Part shown: one piece after another, positions 1-64,000 of the stretch
Layout of the letters: the number at the start of each line of letters is the position of its first letter
Position numbering within the stretch: the stretch's first letter is position 1
Source: Macrostomum lignano
Lineage: Eukaryota
Reading direction: 5' to 3'
DNA: 64,000 nucleotides
Assembly (NCBI GenBank): GCA_002269645.1
Contig: NIVC01001307.1
Location: 1 to 64,000 of the forward strand
Position numbers and translations under genes: made by a program
The notes under the pieces: generated by a model
Database searches by the model: none
What the model saw: only the letters and a program-made list of their open reading frames with translations
What the model was told of the DNA's origin: nothing

Positions 1-584
1 AATTGGTATCAGGTTATTTTCGCCGCGATTGTCTATGGTCTGAGGGGGCTGAGGGGGGCGACGATTTTTTCGGTCCCATTAATACCATAGACAGACAGAC
101 AGACAGCCTTTTTCTCTCTCGCTCGCTATCTATTCAGCAGGAAATGTGGGGGCCCATTTTCCTCTTTTAGTCCCGTCTCCTATTTCTGTATTTGCCACCT
201 TCGGTGGGGGGGAGGCGGAGGGGAGTGGCACACACGCGCGTCTGTCCGCTGAGAGACCACCTGCTGCGCTGCTGTGCCCCCCCCCCCCCGGGCTGGCAGG
301 TGTCCCCTCAGGCAACTTTCGGGACTTCGGAGCTGTTGCACGAGGCGTGAGAAATTCGATAATTATTATATATTCTTAGAGGCATAATGAAATGATAAGA
401 ATTAGAAATTTTATAAGCAAAGGAAATCAGAGGAGACTGTTGACTGACGAATAAGATTTTAAAATGAGCTTCTCTCGCAAGGGCTGACAGAAATTTTGAC
501 GAAAATTGATTGACTTGACTGACAGTTAGTGGCTGGAATGAGCGATAGTTCTGAACAGCAGATATCAGACTGCGTACATGTCAG

Positions 585-1250
585 TGTGTCAGATGCTACT
601 GTGTCAGGAAGTTATAGGTGACGCAATAAAATGTGTCAGATGCTACTGTGTCAGGAAGTTATAGGTGACGCAATAAAATGTGTCAGATGCTACTGTGTCA
701 GGAAGTTATAGGTGACGCAATAAAATGTGTCAGATGCTACTGTGTCAGGAAGTTCTAGGTAACGCAATAAAATGTGTCAGATGCTACTGTGTCAGGAAGT
801 TATAGGTAACGCAATAAAATGTGTCAGATGCTACTGTGTCAGGAAGTTCTAGGTAACGCAATAAAATGTGTCAGATGCTACTGTGTCAGGAAGTTATAGG
901 TAACGCAATAAAATGTGTCAGATGCTACTGTGTCAGGAAGTTCTAGGTAACGCAATAAAATGTGTCAGATGCTACTGTGTCAGGAAGTTATAGGTAACGC
1001 AATAAAATGTGTCAGATGCTACTGTGTCAGGAAGTTATAGGTAACGCAATAAAGTGTGTCAGATGCTACTGTGTCAGGAAGTTATAGGTGACGCAATAAA
1101 ATGTGTCAGATGCTACTGTGTCAGGAAGTTCTAGATGCCACAATAAAATGTGTCAGATTCTATTGTGTCATGAAGTTCTAGATGCCACAATAAATGTGTC
1201 AGTTACTATTGTGTCAGGAAGTTTTACATGACGCAATATAAAGTGTCAGT
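585..1250. repeat. 47-bp tandem minisatellite (~14 copies)
   Basis: Unit TGTGTCAGATGCTACTGTGTCAGGAAGTTATAGGTGACGCAATAAAA recurs at 585, 632 and onward; copies degenerate toward 1250. Confidence 0.95.
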
Positions 1251-1728
1251 TAGAAGACACAAGAGATGGTCCGAGACAATAAAGATTAGAAAATCCTTCT
1301 CAAGTCACGGATCCAAGTCCAACGCGCCAACTACAAGCACTAATTCTGTGGACTACAGGGGAAACCAGCAAGATTCACCAGACCGGACGAAGCGCTTCTT
1401 GAAAGTATCAAATTTCTATCAATAGCAATACACATAAAAAATCGAAATGTATTGAGGACGTGACAAATGCAGAGTGGCAGAATTTGATACAACACCAACT
1501 GCTGAGCACTATAACATTTTTAGGGATAAAATCTGCATCAGTTCTAGCCCGAATAAATTAGCTAAGCAGTTTTTTCATGCACGACTGGCTGCAGATTGGG
1601 TGTAATCAGATAGCGCTGAGCAGTTTGTAGGAATTCAAATTTGTGCATCGATTGACATTGTAGGTGGAGTTAAGTTAAAAAACAAATATGCAGAACTTTA
1701 TTCGTTTTTGCAATATCAGCTTACCATA

Positions 1729-1939
1729 AAATAAATAAATAAAGATTTGCAGCAGGGCTGCAGGCACCCTGGCGCTACGCCTTCGGCGACATGGTTCCAC
1801 AACCAGCGCTGACGGCAATCCTGCCCGTTCCGCTGCCTCCTGAATACTGTACACAGGCATGCACTCGTGTACACGCTCACACAGGGTGTACAGCGGCCCT
1901 GACTGTCTAGTCTCTGTGCCTTGGGAGTCTGTCTCTGAC

Positions 1940-2020
<81 letters not shown>

Positions 2021-2023
2021 GCC

Positions 2024-2068
<45 letters not shown>

Positions 2069-2071
2069 GCC

Positions 2072-2144
<73 letters not shown>

Positions 2145-2264
2145 TCGAATCGCACGCCAACCTCTAGGCCAATTTTCATGCACACAAACCCAAATAAATG
2201 TGACCGCGAACGGAATCGAACCTGGGGTCGCGGCGCGAGAGTCACGCTTTTACCGCTCGTCGAG
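1729..2264 (-). mobile_element. tRNA-derived SINE with internal (GACA)n tract
   Basis: Minus-strand tRNA-like head with B box GGTTCGATTCC (2222-2212), then GCGGTCACATTTATTTGGG, then (GACA)n, then core GGGCCGCTGTACACCCTGTGTGAGC and a (TTTA)n tail. The core and the post-head motif recur at 42361, 46294-46450 and 51968-52290. Confidence 0.75.
1940..2143. repeat. (GTCT)n microsatellite
   Basis: Directly visible tetranucleotide array. Confidence 0.98.
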
Positions 2265-4049
2265 TTTTTTCAAGAAATATTCAGCCCTATTAATCATATT
2301 TCATAATTATGTTAAAAGTAAAACATTAGGGACGGAGAACAATCGAGCAAACAGGTCTTCTGTTTGACAGCAATTAGATTTGCTCCTAGTCAAAGCAATT
2401 GAGCCCATTCGTTTACTGTTCGAGAGGGCAGCCACCTCGCAATAGTGAGGTGCTCAGGTTGAGCAGAGCAAATAGAGAAATTAAAATGAAAATCCTGTTT
2501 AACAGCTCCCAATTCTCTTTGACCAACCCTTCGGGTCCGCCATTATCCGCGACGCCTTTCTCCTTCCTCTCTTGTTCTGCTCTCTGCTTTTAGAAGAGGG
2601 CCACAGCCACCAATTGGTCTGATTTTGTCCCGCTACGACAGGCACCGAAGTGCTTTTGCCGGCCACTCAAACCGGCCACTCAGCGCTAAGGCCCGCCCGC
2701 GCCATGTTTGCCTCCTGCTTTCGCTCGGACTAAAGGGTCACTCTTCTAATAGCAGAAGCAGCAAAAGCAGTTTAAGCATACAGAAGCCTCTTATACAATT
2801 CTGGTTTGGCGGGTTTTTGAAGCTTCGAGTGTATAAGTTCCATTGTTTAACGCATTGTACCTGGCTTTAATGAGCGTCTGCAGCGCAGTCAGGCACTCGG
2901 GCGGGGGGGGGTTCAACCGTGACCGGCGCGTTTAACCCGCAGGCGTTTGACTGTAAATGATTGCGCAATCAAGAGACTTAACAGTATATACACACACATA
3001 CGACTATAGGCATACATTCGCATAAGGTTTGCGCAAGCCCAAAGGCGGCCAAAGTTCCGCCCAGGTCTTGCATGCAATTAATTATCAGAGAGCATTTTAA
3101 GCCCGTGCGGAGGAGGAGGAGGACTGAGAGCTTGGAGTCCGATTACCATTGACGCCGGCAGCAGCTGGGATTTCTCCCATGTCTGCCCCCCCCCATCGAA
3201 AAGCTGACACTTCAATAACTTCGGGTACGCAGATTTCTAAAGCTTCAAAATAATATTGGAGAAAAGGAAAAAAATCTAGTAGCAGACATGCTTGGAAGAA
3301 TTATTGCTTGCTTGTCTGCTTTTAGTTGTAAAACACCTTAGAACCTTGAAAGTAAATTACATTCTCACACTGCCAGGTGCTTCTTGACAGAAAAGCAGAC
3401 ACCCATGCCCCACTGAGTGTGTGTCGATTCTTAGACAGTAAAGTTTCTGTCACAGCTGCTGCTGCTGCTGCTGCTTCCTCTCCACTATCTGGGTCACCGC
3501 ATGACCGGTCTGTGCTCAGAATTTGGAAACCATGTTTCTCCTCTGTGCTTGTCTGTCTGTCTGCCCCTGCCCTGCGCCCCTCCACTGGCCTTCTCTCGTC
3601 TCGTCTGGTCTCCTCTAATCTCTCCGCTCGTCGTTCGCTTCCGCATTTCCTTTTTAATCTTCTGCTTCGGGGAGTGGGGGTGGGCACCGAAAGCGAGCAG
3701 GCTGATTTCAGTTCAGTCTTTATCCCAAGGCACGGCACGCGCACACATTAATCACTTCCGATTGAATTGCTAATGAGGGGGGAGCCACGGAGGGCCCCAA
3801 ATCCTCCCATCTCTGCACCCTGAAACTCGCTCGATTTTATTGCTGTGGAACACTGGCTGGGCCAGGATCTCTAGGATAGCCCTAATCGACATTAAAAGCC
3901 GTCTTGCGCTGGCCTGAATGCCGTGCTTCCTTATCCAACAATGCTGGAGGTGATTCGTGAATTCACAATCTCGAATAGCCCCTAATTTACAAGCCCCGAA
4001 ATTAACGTTTGGAAAAAAAACATTAAAATCTCCGAGCTTCAGATTCTCC

Positions 4050-4570
4050 AGCCTTCACGTTCCTCGATCTTCACATTCTTAAATCTTCACATTTCTCAAC
4101 CTTTACATTCCCCAACCTTCAAATTCTTCAACCCTAATGTTAATACATTCCCTAATGTTTACATTTCCCAATCTTCCCATTCCCAAGCTTCACATTCCCC
4201 AATCTTCACGTTCCCCAAGCTTTACATTCCCCAAGCTTCACATTCCCCAGTCTTCACATTCCCCAGTCTTCACATTCCCCAAACCCTCACGTTCCCCAAT
4301 CTTCACGTTCCCCAAGCTTTACATTCCCCAAGCTTCACATTCCCCAGTCTTCACATTCCCCAGTCTTCACATTCCCCAAACCCTCACGTTCCCCAATCTT
4401 CACATTCCCCAATCTTAACATTCCTCAATGTTCACATTCCCCAATCTCCACATTCCCCAATCTTCACATTCCCCAATCTTCACATTCCCCAATCTTCACA
4501 CTCCCAAGCTTCATATTCCCCAATCTTCACGTTCCCCAATCTTCACATTCCTCAAGCTTCACATTCTCCA
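4050..4570 (+). repeat. 16-bp minisatellite (AAGCTTCACATTCCCC family)
   Basis: Degenerate tandem copies; the same family occurs at 6350-7170 and, inverted, at 8405-8990. Confidence 0.9.
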
Positions 4571-5299
4571 AACAAATACTCGTACCTACCGATGCTTTGA
4601 GCATTTCAATTCTGTGAAGTTTCTGGTCAGTGAACTTTAGTGAAGCGACCCGATATGAATTTTGGCGAATCTCTGAACAAGAAATTGTGAATTGGGGATT
4701 TCAACATCACTCTGAAAGCGAGTCACGCCAGCCTCCTTAAACTATTTCCTCTCCGCTCAATAGATACTTCAATTTTAAACTAAGATTACATTTTTTTGTG
4801 TTTAGACTGTAAAATAGTTTGTTTATCTCGGTGCGGGCAGAAAAACAACAGAAACTTTGATACATTATCGAAAGAGAAACAGACTGAACCTCGAATATTC
4901 GTGCAATTTGTGCGCAGTAATCCGACATCATCTTGGAAACTGGGACAACTTGAAAAGGGTGCCACAGAGGTGCCACAGGCACGGGCAGTGTTCGAAATGC
5001 AAATTTCTAGAGCGCACGCGTAAAATAGGCAGCTAATCTCTATGATCCTAAAATACTGTGCAGGTCGCGCTTATAAACACAAAAAATAGTCAAACGGCAC
5101 CAATAAAAACAGATCTTGGACGGCATTCTTCAGTAGAGAAAAGGCGGACACTTACGAGTAAGCTTGTGTCGGATTTGTGCCCAATTTATGATCTCATTTT
5201 GTTGCAATTACGAACTGTGCCAAGTCATTAAGGCTTTCTTGACTAAGTTAAGTCCCCAGTGAGGCGGGTTAGCCATTTTGGAATTCGTGCATGAAATTC

Positions 5300-5495
5300 T
5301 TTCCTGGGGAATTCCTACCTGGAGAATTCTATTCAGGGGAATTATTTTCTGGGGAACTCTTTTCTGGCCTTCTGGGGAATTCTTTCCTATGGCAATTCTA
5401 CGCTGGGAAATTTTTCCTAGACAATTCCTTTCAGGGGAACATTTTCCTGGCAATTCTTTCCTGGGGAATTCTTTCTGGCAAAATTCTCTCCTGGA
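5300..5495. repeat. Degenerate short tandem repeat (GGGAATTCTTTCCTG-like)
   Basis: Recurrent GGAATT/TTCTGG subunits. Confidence 0.6.
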
Positions 5496-6349
5496 AATTC
5501 TCTTACTTAATAAATCAATAAAATAATGAATTTTATTGGTTATATTTCCTTAGTTTCAGAGACGTATTCGTGTAACTGAAATCCTAAGGAAATTTGCTAA
5601 TTCCCTGGGGAATTGATTGAACTTTTTTGCAGCTTATTCTGTCCAAGGGGGAATTTCTAATAGATTCTAGAAACTGTTGGCATCAGACTAGGCTAACATC
5701 CATCTCTCTTAAAACGAGAATTCTGGCAACTTGGCCTCAATGCGCCTGTCTGCAGAACAAATGTCATTGTTAAAAATGTGCGATGAGTACCCTCCTCCAC
5801 CGCTGCTCCAGCTCAGACTGAATGAGCGAGTCCTGGGAAACGATGAGAGGAAAAGCAGGTGTTGATAAATTTTTTCGGCAGCTGCTATTAGTAGCTCTTG
5901 ATGGGATAATTCTCCTTCCGCCTCCCCTGGAAGCAGCGACCCGAGGGCGGCAGGGTCAGTCGGGCGTGAAGGTCTCAAGGGCTGAGTGCTGATGAAGCGA
6001 GCGGGGGTCCTGCTGTGGGCAGTTTTTTTTTCAAATTCGTTCTCAAATTTTCAGGACGCTCTGCTAGACCGGAAATGAGCTTAGTGGGAGGCGGGCGCCA
6101 GCCTCGATGAGGCTGGATGGGGTTGTTTTGACTGCTGGGGAGGGAAGGAGAAGCATTGACTCAGCCGAAGGGATGGAGAAGTCCAAGGAGGCTTTGTACG
6201 GAGAATCTGGAATTAGCATCTCTTTCACAAATCAAAACTTTCGATGGAAGCAATTCATAGCAGAAAATACTAGCAACCGGAAGTGATTCACAATCTCAAA
6301 GTTTAACATGCCTTAGTTGCCGTCCTCCGAAATTTCATGTTCCCTAAAG

Positions 6350-7170
6350 CATCACATTCTCCAAGCTTCACATTCTCCAAGCTTCACATGCCTTAGTTGC
6401 CGTCCTCCGAAATTTCATGTTCCCTAAAGCATCACATTCTCCAAGCTTCACATTCTCCAAGCTTCACATTCCCCAAGCTTCACATTCCTCCAAGCTTCAC
6501 ATTCCCCAAGCTTCACATTCCCCAAGCTTCACATTCCCCAAGCTTCACATTCCCCAAGCTTCACATTCCCCAAGCTTCACATTCCCCAATCTTCACATTC
6601 CCCAATCTTTACATTCTCTAATATTCACATTCCCCAAGCATCACATTCTCCAAGCTTCACATTCTCCAAGCTTCACATTCTCCAAGCTACACATTCCTCA
6701 AGCTTCACATTCCTCAAGCATCACATTCCTCAAGCATCACATTCCCCAAGCTTCACATTCCCCAAGCTTCACATTCCCCAAGCTTCACATTCCTCCAAGC
6801 TTCACATTCCCCCAAGCTTCACATTCCCCAATCTTCACATTCCCCAAGCTTCACATTCCCCAAGCTTCACATTCCCCAAGCTTCACATTCCCCAAGCTTC
6901 ACATTCTCCCAAGCTTCACATTCCCCAATCTTCACATTCCCCAAGCTTCACATTCCCCAAGCTTCACATTCCTCAAGCTTCACATTCTCCAAGCTTCGCA
7001 TTCTCCAAGCTTCACATTCTCTAAGCTTCACATTCTCCAAGCTTCACATTCTCTAAGCTTCACATTCTCCAAGCTTCACATTCTCCAAGCTTCACATTCT
7101 CCAATATTTAAATTCCTCATTTTTCACATTCTTCATTTTTCACATTCTTCATTTTTCACATTCTCCAAGT
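6350..7170 (+). repeat. 16-bp minisatellite (AAGCTTCACATTCCCC)
   Basis: Tandem array; the 16-aa periodicity of the spurious ORF equals 3 units. Confidence 0.95.
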
Positions 7171-8404
7171 TTCCAATTCTTAATCAAAAATTCACAATCC
7201 CAACTTGATTAGCAGCATTTCCCTCTCAGCAGACCGCAGTTGCTGCTAAGAAAATCATCGTCACTCCAGATCCATCCTTCCAGACCTCCTTGGGAATTCT
7301 CCCCCACACTTGCTGCGCTGGGAGATTTTTTCTGACCTAAATAATATAGAAGGCCAATGGGTCTGTTTAGATCCCAAGGGGAGTTTTTTTCTATTCCCCA
7401 GGCTATAGAATCTCCCCAAATCCACAGCCTGATAGGGTATCCGCAAATTTGGGATTCATAATAATGGAAAAAGTGTGCAAGGGGCCCACCGCTCCTGCAC
7501 CTGTCCCTTATTTAGCCGCCTCCCCCCCCCCTGCGCTAAACAGATGAAGCGTGAGAAGCTGAAATGAGGGCTTCAAAGCGGATTAAGGGATGCGGAATCG
7601 ATCTGTGGGATAAAAACAACAGCGGGGATTTTCTCATCTAATGAACGAACTGCAGACAGGTCGATACAAAAGCGACCGACTCGGGACATTGTCCCTATCA
7701 GTATCAGCGGCTCAGGCGCTACATTGAATTTAGTTGTATCAAAATTTCGTTGCACGGATTGGGGAGAAAGGATTTGAACAGATGGGGTCAATAGTGGAAT
7801 TGATAATTTAATAAGCATAGTTAATCCGATCTTCAAGATTTCCTATCCCCGCCTTTTTGAGACCCGGTCATTTTCCCCTTCTCTCGGCGCATAAGACAGA
7901 TCCCAATCTCGGTAGTTATTTATCCTGCCCTCCCAGTTCTCTAACGTAATCATGAGCTGAAGCGAGAATGGGCTTGTCGGGTCCTCTCACGTCTTCGTGT
8001 CTTGTAACCTGTCAGGGCTGCACCCAGTGTCTGCTTCCTGTCCTGAAGGGAAAGCCTCCAGGGGGTCCGCACGGGGCCGCCGGCTGATGCCGGTTCGATA
8101 ATAGCAGAGCTTTCACAAATGGAAACTTGTCTGTCTGTCCGCCTGTCTGCCTGCCTGTCTAACCCTCACGCCCTATAGATCATCCATCATTAAGGCTTGA
8201 AGGGTTGGAGTTCGAAATTCTTGTTGTCCGAGTGGGCATCGGGTTTGTGTGGGCTTGAGCTCAATTTTCAGTCTCGGCATTTGAAATGTTTTTCAATCCA
8301 TTTTCGACAAGAAAATAGCTATGCATGTTGATATTTATAATAGGTAGTGACCACCTGTTCAATGGTTTTAATTTAAATATATTTGGATTCTGAACAAACA
8401 TTTC

Positions 8405-8990
8405 AGAATGTGAAGATTGGGGAGATGTGAAGATTGGGGAGATGTGAAGATTGGGGAGATGGGAAGATTGGGTGAATGTGAAGATTGGGTGAATGAGAAG
8501 ATAGATAAATGCGAAGATTATTGAATTGAAGAGTGGGGAAGTCTGAGATTGGGTGAATGTGAAGATTGGGTAAATGAGAAGATTGATGAATGTGAAGATC
8601 GATGAATGTGAAGAGTGGGGAAGTGTGGGATTGGGGGAATGTGAAGATTGGTGAATCTGAAGGCGGGTGAATGTGAAGATTGATGTATGTGAAGAGTGGG
8701 GAAGTGTGGGATTAGGGGAATGTGAAGATTGGTGAATGTGAATGTGAAGATTGGTGAATGTGAAGGCGGGTGAATGTGAAGATTAGTGAATGTGAAGATT
8801 GGTGAATGTGAAGGCGGGTGAATGTGAAGATTGATGAATGTGAAGAGTGGGGAAGTGTGGGATTGGGGAATGTGAAGATTAGTGAATGTGAAGGCGGGTG
8901 AATGTGAAGATTAGTGAATGTGAAGATTAGTGAATGTGAAGATTGGTGAATGTGAAGATTGGTGAATGTGAAGGCGGGTTAATGTTAGGA
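8405..8990 (-). repeat. Inverted copy of the 16-bp minisatellite family (GAATGTGAAGATTGG)
   Basis: Reverse complement of CCAATCTTCACATTC units. Confidence 0.9.
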
Positions 8991-10067
8991 GAATGCCTAA
9001 CATTAGGAGAATTCGAAAACCGCGGAGATTTTAATTAGGGATAATTTCGATCACTACAACTTTTCAGTGACCAAACTGATAAGCTAAGAGCAAGTTTCCA
9101 ATTTCTGGGCCATGAAAGCCCTAAAAGAGGGGAGCCAGAAGTCATCAGGAAAGGCAAAAGAAGCAACAGCAGCAATCAGGGGGAGGGGTGCTTTCTGCAC
9201 GAGGCTATAGTACCTTAGCGGCGCAAAAATTTCTTGTTGCTAAGGCCCTGGCCGATCTCCCTGCAGTGCAGAGACCCAAGTGCCAAGGTGGAAGGAAGAA
9301 GTCCCACCGCCAGCACCCCCTCCCCCCCGAGGGACTATGCGGGAGCCATGGCAGCAGTTCGAGTGACGCTGTTACGCTGTACCATAACTGCAGCCAAAAA
9401 TCTGGATGCATAGGAAATGTGTATGCGCGGACAGTTCCGGGCACTAATATGTGTTTGCTCCATCCTTGCATTGCCCCCCCCGGGTTCCAATTCCAGCGGA
9501 CCATAGTGAGCGCCTCGAGTGTTTGTTCAAGTCCGCCTCGCTTCTTTCCTTCCCTCAGTCGCGTGTCTCCAAGCGGCACCCCCAAACAGGCCGTGCGATG
9601 CCACTTATTTTTTTCACTCTCTGGCCTGGCCGAGGTTGAGGGAAGTAGCGAAGGAGGGATGGGGGTGGCACAGGGGGAGGAATTTGTCGAATATCAGCGG
9701 CTCGGATCGGGATTGATTGATGATGAGGAATCTGGGAAGCTGGGGGGAGCTGTGGGAAGTATAGAAAGTGACACCCGCCATGGCTGCACCGGTCCCAGCA
9801 GCCTTCCTGGGATTCTGCCGCTCCTCATCTGTCCGGTCACTGGCTGGGCCGGACCCCCTGCCAAGGGCTGAGATTCAAGGGGCTGGTTGTTGGGTGCAGG
9901 GAGCCCATTTCGAACCGAGCCTGACCTGTTTCCTGTCTTCTTTTAGAACCGATAGATGGATAGATAGATAGGCTGTAAAAAGTGGAATATCCTGTCAGCC
10001 TGTCTCGGAGAAGGAAAAAGTTTGAAACAAAATCTTAGAAAATGAATCGTTAAGCACAGCGAGGTGT

Positions 10068-10970
10068 AGAGGGGGTCACACTTTACCGCAACACAGGGGT
10101 AGAGGGGGTCACACTTTACCGCAACACAGGGGTAGAGGGGGTCACACTTTTCCACCAACACAGGGGTAGAGAGGGGGTCACACTTTTCCACAAACACAGG
10201 GGTAGAGGGGGTCACACTTTTCCACCAACACAGGGGTAGAGAGGGGGTCACACTTTTCCACCAACACAGGGGTAGAGGGGGTCACACTTTTCCACAAACA
10301 CAGGGGTAGAGAGGGGGTCACACTTTTCCACAAACACAGGGGTAGAGAGGGGGTCACACTTTTCCACCAACACAGGGGTAGAGGGGGTCACACTTTTTCC
10401 ACCAACACAGGGGTAGAGAGGGGGTCACACTTTTCCACAAACACAGGGGTAGAGGGGGTCACACTTTTCCACCAACACAGGGGTAGAGAGGGGGTCACAC
10501 TTTTCCACCAACACAGGGGTAGAGGGGGTCACACTTTTCCACAAACACAGGGGTAGAGAGGGGGTCACACTTTTCCACAAACACAGGGGTAGAGGGGGTC
10601 ACACTTTTTCCACCAACACAGGGGTAGAGAGGGGGTCACACTTTTCCACCAACACAGGGGTAGAGAAGGGGTCACACTTTTCCACCAACACAGGGGTAGA
10701 GAGGGGGTCACACTTTTCCACCAACACAGGGGTAGAGGGGGGGTCACACTTTTCCACCAACACAGGGGTAGAGGGGGTCACACTTTTCCACCAACACAGG
10801 GGTAGAGGGGGTCACACTTTTCCACCAACACAGGGGTAGAGGGGGTCACACCTTTCCAAAAACACAGGGGTGGAGGGGATCACACTTTACCGTGTGAAGG
10901 TGAAGGTGACACAGGGGTAGAGGGGTCACACAGTCACACTTTTCCACCAACACAGGGGTAGAGAGGGTCA
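10068..10970. repeat. ~30-33-bp minisatellite (GGGGTCACACTTTTCCACCAACACAGGGGTAGAG)
   Basis: Tandem copies with variable G-run and AG lengths. Confidence 0.95.
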
Positions 10971-12189
10971 TACTGAATGAGTCTATGACTGACGAGTTAC
11001 TCATGTTAGAGGTTTACTGTAATTTAGACAAGCCGGTCTACATCAAATCCCAAAGCATAAAAATGGCCTGAAGTATTAAATAACTCACGATGACTCACAA
11101 AACGCCCAGAGTATACCGGAAGCAGCAGCCAGTTAGCAACTAGCTGACAAATGCCAAAATCTAACTCCTATAGTAATCTTGCCAACGATAAGAATTCTAT
11201 TCAAAAAACTCCAAATATATTTTCAGCTTCCGGGAGGTCAGTCAACGCGTCATCAACCGAGAGAGAGAGAGAGAGGAGATCGAACTTTCGGTTGCCCACC
11301 GGAAGTGATGCATTGCGCCGGAAGTTAACTTAGGAGAAGAGGTGCCAGAGTTCTATTTAGCCTCTGTGCTCGCACTTCCGTTCATTATCAAGGCTGAGTG
11401 TATGATGTAGGTGAGTAAATTGAGGAAACTGCTGCTCGCATCTGTCATAGCAACTGGCCTGGCCAAGTGCTCGCAGAGTGGGTCCCTGAGATGAAGGATG
11501 GAGAGTGCTCTGGCCCAGACTCCTCAACGAATTATGCTTCTCAACCCTTCCCCTTCCCCCCTGGGGCCACGTGTCAGGTTGGTGAGGGAAAGTGATGTTA
11601 TCGGGGTCGAGCTCGGGGACCGGCAAGGTCGAGGCTGTTCCAATTCGGGAGATTGGGAGGGAGACCCTCTGTTTGGCTTGAGTTGCGGGGAAAAGTAAGA
11701 AGGGGATTGGGAATCTGGAGGCGGAAAAAATCTCATGATCGGAGAGAAGGGGAGCGACTCGACCCGCCTTGACAACCAGGTGCGTGCCGCTTGGGATTTG
11801 GGATCTGTATAGCGGTCTCGCAACACACAGCTAGAATCAGGTTCACTTCTTGCCTGATCGGTAACTTTTTTCTTCGTTGCACGAATTCAATTCGATTTCA
11901 CGCTCTAATTGAGCCGAAAAACAGCCCCCCCCACCGCTGTCAACAAGTTTTCTATAGGCTCATTATTGGCCTGAGATTCCAATCTGAAATGGTTGCTATA
12001 GGCACAGGGCTCGAGTATTCGGTTTCAGGTTAGTCAGGAGGGAAAATGTGAAGGTGAAAGTATAGGCAGGAACCGGGATCTGCTATGCAGGTAGTTCGCT
12101 GCTTTTTTGCTTTTATGAGACAGAGGCAGACCCTATCTTATAAAGGCAGACCCAATCTTATAAAGGCAGACCCAATCTTATAGAGAAGA

Positions 12190-13572
12190 CCCAAGAAATA
12201 CAAGAAATAGAAGGAGAGACACGAGAGATAGAGGGATAGACATGAGAGATACAGAGACACGAGAGATAGAAGGAGAGACACGAGAGATAGAGGGATAGAC
12301 ATGAGAGATACAGAGACACGAGAGATAGAAGGAGAGACACGAGAGATAGAGGGATAGACATGAGAGATACAGAGACACGAGAGATAGAAGGAGAGACACG
12401 AGAGATAGAAGGAGAGACATGAGAGATAGAAGGAGAGACACGAGAGATAGGAGAGACACGAGAGATAGAAGGAGAGATATGAGAGATAGAAGGAGAGACA
12501 CGAGAGATAGAAGGAGAGACACGAGAGATAGAAGGAGAGACACGAGAGATAGAAGGAGAGACACGAGAGATAGAAGGAGAGACACGAGAGATAGAAGGAG
12601 AGACACGAGAGATAGAAGGAGAGACACGAGAGATAGAAGGAGAGACATGAGAGATAGAAGGAGAGACACGAGAGATAGGAGAGACACGAGAGATAGAAGG
12701 AGAGACATGAGAGATAGAAGGAGAGACACGAGAGATAGAAGGAGAGACACGAGAGATAGAAGGAGAGACACGAGAGATAGAAGGAGAGACACGAGAGATA
12801 GAAGGAGAGACACGAGAGATAGAGGGATAGACATGAGAGATAGAAGGAGAGACACGAGAGATAGAAGGAGAGACACGAGAGATAGAAGGAGAGACACGAG
12901 AGATAGAAGGAGAGACACGAGAGATAGAAGGAGAGACACGAGAGATAGAGGGATAGACATGAGAGATACAGAGACACGAGAGATAGAAGGAGAGACACGA
13001 GAGATAGAAGGAGAGACACGAGAGATAGAAGGAGAGACACGAGAGATAGAAGGAGAGACACGAGAGATAGAAGGAGAGACACGAGAGATAGAAGGAGAGA
13101 CACGAGAGATAGAAGGAGAGACACGAGAGATAGAAGGAGAGACACGAGAGATAGAAGGAGAGACACGAGAGATAGAAGGAGAGACACGAGAGATAGAAGG
13201 AGAGACACGAGAGATAGAAGGAGAGACACGAGAGATAGAAGGAGAGACACGAGAGATAGAAGGAGAGACACGAGAGATAGAAGGAGAGACACGAGAGATA
13301 GAAGGAGAGACACGAGAGATAGAAGGAGAGACACGAGAGATAGAAGGAGAGACACGAGAGATAGAAGGAGAGACACGAGAGATAGAAGGAGAGACACGAG
13401 AGATAGAAGGAGAGACACGAGAGATAGAAGGAGAGACACGAGAGATAGAAGGAGAGACACGAGAGATAGAAGGAGAGACACGAGAGATAGAAGGAGAGAC
13501 ACGAGAGATAGAAGGAGAGACACGAGAGATAGAAGGAGAGACACGAGAGATAGAAGGAGAGACACGAGAGAT
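12190..13572. repeat. 21-bp purine-rich minisatellite (GAGACACGAGAGATAGAAGGA)
   Basis: More than 60 tandem copies; generates the spurious 400-500 aa ORFs. Confidence 0.97.
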
Positions 13573-14176
13573 ACGAGCTAGCAGACGAGATAAGGACTGG
13601 CCATATACTTCTTGAGCCGGATGAGACGGCACGTGACTCCATTCTCCAGCCTTCCGCCTGATTACAACCTACGGTAGCTTTACAAGTGCCCATTACAGCC
13701 TATTACAGCCCATTACAGCCTATTACAGCCCAGCCCATCTAATTCGATCCCAACCTAAAATTCTTATCAGCTCCGGTCAGGGGTCGAACAGAAATTAATG
13801 CCCAAAAATTTTAATGCTTGCCCCATCCTAACCTGCTCAGAAGAGCTATTCCTTCCCTATATTATCCTAATTCCCCCCTCTCTCCCTGATAAGCATAAGC
13901 TGCATATGGGAGGCGCGTGAGGATCTGCCAGTGGCAGCGGCAGCAGCAGCGACAGAGAGTTGCGACAGTGAGGGGAGGGGTTGGGGTCCGGGTTGAACCG
14001 GTTGGGCCCACGAATTAGGGGGTTTAGCCGCCATTTTTCAACTCCATCTTATTATATAGATGACGGTGCCGATTTCAGGATGCGATAAGACAGAATCGAG
14101 GCGCTCGGCGCCAGGCGGAGATTGGGGCAGAGATCTGGAAACTGGAATGGCTGGGTTTTTACCCCGTTGCAGGCCA

Positions 14177-15500
14177 TACTTACTTACTTACTACTGACGG
14201 GGGGCGCAGGCGCCGCGAATAGGCCGCGAGGCCCCTATCGCAACCCCAAGGTAAAAGAGCACAAGGATTAGCCTTGGGGGTGCGCCCAGTCCCCGCCAGT
14301 AGTCGGCAGGTCCGCAGTGGAGGCATCGGCGACCCTCATCCGGCCGGAGTCCCGGACGAAGGCGCGGAGGTCTCGGATATTGTCCGCGGTGGTCAGCTCG
14401 TCCATCCGCTGGGGGTGGCCGAGGTATTTGTGCCGCGCCTTGTTGAAGTAAGGGCAGAAGGTGACGTGATGCTCCGCGGTCTCCTCTCCTATGCCACAGA
14501 AGGGACAGGTGGGAGGGCAACCGGTTTGCAACGATATATGTCTCTGGAAGAATCCGTGGCCGGTTAGGACCATGCACATCTCCCTGAGGTCGGTTCTGTT
14601 AAGCGAAATCAGATAATCAGAGACTTTCCTGTTCAGGTTAGGCATGGCAGAGCGGCTCTGCCTGTACTCGGTGCAGCTGTTCCAGTGGAGCTGGTGCTGC
14701 TGATGGAGCCACCTGTTGATATGGCGGGTGACTTGCGACCTGGGGGTGGGTAGCCTCATCAGACGGTGGTTGCCGTCTGGGTTGCTGCCCTCCTTGGCGA
14801 GAGAGTCCGCGAGCTCGTTGCCCAGGATGTTGCTGTGACCAGGTGTCCAGATAATTCTAATCCTGTTAAGGACTGAGAGAGATTGCACACTGCGGTGGCA
14901 TTGAGATACTGTAGCAGCGGAGATATTCTCAGTGGTTAAGGCCTTAATAGCAGCTTGGCTATCAGTGTAGAAATTAATGTCAAAATTATTAATGTTCGCC
15001 TGAAACAGTTGCTGGGCACACTGCTCAATGGCGCAAATTTCAGCTTGGAAAACTGAGGTGTTCTCACCGAGGTGCAGACTTTCCTGGAGAAGCATCTTAC
15101 CCTCGTGGAAAATGGCAATACCCGCTCCAGCGCGGCCGTTGAACAGCGAGCCGTCGGTGAAGCAGTGAATGCCCTGGCTGCGCCGGTTCACACCGACATC
15201 CAGCGGAATGTTGTCTCGGCCAGGGATGGCGGTCGTTGCAGGCCATAATTGCTTGCTTTCAATGCCGCCATCGGGATATGGGGGGAGTGATTTGAAGGAG
15301 TGCTGTCAGACTGGGAGACTGGGGATCCCCAGGAGATTTCTCTCTCTGACTATGACCACCCAGCAGATCCTGACAGCAGGGATGAGGTCCCCCGCAGATG
15401 GCCCGCCTCTACTGGCCTGTGGGAGGAGGGGGTGAGGCAGGCAGGAAGGGCTGGCGACATCGTAAAAGGAAGCTGCATGCAGCGCAGCAGCCTCTCGATA
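14177..15500 (-). mobile_element. 5'-truncated non-LTR retrotransposon (I/R1/LOA-type) 3' end
   Basis: RNase H plus CCHC ORF, short 3' UTR and a (TAAG)4 tail at 14192-14177; no RT domain seen; the 5' boundary is approximate. Confidence 0.8.
14268..15191 (-). CDS. Non-LTR ORF2 C-terminus: RNase H domain plus CCHC zinc knuckle (fragment)
   Basis: Motifs [46 protein letters not shown] and [19 protein letters not shown]. Confidence 0.9.
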
Positions 15501-15644
15501 TAAGGCTCAACAATAAGCAAGCTTTTCGAGACCGCCGACCCTGCCGCCAAACCCACCAATTCCAATTCTTTTAATTAAAGGCCTTTTCCTATACAGTAAT
15601 GGGCTATGGTGTCCTATGGGTCTCCCGTGCCCATGATTTAGTGG

Positions 15645-15647
<3 letters not shown>

Positions 15648-15720
<73 letters not shown>
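15648..15720. repeat. (GA)n microsatellite
   Basis: Directly visible. Confidence 0.98.
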
Positions 15721-15722
<2 letters not shown>

Positions 15723-15869
15723 AACTCCGCCTGTCGAAGTCCCTGGGGGTTTCCAGCACGTCGGGTTTTTCAATTCGGGGACCAATTTATTTCAAGAGGG
15801 AATGAATTCTAGAAAAAGTATAAAATGCTGAGCTAATTTTGACAGTTGATTACTCATGACAACCTGTTT

Positions 15870-15960
15870 GATGATCGGAAGAGCGTCGGGGTTCACGGCT
15901 CGAAGGTCGGAGGTTCGATTCCCAATCCCACTGGAACGATTTGTGTCCTTGAGCATCAAG
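15870..15960 (+). mobile_element. tRNA-like SINE head fragment (second family)
   Basis: B box GGTTCGATTCCC at 15912-15923 followed by TGTGTCCTTGAGCA, a motif typical of SINE bodies; no full cloverleaf. Confidence 0.4.
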
Positions 15961-17064
15961 CTTTTCCTCTATCTTTTCCTGCCTAATCTTCTTCCACCGC
16001 CTACAAGTTAAGCAAACAGTTACAGCAACCAGAATTGGTTCCGATCGCACGGATTGCTGAAGAACTTCTCTTATCACTAAGCACACACGGACCTGTATTT
16101 GCAGGCGTGACTCAAATGAGTTCATCAACAACTGTTAACTTTAACAGATGCAGCGTCACCTCTGATTCATTCATTCATCATCAATCGGAAATCTGAAGGG
16201 CAGGATAGGAGGAAGGTGTCAGACCTGACTGATAAAAGCAGATATTGCGACTTTTGCTTTACGCCTAATTATCGTAGATTGCGAGGCAATCCGCCATATA
16301 AACACGGTCAAAGTTACTCCGGCCGTTCACCTCCCTACACCCAACCATAAAGAGTTCGATGAGGTTGTTAATGATGGAATTGCCCAACGAACTTTATCCT
16401 GTGCAGTTTCCATCATTCCAGCTTAGACGAAAACTATATGTAATAAAAGATTTCCCAAATTGCTTTCTGTTTACGCCAAGATCGCCATCTTCCAGCCTCC
16501 TCTTCATCTCCTCTTATCAGTTCTTAACTGACGCGGCACAACTGAAGTGGCGAATTCTGCCCCAGCAATAGTCATATAGAAGATGTAAAAACTCCAATTT
16601 ATATTTCGCTTCCCATTACACCCGAACCATTTGTACCTCTCCCAATACTCGCTAACCCCAAGCCATTAACTTTGCACACAGAATTCCAATATTCGAGTGG
16701 AAATCAGCTCGCACTTCATTCTCTCTCTCTTGGTTGTTGGTCGAAGTTCAAGGTGCTGTTAGATGTAAACTCGCAGTTAGAAAATAGCATTCCTTTTTTT
16801 CAGTTTTCATCATACCAATGCGAAAGCATATCTCCGATAAATATTTATAATTAGAGCCAGTTGTTTGTGCTACAGTGCTGATTGCTTCCTCACAGTGATA
16901 AAATCTCTGTCCGACAGGGAACCCGATTGATTACAGAACTTCTGCTTGCTATTGCAATGCGTTATTTGTTATATGGCTTTGCTGGGTCATTCTGTTCGTT
17001 GTACTACTGTGTCTCTCTGCAGCCCTAGCTGTTCTATACTGATCAGCTTGTAGTCCACCCTCCC

Positions 17065-17655
17065 ATCTTATCTCATCTCTAATCTCCTTATCTCATCTCT
17101 AATCTCCTTCTCTCATCTCTAATCTCCTTCCCTCATCTCTACTTTCCTTCTCTCCTCTCTCTCCTCTCCTTATCTCCTCTCTCCTCTCTTAATCTTCTCT
17201 CTCTACTCTCCTTATCTTCTCTCTCTACTCTCCTTCTTTCCTCTCCTTCTCTCCTCTCTCTTCTCTCCTTATCTTCTCTCTCTACTCTTCTTATCTCATC
17301 TCTACTCTCCTTCTCTCCTCTCTCTACTCTCCTTCTCTCCTCTCTCTTCTCTCCTTATCTTCTCTCTCTACTCATCTTATCTCCTCTCTCTCTCCTCTCC
17401 TTATTTTCTCTCTCTACTCTTCTTATCTCCTCTCTCTCTCCTCTCCTTATTTTCTCTCTCTACTCTTCTTATCTCCTCTCTCTCTCCTCTCCTTATCTTC
17501 TCTCTCTACTCTTCTTATCTCCTCTCTCTCTCCTCTCCTTATTCTCTCTCTACTCTTCTTACCTTCTCTCTCTCTACTCTTCTTATCTCATCTCTACTCT
17601 CCTTCTCTCCTCTCTCTCCTCTTCTTATCTTCTCTCTCTACTCTCCCTTTCTTCC
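17065..17655. repeat. CT-rich low-complexity / degenerate tandem repeat
   Basis: CTCTCTACTCTTCTTATCTC-like units. Confidence 0.9.
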
Positions 17656-19289
17656 ACTCTGCTCTCCCACTGCTACAGTTATACGAGTGAAAGAGTGCTT
17701 TGTTGCTAGTAATTAGGTTGTATTATGCACTCGTAGTTATATAGTAATAGTTTTATAAAAATAAGTCAAATGAGAAAATTTACCTGACAAAGTTACGCCT
17801 AAGCAATCCTTATATCCAGCCAATTGAATAGCAGTTACAAAATATACATTTGTGGCAAGTTAATTCAATAAAGAGTTGCCCAACAATATGCTTCATATAA
17901 TCTATTCGACAATATGACAGATTTAAAATGAGGTGCTAATTATCGAAAAATGTTATACTGCAATGGCATCATACGAGTATCTTCTTTACTGTACACGCAA
18001 CAACAACAATACCTAAGGCCTTTTTTATAATTGAAAAGAAGTCGATCTATTTAACACCTTTGGTTTATTTTAAGCATCAGTCTCGGTCAATCCCATTTTT
18101 ACGCCAGTCTGGCTATGGATGTTGACATTTTCCATTACACTATTATATAACAGAACGGTTTTTCAATCAAAAATAATTATGGATGGAAACTCGATGCCTT
18201 CATCATTATTATAGCTCGCCTGTTCCGCCAGTGCCTAATGTTGTTTGTTCTAGGCAAATTTATTTGGAAATAAACAGAGAAACCAAACCATTGCGCTTCC
18301 TATATATTGTGTGTACTATTTCTAAGAAAGTAAGAAGAATGAGGTCAGATAATTTAAATATGTATATACTGTGGCGTTCCCCGGATTTTTTTCCGGGGAT
18401 TTTTCTCAGTGGGTCAAGCGACCTTCTCTTGGATCCAAGACCTTTCCCGGGGGGTCATGACTCCCCTAATTTTCTCTAGGGGGAGGTTCAATCGACCCCT
18501 TGACCCCCGTGGATTCGGGTTTATTCCCGAGGGAACCAAGGGCAGCTTAGGGGAAGGCCAAGGGAAGGGGGAATTTTTTGAGAGGAGGGGAGAGGGGCAC
18601 TGGTACCTATCATGGTGTCCTCGGAACCGGGGTCATGAATAGCTGAGTTTTCTCGGAGGAGGGTCAGCCAACCCCTTAACCCCTCTCCCCCTGGATCCGT
18701 CAGTGTAATATATAAATTGTTCAAGTCGGTCAAATTTTTAAATTAGTTATTTTGTGGCAGTTTAATTTACCCCATGCAAGGAAGGGGCGAATTTCGTATT
18801 AATATGGTTTCTCGGCTCGGTAAGAATTACACAGGTTTTAGTTTTAGGTAACGCGAACGAAGAGCTGAGTATTCGTCACTTCAAGTTGGTTCCGGGCCAC
18901 GCTCATTGGTCCGCCCACTTTTACCCCCCACCCGTCCACCCCTGGTTCCTTCCCTTTCTCGATGGACGGGATGGGGAGGTGGGTCACTCCAGAGAGGGGA
19001 CGGACGGGGTGGGTGGCGAGAGCAACCCCCATTCCCTTATTCCAGCTTTATAACGTAGGCCCCCAGTCCGACTAACACAGAGGAGAGGCCCTCACCTTCT
19101 TCAGCCAGCCAGAGAGATATAATAGAAAGCAGCGAAACTGAGATCCAGTCCGTACAAGTCAGTTAGTCATTTATGGCCCGTACTTAAACGTCGTAATTAT
19201 TATTTACCTACAATAACGCGACTGACTCCCTTTGATCCAGTAGACTCTGAAAAACTTAAACATCAACTTCCAACACAGCTAACACAACT

Positions 19290-21710
19290 ATGAGCAGCAG
19301 CAATAGCCAGGTGTCCGGCCATCAGCACCAGCAGAAGCGCAACAACAGCGGAGGCGCCAACAACAACAACACGAATAAGCCTACCAACGATCTGGCCCAG
19401 ATAGAGAAGATCAAGCGCATTGTTCAACGCGAGATTCTCGACAATCGTCGGCACCTGTTCCCCGAAGGCCGATGGCCATCTGACGGCGTCGCCGAGCCGC
19501 TGAAGCACCCGGAGCCGTACACGGCCGCTATGAAGTTCGGCGGCCGAGACCCGAATAGTAAGAAAAGGCCTGGCCTCACTAAACGGCCGCCAAATATGTG
19601 GATGGTAAGTCTTTAGAACTTTTACTTACAATTAGATTAGTTCACGCATAAAATTTTTAAATTTGCGCCAGTATTTTTGTTAAAAATGAAACCATTCGTT
19701 TTTACCCACTGGCAATGCCGCAATGGTAGATAATTTCTGAAAAAATTAGCTTATGCTCACGAAACAGTTTAGCTATCATAGTCCTGATGCTCGTGTTTCA
19801 TTTCCAAGAAATAATGTAAAAGTATAACAAAAAGACATTTCTTGTTTACGAAAACTAAAGTCTACACAATGTTGGTGGCTACTGATTATTTGTGGCGATT
19901 TGTGGCAGTATCACCTTTTGCAGTTTTATAATGCTCAACATTAATAGGATTGAATAAATAAATCTTATAGTCAACATAAAGTAATTAAAATGCCTTCAAA
20001 TTTGTTTAAACAAATCAAAGAACGAAGCTTACGATTACATTTAAGTAATAACAGTCGATAATCAATTAGGTCCATGAGAATCGTTATTATCTAGAATTAT
20101 ACGCTCGTAATTTTCTTTTCTTTCTTGTTTTTTTAATGAAACATATTTTATCGATCTAGTATCATTTAAACAATGTTAACTGTGACCAGTGGAAACAAGT
20201 TAAAGTAAAAGTGCAAATGAAAAAGGTTCGAGACTTGCCCAGGCAGGCTATCTAAAATTCTTTCTATTTAACCATTTCAATGAGAGTCTCGGCGCCAGCA
20301 CAGCGGTCTGCAAAAGACTCCATACACATATTTTATGTTCATATTGCTATACTGCGCATCCATCGTGCAATCAGTGAATCACTCTGCTAACAAACTAAGT
20401 CATATATATAAATCTTATACTTATATTATTATTACTCGCTATATGGGCCCTATTTTAAAATCTAGAGCCACTCAACGCTACTTGAAATTCCTCCATACCA
20501 GAGCGAGGAGGGAGACACAATACCCCCCCCCCCTTATCACATTCCCTGTCTGTTCGGTACTTACACAGCCTCCCAGCGTGCCATACAGAGGCTGAATTAT
20601 TGATGAAGAATCTGGGAGACCAGACACAGCTGACAGAATTTCTAATAAAATTATTTATTTATTTCTTGATTTCTAAGATCGACTAATTCAAAATTGAATA
20701 GTTTATTTTAAAGCGGAGTTTTAAAATGTCCATATTTCTACTTTGAGTAGACTACGCGCATAGTATAAACTTAATTAACAATTCATTAAAAAATCCGCTT
20801 TACTCCGGCAGATATTCCGCATGCACGCGGCCTCAGTTGTTATGGAGGACTTCCCGGAGGTGAACCAGGCGGCCCTGACCTCAGTGCTGGCGCCGATCTG
20901 GCAGAGCGTCATCACCCCGGAGGAGAAGGATCTGGTGCGCGAGGAAAGCGAACGATTAAAAGAGTTCCACAAGCTGCAGTTTCCCGAGTGGAAGTACAAG
21001 CCGCGACAGAAGAAGCGAGCCAGTCAACAGCAGCAGCAACGCCAGGAAGAGGATCTGGAAGTCGAGGAACCCGACGAGGCGCCAGTGGCTAAGGTTAGTT
21101 GCTAAGGCTTCGACCCTCGCACCAAAGTTCTCCTTGTCCCGTATTAATCAACTACCTAAGAAGAATACTTGAGAGATAATTTGAGTAAAGATGTACTGTA
21201 CACCCAAAACTTTGAGTCTGGTTCCGGCTTACTCATTCTGCATGCATGCTCAGGGGTTTCAGCGCTCAACAGGGCCTTAGCCTAATAGTTACTTTCTTGC
21301 AACCCCCTTCACTTTAGCGTGAATGTCACCATGACAACAGCAGCAACAACAATAACAACCGGTATGCAGCCCGTCAGCGGCAGTTTAATCATCATCAGCA
21401 GCAGCAGCTTCAGCCATATCAGCAGCTTCATCACCCGATGCCACAGTCGGTGTCGCCGTATCTCAGCGCCGAGTCACCCGACGTTGACAACATTGATGGC
21501 CTGCAGCTGCCGCTTAGCGTAGAGACTTCGCCGCAGGCTGCGGCAGCGGCAGCGGCAGTCTCCATGAGCGCCAATTGCTTGCCGTTTGGCTCGGTGTGGA
21601 CCACCCCGCAGCAGCAGCAGCGGCAGCAGATTCCAGTGTCACTATCGGAAGCTGCTTCGTATTCTGCAGCTCCGTCTTCGACTGGTCTGCCAGCTCTGTC
21701 TCCGCCGCTA

Positions 21711-21748
<38 letters not shown>

Positions 21749-22076
21749 ACTGCAACAGCAGCAACAGCAGCAGCATCAACTAGCTATAAAAGACCCGGCA
21801 TTGCGCAGCATCCTGGCTTCATCATCGGCGCCTTCCACTGCGCTGTCAACTGCGGCCGGCGAGCTGCCCTGCCTGCCGGACCTGCTGCCATGCGATTACT
21901 TCACCGACTTTGGCACCCTGCCAGATCTGGAGGCCTACCTGTCGCCGGAGGGCTGCTCGGGCGGCCTGGTGACAGAGCCGGCTCCGCTGTCAAGTCAGCA
22001 GCAGGCCTTCGACTTCCCGGATCTCACGGATATTCGGCGATCTGTGAAGCAAGAATTTCGCTACGCCGTGATCTAA
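19290..22076 (+). CDS. Divergent SOX/TCF-class HMG-box transcription factor, 3 exons (~451 aa)
   Basis: Exons 19290-19604, 20812-21093 and 21318-22076 have GT/AG phase-0 junctions. Spliced HMG box: KRPPNMWM|IFRMHAASVVMEDFPEVNQAALTSVLAPIWQSVITPEEKDLVREESERLKEFHKLQFPEWKYKPRQKK, followed by a polyQ/S/P-rich C-terminus. Confidence 0.85.
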
Positions 22077-23069
22077 GAGTGCACACTTCTTGACAGAGAC
22101 GCAGAGACTCCACAGATCCTGCAGCTAGTCCTAGCAAATTAACAAAACAAAAAGCCCGTCTCGTTAAACACAAAATCAACGCTTTGGATTTGATGAATGG
22201 AATAGTCATAGCAGTCTCTATTTTTCTCCATCTCCCACGATCCCGCTGGCCTGCACAGCATGTACACTTTTCCGGTTTTGCTGTCAGGCGCGGTTTGTTT
22301 GTAGCAACGATACTCCCATATAAGCATATTTACGATATATATGTGTAGCAATGCTTTGTTATTAGTAATTAATCATCATTGATTCATTAGTTGCATCTGA
22401 ATGCGTGTCTAATCCTGTTCATAATGCTACGCATTAAATCAACGATTTGCCAGTCTGTCTGTGTACATTCTCCTAACTTTAACTATCAATAGCTGTATGC
22501 CATCTCTTTCAGTTGGTGCTGAGGTTGGCAATGAAACCAAATAACTGTCCACTGTCATGCCAGTTTTTATTTTCTAAGTTTTTTATTTTCTAAGCCAATT
22601 TTTTTTGAAATTTTATTGGGCATTTATTGAATCTGCATCTTAAGCTCTCCCAAACATTTCTGCCGTCATTAATTATTAAAAGGTAAATTTGTTTCTTAAA
22701 TCAAGCTGCTCAATTTACTAAGTATGTCTCAAATATTGCCAGTCCCAACCATTTTTTCGAACTTCCGATGGTTCCACGTGTTTGCTGCGATTTTAATCAA
22801 CTTTTAACTTTTTATATTACTCTTGGTGCCCCGAATTTCACTGCCAAACAGCCATTGTTTTATATGTGCTGGCGTGTCTTAAGGTTTCCATAGCAATCTG
22901 TAGCTTGTCAATATGTGAAATTTGCCTTCAGCCTGCTTATGTACATATTTAATATACTGTATGAGGATTTCAATTGAAATTATTGCCTGTCTGTGCAAAA
23001 TTCAATCAATTAGCCTGGTTTTCCACTTTAATTAATCTTTTAACGAATTACGACTTCGATCCTACAGTG

Positions 23070-23722
<653 letters not shown>

Positions 23723-23977
23723 CGGCCCTCGAGATAAAGAATCTTGCCGACCCTAGGCATACCTGATTTGGTAAGATTAGTTAGCAAGCACTAACTTGCC
23801 CAGAGATTGCGCCTGTCTATGGTCCGAACTGCCACACACAGCATTTTAGCGAATTAATTATAATACATGTAGTGCAAATTAACAGACGTCAAATATCCAG
23901 CAAGCACAACAGAAGGATAAAAAAGCCAGGGCAGACTGACACGCTCAACAATAGGTAACCGGGCTGTTAAACAGGAC

Positions 23978-26900
23978 ATGACCGAGCCGGGCACAGCTGG
24001 CGAGCCCAGCATCACATCGGCGAAGTCATCAGTAGCGGATGCTGATGAGGCATCGCGGCTATCCGCGTCATCTTCGCCGCCTCCACAGTCGGCGATATCG
24101 TCCACGACAGCGGCGACAGACCGTGAGGAGAGCCTCGGTCAGGCTGCAAATCAGTGTCTGCCCCGGCACATTGCGAACCACGGATTCGATCTGCTGTACA
24201 TCGGCAAGCTGGACCTGCCGTACCATCCGGTGAGGATGCGGCACCTGCCCTATTCGGGGCTGCGGTATCTGCTGTACGGCAAGAACGGCTTCCAGGAGAT
24301 GACAGTCTGCCAGGATTCTGAGCTGTACAGTCTGCAGGTGGGGATATGCTGACTGTTTTGCGCTTTACATGTAGATTCTAATGTCAACGTTTGACCTATG
24401 ACCTATGCAGACTACTTACCGTACTGTGATGTAGTCAGCTAGTGGGTCAGCATCCCCATCTACTCAATAAGCAGTGGGTCATTCAGCAGTGGGTCATTCA
24501 GCAGTGGGCCATTCAGCAGTGAGTCATTCAGCAGTGGGTCATTCAGCAGTGAGTCATTCAGCAGTGGGTCATTCAGCAGTGGGTCATTCAGCAGTGGGTC
24601 ATTCAGCAGTGGGTCATTCAGCAGTGGGTCATTCAGCAGTGGGTCATTCAGCAGTGGGTCATTCAGCAGTGGGTCATTCAGCAGTGGGTCATTCAGCAGT
24701 GAGTCATTCAGCAGTGGGTCATTCAGCTGTGGGTCACTTAGCAGTGAGTCATTCATCAGTGGGTCACTCAGCAGTGGGTCATTCAGCAGTGGGTCATTCA
24801 GCAGTGGGTCATTCAGCAGTGGGTCATTCAGCAGTGAGTCATGCAGCAGTGGGTCACTTAGCAGTGAGTCATTCAGCAGTGGGTCATTCAGCAGTGGGTC
24901 ATTCAGCAGTGGGTCATTCAGCAGTGGGTCATTCAGCAGTGGGTCACTCAGCAGTGAGTCATTCAGCAGTGGGTCACTTAGCAGTGAGTCATTCAGCAGT
25001 GGGTCACTCAGCAGTGAGTCATTCAGCAGTGGGTCACTTAGCAGTGAGTCATTCAGCAGTGGGTCATTCAGCAGTGGGTCATTCAGCAGTGAGTCATTCA
25101 GCAGTGGGTCATTCAGCAGTGGGTCATTCAGGAGTGGGTCATTCAGCAGTGAGTCATTCAGCAGTGGGTCATTCAGCAGTCTAATCCCACACACCAGGAG
25201 ATCTCCTGGGAGACCCTGGGCTGCGACTGTGTCCAGACCAAGGATTTAAATTTCTACGTGATCGCCCGCTGTCACACGTCGTCTGTCCTGGCCGTCTACG
25301 ACGAGTTCATGTTCGTCCGCGAGATGGCCGAAGTCTCCTACCCGCAGGGCTGTCTGTCGTCTGTGACAGCCGACAGAGCCTGCCAGTACCTGTACGGCAC
25401 CAACCAGGAGATGAACTGCGTACTCAGGTTTTCGGTGAGACGCTTTGACCTTTCGAGCTGATTCTGATTCACAGGCGACAGCTTAGCGTGCTTGGCTTGT
25501 ATTTGAACGAAAAAACCATGCAAGTAAAAGAATGGAAGGATTAAAAGCATGTACACGAATATGCTCCATCTGATAGCATGTAAAATCTATCTAAATAATG
25601 TAAGATCCACCTTAAAGCATTCAGTTTCATCTTAGAGCATATAAACTCCATCGTAGCAGGTAAGCTCCCACTAAATCATGCAAGATCCGTCTTAGAGCAT
25701 GTAAGCGCCATCTTACGGCATTTAAGCTCCATCTTACAGCATGTAAGCTCCATCTTACAGCATGTAAGGTCCATCTTACAGCATGTAAGCTCCATCTTAC
25801 AGCATGTAGGCTCCATCTTACAACATGTAGGCTCCATCTTACAGCATGTAAGGTCCATCTTACAGCATGTAAGCTCCATCTTACAGCATGTAAGCTCCAT
25901 CTTACAGCATGTAAGGTCCATCTTACAGCATGTAAGCTCCATCTTACAGCATGTAAGCTCCATCTTACAGCATGTAAGGTCCATCTTACAGCATGTAAGC
26001 TCCATCTTACAGCATGTAAGGTCCATCTTACAGCATGTAGGCTCCATCTTACAGCATGTAAGCTCCATCTTACAGCATGTAAGCTCCATCTTACAGCATG
26101 TAGGCTCCATCTTACAGCATGTAGGCTCCATCTTACAGCATGTAAGCTCCATCTTAGAGCATCCATCAAATTATAGCATGTAAGCTCAAATTATAGCATG
26201 TAAGCTCAAATTATAGCATGTACGCTCAAATTATAGCATGTAAGCTCAAATTATAGCATGTAAGCTCAAATTATAGCATGTACGCTCAAATTATAGCATG
26301 TAAGCTCAAATTATAGCATGTAAGCTCCATCTTACAGCATGTAAGCTCCATCTTACAGCATGTAAGCTCCATCTTACAGCATGTAAGCTCCATCTTAGAG
26401 CATCCATCAAATTATAGCATGTAAGCTCAAATTATAGCATGTAAGCTCAAATTATAGCATGTAAGCTCAAATTATAGCATGTACGCTCAAATTATAGCGT
26501 GTAAGCTCAAATTATAGCATGTAAGCTCCATCTTACAGCATGTAAGCTCCATCTTACAGCATGTAAGCTCCATCTTACAGCATGTAGGCTCCATCTTACA
26601 GCATGTAGGCTCCATCTTACAGCATGTAAGCTCCATCTTACAGCATGTAAGCTCAAATTATAGCATGTAAGCTCAAATTATAGCATGTAAGCTCCATCTT
26701 ACAGCATGTAAGCTCCATATAAATCATAAAAGTTCCATCTCAAAAGCATGTAAAGCAAGTAACTCTACAGCTGCACTCTGATACTCCCGACCCGCTCACC
26801 CGACTCCACGCCCGCCGCTCAGACTCGCGATCCCTTCCTGGACAATCCTCAACGCTTCGGCGCACTGTGGCGGCCGTTCGACTGCTGTACCAGCCAGGCC

Positions 26901-27921
26901 TTCAATGACGGCGCGGTGCAGTACCTGTTCGTGTCCAACCTCGACGCCGGCATCTGCGTGTTCGAATTGTCCACAATGAAAATCATGGCCGAATGCGGTC
27001 GGTTACCAATTTATAACTGAAAAAATGGTTGCTATGGGAACCTGTCTTAAAAAAAAACAGAAAAACCGGCTTACTTACTAGATTAGCTTCACTGGCGACA
27101 GTAGTTTTAGCAAGATGTTTTAGTTGCTATGGCGACAGTAGCCTCGGTGAAATTTTTAGTTGCCGTGGTGGCCAGTAGCTCCTGTGTGATTTTTAGTTGC
27201 TATGGCGACAGTAGCTTTGGCTTGGTCTGTTCCTATGGCGACAGTAGCTTTGGCTTGGTCTGTTCCTATGGCGACAGTAGCTTTGGCTTGGTCTGTTCCT
27301 ATGGCGACAGTAGCTTTGGCTTGGTCTGTTCCTATGGCGACAGTAGCTTTGGCTGGGTCGATTGCTATGGCGACAGTAGCTTTGGCTTGGTCAGTTGCTA
27401 TGGTGACAGTAGCCTCGGTGTGTTTTTCAGCTGCTATGTTATCAACAGCTTAGGGTTGGTTGGTTGCTATGGCGAAACCAGTTTCTGGGTGATCTTTTAG
27501 TTGCCATGGTGACCAGCTTTATCGTTTAGTTTCAATGGAGACAAGTAGCTATAGCGATAGCGTTTTTTTGCATCATCGGTTTCTATAGCAACGCCTTTAT
27601 TTTCCCCCATTCCCCGCAGGTGACGACCTGTCGCCCGGCGCCAAGTACCTCGCCTACGATCCAACCCGCTGCCTCCTATTCGTCTCGAGCTCCTGCGACC
27701 GGCTGCTCCGCTGCTACCGATTCGAATTCGTCGACTCGTCGACGGCGCCGATTTTGCATCGACTTGGCGACTACATGGCGGCCAGCCGCATGCCCGCAGA
27801 CTCGCTCTGTTGCGGGCCGCAGTGCGTCATGTGGGACCCGGAGCTGGACCGCCTGGCTGTGGTCGGTTGGTCCGAGACTCGATCCCGGTTCTGCGTCCGA
27901 CTGTTTCGCGTGAACGTTTAA
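23978..27921 (+). CDS. 4-exon protein with putative beta-propeller (NHL/YVTN-like) repeats (~360 aa)
   Basis: Exons 23978-24337, 25180-25434, 26823-26997 and 27620-27921 join in frame (phases 0, 0, 1) with GT/AG. Blade-like motifs YLFVSNLDAGICVF, YLAYDPTRCLLFVSSS and MWDPELDRLAVVG; the fold call is inference. Confidence 0.7.
24470..25179. repeat. 15-bp intronic minisatellite (CAGTGGGTCATTCAG)
   Basis: About 47 tandem copies abutting exon 2. Confidence 0.97.
25690..26720. repeat. 21/20-bp intronic minisatellite (TCTTACAGCATGTAAGCTCCA / AATTATAGCATGTAAGCTCA)
   Basis: Two alternating variant blocks. Confidence 0.95.
27190..27400. repeat. 30-bp intronic minisatellite (CTATGGCGACAGTAGCTTTGGCTTGGTCTGTTC-like)
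   Basis: About 6 tandem copies. Confidence 0.9.
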
Positions 27922-28054
27922 TCAGGCAATTATTGCTGGATGTTGAGTCGAATTCCAATTGCTGGTGCCTAATCACTGAACCCGAATAGCGACTAGATTG
28001 ACGATTCGTTAATTAGTTCCCATAGCAACCGGGATTGAATTAGATTCGAGGTAC

Positions 28055-28690
28055 CTATTGCCATAGCAACTAAGATACCTCTTGGATCAGAGATCCCATT
28101 GGCATAGTAACTAAGATACCTCTTGGATTAGAGATCCCATTGCCATAGCAACTAAGATACCTCTTGGATTAGAGATCCCCATTGCCATAGTAACTAAGAT
28201 ACCTCTTGGATTAGAGATCCCCATTGCCATAGCAACTAAGATACCTATTGGATTAGAGATCCCCATTGCCATATCAACTAAGATACCTCTTGGATTAGAG
28301 ATCCCCATTGCCATAGCAACTAAGATACCTATTGGATTAGAGATCCCCATTGCCATAGCAACTAAGATACCTATTGGATTAGAGATCCCCATTGCCATAG
28401 CAACTAAGATACCTCTTGGATTAGAGATCCCCATTGCCATAGTAACTAAGATACCTCTTGGATTAGAGATCCCATTGCCATAGTAACTAAGATACCTCTT
28501 GGATTAGAGATCCCATTTCCATAGCAACTAAGATACCTATTGGATTAGAGATCCCCATTGCCATAGCAACTAAGATACCTCTTGGATTAGAGATCCCATT
28601 GCCATAGCAACTAAGATACCTCTAGGATTAGAGATCCCATTGCCATAGTAACTAAGATACCTATTGGATTAGAGGTCCCTATTGCCATAG
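28055..28690. repeat. 38-39-bp minisatellite (CCATTGCCATAGCAACTAAGATACCTCTTGGATTAGAGATC-like)
   Basis: About 16 tandem copies. Confidence 0.95.
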
Positions 28691-29169
28691 TTTCTATACC
28701 CATAGAAAAAAGTTGAAAAAATCAATCTAATCGAAGAGACTCTGCCACCTGGAGATAACTATCAGGCCTTAACTATCTATTGCACTAGCTGACTAAGGCA
28801 TAGTATTATAAGTGTCCTTGTCATTCATTGAATTGCTCAAATTATTCGTGTAAACAAAGTAAAATATGTGACATGTATGTTTTCAATGCATCTCTAATAT
28901 GTTCGTCTACAAAACACTATTTTTTCGAACAGAGTTATTACTGTACAAGAGTGAGTTTACTCATTGTCCTGCAAATTGTTGTCAAATTTTATAACTCCAA
29001 AACTTTGAGATTTGAGAACAAAACAAGGTTTATTATTTTTATTATTATTCTGCGCTCACAACTACTTATGCAGTAGCGTATTTGGATGCGAAAAGAAGCG
29101 AACAAAACAACCGGTGTAGGCTTCAGGATTACACAACCTCACCCCAAATGCACAGATCCTGATTCTTCC

Positions 29170-30115
29170 GGCATTACACAGCTTCAGATTCCAGCATTAC
29201 ACAGCTTCAGATTCCAGCATTACAGCCTTAGATCGAAGCATTACACAGCTTCAGATTCCAGCATTACACAGCCTTAGATTGAAGCATTACACAGCTTCAG
29301 ATTCCAGCATTACACAGCCTTAGATTGAAGCATTACACAGCTTCAGATTCCAGCATTACACAGCTTCAGATTCCATCATTACACAGCTTCAGATTCCAGC
29401 ATTACACAGCTTCAGATTCCAGCATTACACAGCTTCAGATTCCATCATTACACAGCTTCAGATTCCATCATTACACAGCTTCAGATTCCAGCATTACACA
29501 GCTTCAGATTCCAGCATTACACAGCTTCAGATTCCATCATTACACAGCTTCAGATTCCAGCATTACACAGCTTCAGATTCCATCATTACACAGCTTCAGA
29601 TTCCAGCATTACACAGCTTTAAATTCCAGCATTACACAGCTTCAGATTCCATCATTACACAGCTTCAGATTCCAGCATTACACAGCTTCAGATTCCATCA
29701 TTACACAGCTTCAGATTCCAGCGTTACACAGCTTCAGATTCTATAATTACACAGCTTCAGATTCCATCATTACACAGCTTCAGATTCCAGCATTACACAG
29801 CTTCAGATTCCATCATTACACAGCTTCAGATTCCAGCATTACACAGCTTCAGGTTCCAGCGTTACACAGCTTCAGATTCTATAATTACACAGCTTCAGAT
29901 TCCATAATTACACAGCTTCAGATTCTATAATTACACAGCTTCAGATTCTATAATTACACAGCTTCAGATTCCATAATTACACAGCTTCAGATTCCATAAT
30001 TACACAGCTTCAGATTCCAGCATTACACAGCTTCAGATTCCAGCATTACACAGCTTCAGATTCCATCATTACACAGCTTCAGATTCTATAATTACACAGC
30101 TTCAGATTCTATAAT
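29170..30115. repeat. 23-bp minisatellite (ATTACACAGCTTCAGATTCCAGC)
   Basis: Tandem array; resumes briefly at 31369-31390 after the mariner insertion. Confidence 0.95.
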
Positions 30116-30117
30116 TA

Positions 30118-31368
30118 TTGGGTTGTTAGGAAAGTTCTGTCCGTTTTTTTATTTTTCTATGCAGAGGATCATGAAGCTGTGTTGGATCCAATACTTGTGT
30201 ATGCATATACAGCCAGAGTTGTGGTCATTCTAACCAAGTCATTTGCTTTTCAGCGCCCAATTATGGCCAGAAATTTTGAATTAAACAGCATCGCTCTAAG
30301 GCAGTGCATGCTATATGATTTTCTAGCAGGTATTACAGCAGCCGAATCGACTCGACGCCTGTGCAGTGCATTTGGCCAGGATGCTGTCTCTGACCGCACA
30401 GCCCGTCGTTGGTTTGATCGCTTTCGCAGCGGCGACTACAGCCTTGCTGACGAACCTCGCCCTGGACGCCCATCTGAGATAGACACTGAGCTGCTGCGGA
30501 CACTTGTGGAGGCCAATCCGCACCAGACTACACGAGAGCTGGCAGCCACTCTTGGGTGCTCCCATGTGCAAGTCGCTGAACACCTGGCTGCCATGGGCAA
30601 GAAAAGCAAGCTCGGACAGTGGACCCCCCATGACCTGACTGACAGGGACCGTCAAAGCCGAGCAGACATTTGCACCTCACTGCTCTCCTACAAGAGAACA
30701 ACAGACTGGCTGGCCTCAATACTCACTGGCGATGAGAAGTGGGTGATGTACGTTAATATACACCGCAAGCGCCAGTGGGTTGATGCCGGCAAACCGCCAC
30801 AGCCAGAGCCAAAGGCCCCACTGCACCCTAAGAAGGTGATGCTCTGCTGTTGGTGGGACAGTGAAGGAGTTGTATACTTCGAGCTGCTGCCGCCCAACAC
30901 CAGCATCACCGCCGAGCTCTACTGTAACCAGCTGCAGAATGTGGCCGACTGCCTCCGCACACAGCGTCCAGGGCGTCAGCATGTTCGCTTCCTTCATGAC
31001 AACGCTCGGCCGCACACCGCCAATTTGACCCGACAAAAGCTGCTGGATCTGGGCTGGGAAGTGCTGCCCCACCCACCGTACAGCCCCGATCTGGCCCCTA
31101 CAGACTACCATCTTTTTCGAGCACTGCACCATCATCTGAAAGAGAAAACGTTTGAAGATGACAAAGGGGTCAAGGACTGCATTACTAACTTTTTTGAATC
31201 ACAGCCCAAGGATTTCTACAGAGCTGGCATCCAAAGTCTGCCCTCTCGTTGGCAGAGGGTCATCGATTGCGATGGCAATTATTTTACTGAGTAACACTGC
31301 TGCATTCCTATAAAAACTCGCTACAACATATTTTAGTCAAAACGGACAGAACTTTCCTAACAGCCCAA
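30118..31368 (+). mobile_element. Full-length mariner (DD34D) transposon, 1251 bp
   Basis: 30-bp TIRs TTGGG(T/C)TGTTAGGAAAGTTCTGTCCGTTTT with 1 mismatch; TA duplication at 30116-30117 and 31369-31370. Confidence 0.97.
30263..31294 (+). CDS. Mariner transposase (343 aa, intact)
   Basis: HTH region, WTPHDL, TGDEKW, HDNARPH and YSPDLAPTDYHLF (DD34D); first ATG at 30263. Confidence 0.97.
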   Translation: MARNFELNSIALRQCMLYDFLAGITAAESTRRLCSAFGQDAVSDRTARRWFDRFRSGDYSLADEPRPGRPSEIDTELLRTLVEANPHQTTRELAATLGCSHVQVAEHLAAMGKKSKLGQWTPHDLTDRDRQSRADICTSLLSYKRTTDWLASILTGDEKWVMYVNIHRKRQWVDAGKPPQPEPKAPLHPKKVMLCCWWDSEGVVYFELLPPNTSITAELYCNQLQNVADCLRTQRPGRQHVRFLHDNARPHTANLTRQKLLDLGWEVLPHPPYSPDLAPTDYHLFRALHHHLKEKTFEDDKGVKDCITNFFESQPKDFYRAGIQSLPSRWQRVIDCDGNYFTE

Positions 31369-31914
31369 TACACAGCTTCAGATTCCAGCATCCATCACAA
31401 TATCCATAGCCAAGTCCAGTTGGCTACACAGACTCCTCTCTCTACTCCAGTTCATGCAAATTAATCACATTTCAGACCCGCCGTCCTTGACAACCGCGGC
31501 TGTTACCCCATGCTCATGCGTACATTAAGCTCCACAGCCAAGCATCAGCGAGCACTCAGACTGGTTGCATGCATGCATTAATCTAATATGGATGGCGTTG
31601 CGCTTTCGCATAAGCTTTCGCTGGGCTAATTTATAGCGAAAGATATACGTGAAAGAGTGCACGGGTAATTATAATCGTAGATCCATTATCCCGCACTGCT
31701 CTCCCCCATAATGCGGCAGCAGAAGACTCGCGTACATTTCACGGACTCAAAAAACACTCTGATATGCATTATTTAACTTTTCAATATTTGAGTACCTACT
31801 CAAATAAATTAACGATAGTAGTCTCGAGTTAGAAAATTTTATGATTGGATGAGCCGCAGAGAAATTAGCAGGTAGCTGAAACATCATTAGTGAGTACTCC
31901 ATTAGGGCCTCCAC

Positions 31915-32540
31915 TGCGCTTCAACCCCAACCCACTTATTTTTATGGTCTCCACTGCCCTTCAACCCCCACCCACCCACTTATTTTTATGGCTTCCAATG
32001 CCTCTCAGCTCCCCACCCACTTATTTTTATGGCTTCCAATGCCTCTCAGCTCCCCACCCACTTATTTTTATGGCCTCCACTGCCCTTCAACCCCAACCCA
32101 CTCACTTATTTTAATGGCCTCCACTGCCCTTCAACCCCCACCTACTTATTTTTATGGCTTCCAATGCCCCTCAGCCCCCACCCACTTACTTTTATGGCCT
32201 CCACTGCCCTTCAACCCCCACCCACCCACTTATTTTTATGGCCTCTACTGCCTCTCAACCCTGGGGACCCACTTATTTTAATGGCCTTTACTGTCCCTTA
32301 ACGCCCCCCACCCACAATTATTTCATGGCTTCCAATGCCCCTCAACCCCCACCCACATTTTTATGGCCTCCACTACCCTCCAACCTCCATCCCACCCACA
32401 TCCCACCCACATACCCGCACCAACTTAGATATTTTTATGGCCTCCACTGCCCCCCACCCCCACCAACTTATTTTAATGGCATCCAATGCAAACCCACTTC
32501 ATATGGCCTTTGCTGCCCCTCCACCGCAAGCCTACTTGTT
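31915..32540. repeat. ~38-bp degenerate C-rich minisatellite (CCCACTTATTTTTATGGCCTCCACTGCCCTTCAACCCC)
   Basis: Tandem degenerate copies. Confidence 0.85.
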
Positions 32541-33074
32541 TTTCATGGCCTCTAATGCCTCTACCTATCTACCAAATCATCTACCCCCACTCCCAACCCA
32601 CTCCATAACCTCCGATGTCCCTCTACCCCTCACTCACCCCACTTCTACCCCACAGTGCCTTAATCCTCAATGTCCTCCGCCCCTACCAATCCTATTGGGC
32701 AGTGAGCCAATACCAACCCCTGGCCTATTCCTCCCTTAGAGCCTTCCTCTCCTCCGAGGTTATTAATATCCCTTTCAGGCGAGACTCTGTACTTGAACAT
32801 GACCCCTACCCAAGGCCTCAATCGGTCGCATTTTTGTCCCAATTCTGCTAGCGAAACTTCCCGCCAGTAATTCTTCTGCATCAGCAGTTGTCAATAATAT
32901 TTTTAATGAACAGGCCGGGACAGAAACTCTGATCGCAACTGACTCAGAGGTGAGTTATGAGACCTTTGAGCACTATAAATTGCTTTGGTATTCGAAACTC
33001 TCAGAACAGTTAAGGGGAATTCTATACATGGGGTTTGATAGATGGGATTTGATAGACGGCATTTGATGGATTGG

Positions 33075-34815
33075 ATTCAACAAGAGGGATCTCGTGAATG
33101 GGATTCAATAGATGGGATTCAATAGATGGGATTCAATAGATGGGATTCAACAGATGGGATTCAATAGATGGGATTCAATAGTTGGGATTCAAAAGATGGG
33201 ATTCAATAGATGGGATTCAACAGATGGGATTCAATAGATGGGATTCAATAGTTGGGATTCAAAAGATGGGATTCAATAGATGGGATTCAACAAGAGGGAT
33301 CTCGTGAATGGGATTCAATAGATGGGATTCAATAGATGGGATTCAATAGATGGGATTCAATAGATGGGATTCAATAGATGGGATTCAATAGATTGGATTT
33401 GATGGACGGGATTTGATGGATTGAATTCAACAAGAGGGATCTCGTGGATGGGATTCAATAGATGGGATTCAATAGATGGGGTTCAATAGATGGGATTCAA
33501 TAGATGGGATTCAACAGATGGGATTCAATAGATGGGATTCAACAGATGGGATTCAATAGATGGGATTCAATAGTTGGGATTCAAAAGATGGGATTCAATA
33601 GATGGGATTCAACAGATGGGATTCAATAGATGGGATTCAATAGTTGGGATTCAAAAGATGGGATTCAATAGATGGGATTCAACAAGAGGGATCTCGTGAA
33701 TGGGATTCAATAGATGGGATTCAATAGATGGGATTCAATAGATGGGATTCAATAGATGGGATTCAATAGATGGGATTCAATAGATGGGATTCAATAGATG
33801 GGATTCAATAGATGGGATTCAATAGATTGGATTTGATGGACGGGATTTGATGGATTGAATTCAACAAGAGGGATCTCGTGGATGGGATTCAATAGATGGG
33901 ATTCAATAGATGGGGTTCAATAGATGGGATTCAACAAGAGGGATCTCGTGAATGGGATTCAATAGATGGGATTCAATAGATGGGATTCAATAGATGGGAT
34001 TCAATAGATGGGATTCAATAGATGGGATTCAATAGATTGGATTTGATGGACGGGATTTGATGGATTGAATTCAACAAGAGGGATCTCGTGGATGGGATTC
34101 AATAGATGGGATTCAATAGATGGGATTCAATAGATGGGATTCAATAGATGGGATTCAATAGATTGGATTTGATGGACGGGATTTGATGGATTGATTTCAA
34201 CAAGAGGGATCTCGTGGATGGGATTCAATAGATGGGATTCAATAGATGGGATTCCATAGATGGGATTCAACAGATGGGATTCAATAGATGGGATTCAATA
34301 GATGGGATTCAATAGATGGGATTCAATAGATGGAATTCAACAGATGGGATTCAATAGATGGGATTCAATAGATGGAATTCAACAGATGGGATTCAATAGA
34401 TGGAATTCAACAGATGGGATTCAATAGATGGGATTCAATAGATGGGATTCAATAGATGGGATTCAATAGATGGGATTCAATAGATGAGATTCAATAGATG
34501 GGATTCCATAGATGGGATTCAATAGATGGGATTCAGCAGATGGGATTCAATAGATGGGATTCAATAGATGGGATTCAATAGATGGGATTCAATAGATAGG
34601 ATTCAATAGATGGGATTCAATAGATGGGATTCAATAGATGGAATTCAACAGATGGGATTCAATAGATGGAATTCAACAGATGGGATTCAATAGATGGGAT
34701 TCAATAGATGGGATTCAATAGATGGGATTCAATAGATGGGATTCAATAGATGAGATTCAATAGATGGGATTCAATAGATAGGATTCAATAGATGGGATTC
34801 AATAGATGGGATTTG
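33075..34815. repeat. 14-bp minisatellite (AATAGATGGGATTC) with higher-order interruptions
   Basis: More than 100 copies, periodically interrupted by CAAGAGGGATCTCGTG and GATTGGATTTGATGGACGGGATTTGATGG cassettes. Confidence 0.95.
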
Positions 34816-35449
34816 ATAAATGAGGGTTAATTTCGCACAGCCTTAGATGGGATATTTATGATACATTTCAGCCCAGCAAATACCGTTATGAAGGCAAATA
34901 GAAGTGAAGCTAAGATGTAGTGAAAGTTTCGCCAAAGTAGCAGAATCCAATTTGCAACCTTGCTAATACTTGCTGACTTGCTGTATGCTTTGCCTCAATT
35001 CCCAGAGAGGCTCCCCAGTGCAATTCGGGCCATGGCAAGCCCGGGTCAGGCGGCAGCTGCTGTAGCCTTTAGTTCTTTTTGTGTCTGAAAAATTTCACAG
35101 TTTTTCTCTCTCTCGCCTATTCGACCTTCGACTTCTATCTTCACAGTTTCGCCAGCTGTGTATTCTGTGTATTAGAGGCCGAAAATCCTTTTAGAGCTTT
35201 TGGGGTCCATTGAAGGCTGATATTTTATGCCAACAGCTTTCTGGCTTGTGTTGCTAATGGGGACGTGGGTGGACATATTGAGTGTGCACTTTTAGCACTA
35301 CATGTGGGCAAAATTGACCTTTAACTTTTTTTCTACTGTCCAAGGGTGCTGCTTAACATCTGTTCAAAATTTTATGTCAACGGGAACTTTTTGAAAACTC
35401 ACAAGCTCTTGTCTACATAAAGAATCTAATTATAATCAACTCGAGGGAG

Positions 35450-35750
<301 letters not shown>

Positions 35751-36487
35751 GGGTAGAGTAGGGTCTGAGGAAGGTAGAGTAGAGTGCGGTGAAGCTAAAG
35801 TGGAGTGTGGGGAAGGTAGAGTAGAGTGTGGAGAAGGTAGAGTAGAGTTTGGGGAAGTTAGAGTAGACTGCGGTGACGGTAAAGTAGAGCTCAGAGAAAT
35901 ACAAAGCAGGTAAGAGCACATCCTTGACCATTCGCCAACAGTACCGATCTGATTTATATTCCGTGGGTCTCTCCTAGGCAGTTAAGGCGAGTCAGTCAGA
36001 TTTTTATCTCGAGACCAGGAAGGGCAGAAGGATAGAGAAATAAGGGGGAGTAGAAGCGAGGGAACAAATATCCCAACCCTTCGCGCGCGGATCAACAAAT
36101 CAATCATTCGATCAGGAGAAGGGCCGAACAGAAAGCCCAATTTCTTGCGGCGACTTTCCGACTGCAGGCGGCCGCCGCTGCTCTCCATCCTCTCTGAGCT
36201 GCCCGGCCTGATCGCTGACTGCCAGCTGCTGATTGAGCCGCTTCGGCAGGAACCGAAAAAATCAGATGTGTTTGCGTGAGCCGAGGTCGAAGCAGTTGCT
36301 GTCTGCTGCCCCCATGGGCTGGAAATGAAGTGCAGCGATTATATATATTGGTATATATACTGGTGGGACAGGCGCCCGTGCCGGCCAGGAAATATGGGGT
36401 GCGACTGTTGTTGGATGCACTCTAAACTTTGGACTGTGCGGCTTTGCACGTCCGGACTCCGAACTGATGAGATAAAAGTAGATGGAT

Positions 36488-38217
<1,730 letters not shown>

Positions 38218-38899
38218 TTGTCTGCAGGGGCCTTGTTCTATTACTTGGATGAGGCCTGTTCCGTCCCGGATGTTAGGAGGGCTGGTGAAGACTTGCTGGC
38301 TTTGAAACGGAAGGAACTAGTATAGCTATTATTTTTAGTCTAGAATCCGTTATTATCATAATGGCAAATGGGAAGTACATGGCAAAATAATTTTGTCTCA
38401 CCGAAAGTAGGAGCAGAACATAACCATAAATTCTTTTAAAACTTTTCTGCTAACATAGTTGAGATGAAATTGCGCTATTGTGCAGCAATTATAACACATG
38501 GAAATAGTTGAGGTGAACTACGGCTTAAACAGAGATTTAGTGCCTGCATGATCAGCTGACACCTGCAGCCAGGCTAGGTAGTGTCACGTGACACGATAAT
38601 TTCGATCAGCTAAAAACAGCGCCCAAGAAAATTTTGCTGATCGTCACAAATTTGGGGTTGCAGGATGGAGATAAGGATATGCTAGTTGGAATTGTCACGA
38701 CTGGATGTGCCTTGTTCTCTGTTTTGGAAAGAAATGCAATATTTGATTAGTCACTAATTAACCAAAAAGTTTTTTTGGCGTAGAAGTTACAGATACTCAA
38801 ATTTCGTTGTTTGCTTGATTTTGCAAAGATAAAGATAATTAATTTTTTAACAAGCACCAAAATTGGTTTCATTGGACGTCACTCAATAAGAGCTTATAT

Positions 38900-39170
38900 T
38901 GGCGATTAAAATGGGCTTATATACTACAAAACAGGATAATTTACACGCTAAATTGGGCTTATAGACTACAAAACAGGATTATGTACATGCTAAATTGGGC
39001 TTATAGACTACAAAATAGGATTATGTACACGCTAAATTGGGCTTATATACTACAAAATAGGATTATGTACACGCTAAATTGGGCTTATATACTACAAAAT
39101 AGGATTATGTATACACGCTAAATTGGGGTTATATACTACAGAATAGGATTATGTACACACTAAACTGGGC
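38900..39170. repeat. ~42-bp minisatellite (AAATTGGGCTTATATACTACAAAATAGGATTATGTACACGCT)
   Basis: About 6 copies. Confidence 0.85.
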
Positions 39171-39498
39171 TTACCAGACCTCGTATAGCAGCAGAATTGG
39201 AGCCGTAAAAGTCTAGACAATGCATGAATAAGGGTATTATAACTTCTAGTCGGCCCTTTGACGTTTCAAGCCTCAAAGTAGTCCGTGTTCGTCGTGCTGA
39301 ACAATAAAAATATTGAATTTTGAGCTCCTTCCAGACTTTGCTAACCCTCCTTAAAATGCCTTACATGTAGGCGATAGCAGCTGCACGATACAGCGATATG
39401 TTTCGAGTGTGAAAAGGACACGAATCTGAGACATTTGGTAAAGTTGGACTAGTACACTCGCTCCCTTGAGGGGTCTGAATAAAGACATATTTCGTATT

Positions 39499-41940
39499 TC
39501 AGTGAGTGTTTGTGTCAGTATCTGTGTCAGCTAGTGCATATGTCAGTGAGTGTTTGTGTCAGTATCTGTGTCAGCTAGTGCATATGTCAGTGAGTGTTTG
39601 TGTCAGTATCTGTGTCAGCTAGTGCATATGTCAGTGAGTGTTTGTGTCAGTATCTGTGTCAGCTAGTGCATATGTCAATGAGTGTTTGTGTCAGTATCTG
39701 TGTCAGCTAGTGCATATTTCAGTGAGTGTTTGTGTCAGTATCTGTGTCAGCTAGTGCATATGTCAGTGAGTGTTTGTGTCAGTATCTGTGTCAGCTAGTG
39801 CATATGTCAGTGAGTGTTTGTGTCAGTATCTGTGTCAGCTAGTGCATATTTCAGTGAGTGTTTGTGTCAGTATCTGTGTCAGCTAGTGCATATGTCAGTG
39901 AGTGTTTGTGTCAGTATCTGTGTCAGCTAGTGCATATGTCAGTGAGTGTTTGTGTCAGTATCTGTGTCAGCTAGTGCATATGTCAGTGAGTGTTTGTGTC
40001 AGTATCTGTGTCAGCTTGTGCATATTTCAGTGAGTGTTTGTGTCAGTATCTGTGTCAGCTTGTGCATATGTCAGTGAGTGTTTGTGTCAGTATCTGTGTC
40101 AGCTTGTGCATATTTCAGTGAGTGTTTGTGTCAGTATCTGTGTCAGCTAGTGCATATGTCAGTGACTGTTTGTGTCAGTATCTGTGTCAGCTTGTGCATA
40201 TGTCAGTGAGTGTTTGTGTCAGTATCTGTGTCAGCTAGTGCATATTTCAGTGAGTGTTTGTGTCAGTATCTGTGTCAGCTAGTGCATATGTCAGTGAGTG
40301 TTTGTGTCAGTATCTGTGTCAGCTTGTGCATATGTCAGTGAGTGTTTGTGTCAGTATCTGTGTCAGCTAGTGCATATGTCAGTGAGTGTTTGTGTCAGTA
40401 TCTGTGTCAGCTTGTGCATATTTCAGTGAGTGTTTGTGTCAGTATCTGTGTCAGCTAGTGCATATGTCAGTGAGTGTTTGTGTCAGTATCTGTGTCAGCT
40501 AGTGCATATTTCAGTGAGTGTTTGTGTCAGTATCTGTGTCAGCTAGTGCATATGTCAGTGAGTGTTTGTGTCAGTATCTGTGTCAGCTAGTGCATATGTC
40601 AGTGAGTGTTTGTGTCAGTATCTGTGTCAGCTAGTGCATATGTCAGTGAGTGTTTGTGTCAGTATCTGTGTCAGCTTGTGCATATTTCAGTGAGTGTTTG
40701 TGTCAGTATCTGTGTCAGCTTGTGCATATGTCAGTGAGTGTTTGTGTCAGTATCTGTGTCAGCTTGTGCATATTTCAGTGAGTGTTTGTGTCAGTATCTG
40801 TGTCAGCTAGTGCATATGTCAGTGAGTGTTTGTGTCAGTATCTGTGTCAGCTTGTGCATGTCAGTGAGTGTTTGTGTCAGTATCTGTGTCAGCTTGTGCA
40901 TATTTCAGTGAGTGTTTGTGTCAGTATCTGTGTCAGCTAGTGCATATGTCAGTGAGTGTTTGTGTCAGTATCTGTGTCAGCTTGTGCATATTTCAGTGAG
41001 TGTTTGTGTCAGTATCTGTGTCAGCTAGTGCATATGTCAGTGAGTGTTTGTGTCAGTATCTGTGTCAGCTAGTGCATATGTCAGTGAGTGTTTGTGTCAG
41101 TATCTGTGTCAGCTAGTGCATATGTCAGTGAGTGTTTGTGTCAGTATCTGTGTCAGCTTGTGCATATTTCAGTGAGTGTTTGTGTCAGTATCTGTGTCAG
41201 CTAGTGCATATGTCAGTGAGTGTTTGTGTCAGTATCTGTGTCAGCTAGTGCATATGTCAGTGAGTGTTTGTGTCAGTATCTGTGTCAGCTTGTGCATATT
41301 TCAGTGAGTGTTTGTGTCAGTATCTGTGTCAGCTAGTGCATATGTCAGTGAGTGTTTGTGTCAGTATCTGTGTCAGCTTGTGCATATTTCAGTGAGTGTT
41401 TGTGTCAGTATCTGTGTCAGCTAGTGCATATGTCAGTGAGTGTTTGTGTCAGTATCTGTGTCAGCTAGTGCATATGTCAGTGAGTGTTTGTGTCAGTATC
41501 TGTGTCAGCTTGTGCATATTTCAGTGAGTGTTTGTGTCAGTATCTGTGTCAGCTTGTGCATATTTCAGTGAGTGTTTGTGTCAGTATCTGTGTCAGCTAG
41601 TGCATATGTCAGTGAGTGTTTGTGTCAGTATCTGTGTCAGCTAGTGCATATGTCAGTGAGTGTTTGTGTCAGTATCTGTGTCAGCTTGTGCATATTTCAG
41701 TGAGTGTTTGTGTCAGTATCTGTGTCAGCTTGTGCATATTTCAGTGAGTGTTTGTGTCAGTATCTGTGTCAGCTTGTGCATATTTCAGTGAGTGTTTGTG
41801 TCAGTATCTGTGTCAGCTTGTGCATATTTCAGTGAGTGTTTGTGTCAGTATCTGTGTCAGCTAGTGCATATGTCAGTGAGTGTTTGTGTCAGTATCTGTG
41901 TCAGCTATAGTGCATATGTCAGTGAGTGTTTGTGTCAGCT
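39499..41940. repeat. 44-bp minisatellite (TCAGTGAGTGTTTGTGTCAGTATCTGTGTCAGCTAGTGCATATG), ~55 copies
   Basis: Period 44 (39499, 39543 and onward); nearly homogeneous. Confidence 0.98.
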
Positions 41941-42020
41941 AGTGGCAGTAATAACAGTGCATTTCATCTTAACTGCCATAATGCCTGCTCCTAACACCCC
42001 AGCAACCGAAGTAAATCACC

Positions 42021-43745
42021 ATGACAACCAATCTCAGCGTCAATGGCAGCAATGCGTCGGTATCCATGGAGGACGTCCAGCAAAAGTACATGGGCACGTT
42101 GACCTATCCAATTTTGCAAGCGTTCCTCGCCTACAGTATGCCAATTGTGGTCCTACTAGGCCTCTTTGGTGAGTGAAAATTGCAACATAATTTGCTTTCC
42201 ACCTACTATCAGTAGCGTTCGTTAACTTGTTTTTTTTCACACTATTGCTACTAAAGTCTATAATGTTTCGTCATCGACGCTAGATAAAAAAGTTAGTGCA
42301 AATCCTTTTTGTAAAAAAAGTAATTTTGATTTCGTAAAGTAATTTGATGCCTGACGATTAGACAGTCAGGGCCGCTGTACACTCTGTGTGAGCGTGTGCA
42401 TGAGTGCCGTGCCTGAGTACAGTACTGGCGCGCTTGTGTGTGCTCAGGAGTCAGCCGGATGGGCAGAATTGCCTCAGCGGATGATGTCGCCGAAGGCGTT
42501 TCGCCAGGTTGTTTACAACCTAAAGTAAATTGAAGTTACTTTCTATGAATTTGCAAATAAATTGTCCCACCGGACATTTTCCCGACTAATTTTCTCTTAG
42601 GCAACTTCGTAGCATTCGTGTTGCTCAAAAACTCGGCACTGCGCAGCACTGCTCATTTCTACCTGTGCGCCCTGACCGTGTGCGACTCACTCACCCTGCT
42701 CAGCATGCTGAGCTCCATCTGGGTCGGAGCAGTGCTCGAGGGTCATTTGCATCAGATGGGCTGGCAGGTCGACTGGCTGCAGGCCGGAACCCGCCAGATC
42801 AGCCTGTGCCGCGCCCGCCTCTACGCCACTTTCGTCTGTCGGACTGTCAGCACCTGGACGGTGGCCGTGTTCTCCTGGGAGCGCTGCCTGGCCGTCTGGC
42901 GCCCAATGCGCTTCGAAGGCGCCGCGGTAGGCTGGCGCTCCGGCCTGGTGCTACTCGGCCTGGTGGCCACTGCAGCGGCCGTCAACTCTTACGTCATCCC
43001 GGGTCTCCAGCCCAACGACGCCGGCCTCTGCCGAGCCAACCGGCTGTTCCGCATTGGCCGCAACGTCTCCTTGCTGATGCAGTCGCTGGCGCCCTGGCTT
43101 CTGGTGCTCGTCAGCAACTGCCTCATCGTTTGCACTCTGCGCAGAGGGCGGGCGGCCGCCTCGGCTGCCACCACTGCCGCCGCCGCCGCAGTCACCACCA
43201 CCGCCACCGCGGCTTCTCCGGGCAGCAGCGAGGAGGCTGTGCTGATGCGCACTCTCCAGCCACATCGTCAACGGCACCGCAGGCACCAGCGTGGCTTCAC
43301 CTACCGTCTGGTAGCCGTCTCCTTCGCTTTCTTGGTGAACACCTCGCTGCTGACCGTGTGCACCGTGTGGACAACAGTCGCTGAGCTGATTGAGCCTGAC
43401 AGCCAAACGGAGCGGAATCTCCTTCGCGACACCTTCTGGCTGATCAGCTTTCTGCCGTTTACAGCGAATTTCGCGTCTACCTGCCCGCTCTACTGCTTGG
43501 CTGGGCGGAAGTTCCGGCGCGCGGCCCGGCTGCTGGTCACCTGCCGGCTGCAGCAGATGCGCCTCGCCCGCCAACTGCTGGATCCAAGCCGGCCGACGTC
43601 CGGCCTGCGGGCCACCGCGGTGACCAACGCGAGTGCAAGACCGCGTTCAGATTCGAGCCAGACCGCGGCAGAAAGTCGGAGGCGTCAGCAGCAGCAGACG
43701 GCGTCACAGTCGAGAGGGTACGGTCAATTGACAATGCGTTCTTAA
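42021..43745 (+). CDS. Class A (rhodopsin-like) GPCR, probable peptide receptor, 2 exons
   Basis: Exons 42021-42168 and 42601-43745 (phase 1, GTGAGT/TTAG). N-terminal N-glycosylation sites, TM1 GN, TM2 LTVCD, TM3 SWERCLAVWRP, TM7 NFASTCPLYCLAGRKFR. Confidence 0.9.
42361..42510 (+). mobile_element. SINE 3' half in the GPCR intron
   Basis: GACAGTCAGGGCCGCTGTACACTCTGTGTGAGC...ATGTCGCCGAAGGCG...CGCCAGG matches the reverse complement of 1770-1910. Confidence 0.75.
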
Positions 43746-43809
43746 CGAATCCTCTTTCGAAAACTTGGGATGGTCTTAAACCTATCTATCCGAAAAGTCT
43801 GTGGCCTTT

Positions 43810-44450
43810 GGGGCGGATTGTCATCAGTACAGTCTATGGTCTGACGGGATTGTCATCAGGATAGTCTATGGTCTGACGGGATTGTCATCAGGACAGTCTA
43901 TGGTCTGGGCGGATTGTCATCAGGACAGTATGGTCTGGGCGGATTGTCATCAGGACAGTCTATGGTTCTGGGCGGATTGTCATCAGGACAGTCTATGGTC
44001 TGACGTGATTGTCATCAGGACAGTCTATGGTCTGGGCGGATTGTCATCAGGACAGTCTATGGTCTGGGCGGATTGTCATCAGGACAGTCTATGGTCTGAC
44101 GGGATTGTCATCAGGACAGTCTATGGTCTGACGGGATTGTCATCAGGACACAGTCTATGGTCTGACGGGATTGTCATCAGGACAGTCTATGGTCTGGGGG
44201 GATTGTCATCAGGACAGTCTATGGTCTGACGGGATTGTCATCAGGACACAGTCTATGGTCTGACGGGATTGTCATCAGGACAGTCTATGGTCTGGGGGGA
44301 TTGTCATCAGGACAGTATGGTGTGGGCGGATTGTCATCAGGACAGTCTATGGTCTGGGGGGATTGTCATCAGGACAGTCTATGGTCTGGGGGGATTGTCA
44401 TCAGGACAGTCTATGGTCTGGGGGGATTGTCATCAGGACAGCTAGTCTAT
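43810..44450. repeat. ~32-bp minisatellite (GATTGTCATCAGGACAGTCTATGGTCTGGGCG)
   Basis: About 20 copies immediately 3' of the GPCR stop. Confidence 0.95.
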
Positions 44451-45994
44451 GGTGATGGTTAGAGCCGCTGCAGAATCAATATCAGAACTTGGCTACTGCA
44501 TTTAAATTCTTAACTTAATTCTTAAAGACTTTCATCTTAAACAGCCACCAACCAACCGCTCCGACAGATCCTTATCTGGCAGCATGTATTCCGGCTGTCA
44601 ACAACGACAGAAACAGCTGTTGTCAAGTCGTTCAAAAAGTGCAGCAACAGCGGACGAGCTCGAATTTTTTAGTCCGAAACAGCAAGCAGCTTAACAAGAG
44701 CACATGGATGCAACAGTATGAATTTAGGCAAATTTTCATTTTAATTAATTTCAAAATAAATAAGATACAAAGGCAATTACTGTTTGCTTTGACAAGATCA
44801 AGTTTGATGCAGTTTCTTCTCTTATTTTCCGAAGAGAAAATAAAATAGAAAATGGAAAACCAATGTTTTATGCTGTTTATATTACTAGTATTAAGTAGGC
44901 GTGCTAGCAAAATAATTTAAATTTATCTATAAAGCAACAGGGGAAATAACTATTAGATTTCTTGTCTGAAATTTCATAAGGGACAGAGAGGGACACGGGG
45001 AACAGTAGGCAAAAGGCAAAAATTTCGACTGCAACCTGCACTCGTTAATTTGATTTAAAAATTAGCTGGAGACGCAAAACATTCCAGCATGTGCTGGATT
45101 ATATTACTTAATTAGTAGAAAAAAGCGGACATGAACGGTATAAATTATTTTGTTTCCGAAATATGGATTGGGTTTTATTGGCTTGTTTTGGCAAATGGCA
45201 GCACTACTTCTTGATCGTATATACACTACTACTGAAGTAGTTCAGCAGAACATGATTAACTGACAAGAACAAATTCTAACACACAATTAGCATCCCTATG
45301 AAAATAGTACTGCTTTGTAACCTGACAATTTTGGGGTGAGAGAAAGAGGAACAAGCATATTAACTGTCTAACACGATGTAATTATCTCAAGGCACAATTA
45401 AAACGTCAGTTTTTTCCAAAGGATGTTAGGCTAAAATATGTATATGTATGCATGTGTATATTGTTTTTGATCATTTAAAATAGACACGCATTCAAACGGC
45501 GTATTATCAGCATGCAAATTTATGCGGGGCATGGAAACACAAGGGTAACAGGGGAGGCAGTTTATGTATATATATATATATATTAGGCAACAATTTTTAT
45601 TCAACATTGTATAATGAACCGCTCCGCAGCTCACGAACTCGAGTGTGCATTAGTATGATTATATTCTCGAGTGCAGAAAAACAAGTAAGACCTGATTGAT
45701 TAAATTAATTTTATTGATAAATTAGCTTAACAAAGCAGAGTTTAGGAAAAAAATAGGGGATGTATGTTTAGTGAAGCACCCAGACTTATGGCTTGAAAAA
45801 GAGTGACTTTCCTGGGGGCCAACAACAATCGTAATTGCTTGTGAATCATCTAATTTATTTATAGTTATTTTGATAATAGAGTATTAAGTTGGGCCTCGCT
45901 CCAGAGCAGGAAAGTGCACTTCCAACTGTAATCTATGTATGCTTAAAACAAGATGGCGCGGGCTATCAGTTAAAAAAGTACATTGTGCTCGGGT

Positions 45995-48900
45995 TCAAAA
46001 CGTCTGCGACGAATTGCCTGGGCTGGTCGACTCTCCGACCCGCCGCTGCGGCTCGGCCTCGTCCGCCTCGTCTCTGTCGGCCATGATCTGGTCCTCCTGA
46101 CAGGCGGCAGCAATAGCGGCGGCCCGCTCGGTGCCAACTAGGCCGGCCGCCATCTGCAGAGTGGCCTGGGCCGACGTTGTCCGCTGAAATCCGCGGCCGC
46201 TAAGCGCCGTCTCGTTGCTAGTAGATTTGGCTGTGGGAGCCGCCGCAGCGTCCAGCTTGCCCTGCAGTCCGGCCACCGCTTCCGCCCACCTGTAGTAATA
46301 ATAATAATAAACTTTTACAACAATAATAATAGGCAATTCTGCCCATTGCACTGCTCACACAGGGTGTACAGTTGACCCTCATGGCCCCAAATGAATGTGG
46401 CCGCGCTCGGAATCGAACCAGGGTCCTACGCGTCTACCGTTGAGCCCTCTGCCCACCTGTCCGGACAGTCTAGCATCCGTTCTCGGACGTCCGGACACTG
46501 AGAGCTGGCCTCTACTAGCAGTTTAACGCAGCGATAGGCCCGTCTGGGGTCGAGCTGAGCGCCGGAGCTGATCAAGCCGAGTAGGCCGCCGTCGGACACG
46601 ACGGTGTCGTCGACATTTTCAACGCCGTAGAGCAGCAGACGGAGCCGGTCGGACTGCAGCTGGTCGCGAATCAGGAACAGCTCCTTTATCAGGTCTAGCA
46701 GCGGTCTCAGCTCGTTAACAGCCGTGTGAGCCAGCTGGGATAGCAGTGCGGTAGTCATATTGCGCGAGGCTATTAGATTAGCATTGCAGGCGTGCCGCAG
46801 CAGGCCGCTCATCGCTGGCAGGAGGCCGGCAGAATCGGCGCACACGGCGGCGCACAGCTGGCCAAGTAGGGCGGCGCTCCGATCCGAGTCGCTTAGCAAC
46901 CAGCGTTCCATACTAGGCGACAGGCGTAGCAGAGTCTGCTGCTGTTGCTGCTGGGCGAAACTGCAATAAGTTGGCAGGGCGCACAGTAGGCGATACAGCG
47001 GAGCCAATTCTCGATAGCTGGGCGCGCTCAACGGCTTGAGACTGTCCGGCTGTTCTGGAAACAGAAACTCGGCCAGACGGCCGAATGCATCCCGGCTGTA
47101 CAGCACCGAGCAGGCGCGCAGTCGGTGCTCGTCAACGAAGCCGCAGAGCAGTTGAAAGAAGGCGCCGCACTGGCCCAGATGGCTGGCCGCGGTGCCCAAC
47201 TGATGGAGCAGGTGATCCACGAACTGCTGCAGCTGCGGAGCGCCGATTTGATTGGCGCGAACTTGAAGGTCAAGCGACTCGCCTGCGGAGCGGAGGGAGG
47301 TTTAGGGGCGGTTTTTAGGTTTTAGGGGTAATTTTTGAGGTTTTAGGGACGATTTTTAGGACGCTTTAGGGCGATTTTTTAATTTTAGTGACGGTTTATA
47401 GGAAGCTTAATGGGCGATTTTAGTGAGGTTTTCAGGGGCGATTTTTAGTAAGGTTTTCATGGGCGATTTTTAGTAAGGTTTAGGAGCGACTTTTAGTGAG
47501 GCTTAGGGGCGATTGTTAGTTACATTTATAGGCGATATTTAGTGAGGTTTAAGGGCGATTTTTAGTGATATTTTAGGGGCGACTCTGAGGATGATATTGG
47601 GCTATTCAAAGGGCATGTTAGGAGCAATTGTAAATCAGTTCAATAACAGTCTGTCCCACCTAGAAGCCTGGCTACAGTTTTCCTCTGCTCAGGCATCGGG
47701 CACACGATGAGATGCTCAGCCAGGTGTCCGGCCTGGCAAAAGAAATCCAAGAAAGCGGCATTAGCCTGGGCCGGGCTGGCAGTGAGCAGGCGCATCAACA
47801 GCCGGTCCCAGGCGGCGTTCAGTTGCGGTGGCTGGCGCAAGCGCTTCTCGGTGCGCAGGAACACCTCGAATAGGAACATCATCAGCAGGCCGGCGGCTTG
47901 CTCGGCCAGCTCCGAGTTCGACGAAGACGCCGCCGCGGCAGCCAAGGGAGCCGACGTGGCCGGCGACGCTGACAGAGTGAAAACTCCGGCTCCGCCCGAC
48001 GCCGAAGCGGACGGAGACGAGGCGGCAACGGCAGCTGAAGCAACAGACGATGAGGCGGCCGATTGAACCTGCTGCTGCTCTGAGCTGGGCGGAGCTGCTC
48101 GATCCAGCACGGACTCGCACAGCCGGTGGATGAAGGTAAAATGAGCCTCATTAAGCAGGTCAGTCTGCCGATAGAAGGTGAGATTGGACTCTCTCACTGC
48201 GGCGGCAATGTGCGCCGGCATAGCGTCGGAGAACAGGCCGCGCTGTTCGCCTCGCTGCACCAGGGCGCTCAACTCGGCGATGCTGTCCCGCTGATGACGA
48301 AAGCTGCTGCCGCCGCCGCTGCGCCTGTTTATCGGCGTCTTCTGCTGCTGCTTCGGCATCGGCGGCGGCGGCGGCGGCGACGCCGGATCTTCTAGTAGAA
48401 GCGGCTGAGTGCCACCGCTGGACTGCTGTTGAGACGACTGCGACGGGCTGTCCCGTTCGTAAAACAGCATATAGGCGCTCCAGTACCGCTTGCGCTCCTC
48501 CGGCAGAAAGTTCTCCGTGCTCTGGAAGGTGCCGCCGAAGGCTTCGGATTCCAGCAGCTGGTCGGTGAGGTCGATCTGCTCAATGGTCTGGTCGTTCATC
48601 TTGAACCAGGCGTCCGGCTTGTCTGCAGGCGGGATTGAAACTGAATGGATTATCTAGGGGAATTAATTACTTATAGGTTTATCACTAAACAACAGTAATC
48701 CTCATGAGTGAACGATTTAGACATCCATAATGGAAACTACTTATCAATAATCCAAATAAATCAGTTACTGATGATAATCAGACGGATTATTAACTACTCC
48801 TACAATACAGATGGATTAACTACTCATCAAATATAACCCAGATGGATTAACTACTCTTCGATAATCCAGATGAATTAACTGCTCCTCGATTATCTAGAAG

Positions 48901-51843
48901 GATTAACTACTCATCGATAATCTAGATGGATTAACTACTTATCGATAATCCAGAAGGATTAACTACTCATCGATAATCTAGATGGATTAACTACTACTCG
49001 ATAATCCAGATGGATTAACTACTTATCGATAATCTAGATGGATTAACTACAACTCGATAATCCAGATGGATTAACTAATCGATAATCCAGGATTAACTAC
49101 TTATCGATAATCCAGAAGGATTAACTACTCATCGATAATCTAGATGGATTAACTACTACTCGATAATCCAGATGGATTAACTACTTATCGATAATCTAGA
49201 TGGATTAACTACAACTCGATAATCCAGATGGATTAACTAATCGATAATCCAGGATTAACTACTTATCGATAATCCAGAAGGATTAACTACTCATCGATAA
49301 TCTAGATGGATTAACTACTCATCGATAATCTAGATGGATTAACTACTAATCGATAATCTAGATGGATTAACTACTTATCGATAATCCAGAAGGATTAACT
49401 ACTCATCGATAATCTAGATGGATTAACTACTCATCGATAATCTAGATGGATTAACTACTCATCGATAATCTAGATGGATAACCTACAACTCGATAATCCA
49501 GATGGATTAACTAACCTATCGATAATCTAGATGGATTAACTACTAATCGATAATCTAGATGGATTAACTTCTCATCGATAATCCAGATGGATTAACTACT
49601 TATCGATAATCCAGATGGATTAACTACTTATCGATAATCCAGAAGGATTAACTACTAATCGAAAATCCAGATGGATTAACTACTAATCGAAAATCCAGAT
49701 GGATTAACTACTCATCGATAACCCAGATGGATTAACTAATTAACCAGTTATCTGGGTGGACAAATTACTACTTATGGTTAACACAATTGGATTAACTATA
49801 TTTATCGATAATCTTATTGAAAAAATTAGCCCAACTCACCGGGCCGACGCTCCCGAACTAGGCTATAATAATGCCCAGCGCTGGCCTTGCCAGAATGAAT
49901 AACAACACCAACTAAATTGTAGTTAGATGGCTGCTGCTGCTCCTGCATCTCCTGCTCTTTCTGCTGCTGCTGTTGCGGCCCGTCTGAGGCGCTGTCGCCG
50001 CTCGACGCGCCAGCAGCGCTAGCCATAAAAGGCCCCAATTCCACTCGCCTAGGAAAGCTAAAATATAAATCGGATTTCAGCGGCTGGCCGCGCAGCCAAT
50101 CGTAGTCGAATCGTTTCAAATGAAAGCACAGCACCGGAGGCAGGCTGGCTATTCTAGTTCGCCTGAGCGCTGTGACCTTCCGATTGCCGCAGCGTTCGCA
50201 CGAATAGGCGTTATCAGCTTGCATCGTTTCTCCGCGTACAAAAGCGTGCAGAGCGGCTTCCAGACTGCCGGATTGAACTGGCAGATGCAGGCCGTAGAAA
50301 TCTTCTTCAAGTTCGCAACGATGCTCGCACTGTTCGCTCTCGATCAGGTGCTTGAATCGGCCGCGAAAGAAGGCGCTTAGTAGGGGGCGCTTAGCCTGCT
50401 CGTCTGTTTGGTCAATCAGCGCCTGTTGGGTTGTTGGGGGTTCGGGACGATTAGCGAAGATAGGAGCGATTCTTGTGGGGCTATGGAGGCGATTCTTGTG
50501 GGGCTATGGAGGCGATTCTTGTGGGGCTATGGAGGCGATTCTTGTGGGGCTATGGAGGCGATTCTTGTGGGGCTATGGAGGCGATTCTTGTGGGGCTATG
50601 GAGGCGATTCTTGTGGGGCTATGGAGGCGATTCTTGTGGGGCTATGGAGGCGATTCTTGTGGGGCTATGGAGGCGATTCTTGTGGGGCTATGGAGGCAAT
50701 TCTTGTGGGGCTATGGAGGCGATTCTTGTGGGGCTATGGAGGCGATTCTTGTGGGGCTATGCAGGGCGATTCTTGTGGGACTATGGAGGTGATTCTTGTG
50801 GGGCTATGGAGGCGATTCTTGTGGGGCTATGGAGGCGATTCTTGTGGGGCTATGGAGGCGATTCTTGTGGGGCTATGCAGGGCGATTCTTGTGGGGCTAT
50901 GGAGGCGATTCTTGTGGGGCTATGGAGGCGATTCTTGTGGGGCTATGGAGGCGATTCTTGTGGGGCTATGGAGGCAATTCTTGTGGGGCTATGGAGGCGA
51001 TTCTTGTAGGGCTATGGAGGCAATTCTTGTGGGGCTATGGAGGCGATTCTTGTGGGGCTATGTAGGTGCAGCATATTTAAAGGCGATTCGCAAGGATATA
51101 CCTGAAAGAACGCGAACGCGTCCTGCTGCTCTCTCGGATTGACTTTCTCGCCCCACAGTGAGAAATTGGCCCACAATTGATCTGGCACGTAGTACTGCTG
51201 CTGCAGCTCCAACAGGTGCGCCAGCACCAGCTGCAGCTGGTAGAGGGCACCGTCGCCCGACTCGCTGCTGCCTCCGCCGTCAACGGAGCTGCCAGAGGCG
51301 GCGGTAGCGACAGTCGTTGCCGCCGTCGCAGTGTTCTGCTCGTCGCCAGCAGTCGCAGTAGGATCCGGCGTTGACAGTACAGCAGCTGCCAGGCCTGGCA
51401 CCATAAACAGCTGTTGCAGCACCGAATTCATATAGCAGGTGGCACCGCCATTTTTTAGGCCAACTAAACCGCATTGACCGCGCGGTTCGGGCGGCGCCGG
51501 CACCTCCCAGCCGTGGATTCGGTGCAGCGGCCGCAGGGCCAAGCTAAGCGCTCGAAGGCATCGGCAATTGCTGGCGCACAGCTGCAATAGCAGGTCGTAG
51601 ATGGCTGGCCGGGACAGTGGCCCGGCACGGCAGTGCGAGTCGGCCGGCATCAGGAAGGCGCCAATCAGCTGAGGCAGCAGCCGCTCGCCGGCCGAAGGGT
51701 CGGGCGGATCCGCCTGCCAGGCCGCTGCCAGCAGGCGCAGGTGACCGGCTAGCAGGGCGTCCTCCTCCTGCTGGCACTGGCAGGCCGCTGTCTGGCTTAG
51801 CTGAAAACCGGTTAGCCAGTCCTGCTCCACGCTGGCTACTCGC
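45995..51843 (-). CDS. USP24: USP24-like (USP9/24/34 group) ubiquitin carboxyl-terminal hydrolase, 3' five exons
   Basis: Exons 51843-51102, 50422-49840, 48622-47660, 47282-46457 and 46289-45995 splice in frame. Cys box GLKNGGATCYMNSVLQQLF, QQDAFAFF, His box HSGKASAGHYYSLVR, WFKMND, YWSAYMLFYER, DPRRAYRCVK and C-terminal SNET...FQRTTSAQ. The N-terminal exons are not in the window. Confidence 0.85.
46294..46450 (-). mobile_element. tRNA-derived SINE forming an entire USP24 intron
   Basis: B box GGTTCGATTCC, core CTGTACACCCTGTGTGAGC and (TAT)n tail; flanked by the 10-bp direct repeat GCCCACCTGT at 46284-46293 and 46451-46460. Confidence 0.85.
48830..49760. repeat. ~28-bp intronic minisatellite (GATGGATTAACTACTCATCGATAATCCA)
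   Basis: Tandem variable copies. Confidence 0.93.
50468..51060. repeat. 23-bp intronic minisatellite (GCGATTCTTGTGGGGCTATGGAG)
   Basis: About 25 copies. Confidence 0.95.
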
Positions 51844-51967
51844 CTGAGTGAGTAGTGCAGTTGGGGCGCGAGTTTAGATAATGAGAAAGAAAAAATAAAA
51901 AGCAAAATGAAATAAACAGTCCGACAGACAAACAGGCATACAAACAGGAGGACAGACACACAGTTTA

Positions 51968-52290
51968 AGGGGAGCCCAGCGGTCTAGCGCGGCGCTCTGA
52001 TGTGCCAGCTGCCCAGGCTAGATTTCAAGTGCAGTCACATTAATTTGGGGCTAAATTGGAACCTCGACTTGGGTTTTTCTCGTGAAATTAACGGCCTTGA
52101 GGCCAAATCCCCAAAGCACAGTGAAGTGTACATGAATAACGATAAATAAAGTTGGGGCCGCTGTACACTCCTGTGTGAGTGTGTGCCTGTGCATATGACT
52201 GCGTACGAGTCTGTGGAATGGGCAGTAATGCCTCTCGCCGGTTGTGTGACAATGTCGCCTAAATTGCGCCGGGGTGTACACAGCCCCTGC
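51968..52290 (+). mobile_element. tRNA-derived SINE, followed by a (GACA)n-type tract (52300-52496)
   Basis: Degenerate tRNA-like head, GCAGTCACATTAATTTGGGG and core GGGGCCGCTGTACACTCCTGTGTGAG. Confidence 0.65.
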
Positions 52291-52385
52291 GTCTAAGAAA
52301 AAAAGACACACAGACAAGACACACAGACAGACACACATACACTAAGACAGGCAGACAGACAGACAGAAAAAAAGACACACAGACA

Positions 52386-52418
<33 letters not shown>

Positions 52419-52496
52419 CACATACACTAAGACAGACAGACGGACACTAAGACAGACAGACAGCCACTAAGACAGACAGCCACTAAGACAGACAGC

Positions 52497-52765
52497 AGTA
52501 GTATAGAAAAAGACGCTTCTAGACCCAGAGCACTTTTTTAATTACCGTTTTAAGGGTCTAGAGGGGGGACACGGGGGGTAAATAAAAAAACACATCTAAT
52601 CACCCTTAACACATCCAATCACCCATAATCACCCCTAACAATAAAAATCAATCCCAACACTTCCAAACACTCCCCAATACTCCCCTCGCGTCCCCCCTCT
52701 TAAGACCTTAAAAACGGTAATTAAAAAAGTGCTCTGGGTCTAGAAGCGTCTTTTTCTATACTACT
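52497..52765. repeat. Terminal inverted repeat/hairpin: perfect 55-bp arms 52497-52551 and 52711-52765
   Basis: AGTAGTATAGAAAAAGACGCTTCTAGACCCAGAGCACTTTTTTAATTACCGTTTT and its exact reverse complement (checked base by base); imperfect pairing extends ~30 bp further inward. Confidence 0.95.
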
Positions 52766-52822
52766 ACTCTATAACCCCTTGCCCGCGCCGCAGGCGCGAA
52801 GGGTCTTTTTCTGTTACTAAAA

Positions 52823-53137
52823 ATGACCCGAGTTTACACCTTTTCTGTTAGTGATACTTTTGAGACTGTTGCTAAAAATGCAGAGATAATAAAACAACAT
52901 ATTTTGAATGGAATAATTGATGAAGTTTATTTAAAATATGACGACAAGCACGACCTAAAACTTTATCCATTAGAGCTAGATGAGATGTATGATTTAGAAC
53001 AAGAGGGTGAGTTAATATTTCAACTTGGAGATTATTTAAATTCGGATGATTGGGAGGTTAGATCAACAGATTCCGAATCAACAAATAGTTCATATGAAAC
53101 CAGTGATTCAGAGAATGAAAGTGAAATTTTTATGTGA
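52823..53137 (+). CDS. Hypothetical acidic viral protein (104 aa)
   Basis: ORF with TAAAAATG start and an acidic S/E/D tail; no motif recognised. Confidence 0.6.
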   Translation: MTRVYTFSVSDTFETVAKNAEIIKQHILNGIIDEVYLKYDDKHDLKLYPLELDEMYDLEQEGELIFQLGDYLNSDDWEVRSTDSESTNSSYETSDSENESEIFM

Positions 53138-53153
53138 AAAAAATATTTAAAAA

Positions 53154-53378
53154 ATGAACTATTATTCTATAACAGAAACGACATTTATTGTGAAAAATAT
53201 ATATAAAAAAATGAAGGTAAACTATTCCTACATCGGAAATGTTCCAATTAATGAACTTAATGAAAATTTAAGTTTGATAACAGTTGAACAAATGTCAATA
53301 ATAATATTAGTAACAATTATAGTAATAATATTGTTTTTGTTTGTAATAAAAAATTTACTACCATGTTGTCTTAAGTAA
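53154..53378 (+). CDS. Small viral membrane protein (74 aa)
   Basis: C-terminal hydrophobic helix IIILVTIIVIILFLFVI followed by PCCLK. Confidence 0.6.
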   Translation: MNYYSITETTFIVKNIYKKMKVNYSYIGNVPINELNENLSLITVEQMSIIILVTIIVIILFLFVIKNLLPCCLK

Positions 53379-53388
53379 CTGTTTGAAC

Positions 53389-54991
53389 TTAGTTCGCAGA
53401 CATTATCTGGTTCTCATAAAAAGAACCCAATATTTCTTCACCGTCCTTATCAGCAATTATATAGGTTGTAGGATTGGTATTTAAAACTTTACTGATAGTA
53501 AATTTCTCACTTATCTTCCAATATCCTTTTCTTCCTTTTTCAAACTTATCTTTCCATTTATAGATATAAACAGAATCACCAACCTTAAAAGATTTCTTTT
53601 TATTTTTTTCAAATTTTCCAAAAGTAACTTTAACTTTTTCAGGATTGTTATAAGCTTGTTGAGGAGTCATCTTTATAGCTGAATGATATGAATTGTTATA
53701 ATCTTTCACTACGTCTGGTAATATTTTTACCCACTTTTGGTTACCATTAAGACTAAACTGAAACCATAATTTCTTACCTAAAGTTCGATTAAATCTTTCT
53801 ATTAATGCGTTTTTACTCTCTCCATAAATAGAATAAATTTTATTAATATACTCCCCATTCGCGTCTTTTTTCCTTTCTTTTCCTTTTTCAAAATGATACA
53901 ATTTATACATATGAGGATTGTAAAATTCTTTTCCTTCATCAACACACAATCTTTCGCTTTTTTCTCCAAGACTTCTAAAAGCAGCAGCAACCTCCTCTCC
54001 CTTTTTGGATTTTAAAGGAACAGCCCACGCGTATCGAGTAAAACCATCTAATATGGTTAAGATATATTTATATCCTCTTTCGTTCGGCATCGACATTAAA
54101 TCAGCATACCAAATTTCATTCTTTTTGAAGTTCATGATTTTTCTATAAAATTTAGGTTTTCGATATTCTTTATGAAGAATCTTTGCCTCATCAGAACTTA
54201 ACCCACCACCACTTAATAATAAACACTCGACACAATTATTTCCATGTTGATTATAATTAATTCCCAAACCAAATTTAACTTTAGACTGCAAAATCTTTTT
54301 AACCATCCACCTAGTTAATCTTTGCCCTACCGATAATCCCTGCAAGTTATCTAATCCTTGAATCATTTTTTGATCGGCTTCATGTTTTAATCTTAATGCT
54401 TCCTCGGGCGGGTTCTTGTCAGCATCTCTATATGCTAAGTCGTGATAGTATGCTAACCAATCAATCCCATTTATTGGAATTGAATCAGATTTTGGAGTAT
54501 TGTCAGGATTTAATCGGAGATCGAGTCGAGTCAACCCGGCCTTTATACCTTTGCTTTCACAAAGGAGTAGACTGTGTCTTAAGCTATCATAAGGATTGAC
54601 TAAGTCCTTCAAGCCCACCAGCGTACAGTCGTTGCATCTCAACCATACTCAAGTCATATGAGGTTAGGTTTTCGATTCACTCTTGCCCATATATTTATCT
54701 TCAAGCTTGTTACCGTTGGGAAGAGGAGTTACCTCTGTTCCTTTGTAATCTTTCGAAAACAAAGTGGTACTTGAAGCTTTAGGGGATTGAGTGAGCGGCT
54801 GGTGTTGCCACTAATAGTGACTAGCAGTAGCTTTGCATCTACCACTCGGGCACAGCTCGAGCTCCACCCGCGAAGTTGTAAGATGGGATGTGTAATTCAT
54901 TTGTATACCTCCCAGTAGTAAAGATTGGTGGTAAGCTTGTTAATCCTTTTTGAACATCTAACAATCCTCCATCAAACACAAGTTGGTTCAT
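53389..54991 (-). CDS. PLA2 (parvovirus VP1u-like) - retroviral-type integrase fusion, 425 aa after group I intron removal
   Basis: Exon 1 54991-54866 encodes MNQLVFDGGLLDVQKGLTSLPPIFTTGRYTNELHIPSYNFAG. Exon 2 54540-53389 encodes AGLTRLDLRL...PINGIDWLAYYHDLAY...ADQKM (PLA2), then the DDE core WYADL / LCVDEGKEF / IERFNRTL and an SH3-like C-terminus FKVGDSV. The ORF-track start at 54642 lies inside the intron. Confidence 0.9.
54541..54865 (-). ncRNA. Group I self-splicing intron (IC1-like, 325 nt, no internal ORF)
   Basis: 5' exon ends in U and the intron ends in G. Helices: P1 CGGGU/GCCCG, P3 CACCAGC/GCUGGUG, P4 UCACUC/GAGUGA, P5a CUUCAAG/CUUGAAG with A-rich bulge, P5b with GAAA loop, P5c AGAGG/CCUCU, P6 AUC/GAU, P7 GACUGU/ACAGUC, J8/7 AAGAC, P9 CCUUUG/CAAAGG with GAAA loop. 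Excision restores the frame. Confidence 0.92.
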
Positions 54992-55475
54992 TTTTAATGT
55001 TTAAAAAACATGTTTCTATCAATTTAATAATTTCTAAATATTGATCACCATATAAAAAATTTAAAGCAAATTCCCCAGTTAACAAGGTAACTCCATTATC
55101 AAATACTTTTTGTACGGGGTTTTTAGTAGTATTATTAATGCAAATATAATATAAATCAAATTCGGGATTAACATATTTAAATTCTAATAACTTTTGAATA
55201 TTTCTAAATCGACTTGATGAATTATCTGTGTTATCAGAAGATTTTAACTCTAACGCAACTTTTCTTTCTGTATGAATTAAATCAATTTTATTTACTTTTT
55301 CAAAACCAAAATGTTTAATAGCTAATAATTCATAAAGATATCCAAGTCTCATTTGAATTGTTTTAATACGGTTTGCAATTATTAATTCATCTTGAAATAT
55401 CTTATTTAGTATTCTGTCAGAACCAGCCTTATCATAAATAGGTTTACAAAGACAATCTTTTATCGTATTATCCAT
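54972..55475 (-). CDS. PD-(D/E)XK endonuclease, Eco47II-like restriction-enzyme fold (167 aa)
   Basis: KTIQMRLGYLYE helix followed by IDL...ALELKSSDNTDNSSS (D...ExK). The family assignment is from recalled motif resemblance only. Confidence 0.6.
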   Translation of the reverse strand: MDNTIKDCLCKPIYDKAGSDRILNKIFQDELIIANRIKTIQMRLGYLYELLAIKHFGFEKVNKIDLIHTERKVALELKSSDNTDNSSSRFRNIQKLLEFKYVNPEFDLYYICINNTTKNPVQKVFDNGVTLLTGEFALNFLYGDQYLEIIKLIETCFLNIKNEPTCV

Positions 55476-55498
55476 TTTATAAAAAATAAATTTAACAA

Positions 55499-56176
55499 TT
55501 AAACACCTGTATGTCCAGCAGCTTTCGCAGCAGCTAAAACAAGTTTTCGCGGGGTTTTAAATCCATCACCAACAGCTGGTTTGTTATTTATAGAATTTAC
55601 AATCCATTTATACAAGCTGGTATTTTTAACAGCTCCTCCTAACTCATTATAAAAAATTTTAGCACTTACTAATTCATCCTTAGTATATAAATCCGGGTTA
55701 AATTTTACCCTAGGGTTCATAATAATATTATATGCTCCACCCAATTCTGTATATAGTTCATTTCGATCTTTATCAACGTTACCAATTCGATAATTATTAT
55801 TACCTAAATCTGTAACAGCAATACTAGGTGGTACTCTTGGAAATTGTTGCCGATCAACTCCACCCCTAATCTCTTCAGCCCTAATCTCTATAACTCTCAA
55901 TTGTGCTTGAGCAACACCATAAGCAGGCGGCTCATCATCCAAAATTTCATCCTCTTTTGGCTCAGTATTTTTAGCAATTTTTTCCAGAAGATCTTTATCT
56001 GTTTTTTCTAGTTCACTAATTTTCCCAGTAATAGGATTAACAAAAGGAGCAGCAAATCTTTCGCCAGCTAATTGTATTCCTAACTTTCTTTTTTGTAAAT
56101 TTCTAACAAAATCAGAATATCTTTGCTTCTCTTTATAAATCGCTAACTCTCCATCAACGTCCATAAATTGACTCAT
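55499..56176 (-). CDS. Polinton-type hypothetical protein (225 aa)
   Basis: Divergent from the MCP gene; PFVNPIT and C-terminal LVLAAAKAAGHTG resemble a conserved Polinton accessory/core protein (weak recall). Confidence 0.55.
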   Translation of the reverse strand: MSQFMDVDGELAIYKEKQRYSDFVRNLQKRKLGIQLAGERFAAPFVNPITGKISELEKTDKDLLEKIAKNTEPKEDEILDDEPPAYGVAQAQLRVIEIRAEEIRGGVDRQQFPRVPPSIAVTDLGNNNYRIGNVDKDRNELYTELGGAYNIIMNPRVKFNPDLYTKDELVSAKIFYNELGGAVKNTSLYKWIVNSINNKPAVGDGFKTPRKLVLAAAKAAGHTGV

Positions 56177-56210
56177 TTTTTAACATAAAAAACTTTTTTA
56201 ACTTAAAAAA

Positions 56211-57683
56211 ATGGCTGAAACAAAAACTATGTGGAGTGATAAATTTCATTTCAAAAAGCACCGACAGTATATTAATGAGGTCAGAGCAAGAGATTTAAAT
56301 TATACCCTACCAACAAGTGATAATTCAAATAACTTTACTACTGGAACGGTAACTTTTGACATCGGCGCAACCAACACTATATTGGATATGAAAAATGCGT
56401 TTTTCCGCGTTAGATGGTTGTATACTAGAAATGATGGAACTGCTCTTGCAGCCGGAGATATCGCAGATCGATCCAGAATAATAATAGAAAATGATTGGTT
56501 TTATAAATGTTTTTCCCAAGCTCAACTAACTGTTAATGGTGCTGAGGTTGAGACATCATCAAACCCCGCAGAGATTAATGGAGTTTTGAAACATTTAAAT
56601 TATACTTATTTATCAAAACAAGTTGGTGATAATGTTGGGTGGATGCCGGATAAAGGTAACGGGCAAGCAGTAGTTTTCCCTAATGTACAAAACGCAGCCG
56701 GTGCAGATACTGCAGCGCTAATTGTTTACCTTAATACAAACATAGTTCCAGTTGTAACCACTATGACTAATACAAAAGATATTAATACTGGTTTTATAGA
56801 TCGTCAGAATAAATTCCCAGTCGCGGTTTTAACCACAGCAACAGCATATGAGCAGGACTTTTCAATCTTTCCACTATTTGGGTTTTTCTCACCAAATCGG
56901 GTATGGAAAGGATTAAAATTTGGGATACAGTTGCAAATATCTGGTGGATATCAGCCTAGGATACTTTATGGAACCTCAATTTCAACCGATATAGCAGTTC
57001 GTATAGATTCAATTCAATTAGTCGTACCAACTATTGAGGTAACAGCCCCACTTTTAAAACACATCGATAATCAGTTAACGCATGATCAGGAAATATTTTA
57101 TTTGAATCGTCGACATTTTATGCGAACCATTAATAATAACCAGGATTCATTCCAGTGGCAAATACTGACATCAAAACGTCGGGTGAGATATATTTTTGTT
57201 TGGTTTAAGATAACAAATAGAAGGAGTAAAAGAGCAAATGGGGATTTATATTGGCTTCAATCCGGTGCCATAGCAGAACAAGCAGCCACCGCAACAGACA
57301 ATGCGGCTGCAGCTATTAACGAGTTTAATGTTCAGAATATCCGCCTGCAGGTTGATGATCAATATTATCCGGTTAAAGACCCCCTAAATTTAAATATAGC
57401 AAATAATAATGTTAATGATTTTATAAAATATTATCAAGATTATGCTAAAAATGAAGCGTATGCCGTCCCTCAGTACACACCCACAGAGTTTCTAAACATT
57501 CATCCAGTGGTTGTTTATGATCTAACGGCACAGAAAGAAAACGTAGCCAATATTGGACTTAATTATATGTTAGAGATTAATAAAACCGGTAATCAGGCAC
57601 TTGACGCCCACGTATTGTTTCTAGAGGAATATATGTCAATTGCTAAAGCTGATGGCACGATTGTTCGGGACGCACCATTGTAA
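56211..57683 (+). CDS. Major capsid protein (double jelly-roll, 490 aa)
   Basis: Size, beta-rich composition and Polinton MCP-like motifs VTFDI, ENDWFYKCFSQAQLTVNGAEVE, VRYIFVWF, VQNIRLQVDDQYYP and VVVYDLTAQ; position next to the ATPase and penton genes. Confidence 0.85.
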   Translation: MAETKTMWSDKFHFKKHRQYINEVRARDLNYTLPTSDNSNNFTTGTVTFDIGATNTILDMKNAFFRVRWLYTRNDGTALAAGDIADRSRIIIENDWFYKCFSQAQLTVNGAEVETSSNPAEINGVLKHLNYTYLSKQVGDNVGWMPDKGNGQAVVFPNVQNAAGADTAALIVYLNTNIVPVVTTMTNTKDINTGFIDRQNKFPVAVLTTATAYEQDFSIFPLFGFFSPNRVWKGLKFGIQLQISGGYQPRILYGTSISTDIAVRIDSIQLVVPTIEVTAPLLKHIDNQLTHDQEIFYLNRRHFMRTINNNQDSFQWQILTSKRRVRYIFVWFKITNRRSKRANGDLYWLQSGAIAEQAATATDNAAAAINEFNVQNIRLQVDDQYYPVKDPLNLNIANNNVNDFIKYYQDYAKNEAYAVPQYTPTEFLNIHPVVVYDLTAQKENVANIGLNYMLEINKTGNQALDAHVLFLEEYMSIAKADGTIVRDAPL

Positions 57684-57734
57684 AATGAGTGCAGGTCTCC
57701 GACCGTCGCGCCTATTTAAATTATTTCTTTAAAA

Positions 57735-58525
57735 ATGGTAAAGGCAAAACACGATAAGATATTTCCAAATGATCCTTTTCTTTGTTTAGTAATTGGTGGG
57801 TCGGGTAAAGGAAAAACACACTTTGTTTATGACCTGTTAACAACCGATGGAATGCTAGACTATAATAATTTAATAATTTATACTAAAAAACCTAGAATAA
57901 AATATTATGAATTTCTTAAAGATGGATTAAAAAACAAATTAAAAAAAGATGTCTTGTTTAGAATGTTAAGAGCATATGAGCAATATGAGGATGATGACGA
58001 ACCGCGATTTAATCTAGCAGACATTGAGGATTTATGTAAAACAATGGCACAACAGCCAGAAAACATCACCGATCGCCCGAAGGGTCGCGGACTTCGTCCG
58101 ATCGAGCCCCAACTGTTAGAGTATCAACCCGATTAGCCTATGATCAAATTCCAAAACATGATAAAACACTAATTATTTTTGATGATTGTATTAATGACGG
58201 TGATCAAGAATTGCAAAAGGAAATTTTTGTTAGTGGTAGAGGAGATGGAATTGGAGCTTTTTATCTTACTCAATCCTTTAGAGAATTAGAATCGATTATA
58301 AAAAAGAATGCTAGCTGTTGTGTAATGTTTGATTTAGATAACTATGATCTACAAAATATTCACGCTAGATTTAATCCCGGATTGGATGCAAAACCATTTA
58401 AAAGTATGTGTAAAAAAATTTGGGATGATAGCCAATACAAACATATTTATATCAATCCGAGGTTAGAAAGGAAAAATCGAATCTTAAAAGATCTTATAAA
58501 AGAAGACGATGAGGAAGAAGAATGA
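57735..58525 (+). pseudogene. A32/FtsK-type DNA packaging ATPase, frameshifted
   Basis: Walker A GGSGKGKT in 57735-58136; Walker B LIIFDDC, GR and TQS in the -1 frame up to 58525. Removing the 29 nt between CGATCG copies (58070, 58099) restores the frame. Confidence 0.88.
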
Positions 58526-58576
58526 TCGCCCCATAGGGTCGCGTACCTTCGGTACGATTAATTTCCCACTATAAAA

Positions 58577-59362
58577 ATGACTACAAATTTAAATACTATA
58601 AAACAATTGGTAGATCGAACTAATTCAAAATTTAGTACAACATTACAGTTTATAATGACAACCAGCGAGCAACGGATTCAATTGCGCGATCCATTACAAC
58701 TTGATCAAAGCCTAAGTTATCAAATAGGTTTAATACTATTTTCGGTTTTCAACATGCCTCAATTAATTAATGCAACAAATAATCAATTTAGATATTCTAA
58801 AGATTCCGGAGCAAATTGGACAACATTTAGCGTTAACCCAGGAGCGTATAGCTATACTGATTTGAATGCTTATATAGAAGGAGAATTAACAACTAATGGT
58901 GATTGGGTAGCAGGAGCAATTGTTATAGGTGTTGATTTACCGTCTGGCAGATTCACACTATCACTAGGATCCGGATATCAGGTTGATTTCACAATTGCAA
59001 ATTCACTCAGAACCATACTTGGATTTAATTCCCGAATAGTTACCACATCAAGCACCGGTGATACAGTTGGAAATATAGAGGGTGGAGTAAATACAATTAA
59101 TATAACAACCGACATTTCAAACGGTGGTTATATAACAGACGATAACGGAGTTTTGGTTCAACGTGGAATTATTTATTCAATCCCATTTCTTGCTGTTCCA
59201 ATTGGAGAGAAAATGATTGTATCACCTCAAACCCCAATATATTACCCATTAAATCAATATAATGTTCAATCAATTTATATTAGGATTGTAGATGAAAGCG
59301 ATAGATTAATAAGTTTTGGTGGGCAGTCAATAACAGTAATTTTACGTATAAAACAGGTTTAG
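58577..59362 (+). CDS. Minor capsid protein (penton, single jelly-roll, 261 aa)
   Basis: Polinton penton-like pattern: NNQFRYS, GAYSYTDLN, ILGFNS, INITTDI, IIYSIPF, IYYPL, IYIRIVDE...ISFGGQSITVILRI. Confidence 0.8.
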   Translation: MTTNLNTIKQLVDRTNSKFSTTLQFIMTTSEQRIQLRDPLQLDQSLSYQIGLILFSVFNMPQLINATNNQFRYSKDSGANWTTFSVNPGAYSYTDLNAYIEGELTTNGDWVAGAIVIGVDLPSGRFTLSLGSGYQVDFTIANSLRTILGFNSRIVTTSSTGDTVGNIEGGVNTINITTDISNGGYITDDNGVLVQRGIIYSIPFLAVPIGEKMIVSPQTPIYYPLNQYNVQSIYIRIVDESDRLISFGGQSITVILRIKQV

Positions 59363-59372
59363 TACTGTAAAA

Positions 59373-59552
59373 ATGGGTAATAATAATAATAATTTAATAA
59401 AAAAACAATCAGAAAAAGTTAAAAAAACTGAAGATAATTACGAACTAGAACTAGCAAAATTAAGGCAGTTACAAGCTGATAAAATAAGAAAGGAATTGTT
59501 AAAACCCACACCTACGAAACTAACTAAAACCAAGAGTTTTTCAGGAACATAA
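59373..59552 (+). CDS. Small basic protein (59 aa, MGNNNNN...; below the ORF-track cutoff)
   Basis: TAAAAATG start; fills the penton-protease gap exactly. Confidence 0.5.
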   Translation: MGNNNNNLIKKQSEKVKKTEDNYELELAKLRQLQADKIRKELLKPTPTKLTKTKSFSGT

Positions 59553-59553
59553 A

Positions 59554-59988
59554 ATGACCATGACGTGATGATTTTAAACAAAGATATGGAACGGACACAA
59601 CAAGCAATATCGAATTAACAAATTGGGCGAGGCAGTTAAAAATAAAACCATTCAGATGTGTTATGCGGGATGAGATAAAAGACTTACCAAGATATGGATC
59701 TTTCATTGTTAATATTGAAACAACAAAAGAAAATGGTGTTCATTGGTCAGCAGTTTATTCAAAACCAAACTTGTTTATTTTTTTGATTCATACGCGCTTC
59801 CTCCGTTACAGGAAATAAAAGATAAATTTAATCATACTAAAAATCGTTTATGTGGAGATCATCACGAACAATTTCAAACCTTTGATAAAAGTTATTGCGG
59901 GCAAGCGGCGTTGTATTTTTTATATAAAATTAATAACTCGAAGGAAACCCCCGAAGTATTTAAGAATATTTTAGACTCTATAAAATAG
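59554..59988 (+). pseudogene. Adenain-like cysteine protease, two frameshifts
   Basis: NGVHWSAVY (His), YFFDSY (Asp) and QFQTFDKSYCG (Gln/Cys); frame breaks at ~59563 and ~59763 (A run). Confidence 0.85.
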
Positions 59989-59998
59989 ACAGTAAAAA

Positions 59999-62046
59999 AT
60001 GTTATTTTCTGGAACACCCTCATGGAACGGAACAACAAGTAGTGGTGGTGGTGGCACATCTGGTGGAATAAGTGTTACATTTGGAGATAATCGATATATT
60101 AATGAAGATGAAGGTTATAAAAAAAGTGAAGTTGATACTAAACTAAATTTAAAAAGAAATGTTGCAGATTCCTATACCAAAACTCAAATAGATGATTCAC
60201 TAAATCTGAAACGGAACGTAGCCGATTCCTATACCAAAACCGAAGTTGATAATTCATTAAATTTAAAACGCAATACAGCCGATTCTTATACCAAAACCGA
60301 AGTTGATAATTCATTAAATTTGAAACGGAACGTAGCCGATTCTTATACCAAAACCGAAGTTGATAATTCATTAAATTTGAAACGGAACGTAGCCGATTCT
60401 TATACCAAAACCGAAGTTGATAATGGATTAAATTTAAAAAGAGATGTAACTGATTCTTATTCTCGAACTGATTCTGATTCACGTTATGTTCAAACCACCG
60501 CAACCGGAAACCTAGATATGAGCAACAACCGAATTATAAATGTTTCAATTACAACTAGTGATTCAGTGGTTGATAAGAACTATGTCGATAATCAAGTTGC
60601 CACTCGTAGTGGAAATATTAATATGAATAATTTTAAATTAACAAATTTATTATTTGGAACAGAGAACGCAGACTCGATAACTCTAGGCCAAGTAAACGAG
60701 CGAGCTAATGCAACCGACGCCGATATTTTTACCACGCCGCTTACATCAAATACTTCAAATCCTGATGTTGTTCTTACAGCATCTGAAAATGGCAACACAG
60801 CTTTTCGAGTTGGAGATGGAAGCCTTGCGACACAATGGTCACCAAATACCGGAACCACAACCAATATGGAAATTCAATTTGAATTTTTAGGTTATAATAG
60901 AAGAATATTTGAATTAAGAATTACAGGCAGTGAAACAATTGAGATACCCTCGGGGTGGTCGGTTCGCGCAAAAAATGTTGCTACCGATTCATGGACGACA
61001 TTAACTACGTCGGGATCACCAGTTCAAGCAACATCATTTGCTCTATCTAATTTAACGACTAATTTTTGGAAATATTATAGCGTATTCTTCCCAACTGGTG
61101 GTACCGGTACACAACCTATCGAGGTTCGTCAAATACAATTATTTGAACACCGTGTTGAAATTCAAGATCTTAATTGGCCAACTCAAATACTTTCTGCAGT
61201 TCCGCGAGCGTACGTAGATCAGCTAGCTACTCCAACATCAAATGGTAGAATGTCTGGAAGCGATAAAAATAAATTGGATGGAATACCTGCTATTGATGCG
61301 GCCTTGTTCGAACCAGTAATTTGCAATTGGTCTGGATATCAAAATCCAACAACAGCCGGAGATATATATCCAGTCGGTTCTTTAATTAGCGATGCTTCTT
61401 ATATCGATTATCAAAACGGCGCTAGAATTACTCGTGAAACTTCTGGAGTAAGTGGTGCTTTACAATTCAATTTCACACATTTTCAAAATATATCTGCGTC
61501 TTTCTTTTTCCGAGTTGCTAATTCTACAGGAGATGGTGCAGATGCGGTTTGGTTTTATGCATATCGTCACGAACGTCCAACATCGGAATTTGGAACTGGA
61601 TTATCAACCGACGCCGGCTGATAGTGTTTGCTAGTGAGTGGACTGATAGGTTTGGAGTTGTTTGGAGTAATAAAAAATCAGACGGATCTACGGTTCGTAA
61701 CGATGTTAGTAGTGATGCGGATCAAACTGTAGCCTATGCTAATATTGATAACGGTGATTGGCATTTATTTGAAGTTAATATTTTAAATCAAAGGGTTTGG
61801 TACCGATTACAGTCATACAATGTTGCTGGTGATTCTTTTACCCTCATTGGACAGAACGTTTTCACATATGATAGTGGAACTTGGGGAACTTTAGATAAAT
61901 CTGGAACCCTTATGGGTTTTGGTGCTCGAACTGGTGGAGCGGATGCTGCACATTTTATTCGTGGTGCAGTTGTATGTGGTAGTACGTCGTTTGGTTATGT
62001 TTTTCCCTCTACTGCTTATTTGGAAAAACCTCCTACTCAAATATAA
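59999..62046 (+). CDS. Fiber/receptor-binding-like protein with 19-aa repeats, discoidin-like and L-type lectin-like domains; one -1 frameshift at ~61617
   Basis: Tandem SYTKTEVDNSLNLKRNVAD; tail-fiber-type LDMSNNRIINV/KNYVD repeats; lectin-like GDGADAVWF...GDWHLFEV...GFGARTGG split across ORFs 59999-61621 and 61549-62046. Confidence 0.7.
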
Positions 62047-62077
62047 AATATTTATATATAAAATATTTCTATATAAA

Positions 62078-62377
62078 ATGGCTTTTAGTAGAACTCCATC
62101 GATGCGGCAAAATAATGTTATTATTCCTATTCCTAAACAAGAATCAAATATAAAAACATTCAAATCTCATACCAAATTTTTATTTAGTACTGTAAATGTT
62201 CAGGATAATAAGAAGCTTCAAGAATTAATTAAGTTATTAAAAAATCATATTATACTTCAAGAGTTTTGGAAAATAGGATTTAAATGGGAGAAAAAAGAAA
62301 GAATAACTCCAATACAATACCTATTGAGCTCGGGACAAATCCCAAAGAGCGTGGGGAATTCATTTTGGTGCTATTAA
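62078..62377 (+). CDS. Hypothetical viral protein (99 aa)
   Basis: TAAAATG start within ORF 61919-62377. Confidence 0.45.
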   Translation: MAFSRTPSMRQNNVIIPIPKQESNIKTFKSHTKFLFSTVNVQDNKKLQELIKLLKNHIILQEFWKIGFKWEKKERITPIQYLLSSGQIPKSVGNSFWCY

Positions 62378-62389
62378 AAATAGACGAGA

Positions 62390-62950
62390 ATGTCGGTATC
62401 TGAAGCAGATAAATGGGAACGCGACCGGTTCAACCAACGTAAAGGTCAGATGTTAAGTAATGTTGATCGTAAACTATGATTATGATTTATATACTAAAAA
62501 AGTAAGAAGAGTTTCAAACCATATAAGAAATATGGATTTTTCAATATTGGATTTGGAAGCTTATCAATGTTATGTGTAATCGTTTTAGGTATTTTACAAT
62601 CTATTCCAACTCTTAATTTATCTCAATTATTTTTAGGTATTTCAATTGGCTCAATATCAGGTTTTGAATTGATCAGAACTTATCAATACTTTTAGCAATT
62701 AAATTATATCTTAAAAAAAGAAAGGAAAAATATAAATCATTAAGAGATGTTGCCAACAATATAAAAATCATTATATTTATATGTGCAAAAAATATTGGAT
62801 GACGGAGAGATAACGATTCATGAATTATCAACCGCGGTTGAATTATATGAAAAATATTTAAAAGATAGAAATAGAATTTTAGATGTTGAAACTTTTACCG
62901 ATATGGAATTAAAAGAATTAGTTTGGACAAACCCAAAGCTCCACCGATAG
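62390..62950 (+). pseudogene. Frameshifted two-TM Polinton accessory protein
   Basis: Fragments KPYKKYGFFNIGFGSLSMLCVIVLGIL...FLGISIGSISG and KERKKYKSLRDVA...QKILDDGEITIHEL lie in different frames. Confidence 0.4.
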
Positions 62951-63054
62951 AAACATTAGGTATTTACGAACCTGAAACTATTGCTACTGGGGCACAAAGC
63001 CCGCGGTCAGGAAGTGCTGTAGAACTTAATGTGTTTACGTAATCATTGTTGTAT

Positions 63055-63535
63055 TCAGTATTTTAATGCATATGTTATATATTCTTCCCAAAGTGGTAAC
63101 TCTCTTCTGATTCTAGGTTTAAATTTTTTATCAATACATAAAAATTCCAATGACTTTTTCAATAACATTTCGTTAGGTATGTTACCTATCCTTATAAACT
63201 TTGTATTCTCTCGAATAAGAAAATTGAAATAATATCCAACTAAAATTAAAATCCTTTCAGAGTCTTTCGAACTTAATCCCTTTCCTTTATTTAAATGGAA
63301 AAAGTTATTATATAAATAAACATTATTTCCGGGAATTAAAATTGGATCAGAAATGTCTCTTGTAAGATTTCTTAAAATTGTGTTTTTAAAATAGTAATAT
63401 GAGTTTTCAATCTTTTTTGTTTTTTCAAATTGATATATTTTAGAACATGAATAACACATATGATATATATCTCCGTTTGCTGTTTGCCCTCTGTGCATAG
63501 TCACATTACATTTATTACACGTAAATGTCTTTCAT
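63055..63535 (-). CDS. Hypothetical protein with N-terminal zinc ribbon (1-nt frameshift near the start)
   Basis: CNKC (upstream of the ORF-track start) and CYSC pairs; AAAAAATG at 63535 is out of frame by 1. Confidence 0.45.
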
Positions 63536-63558
63536 TTTTTTTATTTTTTAGATTAAAA

Positions 63559-63750
63559 ATGGAGAGCTGGTTCAAAACCGATTCTAATGTGATTAATTAT
63601 CTCACACCCAATATGTTGGAGAATAAAGAATATAATATTATATGTTTGAGACAGGTTAAATTTATTGGGCTTCAATCAATATTTTTACAATTAGATGGGC
63701 AAAAAATTTTATGTCTAAGCGGAGATGATGTTAAAATTTTCCTGTTTTAG
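63559..63750 (+). CDS. Hypothetical viral protein (63 aa)
   Basis: TAAAAATG start, divergent from the previous gene. Confidence 0.4.
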   Translation: MESWFKTDSNVINYLTPNMLENKEYNIICLRQVKFIGLQSIFLQLDGQKILCLSGDDVKIFLF

Positions 63751-64000
63751 TTATTAATAAACCTAAAGCGTTTGTTATGAAATACTGCAACGAGGGTGGA
63801 TTGCAATTTAAACTAAAACAAACAAATAATAAAAAGAGTGATAGGACTGTAAAATTGGCGGCTGTTTGGGAGGATGACGACGAAGACTAAATTTTTTATA
63901 AGAAAATGGATACGATAAAAATCCTTATCACTAAAGAGCGTGAACTTAATGATATTAATAAAAAAATAAATATAATTATATCTCAGAAATATCATGAGTA

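What the first reader, a model, noticed from the sequence alone, without database searches (positions are those of the whole stretch)
46284..46460. Spliceosomal intron created by a SINE insertion whose TSD duplicates an AG|GT protosplice site
Seen: the last USP24 intron (46456-46290, 167 nt) equals a 157-bp SINE plus one copy of a perfect 10-bp direct repeat (minus strand ACAG|GTGGGC). The first copy supplies the GT donor and the second the AG acceptor, so splicing restores ...PD-R-WAEAV exactly, matching the USP24 frame. The SINE (TAT)n tail lies just before the acceptor. Established: TSD-based intron gain is known for Introner-type DNA transposons; clean retroposon cases in coding exons are rare. 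Inference: a recent SINE-mediated intron gain in a conserved gene.
Basis: partly seen in the sequence, partly recalled or inferred. Interest (0 to 1): 0.8.

Follow-up and report, generated by a model that had tools for sequence, protein, structure and literature searches.

The report
SINE insertion forming a candidate new intron
A 157-bp SINE-like mobile element sits inside a conserved coding exon of a USP24 deubiquitinase gene, and the 10-bp duplication made on insertion carries AG|GT, so ordinary splicing could remove it exactly; this is a clean animal example of a known route to new introns, but no RNA evidence for splicing could be obtained.

Summary
ACAGGTGGGC (minus strand) occurs twice in the window, at 46451-46460 and 46284-46293, flanking 157 bp. 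Removing 46456-46290 (167 nt, GT..AG) gives a 1136-codon open frame.

The junction (..CPD-R-WAEAV..) aligns without a gap to 14 USP24 orthologues. All invariant residues downstream of it are kept.

The insert belongs to a dispersed repeat family with three other copies in the window. It has a perfect pol III B box, no terminal inverted repeats and a (TTA/TAT)n tail. It is best called a SINE-like retroposon, although no tRNA model recognises its head.

A coral, a coral-like scaffold, a spider and one unidentified eukaryote all have uninterrupted coding sequence at this position. So the interruption is lineage-specific.

Only 1.0% of possible 10-bp target sites in this coding sequence contain AGGT. 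The splice signals match the consensus about as well as those of the three neighbouring introns. Both points favour a spliced, tolerated insertion.

No transcript, empty-site allele or source genome could be reached. An unspliced, truncating, possibly polymorphic insertion therefore remains a live rival.

The mechanism has precedents: the rice CatA SINE intron, introners, and AGGT duplication. I rate it a new member of a known kind, with moderate interest.

The parts
46451..46460 (-). Target-site duplication, upstream copy (ACAG|GTGGGC). ACAG is the last 4 nt of exon D; GTGGGC is the predicted 5' splice site.
   Evidence: Exact 10-mer with only two occurrences in the window. Donor CAG|GTGGGC matches 7 of 9 positions of MAG|GTRAGT.
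46294..46450 (-). 157-bp SINE-like retroposon, in sense orientation to the gene. A-box-like GGGCTCAACGG 46447-46437; B box GGTTCGATTCC 46419-46409; family blocks CACATTCATTTGGGG 46399-46385, CTGTACACCCTGTGTGAGC 46371-46353 and GGGCAGAATTGCC 46344-46332; simple-repeat (TTA/TAT)n tail 46331-46294.
   Evidence: Shares these blocks with three other copies in the window. No terminal inverted repeat. Not called as tRNA.
46284..46293 (-). Target-site duplication, downstream copy. Its ACAG supplies the predicted 3' splice site AG (46291-46290); GTGGGC is the first 6 nt of exon E.
46290..46456 (-). Predicted new spliceosomal intron: 167 nt, GT..AG, phase 2, GC 0.48 between exons of GC 0.62 and 0.68.
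   Evidence: Removal restores a frame collinear with 14 orthologues. Splicing was not observed.
46457..47282 (-). USP24 exon D (826 nt), ending ..LDCPD + AG.
   Evidence: tblastn with orthologues P0124 and P0133, and splice-site mapping.
45995..46289 (-). USP24 exon E: the last 97 codons plus TGA. It encodes (R)WAEAVAGLQ...SNE...FQRTTSAQATL, the conserved C-terminal motif.
46426..46428 (-). In-frame TAG reached if the insert is retained. The protein would lose the last 97 residues.
51964..52303 (+). Related full-length family copy (340 bp) with an A-rich tail, flanked by the 10-bp repeat AGACACACAG (51954-51963 and 52304-52313). It lies just upstream of exon A.
   Evidence: The flanking repeat sits in (ACAG)n-like sequence, so it is weak evidence for a TSD.
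1765..2270 (-). Related family copy with an internal (CAGA)n expansion and a (TTTA)n tail.
42340..42560 (+). Related family copy, 5'-truncated (core and 3' modules only).

Best explanation
A short non-autonomous retroposon (SINE-like) inserted in sense orientation into what used to be one continuous terminal coding exon of USP24. It has a pol III B box, family-specific core blocks and a simple-repeat tail.

Insertion by target-primed reverse transcription duplicated 10 bp of the target, ACAGGTGGGC, which happened to contain AG|GT. The upstream copy now offers CAG|GTGGGC as a 5' splice site. The downstream copy offers ..ACAG|G as a 3' splice site. The element's own T/A-rich tail lies where a polypyrimidine tract and branch point are needed.

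The spliceosome can therefore remove exactly 'element plus one TSD copy' (167 nt) and regenerate the pre-insertion mRNA. The insertion would be nearly neutral and would persist as a new phase-2 intron.

Shown: the anatomy, the frame restoration, the collinearity with orthologues, the repeat-family membership, and the absence of an intron at this site in four distant orthologous loci.

Inferred: the retroposition mechanism, the actual splicing, and the recency.
For: 1. The 10-bp perfect flanking repeat is not chance.
2. The interval has no sequence other than the element plus one repeat copy, so no older intron is hidden there.
3. Removing it gives a 1136-codon open frame. It also gives a gapless alignment through the junction, keeping invariant W119, A122, L126, N143, F152, R154, T155, S157-Q159, T161 and L162 downstream.
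4. Only 5 AGGT sites occur in 3410 nt of this coding sequence, and only 1.0% of possible 10-bp targets contain one. An unselected insertion would rarely have this property; an insertion that survived because it is spliceable must have it.
5. The donor matches 7 of 9 consensus positions and the acceptor tract has 12 of 18 pyrimidines. The three neighbouring introns score 6-8 of 9 and 10-14 of 18; the adjacent intron uses TAG|GTGGGA.
6. Three other family copies are in the window, one also flanked by a 10-bp repeat and an A-rich tail. The insert has no inverted termini.
7. Coral L001 23478-23828, coral-like L005, spider L002 27584-27769 and Logan contig L003 all encode this stretch in one exon.
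8. Precedent: the rice CatA SINE intron (PMC2394776) and introners from non-LTR retrotransposons (PMC12130899).
Against: - There is no transcript evidence. The source organism is not in any searchable collection.
- The tRNA origin of the head is not supported by ARAGORN or Rfam. The A-B box spacing is unusually short at 17 nt.
- No partner LINE was identified. The only LINE-like fragment in the window ends in (GTAA)n, not (TTA)n.
- The other family copies are only about 77-87% identical to the insert in the shared blocks. The exact subfamily, its copy number and its activity are unknown.
- A perfect 10-bp TSD and an intact downstream frame are equally expected for a very young unspliced insertion.
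Confidence: 0.6

Rival explanations
1. The same SINE-like insertion, but not spliced or only inefficiently spliced. It would be a young, possibly heterozygous or strain-specific disruptive allele encoding USP24 truncated after ..DCPDRWAEGSTVDA, lacking the last 97 residues. The AG|GT in the TSD would be coincidence.
For: No RNA evidence for splicing could be obtained. The perfect TSD, the intact tail and the undecayed downstream frame fit a very recent event. A stop 28 nt into the insert would lie in the last exon, so the truncated mRNA could escape nonsense-mediated decay (inference).
Against: Only about 1% of possible 10-bp targets in this coding sequence contain AGGT. The splice signals match the consensus about as well as those of the accepted neighbouring introns. 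The lost segment carries 11 residues invariant across 15 sequences, so truncation is likely to be harmful.
Confidence: 0.27
2. A new intron created by repair of a staggered double-strand break, with a piece of SINE DNA or cDNA captured as filler, rather than by bona fide retroposition. This resembles the Daphnia new introns, which are flanked by short direct repeats.
For: Short direct repeats flanking new introns are also produced by break repair (recalled from Li et al. 2009, not checked here). The insert is a shortened version of the family: it lacks the anticodon-arm region and the 3' module of the longer copies.
Against: The insert begins within a few bases of where the full-length copy at 51964 begins. 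It ends in a simple-repeat tail, as a whole retroposed transcript would, not as a random fragment. A 10-bp TSD is typical of LINE-mediated insertion (established knowledge).
Confidence: 0.06
3. An old intron into which a SINE later inserted, or a DNA transposon (MITE or classical introner) rather than a retroposon.
For: TE insertions into existing introns are common, and most known introners are TIR DNA transposons (about 82%, PMC12130899).
Against: The interval contains nothing besides the element and one TSD copy. Four distant orthologous loci lack an intron here. The insert has no terminal inverted repeats; it has a B box, a simple-repeat tail and a 10-bp TSD.
Confidence: 0.04

Closest known systems
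Rice catalase CatA intron created by a p-SINE1-like insertion (Iwamoto et al. 1998, as cited in PMC2394776)
   Same: A SINE inserted into a coding region and became a spliceosomal intron of a conserved gene. The intron is absent from orthologues.
   Different: This case is in an animal-type gene, not a plant one. Here both splice-site dinucleotides lie in the two TSD copies, so the excised unit equals the element plus the TSD exactly. Splicing is documented for CatA and not here.
Introner elements (Micromonas, Aureococcus, fungi, dinoflagellates, copepods; PMC11282704, PMC9860276, PMC12130899)
   Same: TE insertion plus TSD yields a precisely spliceable intron. About 5% of classified introner families derive from non-LTR retrotransposons.
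   Different: Introners are defined as families of many near-identical introns in unrelated genes. They usually carry one splice site themselves and co-opt the TSD for the other. Here there is a single case, both sites come from the TSD, and the other family copies in the window are not introns.
Intron gain by tandem duplication of an AGGT-containing segment (Zhuo et al. 2007, cited in PMC2394776; potato RdRp case, PMC4974935)
   Same: A direct duplication containing AG|GT provides the donor from the first copy and the acceptor from the second. Splicing restores the original mRNA.
   Different: In those cases the intron body is duplicated exon sequence. Here the duplication is only the 10-bp TSD and the body is a mobile element.
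Alu 'intronization' in human last exons (PMC2394776)
   Same: A SINE inserted in a terminal exon gives rise to a new intron.
   Different: The human cases are in 3' UTRs, are alternatively spliced, and use splice sites created by mutations within the Alu. This one is in conserved coding sequence and uses TSD-borne sites.

Membership tests
SINE (short LINE-mobilised retroposon) | Short (<600 bp), non-coding, dispersed in multiple copies | tested here: met
   The insert is 157 bp. Three further related copies lie in the 64-kb window at 1765-2270, 42340-42560 and 51964-52303. The genome-wide copy number is unknown.
SINE (short LINE-mobilised retroposon) | Head derived from tRNA, 7SL or 5S with an internal pol III promoter (A and B boxes) | tested here: inconclusive
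   The B box GGTTCGATTCC matches 11 of 11. The A-box-like GGGCTCAACGG matches about 8 of 11, with only 17 nt between the boxes (consensus from established knowledge). ARAGORN finds no tRNA. Rfam in E-value mode finds no tRNA in this copy or in two others.
SINE (short LINE-mobilised retroposon) | A-rich or simple-repeat 3' tail and a flanking TSD of about 5-20 bp; no terminal inverted repeats | tested here: met
   A (TTA/TAT)n tail at 46331-46294, a perfect 10-bp TSD, and no inverted termini.
SINE (short LINE-mobilised retroposon) | A partner LINE sharing the 3' end or otherwise able to mobilise it | tested here: inconclusive
   The only LINE-like fragment in the window (RNase H ORF 14268-15191) ends in (GTAA)n, which does not match. 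The genome is not available.
U2-type spliceosomal intron | GT..AG boundaries with usable donor, acceptor and branch-site context | tested here: met
   Donor CAG|GTGGGC matches 7 of 9. Acceptor TATTATTATTATTACTACAG|G has 12 of 18 pyrimidines. A yTnAy candidate lies 18 nt upstream. These values are comparable with the three neighbouring introns.
U2-type spliceosomal intron | Removal yields the reading frame and sequence of the orthologous protein | tested here: met
   A 1136-codon ORF and a gapless alignment across the junction to 14 orthologues.
U2-type spliceosomal intron | Actually removed from the transcript | not testable with these tools
   No transcriptome or genome of the source organism could be reached.
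Introner family | Many near-identical copies, each constituting an intron in an unrelated gene | not testable with these tools
   Only one copy in the window forms an intron. The other three copies are divergent (about 77-87% identical in shared blocks) and are not exact introns. A genome-wide scan is needed.
Introner family | Splice sites supplied by the element and/or its TSD | tested here: met
   Both GT and AG lie in the TSD copies. The element supplies the T-rich tract.
AGGT tandem-duplication intron | Intron body consists of duplicated exon sequence | tested here: not met
   Only 10 bp are duplicated. The 157-bp body is a repeat-family member.
USP24 orthologue (host gene) | USP catalytic domain plus the USP24-type C-terminal region | tested here: met
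   Pfam UCH at 1e-13 and 1.2e-18. The best named hits are USP24 or USP9/24. The C-terminal motif aligns with 2450-2580-aa proteins, including a vertebrate-type USP24 C-terminus.

The most novel reading that the evidence does not exclude
This SINE family, or a young 157-bp subfamily of it, might act as a retroposon-type introner in an animal genome. It would repeatedly create new introns in coding exons wherever its roughly 10-bp TSD duplicates an AG|GT protosplice site, with the T/A-rich tail serving as a ready-made 3' splice-site context. The USP24 case would then be one of many recent gains in a lineage that has otherwise lost most ancestral introns of this gene.
Probability: 0.1. Interest if true: 0.8.

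Novelty: new member of a known kind. Interest (0 to 1): 0.5.

Why it matters
Recently gained introns whose origin can be read directly from the sequence are scarce in animals. A survey of 3,325 genomes found introners in only two animal groups (PMC9860276).

If splicing is confirmed, this locus would be a textbook-clean animal example. Any TE insertion can become an intron in one step when its target-site duplication copies an AG|GT protosplice site. It would link the TE-insertion model and the AGGT-duplication model of intron gain.

It would also show how an insertion into a conserved coding exon can be tolerated. By itself it is a single case of a known mechanism, so its value depends on transcript confirmation and on whether more such cases exist in the same genome.

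Tried and rejected
Searches that found nothing useful:
- A protein search with the spliced C-terminus found nothing; the candidate list was probably swamped by low-complexity words. The exhaustive representative search then found about 30%-identical orthologues, but no same-species sequence.
- Exact-sequence look-ups of four window ORFs and one tick hit were not on record. The source organism therefore stays unidentified. The best catalytic-domain hit is krill at 47% identity, which is too weak to name a taxon.
- A metagenome scan for the exon-D end, which would have picked up an empty site or a spliced cDNA, gave 0 hits.
- A metagenome scan for the SINE core gave 4 hits, all chance matches in bacterial-looking coding sequence.
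- The krill USP24 locus returned no DNA.
- The 490-aa ORF of the neighbouring virus-like element had no relative in IMG/VR or PDB, and its single-sequence AlphaFold model was unusable at pLDDT 29.5.

Ideas tested and dropped:
- A tRNA origin for the head. ARAGORN and Rfam do not call a tRNA in three family copies.
- Flanking repeats at the other three introns of the gene. None were found.
- A special RNA structure in the intron. The fold is not significant, z = -1.49.
- Conserved USP24-GPCR synteny with the coral-like scaffold. The two GPCRs are unrelated.
- The LINE-like fragment at 14268-15191 as the partner element. Its (GTAA)n tail does not match.

Full report
**1. Observation**

On the minus strand the sequence reads ...GACTGTCCGG ACAG|GTGGGC AGAGGGCTCAACGG ... 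TTATTATTATTACT ACAG|GTGGGC GGAAGCGG....

- The 10-mer ACAGGTGGGC occurs exactly twice in the 64-kb window, at 46451-46460 and 46284-46293. Chance expectation is 0.02.
- The repeat finder extends the repeat to 13 nt with one mismatch.
- The two copies flank 157 bp, 46294-46450.
- The interval 46456-46290 is 167 nt and runs from GT to AG.
- Reading through the insert gives ..LDCPDRWAEGSTVDA and then TAG at 46428-46426.
- Deleting the 167 nt gives ..LDCPD-R-WAEAVAGLQGKL.., which stays open for 97 more codons to TGA 45997-45995.

**2. The host gene**

- The minus-strand ORFs at 51.9-45.9 kb carry the Cys-box and His-box halves of a UCH/USP domain (Pfam PF00443, 1e-13 and 1.2e-18).
- Named relatives are USP24 or USP9/24 proteins from krill, bullfrog, a coral, spiders and ticks.
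- An exhaustive HMMER search with the spliced C-terminal 362 aa found 100 relatives. Among them are 2450-2580-aa proteins whose C-termini match across the junction.
- Mapping against two full-length orthologues, together with GT-AG boundaries, gives five exons in the window:
  - exon A, ending at 51102
  - exon B, 50422-49840
  - exon C, 48622-47660
  - exon D, 47282-46457
  - exon E, 46289-45995
- Joined together, the five exons form a single 1136-codon frame with no stop.

**3. Does exact removal make biological sense?**

In a 15-sequence alignment (A2), the stretch CPDVRERMLDCPD-R-WAEAVAGLQGKL aligns without any gap to, for example, CPVAKDYLVSIMA-K-WQWAIIWLKKKM.

- The residue after the junction codon is the invariant W119.
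- Downstream invariants A122, L126, N143, F152, R154, T155, S157, A158, Q159, T161 and L162 are all retained.

So the pre-insertion sequence was a normal USP24 C-terminus. Either the 97 downstream codons are still under selection, or the insertion is very young.

**4. What the insert is**

BLAST of the insert and of its relatives against the window finds three other copies of a related repeat: 1765-2270 (minus), 51964-52303 (plus) and 42340-42560 (plus, 5'-truncated). They share these blocks:

- a head with the pol III B box GGTTCGATTCC followed by CACATTNATTTGGGG
- a core, GGGYC..CTGTACACYCTGTGTGAGC
- the block GGGCAGAATTGCC

Further properties of the insert and its family:

- The intron copy is a short version. 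It lacks about 15 nt between the A and B boxes and lacks the 3' module of the longer copies.
- It ends in ATTATTATTGTTGTAAAAGTTTATTATTATTATTACT.
- The other copies end in (TTTA)n or A-rich tails.
- The copy at 51964-52303 is also flanked by a 10-bp repeat, though in microsatellite-like sequence.
- The insert has no terminal inverted repeats.
- ARAGORN and Rfam do not recognise a tRNA in any of the three heads tested. 'tRNA-derived' therefore remains an inference from the box motifs.
- The only LINE-like fragment in the window has a different tail.

Overall the element is best described as a SINE-like non-autonomous retroposon.

**5. Is the intron position old?**

The C-terminal motif was located in four distant genomic loci:

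- the coral Desmophyllum pertusum (L001 23478-23828)
- a coral-like TARA scaffold (L005)
- the spider Stegodyphus mimosarum (L002 27584-27769)
- an unidentified eukaryote from a Logan assembly (L003, a single 235-codon ORF)

In all four, the residues corresponding to ..D-R-W.. lie inside one exon.

The spider has introns 13 codons upstream (..SLSLK|CPLVKD..) and after ..SAQ|, but none at the junction itself.

In addition, the interval contains nothing except the element and one repeat copy, which leaves no room for an older intron.

**6. Context of the gene's introns**

Where the coral has at least 11 introns (our residues 99-595), this gene has 2.

- The B|C intron coincides with a coral intron within one codon.
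- The A|B intron lies 7 codons from the nearest coral intron.
- The D|E intron has no counterpart.
- None of the other three introns has flanking direct repeats.
- The A|B and B|C introns are largely minisatellite arrays.

**7. Can it be spliced?**

- The donor CAG|GTGGGC matches 7 of 9 consensus positions.
- The acceptor TATTATTATTATTACTACAG|G has 12 of 18 pyrimidines, with a yTnAy candidate 18 nt upstream.
- The three accepted introns of the gene score 6-8 of 9 and 10-14 of 18.
- The adjacent intron uses the very similar donor TAG|GTGGGA.
- The intron has GC 0.48 between exons of GC 0.62 and 0.68.
- The intron RNA has no significant structure (z = -1.49).

**8. Chance argument**

The 3410-nt coding sequence in the window has only 5 AGGT sites. 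Only 1.0% of possible 10-bp target sites contain one.

An unselected insertion would therefore rarely carry AG|GT in its TSD. An insertion that persisted because it can be spliced must carry it. This is the main reason for preferring the intron reading over a merely disruptive insertion. It is an inference, not an observation of splicing.

**9. What could not be done**

No transcript, intron-less allele or source genome was found. Splicing, fixation and age therefore remain untested.

**10. Comparison with known cases**

The mechanism combines two established ideas. The first is TE insertion yielding an intron with help from the TSD:

- introners (reviewed in PMC11282704)
- non-LTR retrotransposon-derived introner families, about 5% of those classified (PMC12130899)
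- the rice CatA SINE intron and Alu intronization (both in PMC2394776)

The second is duplication of an AGGT protosplice site (Zhuo et al. 2007, cited in PMC2394776; PMC4974935).

This case differs in three ways. Both splice dinucleotides come from the TSD. The body is a retroposon. The host is a conserved animal-type gene; introners were found in only two animal groups (PMC9860276).

It is not shown to be an introner family, because only one copy forms an intron here.

**11. Verdict**

- Best explanation: a SINE-like insertion converted into a new intron through AG|GT in its TSD (confidence about 0.6).
- Main rival: an unspliced young truncating allele (about 0.27).
- Novelty: a new member of a known kind.
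- Interest: 0.5.

Noticed in passing
window 52800-64000 (runs off the end of the window): An AT-rich block (GC about 0.33) of intact ORFs that looks like an integrated Polinton/Maverick-like or virophage-like element. It lies upstream of USP24 exon A, so it is probably inside a USP24 intron.
- rve integrase, 53389-54642(-) (Pfam 1.7e-7)
- A32/FtsK-like packaging ATPase split over 57735-58136 and 58211-58525
- 490-aa ORF, 56211-57683, and 261-aa ORF, 58577-59362, both without recognisable relatives
- fibre-like 540-aa ORF with NLKRNVADSYTKTEVD repeats, 59999-61621 (PHROG tail-fibre hits)
- Eco47II-like nuclease ORF, 54972-55475
No polymerase is seen within the window.
   Followed up: partly
window 50466-51066 and 48789-49738: Two USP24 introns (A|B and B|C) consist largely of minisatellite arrays: 23 bp x 26 copies and 28 bp x 34 copies.
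   Followed up: partly
whole window, e.g. 36479-38217, 39495-41938, 33019-34813, 12203-13573, 23070-23723: Tandem-repeat density is very high: 33 TRF rows at score 200 or above. Examples are (TAGA)x434, a 44-bp unit x55, a 14-bp unit x128 and a 21-bp unit x66. This may help identify the source taxon.
   Followed up: no
window 30179-31294 (+): An intact 371-aa mariner/Mos1-type transposase ORF (Pfam Transposase_1 5.6e-31, HTH_48 1.1e-19).
   Followed up: partly
window 14268-15191 (-), 3' end near 14170: An RNase H-containing C-terminal ORF of a non-LTR retrotransposon (Pfam RNase_H 6e-14), followed by a roughly 75-nt 3' UTR ending in (GTAA)n. It is not an obvious partner of the SINE family.
   Followed up: partly
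window 42618-43745 (+): An intron-less rhodopsin-type 7TM receptor ORF (Pfam 7tm_1 2.2e-9), convergent with USP24. A 5'-truncated SINE copy sits just upstream at 42340-42560. A coral-like scaffold (L005) also has a convergent GPCR after USP24, but the two receptors are unrelated.
   Followed up: yes
window 51845-45995 (-) versus L001: This USP24 has 2 introns over the catalytic region, where the coral orthologue has at least 11, and its exons are 583-963 nt long. This suggests extensive intron loss in this lineage. The A|B intron lies 7 codons from the nearest coral intron.
   Followed up: partly

Follow-up and report, generated by a model that had tools for sequence, protein, structure and literature searches.

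A restriction-type nuclease as the probable homing enzyme of a neighbouring group I intron in Polintons of Macrostomum lignano

The window, a stretch of 64,000 nucleotides from a contig of Macrostomum lignano (NIVC01001307.1, assembly GCA_002269645.1), carries a small nuclease gene directly before a gene that is split by a group I intron, raising the question of whether the nuclease spreads the intron or restricts foreign DNA. The original prediction proposed collaborative homing, in which a free-standing nuclease and an intron without an open reading frame (ORF) act as one selfish unit. Our analysis partly supports that reading. The nuclease, a restriction-type PD-(D/E)XK enzyme with no recognisable methylase in its element and a predicted GGNCC cutter, is probably the homing enzyme of the neighbouring intron, because these Polintons are devoid of GGNCC except at the Gly-Pro codons that the intron splits.

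The nuclease gene, the intron and the element that carries them

The features of the locus are collected in Table 1. The minus-strand nuclease ORF (55475 to 54972) overlaps by its last 20 nt with the PLA2-integrase gene, whose ATG is at 54991, and it ends 106 nt before the 5’ splice site (after 54866), in agreement with the overlap and the distance of about 107 nt that had been predicted. The predicted nuclease motifs were also present in the 167-aa product, with the catalytic residues D65, E76 and K78 at least 90% conserved among 102 aligned relatives. The sole Pfam match of the window nuclease was RE_Eco47II (PF09553; E=3.9e-5), at 23.8 bits against a gathering cut-off of 25.9. The close relatives P0005 and P0006 passed that cut-off, and 31 of 34 scanned relatives, a subset of the 181 found at E<=0.001, also matched RE_Eco47II at E<=0.01. 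The AF2 model (pLDDT 95.1) is a single domain of 167 aa with no extra DNA-binding module. With this model, the first restriction-enzyme matches in Foldseek were EcoO109I (TMq 0.64-0.66) and AvaII, and EcoO109I was the top match of a wide structural search (Z 9.9, rmsd 3.8, 164 residues aligned; next row Z 6.4) at 13% identity to the window nuclease. PDB sequence searches yielded nothing useful, an NCBIfam scan gave no match and a BFVD fold search returned weak nuclease matches only. Judged from its model, the nuclease has the PD-(D/E)XK restriction fold that had been proposed, in an Eco47II-like form with a D...(E)xK motif. The dN/dS values of 0.23 within family A (15 distinct copies), 0.41 within family B (12 distinct copies) and 0.11 from one family to the other (families defined below) indicate that the gene is real and under purifying selection.

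Table 1. Features of the Polinton and its nuclease-intron locus in the window
Feature	Position	Strand	Basis or remark
Polinton, family A, no GGNCC	52494..64000		Terminal inverted repeat, capsid-type genes, A32 ATPase, protease-like gene; reaches contig end
Exon 2, encoding the catalytic part of PLA2 (YYHDLAY) in fusion with rve integrase	53389..54539	-	Pfam rve E=1.1e-7; open frame
ORF-less group I intron, window-type variant	54540..54865	-	Core helices, covariation, Rfam on sister introns
Internal guide sequence, pairs with exon 1 end (P1; U-G pair at splice site)	54845..54851	-	Read from sequence
Exon 1, PLA2-rve integrase gene; its last codon, GGT (Gly), is the 5’ half of the split site	54866..54991	-	Aligned with natural intron-less alleles
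Eco47II/EcoO109I-like PD-(D/E)XK endonuclease gene, free-standing, 167 aa	54972..55475	-	Predicted GGNCC cutter
Conserved 225-aa gene, upstream boundary of nuclease slot	55499..56176	-	No convincing family match

Eco47II and Sau96I cut GGNCC. Because the Pfam score of the window nuclease falls below the cut-off and its identity to EcoO109I is low, we treat its GGNCC specificity as predicted. The recognition sites of the fold neighbours EcoO109I and AvaII are RGGNCCY and GGWCC, respectively (PMC12944874). From these neighbours and the loss of the site described below, we infer a short palindromic (Type IIP-like) GGNCC target.

The insert in the PLA2-integrase gene is a group I intron (RF00028), as judged from a P3/P4/P6/P7 core, covariation and the G-binding pair. 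The window’s own variant had no Rfam match at E<=1, and all six sister introns scored 61-89 bits with RF00028 (cut-off 50). The window copy kept the core pairs (P3 7/7, P4 6/7, P6 2/2, P6a 4/4, P7 6/6 and P9 7/7) and fits all helices once P4 is moved by one column; it holds no nuclease ORF, as had been claimed. Over 21 aligned introns, 91.2% of the cells of P3, P4, P6, P6a, P7 and P9 were paired and 20 of the 33 pairs showed two-sided changes, a level that was reached in 0 of 500 shuffles and compares with 40-53% in slid controls, although the structure was drawn from the same 21 sequences so that the controls favour it. The guide sequence and the exon also co-vary between intron variants.

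Natural intron-less alleles place the insertion between a Gly codon and a Pro codon. Three candidates were found for the 3’ end of the window intron (54541, 54540 and 54532), each ending in G, so that the predicted end at 54541 stands only as one of three. The candidate homologous to the ends of the sister introns, 54540, is out of frame; 54541 and 54532 are in frame and both lack Gly-Pro. The intron-minus substrate that had been proposed for cleavage assays has to be replaced: it contains no GGNCC and a genome search for a natural intron-less allele of the window-type variant gave 0 matches, whereas the natural alleles carry Gly-Pro across the junction. Exon 2 upstream of its first Met had a pN/pS of 0.09 among 12 distinct window-type copies, a low value that could alternatively come from recombination with other copies. 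Four presumed-RNA runs examined with the window and four with a main-type copy yielded no joint at the intron, and such contigs cannot show absence. The window-type intron, present at 24 family-A loci, is remodelled in the P1/P10 region, P4 and P7 and has an ambiguous 3’ end, its homologous 3’ site being out of frame in all delimited copies. The terminal nucleotide of 140 delimited introns was G in 71 and A in 69, the usual end being G. The terminal-A introns of family A (for example L007, L040 and L023) keep the P7 G-binding pair unchanged. CCC comes next in 63 of the 69 family-A introns that end in A, and CCG in 23 of the 25 that end in G, a pattern that may reflect linkage or compensation through P10.

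We take YYHDLAY to be the PLA2 catalytic motif, on which our labelling of the split gene is based. That label is also supported by the PLA2 genes described in PMC8502044, the available text of which mentions no such intron. The element is AT-rich and begins at a terminal inverted repeat near 52494. By sequence matches it is a Polinton/adintovirus, with pPolB, rve integrase, DJR capsid, A32 ATPase and terminal repeats; the Pfam matches of its sister copies are to pPolB, DJR capsid and A32 ATPase, and those to pPolB and DJR come from these copies and not from the window copy. The end of the element (52494-52768) is a long terminal hairpin made of an 85-nt inverted repeat with a 105-nt spacer, at which an Rfam match to MIR8643 (37 bits against 135) was attributed to chance. 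The ATPase and protease-like genes (57735-58525 and 59564-59988) each lie in two frames, pointing to decay or assembly error, and the Polinton adjoins host exons of a ubiquitin-specific protease (Pfam UCH) and simple repeats (49826-51650). Family-B elements (L194:7247-9742 and L197) encode a D5-like primase-helicase in addition to pPolB; in both families, the pPolB region also gives a match to Endonuclease VII.

Loss of GGNCC and the contents of the slot

The window element (11.5 kb) contained no GGNCC where 14.0 were expected, which made it the most depleted among 256 comparable words, and the host part of the window (52.5 kb) held 97 sites (O/E 0.68). Fourteen stretches of families A and B held 5 GGNCC sites against 184 expected, the word ranking first of 256 in all 14, and the Gly-Pro dipeptide was absent from the same stretches (0 against 61 expected); these stretches, with or without intron or nuclease, represent two families, are not independent samples and have bounds set by eye. 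Five control stretches from two other Polinton families had 118 sites against 152 expected (O/E 0.63-1.02), with Gly-Pro present. Mild depletion was seen in control family C (a third Polinton family; L273-L278 and L283-L284; O/E 0.63-0.75), which is possibly an occasional target of the cutter. The near-complete loss of GGNCC in both families suggests continuing selection. Elements with neither intron nor nuclease were as fully depleted, and in these any GGNCC cutter in the population would explain the loss without homing.

A Gly-Pro codon pair always spells GGNCC. At 14 of 14 intron-less loci GGNCC lay exactly on the insertion point, and 13 of them had no second site between the matched genes; among the 149 intron-plus loci, 145 were free of GGNCC. 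An intron-less element thus offers essentially one target, at the insertion point, where the Gly-Pro pair is apparently required and not recodable. The predicted target is present in the intron-less allele and destroyed by the insertion, which is the hallmark of a homing endonuclease site.

The nuclease gave 102 matches in the host genome (764 Mb), many of them fragments, and many chromosomal copies are broken. We collected 170 loci by nuclease or PLA2 similarity, and therefore not at random, of which 166 had exon 2; another four nuclease loci, whose stretch lacked exon 2, are not counted among the 62 scored. In family A, to which the window belongs, 37 loci combined the intron with the free-standing nuclease and 87 combined it with another slot gene; the remainder comprised three intron-less loci with another slot gene and two loci lacking exon 1. 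Family B, about 60% identical, comprised 25 loci with the nuclease inside the intron, 11 that were intron-less and had no nuclease, and one lacking exon 1. The family-B nuclease sits in the P2.1 loop and reads into the intron core, and 28 of 28 scored Rfam group I matches overlapped family-B nuclease matches. The nucleases of the two families are about 60-66% identical, and the flanks of the site differ between the families.

Every scorable nuclease locus had the intron (62 of 62), as expected if the two co-occur; the converse did not hold, since 87 of 124 family-A introns stood without the nuclease. Within family A the link was not significant (intron-less loci 0 of 37 with the nuclease and 3 of 90 without; Fisher p about 0.35, calculated by hand). 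A genome-wide pattern search recovered 22 intron-less alleles (control 0), and the nuclease was within 1.5 kb of none of the 22. Every family-A intron subtype occurred with both slot genes, from which it follows that the parts reassort. The predicted module therefore stands as a free-standing nuclease beside an ORF-less intron at the predicted target (37 family-A loci) but not as a fixed pair. In family B, as in a metagenome contig, the same enzyme is encoded within the intron.

The alternative slot gene is mostly a weakly identified HNH/EndoVII-like ORF of 190-210 aa, with PHROGs matches to EndoVII (E=0.001) and HNH (E=0.0027), no Pfam nuclease match and no homologue at E<=0.001; its single-sequence model was left out (pLDDT 44). 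At most family-A loci the slot upstream of exon 1 (for example L044:1286-1852) holds the restriction-like gene, the HNH/EndoVII-like ORF or an ORF of 153-155 aa, and all three alternatives share the same short boundary sequences. In three loci with an intron-internal nuclease (L145, L157 and L160), a 14-nt inverted repeat flanks the ORF and extends P2.1, and the ORF is preceded by an AT motif like that of the family-A slot.

Flanking letters were compared in family B. The letter of the intron-less alleles occurred in 0 of 22 intron-plus copies at positions -6, -4, -1 and +3, and in 8-10 of 22 at -30 to -40. The fixed differences by the site are also P1-paired positions and so need not reflect co-conversion; the mosaic flanks would fit break-induced conversion, confounded with P1 pairing. 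The 19 surviving family-B intron-less alleles share flanks that are unlike those of the intron-plus copies.

Relatives of the nuclease and methyltransferases

In one metagenome locus (L241) the same nuclease lies inside a group I intron that splits a PLA2-integrase gene at the same codon pair, and the C-terminal tails of P0001 and P0008 resemble a translation of the intron core. Most of the other metagenome and viral loci (L240 and L242-L250, L240 and L249 being the same stretch) lie beside a C5 methyltransferase, and 4 of 4 tested matched PF00145. Scans of viral contigs with the window protein and with the L241 exon gave nothing, and a scan with the A2 alignment gave one locus. The original prediction saw no methyltransferase, and none was recognised in the 17 proteins of the window element or in 56 ORFs of sister elements; the unannotated ORFs that remain might include an unrecognised modifier. 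All 12 PF00145 matches in the genome were on contigs other than those with nuclease matches. With no linked methylase found, the nuclease does not qualify as part of a Type II restriction-modification (R-M) system.

In the trees, family A was sister to family B (85-87 bootstrap), and the two fell within a clade that holds the intron-borne P0001 and P0003, apart from the methylase-linked forms; the window’s own sequence was included in one of the two trees. Monophyly of the intron-borne forms was not rejected (p-AU 0.067), which leaves escape from the intron as the favoured but tentative direction. The tree comparison leans towards the free-standing state being derived rather than ancestral.

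Proposed action, alternatives and known systems

In the mechanism that we propose, the enzyme would derive from R-M pairs of the giant-virus type, with subsequent loss of the methylase. Loss of the site would provide self-immunity, and a methylase-free GGNCC cutter could be tolerated because the element has lost the word. The intron would remove the last site from the DNA, and splicing would restore the reading frame. Should an intron-less relative share the nucleus with a replicating element that has both intron and nuclease, the relative would be cut once and repaired from the intron-plus copy, and the intron would be copied. This would amount to classical homing in family B and, in family A, would carry along the nuclease gene, which lies about 100 nt upstream, by co-conversion. 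DNA with many sites, such as that of other Polinton families, other viruses and possibly the host, would be fragmented by the same activity; given the number of sites in the host part of the window, integrated copies would have to be silent. Competitor exclusion is a likely second effect of the enzyme.

Site loss alone does not separate homing from restriction, and the persistence of the 22 intron-less alleles is a point against homing. It could be argued that the enzyme is a weapon only, with the intron as an immunity patch and the intron-less relatives eliminated rather than converted by a cutter that destroys competitor or host DNA. The short site, the loose coupling of nuclease and intron in family A and the loss of GGNCC from whole elements, even from those without nuclease or intron, would all be accommodated, as would the kinship with giant-virus R-M pairs, which have been proposed to exclude co-infecting viruses (PMC7253447). 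Such a weapon would leave unexplained why the gene lies inside the very intron that splits its site (family B and L241), why the slot beside the site is otherwise held by an HNH/EndoVII-like gene and why the flanks are mosaic, and we consider this explanation unlikely. At a still lower level of probability we place a classical homing endonuclease with a long site, for which GGNCC would be only the central part of the target and the depletion of this word a relic of an older restriction system. The intron-encoded position resembles that of I-Ssp6803I (PMC3384342), and the shared, distinct flanks of the 19 family-B intron-less alleles look as if these had escaped a longer site; however, the modelled enzyme is a single 167-aa domain with no additional DNA-binding module, the loss of all GGNCC in both families is near-complete and suggestive of ongoing selection, and families A and B, for all the similarity of their enzymes, have different sequences around the site. 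Indirectly, the single-domain model and the site loss favour a 5-bp restriction-type site over a long homing site, so that homing and restriction are probably two effects of one enzyme.

An inactive or unrelated passenger gene that lies next to the intron by chance would fit the many broken chromosomal copies and the exchangeable content of the slot. We regard this as very improbable: dN/dS is 0.11-0.41, the catalytic residues are conserved, the predicted site coincides with the insertion point and at least two organisms have copies inside the intron.

The recognition sites of homing endonucleases are 14-40 bp long. Our preferred reading, that the nuclease is the homing enzyme of the intron, has its closest counterpart in phage collaborative or trans homing, in which F-CphI with the psbA intron and T4 mobE with the nrdB intron likewise pair a free-standing nuclease with an adjacent ORF-less group I intron and have the target at the insertion site (PMC2988022, PMC11296320); as here, an intron-encoded version of the same pair also exists. 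The M. lignano system differs in that the enzyme belongs to a restriction-enzyme family, has a predicted 5-bp rather than long site and resides in an integrated eukaryotic element, the uniqueness of its target would come from loss of the site elsewhere, and the tree leans towards the free-standing form as the derived one. I-Ssp6803I also has a restriction fold and is encoded in a group I intron, but it is a tetramer of PF11645 with a target of 17-23 bp (PMC3384342, PMC3424549). It was not among the matches of Foldseek or of the wide structural search, an absence that does not exclude kinship.

The fold, the catalytic motif and the predicted GGNCC core are shared with Eco47II (PF09553), EcoO109I, AvaII and the giant-virus R-M pairs; unlike these Type IIP enzymes and R-M pairs, the window nuclease is shorter, is linked to an intron and has no recognised methyltransferase in its element. 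Immunity through a lack of sites has its nearest precedent in PacI, also a solitary restriction enzyme without a methylase. PacI has an 8-bp rare site, an HNH fold and a place in a bacterial chromosome, with no intron or homing described (PMC3488263), whereas here the word lost is a frequent one of 5 bp, and a dipeptide was given up with it. Polinton-like viruses of protists are also known to have RF00028 introns (about 300-380 nt) in their protein genes; these introns differ in their hosts (Paulinella, Desmodesmus and Rhodomonas), in lying in a short gene before the capsid gene and in having no annotated endonuclease in the account available (PMC12220804). Abundant nucleases of unclear role have been noted in these viruses, with collaborative homing raised for replicases only in the part of that report available to us (10.64898/2026.10.13.758929). 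The accessible portions of 10.1101/2023.08.22.554363, PMC2441816 and PMC4081073 contained nothing on this system, and we found no published description of the nuclease-intron system in a literature that was mostly open and without supplements (tables of PMC12220804 and PMC8502044 could list such elements).

Compared with known homing, what would be new, on a somewhat favourable balance of the evidence, is a restriction-type short-site cutter made single-site by purging the site from the element. With similar, fairly guarded confidence we suggest a case of methylase-free restriction in an integrated eukaryotic virus, in which a 5-bp cutter is tolerated through loss of the site and of Gly-Pro, the intron takes the place of the methylase at the single non-recodable site, a restriction enzyme has become a single-site homing endonuclease, and intron-encoded and free-standing states coexist in one genome. 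If so, a restriction enzyme could turn into a homing endonuclease in a simple way, with no need to evolve a long site, since the specificity would come from the target genome, and the intron would have a direct role in immunity. Both sides of the proposed transition between free-standing and intron-encoded nuclease would be visible in one enzyme family at one site, and under this mechanism Polintons would have to encounter one another in the nucleus and recombine there while replicating.

Words other than GGNCC were also scarce in these elements. CCNTG/CANGG was among the five lowest words in 7 of 9 family-A stretches (O/E 0.17-0.52), CTNAG had an O/E of about 0.4-0.5, and TCGCGA occurred 0 times against 24 expected in pooled, related family-A copies. 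These further depleted words may mark other nucleases.

What the first reader, a model, noticed from the sequence alone, without database searches (positions are those of the whole stretch)
54541..54865. Self-splicing group I intron inside a Polinton/adintovirus PLA2-integrase gene in an animal genome
Seen in sequence (minus strand): a 325-nt GC-richer insert splits the PLA2 Ca-loop region (YNFAG|AGLTRL). The 5' exon ends in U (54866), which pairs with G in IGS GCCCG (54851-54847), and the intron ends in G (54541). The helices are P3 CACCAGC/GCUGGUG (7 bp), P4 UCACUC/GAGUGA, a full P5abc, P6, P7 GACUGU/ACAGUC with A-U plus bulged C at the G-binding site, P8 and P9, with GNRA loops at L2, L5b and L9. 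Removal fuses a 42-codon exon 1 in frame to exon 2; unspliced exon 1 hits TAG within the intron. Established: eukaryotic nuclear group I introns are essentially confined to rDNA of fungi and protists, and animal examples are mitochondrial in non-bilaterians. Inference: a Polinton carried a ribozyme intron into an mRNA gene in animal chromosomal DNA. I do not know of a described case but could not search the literature.
Basis: partly seen in the sequence, partly recalled or inferred. Interest (0 to 1): 0.97.

Follow-up and report, generated by a model that had tools for sequence, protein, structure and literature searches.

The report
Self-splicing intron splits virus integrase gene
A 325-base ribozyme-type (group I) intron interrupts the phospholipase-integrase gene of a Polinton-like virus element lying next to animal-like DNA; beside it is a restriction-enzyme-like nuclease whose probable cutting site is absent from the whole element, which suggests a mobile intron-plus-nuclease cassette.

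Summary
On the minus strand, 54541-54865 matches Rfam Intron_gpI over the full model (42.9 bits, E 1.6e-9). That is below the curated cut-off of 50, and the hit appears only when a short stretch is scanned. The free-energy fold recovers P1-P5abc, P8 and P9.

Relatives without the intron read straight through the insertion point. Exon 1 (42 codons) and exon 2 (383 codons) abut on them with no gap, between the Gly codon and the next codon of the PLA2 calcium loop.

The element has a retroviral-type integrase, a double-jelly-roll capsid protein and a weak, split ATPase-like gene. It is Polinton-like; adintovirus membership is not shown. The flanks look animal-like, but species and integration are unproven.

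New here:
- The gene just upstream encodes an Eco47II/EcoO109I/AvaII-like nuclease.
- In five metagenomic relatives this nuclease's reading frame runs directly into a homologous intron core.
- GGNCC, the site of those enzymes, occurs 0 times in 11.2 kb of the element (about 13 expected).
- Gly-Pro, which always encodes GGNCC, is depleted about tenfold in relatives except at the calcium loop where the intron sits.

Group I introns in Polinton-like viruses of protists were reported in 2025, so I rate this a new variant of a known kind.

The parts
54866..54991 (-). Exon 1 of the PLA2-integrase gene (42 codons, ATG to the Gly codon of the calcium loop)
   Evidence: Translation. It aligns with the N-termini of intron-less relatives up to the loop Gly. 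Unspliced, it stops after 8 further codons.
54541..54865 (-). Group I-type intron, 325 nt, phase 0, no ORF of its own; has P1-P2-P2.1-P3-P4-P5abc-like-P6-P7-P8-P9 and a terminal G
   Evidence: RF00028 at 42.9 bits, E 1.6e-9, full model. Helix coordinates. MFE fold z -2.94. The translated core (54807-54673) is matched by the C-terminal tails of five nuclease relatives.
54847..54870 (-). P1: last 5 nt of exon 1 paired with the internal guide sequence (54851-54847), with U.G at the 5' splice site
54570..54630 (-). P7 (54630-54625 / 54575-54570), which encloses the 3' strand of P3 (54622-54616) and P8 (54609-54605 / 54595-54591); P7 and P3 together form the P3/P7 pseudoknot of the catalytic core
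   Evidence: The Rfam alignment of J6/7, J8/7 and P7 is.
53389..54540 (-). Exon 2: the rest of the PLA2-like domain (His-Asp site), the rve integrase core and a C-terminal small domain; 383 codons plus stop, open throughout
   Evidence: PF00665 E 1.5e-7. PF08398 at 18.3 bits on the first 100 residues alone. PFV integrase in the PDB. 125 homologues.
54972..55475 (-). ORF167: PD-(D/E)xK restriction-endonuclease-like nuclease; its stop overlaps the start of exon 1 by 20 nt
   Evidence: PF09553 RE_Eco47II at 23.8 bits (cut-off 25.9) in the window protein, and at E<=0.01 in 10 of 10 family members. The D...ExK motif is invariant in 10 of 10. The model has pLDDT 89.1 and matches EcoO109I (TM 0.61-0.63) and AvaII.
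56211..57683 (+). Major capsid protein (double jelly roll), 490 aa, open
   Evidence: The model has pLDDT 84.6 and pTM 0.86. Mavirus capsid 6g43 at E 6.6e-17, followed by iridovirus, PBCV-1 and Sputnik capsids. PF21738 in 30 of 40 relatives. BFVD hits to virophage, MELD-virus and adintovirus capsid proteins.
57735..58525 (+). Putative packaging ATPase (Walker A; weak Pox_A32 match), broken once by a change of reading frame; given as one part
   Evidence: PF04665 E 0.0066, below cut-off. No tool confirms the identity of the second piece.
59999..61621 (+). Fibre-like protein (540 aa) with six 57-nt (19-aa) tandem repeats
   Evidence: PHROG tail-fibre families. Tandem repeat at 60128-60460.
52494..52768 (.). 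Terminal region of the element: 85-nt inverted repeat arms (52494-52578 / 52684-52768, 88% complementary) around a 105-nt spacer, directly after a host (AGAC)n microsatellite
   Evidence: The GC drop begins here.
52494..64000 (.). Polinton-like element as far as the window holds it (33% GC, runs off the window end; no PolB seen in this part); GGNCC-free
   Evidence: No other copy in the host part of the window.

Best explanation
Shown:
- 54541-54865 (minus strand) has the sequence and fold of a group I intron.
- It sits in phase 0 between the Gly codon and the next codon of the calcium-binding loop of a PLA2-like domain. That domain is fused to a retroviral-type integrase in a Polinton-like virus element.
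- Removal at the stated bounds makes the two exons collinear with intron-less relatives, with no gap or overlap.

Inferred, step 1: the pre-mRNA splices itself. An external guanosine attacks at the U.G pair of P1, then the exons are ligated after the terminal G. The integrase-PLA2 protein is therefore made only after ribozyme action.

Inferred, step 2: the nuclease gene immediately upstream (ORF167, Eco47II/EcoO109I/AvaII-like) is the intron's partner.
- It probably recognises a GGNCC-like site.
- The element, and apparently its whole lineage, has purged that site.
- The Gly-Pro codons of the PLA2 calcium loop are the one place where protein conservation forces a GGNCC.
- The intron sits exactly inside that site, so intron-bearing genomes are immune while intron-less relatives stay cuttable.
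- This is the logic of intron homing, either with a free-standing nuclease ('collaborative homing') or, in the relatives, with an intron-borne one.

This copy lies next to animal-like nuclear DNA.
For: Intron:
- RF00028 full-length match at E 1.6e-9.
- The MFE fold recovers the helices without constraints, and the paired strings are unique.
- Alignment A1 shows exon 1 ending and exon 2 starting at adjacent columns of 18 relatives.
- PF08398 is above its cut-off in full-length relatives and is split by the insert in the window.
- Both exons are open.

The intron is shared by relatives:
- The tails of P0195, P0196, P0199, P0200 and P0202 match the translated intron core 54807-54673 (E 6e-8 to 3e-5).
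- Integrase calls P0003 and P0023 begin exactly at the exon-2 point behind unrelated residues.
- P0003 and P0196 both report a longest contig of 4853 bp.

Nuclease:
- Pfam RE_Eco47II in 10 of 10 family members.
- The catalytic motif is invariant.
- The fold matches EcoO109I and AvaII, whose sites are RG/GNCCY and G/GWCC (PMC7337904). Eco47II = GGNCC is from my memory of REBASE.

Site avoidance:
- GGNCC occurs 0 times against 12.8-13.2 +/- 3.5 expected in 11.2 kb. It is the only one of 32 palindromes tested that is wholly absent. The host part has 97 sites.
- Gly-Pro outside the loop: 3 observed against 31.8 expected in 48 integrase relatives, and 9 against 56.1 in 74 capsid relatives. The Pro-Gly control is not depleted.
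- At the loop, 27 of 31 relatives have Gly-Pro and 4 have Gly-Ala, as does the window.

Element type.

Flanks.
Against: - The Rfam score (42.9) is below the gathering score (50). The hit vanishes when 12 kb or 64 kb are scanned at once.
- No P10 is evident.
- There is no expression or splicing evidence.
- With one DNA copy in hand, no covariation test was possible.
- A putative ATPase gene of the same element is broken once, so this copy may be decaying and splicing may no longer matter.
- The nuclease's specificity is inferred from distant relatives only. No methyltransferase was seen. GGNCC avoidance could equally reflect a host or co-infecting virus restriction system.
- In the window the nuclease lies outside the intron, while in relatives it abuts the intron core. 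I could not read the relatives' DNA, so the layouts are not reconciled.
- In the window the codon after the junction is Ala, so this allele would lack GGNCC even without the intron.
- The host species is unknown, only one element end is present, and the junction lies at a microsatellite.
Confidence: 0.7

Rival explanations
1. The insert is a decayed relic. It is a group I intron by descent that no longer splices, in a dead copy of the element, so the integrase-PLA2 protein is not made.
For: The score is below Rfam's gathering cut-off. No P10 is evident. At least one other gene of the element, the putative ATPase, is broken once. About 600 bp between ORF261 and the fibre gene hold only short ORFs.
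Against: All core helices are intact and unique. Both exons, the nuclease gene and the capsid gene are open and collinear with relatives. The element keeps a composition very unlike its flank, which argues for a recent arrival.
Confidence: 0.15
2. The insert is removed by the spliceosome, or is a chance insertion, and its likeness to group I introns is fortuitous.
For: A GT lies 2 nt upstream of the 5' bound and the insert ends in AG. A nuclear Pol II transcript would normally meet the spliceosome.
Against: E 1.6e-9 for a full-length covariance-model match. Read codon by codon, no GT-AG pair gives the relatives' junction: the in-frame choice adds two residues inside the calcium loop, and the other changes the conserved Gly. 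Relatives conserve the insert's core at the nucleotide level.
Confidence: 0.03
3. The context is misread. Either the element is not integrated in an animal chromosome and the contig is an assembly chimera joined at the microsatellite, or the host is a non-animal eukaryote. In both cases the intron belongs to a free or protist-borne Polinton-like virus of the kind already reported.
For: - GC steps abruptly from 45-58% to 33% at an (AGAC)n tract.
- Only one end is in the window, so no target-site duplication can be checked.
- The closest relatives of integrase, capsid and nuclease all come from metagenome assemblies.
- The fibre is phage-like, and group I introns are known in protist Polinton-like viruses (PMC12220804).
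- The receptor-like ORF has no PDB match, and the USP exon is only distantly like USP9X.
Against: The flank has a 7tm_1 ORF above Pfam's cut-off, a Mos1-type mariner (107 bits) and multi-exon USP9X-like coding sequence. These are most common in animals. The element's terminal inverted repeat begins cleanly at the end of the microsatellite and shares no repeat with it.
Confidence: 0.3
4. The nuclease is not the intron's homing enzyme. It is a virus-borne restriction enzyme aimed at host or rival-virus DNA, as in chloroviruses. The genome avoids its site for self-protection, and the intron lies at the Gly|Pro codons because that was the last site selection could not remove.
For: GGNCC avoidance and Gly-Pro depletion extend to distant integrase and capsid relatives, far beyond the nine nuclease carriers found. 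In the window the nuclease is a free-standing gene. Four intron-less relatives solved the loop site by a Gly-Ala change instead.
Against: In five relatives the nuclease frame runs straight into the intron core, with only 2-12 residues between them. This linkage is hard to explain without a shared unit. The two readings are not exclusive.
Confidence: 0.3

Closest known systems
Group I introns (RF00028) in Polinton-like viruses integrated in protist genomes: Paulinella micropora, Desmodesmus armatus, Rhodomonas lacustris (PMC12220804, 2025)
   Same: Same RNA family and same class of host element. The size is similar (309-376 bp there, 325 here). The copies are integrated in a nuclear genome.
   Different: There the interrupted gene is a ~50-aa ORF upstream of the capsid gene (Rhodomonas), and no nuclease partner was identified. 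Here it is the PLA2-integrase gene, with a restriction-enzyme-like nuclease next to it, in animal-like flanks. I did not test whether the introns themselves are related.
Collaborative homing in phages: a free-standing homing endonuclease next to an ORF-less group I intron (Bonocora & Shub 2009; Zeng et al. 2009, cited in PMC11296320)
   Same: An ORF-less intron. A nuclease gene directly upstream of the interrupted gene. The intron sits inside the inferred nuclease site, so it would confer immunity.
   Different: The host is a eukaryotic virus-like element. The nuclease is of the PD-(D/E)xK restriction type, not GIY-YIG or HNH. Cleavage and homing are untested. Relatives seem to show the intron-borne state as well.
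I-Ssp6803I, a PD-(D/E)xK homing endonuclease of a cyanobacterial group I intron (PMC3384342, PMC3943268)
   Same: A restriction-enzyme fold recruited by a group I intron.
   Different: No sequence or structure match came back in my searches. ORF167 is nearest to the Eco47II/EcoO109I/AvaII branch.
Type II restriction endonucleases Eco47II (PF09553), EcoO109I (1wtd) and AvaII (6s48)
   Same: The fold and the catalytic D...ExK motif. The carrier genome completely avoids the GGNCC-type site.
   Different: ORF167 is shorter (167 aa). No methyltransferase was seen. It is encoded by a eukaryotic virus-like element. Its specificity is inferred, not measured.
Group I introns in protein genes of giant viruses (chloroviruses, mimivirids; the RNA polymerase gene of an endogenous giant virus, PMC10675990)
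   Same: A self-splicing intron in an mRNA gene of a eukaryotic DNA virus, inserted at a highly conserved coding site.
   Different: The genome here is far smaller (Polinton-like), and the interrupted gene and the nuclease type differ.
Adintovirus PLA2X and Polinton integrases (PMC8502044; 10.1101/2024.03.25.586562)
   Same: A parvovirus-type PLA2 domain and an rve integrase occur in this virus realm.
   Different: In adintoviruses PLA2 is fused to a pX-like domain and the integrase carries a chromodomain. Here PLA2 is fused to the integrase N-terminus and Pfam finds no chromodomain.
Nuclear rDNA group I introns of protists and fungi (Tetrahymena type)
   Same: The architecture has P2, P2.1 and a branched P5 extension, and the location is nuclear.
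   Different: The host gene here is a protein-coding mRNA gene, not rDNA. The subgroup was not assigned with a tool.

Membership tests
Group I intron (Rfam RF00028) | Covariance-model score at or above the curated gathering score (50 bits) | tested here: not met
   42.9 bits, E 1.6e-9, model 1-253 of 253. Not reported at gathering.
Group I intron (Rfam RF00028) | Conserved core: P3-P8 and P4-P6 domains with the P3/P7 pseudoknot | tested here: met
   Unique complementary strands for P3, P4, P7, P8 and P9. The MFE fold gives P3, P4, P5abc-like, P8 and P9. J6/7, J8/7 and P7 align to the model.
Group I intron (Rfam RF00028) | 5' splice site after a U that forms a U.G pair with the internal guide sequence (P1); the intron ends in G | tested here: met
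   T at 54866 pairs with G at 54851. The last intron base, 54541, is G.
Group I intron (Rfam RF00028) | Removal restores an uninterrupted host gene | tested here: met
   The exons, aligned as separate rows, abut on intron-less relatives with no gap.
Group I intron (Rfam RF00028) | Pairing maintained by compensatory changes among homologous introns | not tested
   Only one DNA copy was available. The relatives' DNA was not fetched, because of the bar on fetching possible animal viruses.
Group I intron (Rfam RF00028) | Guanosine-initiated self-splicing | not testable with these tools
   No expression or biochemical data.
Polinton / Maverick in the strict sense | Retrovirus-like (rve) integrase | tested here: met
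   PF00665 E 1.5e-7 (32.0 bits, just under the 32.6 cut-off). PFV integrase in the PDB at E 1e-6.
Polinton / Maverick in the strict sense | [quoted passage not shown] | tested here: inconclusive
   None in the 11.5 kb held. The element runs off the window.
Polinton / Maverick in the strict sense | Double-jelly-roll major capsid protein | tested here: met
Polinton / Maverick in the strict sense | Packaging ATPase and maturation protease | tested here: inconclusive
   The ATPase has only a Walker A motif and a weak Pox_A32 hit, and it is split once. No tool hit for a protease.
Polinton / Maverick in the strict sense | Terminal inverted repeats at both ends with a short target-site duplication | tested here: inconclusive
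   Only the left end is in the window. It carries an internal 85-nt inverted repeat.
Adintovirus | [quoted passage not shown] | not tested
   No PolB in the window. Adintovirus sequences were not fetched (barred). There is only a fold-level likeness to many capsid proteins, one adintovirus entry among them.
Adintovirus | Integrase with a C-terminal chromodomain; PLA2 fused to a pX-like domain | tested here: not met
   No PF00385 in exon 2, although distant relatives have it. PLA2 is fused to the integrase rather than to pX (PMC8502044).
Homing endonuclease partnered with a group I intron | Nuclease gene inside or directly beside the intron | tested here: met
   ORF167 ends 20 nt inside exon 1. 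In five relatives its frame continues into the intron core.
Homing endonuclease partnered with a group I intron | Recognition site spans the intron insertion site of intron-less alleles | tested here: inconclusive
   Inferred only. The relatives' Gly-Pro codons make GGNCC exactly at the junction. GGNCC is absent from the element.
Homing endonuclease partnered with a group I intron | Cleavage and copying into intron-less alleles | not testable with these tools
   Also outside what this report may propose.
Eco47II-type restriction endonuclease (PF09553) | Pfam gathering score | tested here: not met
   23.8 against 25.9 bits for the window protein. All 10 family members hit at E<=0.01, best 4.1e-7.
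Eco47II-type restriction endonuclease (PF09553) | PD-(D/E)xK fold and catalytic residues | tested here: met
Eco47II-type restriction endonuclease (PF09553) | Cognate methyltransferase | tested here: inconclusive
   None in the part of the element held.

The most novel reading that the evidence does not exclude
An animal chromosome carries a recently arrived Polinton-like virus whose integrase-PLA2 mRNA can be made only through a self-splicing group I ribozyme. The intron, together with a GGNCC-type restriction-like nuclease, forms a homing cassette. That cassette targets the single site a whole lineage of GGNCC-free viruses cannot remove: the Gly-Pro codons of the PLA2 calcium loop. The window (nuclease outside the intron) and its relatives (nuclease abutting the intron core) would then show two stages of how a mobile intron is assembled.
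Probability: 0.3. Interest if true: 0.9.

Novelty: new variant of a known kind. Interest (0 to 1): 0.72.

Why it matters
Group I introns in nuclear protein-coding genes are very rare. In animals they are known only from mitochondria of non-bilaterians. If the flank is truly animal and the element truly integrated, this would be the first ribozyme intron in an mRNA gene on an animal chromosome, brought in by a virus.

Independently of the host, the locus links three things that are usually studied apart: a self-splicing intron, a restriction-enzyme-type nuclease, and genome-wide avoidance of that enzyme's site. It gives a concrete, sequence-testable reason why the intron sits where it does, at a site that protein conservation forbids the virus to mutate away.

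It also shows that gene callers turn the intron into false protein tails on the nuclease and false N-termini on the integrase. Such introns are therefore probably under-reported in metagenomic Polinton-like viruses. The standard Rfam threshold and filters miss this one.

Tried and rejected
- Whole-window Rfam scan at gathering: nothing. A 12-kb E-value scan lost the intron to the filters and gave only a hairpin hit, MIR8643, on the terminal inverted repeat, which I dismissed.
- blastn of the intron against 50,697 phage records: no match.
- PDB sequence searches found nothing for ORF167 alone, the ORF167 profile, the capsid protein (chance-level hits only), the capsid profile or the receptor-like host ORF.
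- PHROGs and NCBIfam gave nothing useful for most element ORFs.
- Exact look-up of the host mariner transposase, to name the organism: not on record. The species stays unknown.
- A spliceosomal GT-AG reading was considered codon by codon and rejected.
- A second copy of exon 1 or P1-P2 upstream of ORF167 was looked for and not found. No second copy of the element in the host part.
- A recurring 12-nt motif upstream of three plus-strand genes is not above chance window-wide.
Full report
1. THE OBSERVATION

On the minus strand the gene reads as follows.
- Exon 1 is 54991-54866: 42 codons, ending in the Gly codon GGT.
- The insert is 54865-54541: 325 nt, with G as its last base.
- Exon 2 is 54540-53389: 383 codons plus stop.
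- Unspliced, exon 1 stops after 8 more codons.
- The insert has 44% GC against 38% and 32% in the exons.

Scanning 54300-55100 against all 4227 Rfam families gives Intron_gpI (RF00028) at 54849-54548. The match covers the whole model (1-253), is not truncated, and scores 42.9 bits with E 1.6e-9. Scaled to the whole 64-kb window, by my arithmetic, the E-value would still be about 1e-7.

Two cautions apply. The score is under the curated gathering score of 50, so the whole-window scan reports nothing. In a 12-kb scan the speed filters drop the hit altogether, probably because of the roughly 90-nt branched insertion in P5.

An unconstrained minimum-free-energy fold finds P1 (with the U.G pair at the splice site), P2, P2.1, P3, P4, a three-way P5 extension, P8 and P9 (z = -2.94). 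Each paired string is unique within the insert. P7 (54630-54625 / 54575-54570) forms the expected pseudoknot with P3, and J8/7 and P7 align to the family consensus.

2. THE SPLICE MODEL, TESTED WITHOUT JOINING THE EXONS

Exon 2, searched alone, finds 125 homologues. Most carry PF08398 (parvovirus-type PLA2-like domain) plus PF00665 (rve integrase), and almost all come from metagenome assemblies.

I aligned exon 1 and exon 2 as separate rows with 18 relatives. Exon 1 ends and exon 2 begins at adjacent columns of the calcium-loop motif, with no residue missing or added. Full-length relatives score PF08398 above its cut-off (33-44 bits against 23.9). In the window the first 100 residues of exon 2 alone give 18.3 bits, starting at profile position 21, so the insert splits the domain.

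Read codon by codon, a GT-AG reading cannot reproduce this junction. The in-frame choice adds two residues in the loop, and the other changes the conserved Gly.

3. WHAT THE ELEMENT IS

From about 52.5 kb to the window end the DNA is 33% GC, against 45-58% to the left.
- ORF 56211-57683 has 73 relatives. 30 of the 40 aligned hit PF21738 (double-jelly-roll-like). Its model (pLDDT 84.6) matches the mavirus capsid best (E 6.6e-17), then iridovirus, PBCV-1 and Sputnik capsids. In BFVD it matches virophage, MELD-virus and adintovirus entries alike.
- The integrase core resembles retroviral integrases.
- A Walker-A ORF with a weak Pox_A32 match looks like a packaging ATPase. It is broken once by a change of frame.
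- About 600 bp before the fibre-like gene hold only short ORFs.
- No PolB is in the part held.

The element is therefore Polinton-like. Adintovirus membership is not shown, and two of its features are not met: there is no chromodomain, and PLA2 is fused to the integrase instead of pX.

4. THE FLANK

To the left lie:
- a Mos1-type mariner ORF (Transposase_1, 107 bits);
- a 7tm_1 receptor-like ORF (37.6 bits, above cut-off);
- an RNase H ORF;
- at least two exons of a USP gene whose best solved relative is USP9X residues 1549-1709;
- dozens of mini- and microsatellites.

This is eukaryotic nuclear DNA of animal type. The species could not be named, the receptor ORF has no PDB match, and a non-animal host is not excluded.

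The junction lies at the end of an (AGAC)n tract, followed by an 85-nt inverted repeat pair. Only this end is in the window, so integration cannot be proven here. I do not take the contig for human.

ORF167 (55475-54972) stops 20 nt inside exon 1.
- It and all nine homologues found hit Pfam RE_Eco47II at E<=0.01. The window protein scores 23.8 bits against a cut-off of 25.9.
- A D...ExK motif is invariant in 10 of 10.
- Its model (pLDDT 89.1) matches the restriction enzymes EcoO109I (TM 0.61-0.63) and AvaII, and other PD-(D/E)xK nucleases.

Five homologues (P0195, P0196, P0199, P0200, P0202) have C-terminal tails that match, by tblastn, the translated intron of the window at 54807-54673. This is the P3-P4-P5 region, E 6e-8 to 3e-5. 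P0196 also matches 54649-54593.

So relatives carry a homologous intron, and gene callers have read it as protein. In these relatives only 2-12 residues separate the nuclease core from the P3 equivalent. The window has about 175-195 nt there: the end of ORF167, exon 1, and P1-P2-P2.1.

The simplest reading is that in those relatives the nuclease ORF lies inside the intron, between P2.x and P3, while in the window it is free-standing upstream.

Integrase calls P0003 and P0023 start exactly at the exon-2 point behind unrelated residues. P0003 and P0196 report the same longest contig, 4853 bp.

I could not check any of this on DNA. The relatives may be viruses of animals, so fetching them by look-up or pattern was left out.

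6. SITE AVOIDANCE

AvaII cuts G/GWCC and EcoO109I cuts RG/GNCCY (PMC7337904). Eco47II = GGNCC is from my memory of REBASE.

GGNCC occurs 0 times in 52769-64000, and not at all after 52155. Dinucleotide-preserving shuffles expect 12.8-13.2 +/- 3.5. It is the only one of 32 four-base palindromes (contiguous or with a central N) that is completely absent. The host part has 97 sites, or 1.85 per kb.

Gly-Pro always encodes GGNCC, so I counted it in the relatives' proteins outside the loop:

| Set | Gly-Pro observed | Gly-Pro expected | Pro-Gly control, observed vs expected |
|---|---|---|---|
| 48 integrase relatives | 3 | 31.8 | 39 vs 31.8 |
| 74 capsid relatives | 9 | 56.1 | 74 vs 55.6 |
| 72 distant integrases | 9 | 35.8 | 22 vs 35.6 |

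These sequences are related, so the counts are not independent.

The calcium-loop Gly-Pro is almost the only one these integrases keep. 27 of 31 relatives that have the loop region carry it, and 4 have Gly-Ala, as does the window. The intron sits exactly between these two codons, inside the would-be GGNCC.

7. MECHANISM

Shown:
- the fold and the bounds;
- exon collinearity with intron-less relatives;
- the nuclease fold;
- nuclease-intron linkage in relatives;
- the absence of the site.

Inferred:
- guanosine-initiated self-splicing of the integrase-PLA2 transcript;
- a GGNCC-like specificity for ORF167;
- a cassette in which the nuclease cuts intron-less genomes at the loop codons while the intron disrupts the site in its carrier. 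This is the logic of collaborative or classical homing (Bonocora & Shub 2009 and Zeng et al. 2009, as cited in PMC11296320), with a PD-(D/E)xK precedent in I-Ssp6803I.

A rival reading has the nuclease as a weapon against host or rival DNA and the intron as merely patching the last unavoidable site. My data do not exclude it, and the two are compatible.

8. COMPARISON AND NOVELTY

RF00028 introns in Polinton-like viruses integrated in protists (Paulinella 53, Desmodesmus 2, Rhodomonas 44) were reported in 2025, without a nuclease partner and in a different gene (PMC12220804). Searches for group I introns together with Polintons, adintoviruses or virophages found no animal case. No paper links Eco47II-type nucleases to these viruses.

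I therefore rate this a new variant of a known kind. The intron-in-Polinton-like-virus idea is known. What is new is the interrupted gene, the nuclease partner, the site-avoidance logic and the possibly animal host.

9. CONDITION OF THE COPY
- Open: integrase-PLA2 (both exons), nuclease, capsid and fibre-like genes.
- Broken: one gene, the putative ATPase, once, by a change of frame.
- Unidentified: one stretch that holds only short ORFs.

No break positions are given. and the ORF listing tables printed ORF bounds before I recognised the split gene. I note this as a slip and have repeated none of them.

10. VERDICT

My confidence is about 0.9 that this is a genuine group I-type intron, about 0.5 that nuclease and intron form a mobility unit aimed at GGNCC, and about 0.7 that the copy is truly integrated in an animal genome.

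Noticed in passing
window 52769-64000 (no site after 52155): GGNCC is completely absent from the element (0 against about 13 expected). CATG (14 against 35) and CANTG (17 against 35) are also strongly depleted. GCNGC (22 against 8) and CGCG (19 against 8) are enriched.
   Followed up: partly
proteins P0001-P0194 (relatives of integrase and capsid): Gly-Pro dipeptides are depleted 4- to 10-fold across the whole family while Pro-Gly is not. This suggests lineage-wide avoidance of GGNCC, well beyond the nine genomes in which the nuclease was found.
   Followed up: partly
proteins P0195, P0196, P0197, P0199, P0200, P0202; P0003, P0023, P0009, P0018, P0044: Gene callers have translated intron RNA. 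It appears as conserved C-terminal tails on the nuclease, and integrase calls begin at or near the exon-2 point behind unrelated residues. Such artefacts could serve as a search handle for more introns of this kind.
   Followed up: partly
window 52494-52768: The element's end is an 85-nt inverted repeat pair (88% complementary) around a 105-nt spacer. It may be a subterminal palindrome or a small foldback derivative of the terminal repeat. It also produces a spurious MIR8643 hit (37 bits against a cut-off of 135).
   Followed up: partly
window 57735-58525 and about 59370-59990: The putative packaging ATPase is in two frames (one break). The roughly 600 bp before the fibre gene hold only short ORFs in three frames, with no family hit. 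Either this copy is decaying or there are short introns that I did not model.
   Followed up: partly
window 60128-60460, inside ORF 59999-61621: There are six tandem 57-nt (19-aa) repeats in a fibre-like protein that hits phage tail-fibre PHROGs. Phage-like fibres were reported for protist Polinton-like viruses (PMC12220804).
   Followed up: no
window 59360, 62185, 63842 (plus strand): A 12-nt motif occurs twice exactly and once with one mismatch just upstream of plus-strand ORFs. It may be a promoter element, but it is not above chance window-wide.
   Followed up: partly
window 49829-51983 (minus strand): These are exons of a USP9X/USP24-like deubiquitinase gene. The exon nearest the element corresponds to residues around 1550-1700 of USP9X, so the element may lie inside an intron of a very large host gene.
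   Followed up: partly
window 1-52490: The density of mini- and microsatellites is extraordinary: 47 TRF rows, including (TAGA)434, (TATC)164 and a 44-nt unit repeated 55 times. There is also a mariner ORF (30263-31294) that looks intact.
   Followed up: no
window 54300-55100 compared with 52000-64000: Methodological point: the same RF00028 match (E 1.6e-9) is reported when 801 nt are scanned but is lost to the filters when 12 kb are scanned. Group I introns with large peripheral insertions will be missed in routine genome-wide scans.
   Followed up: yes
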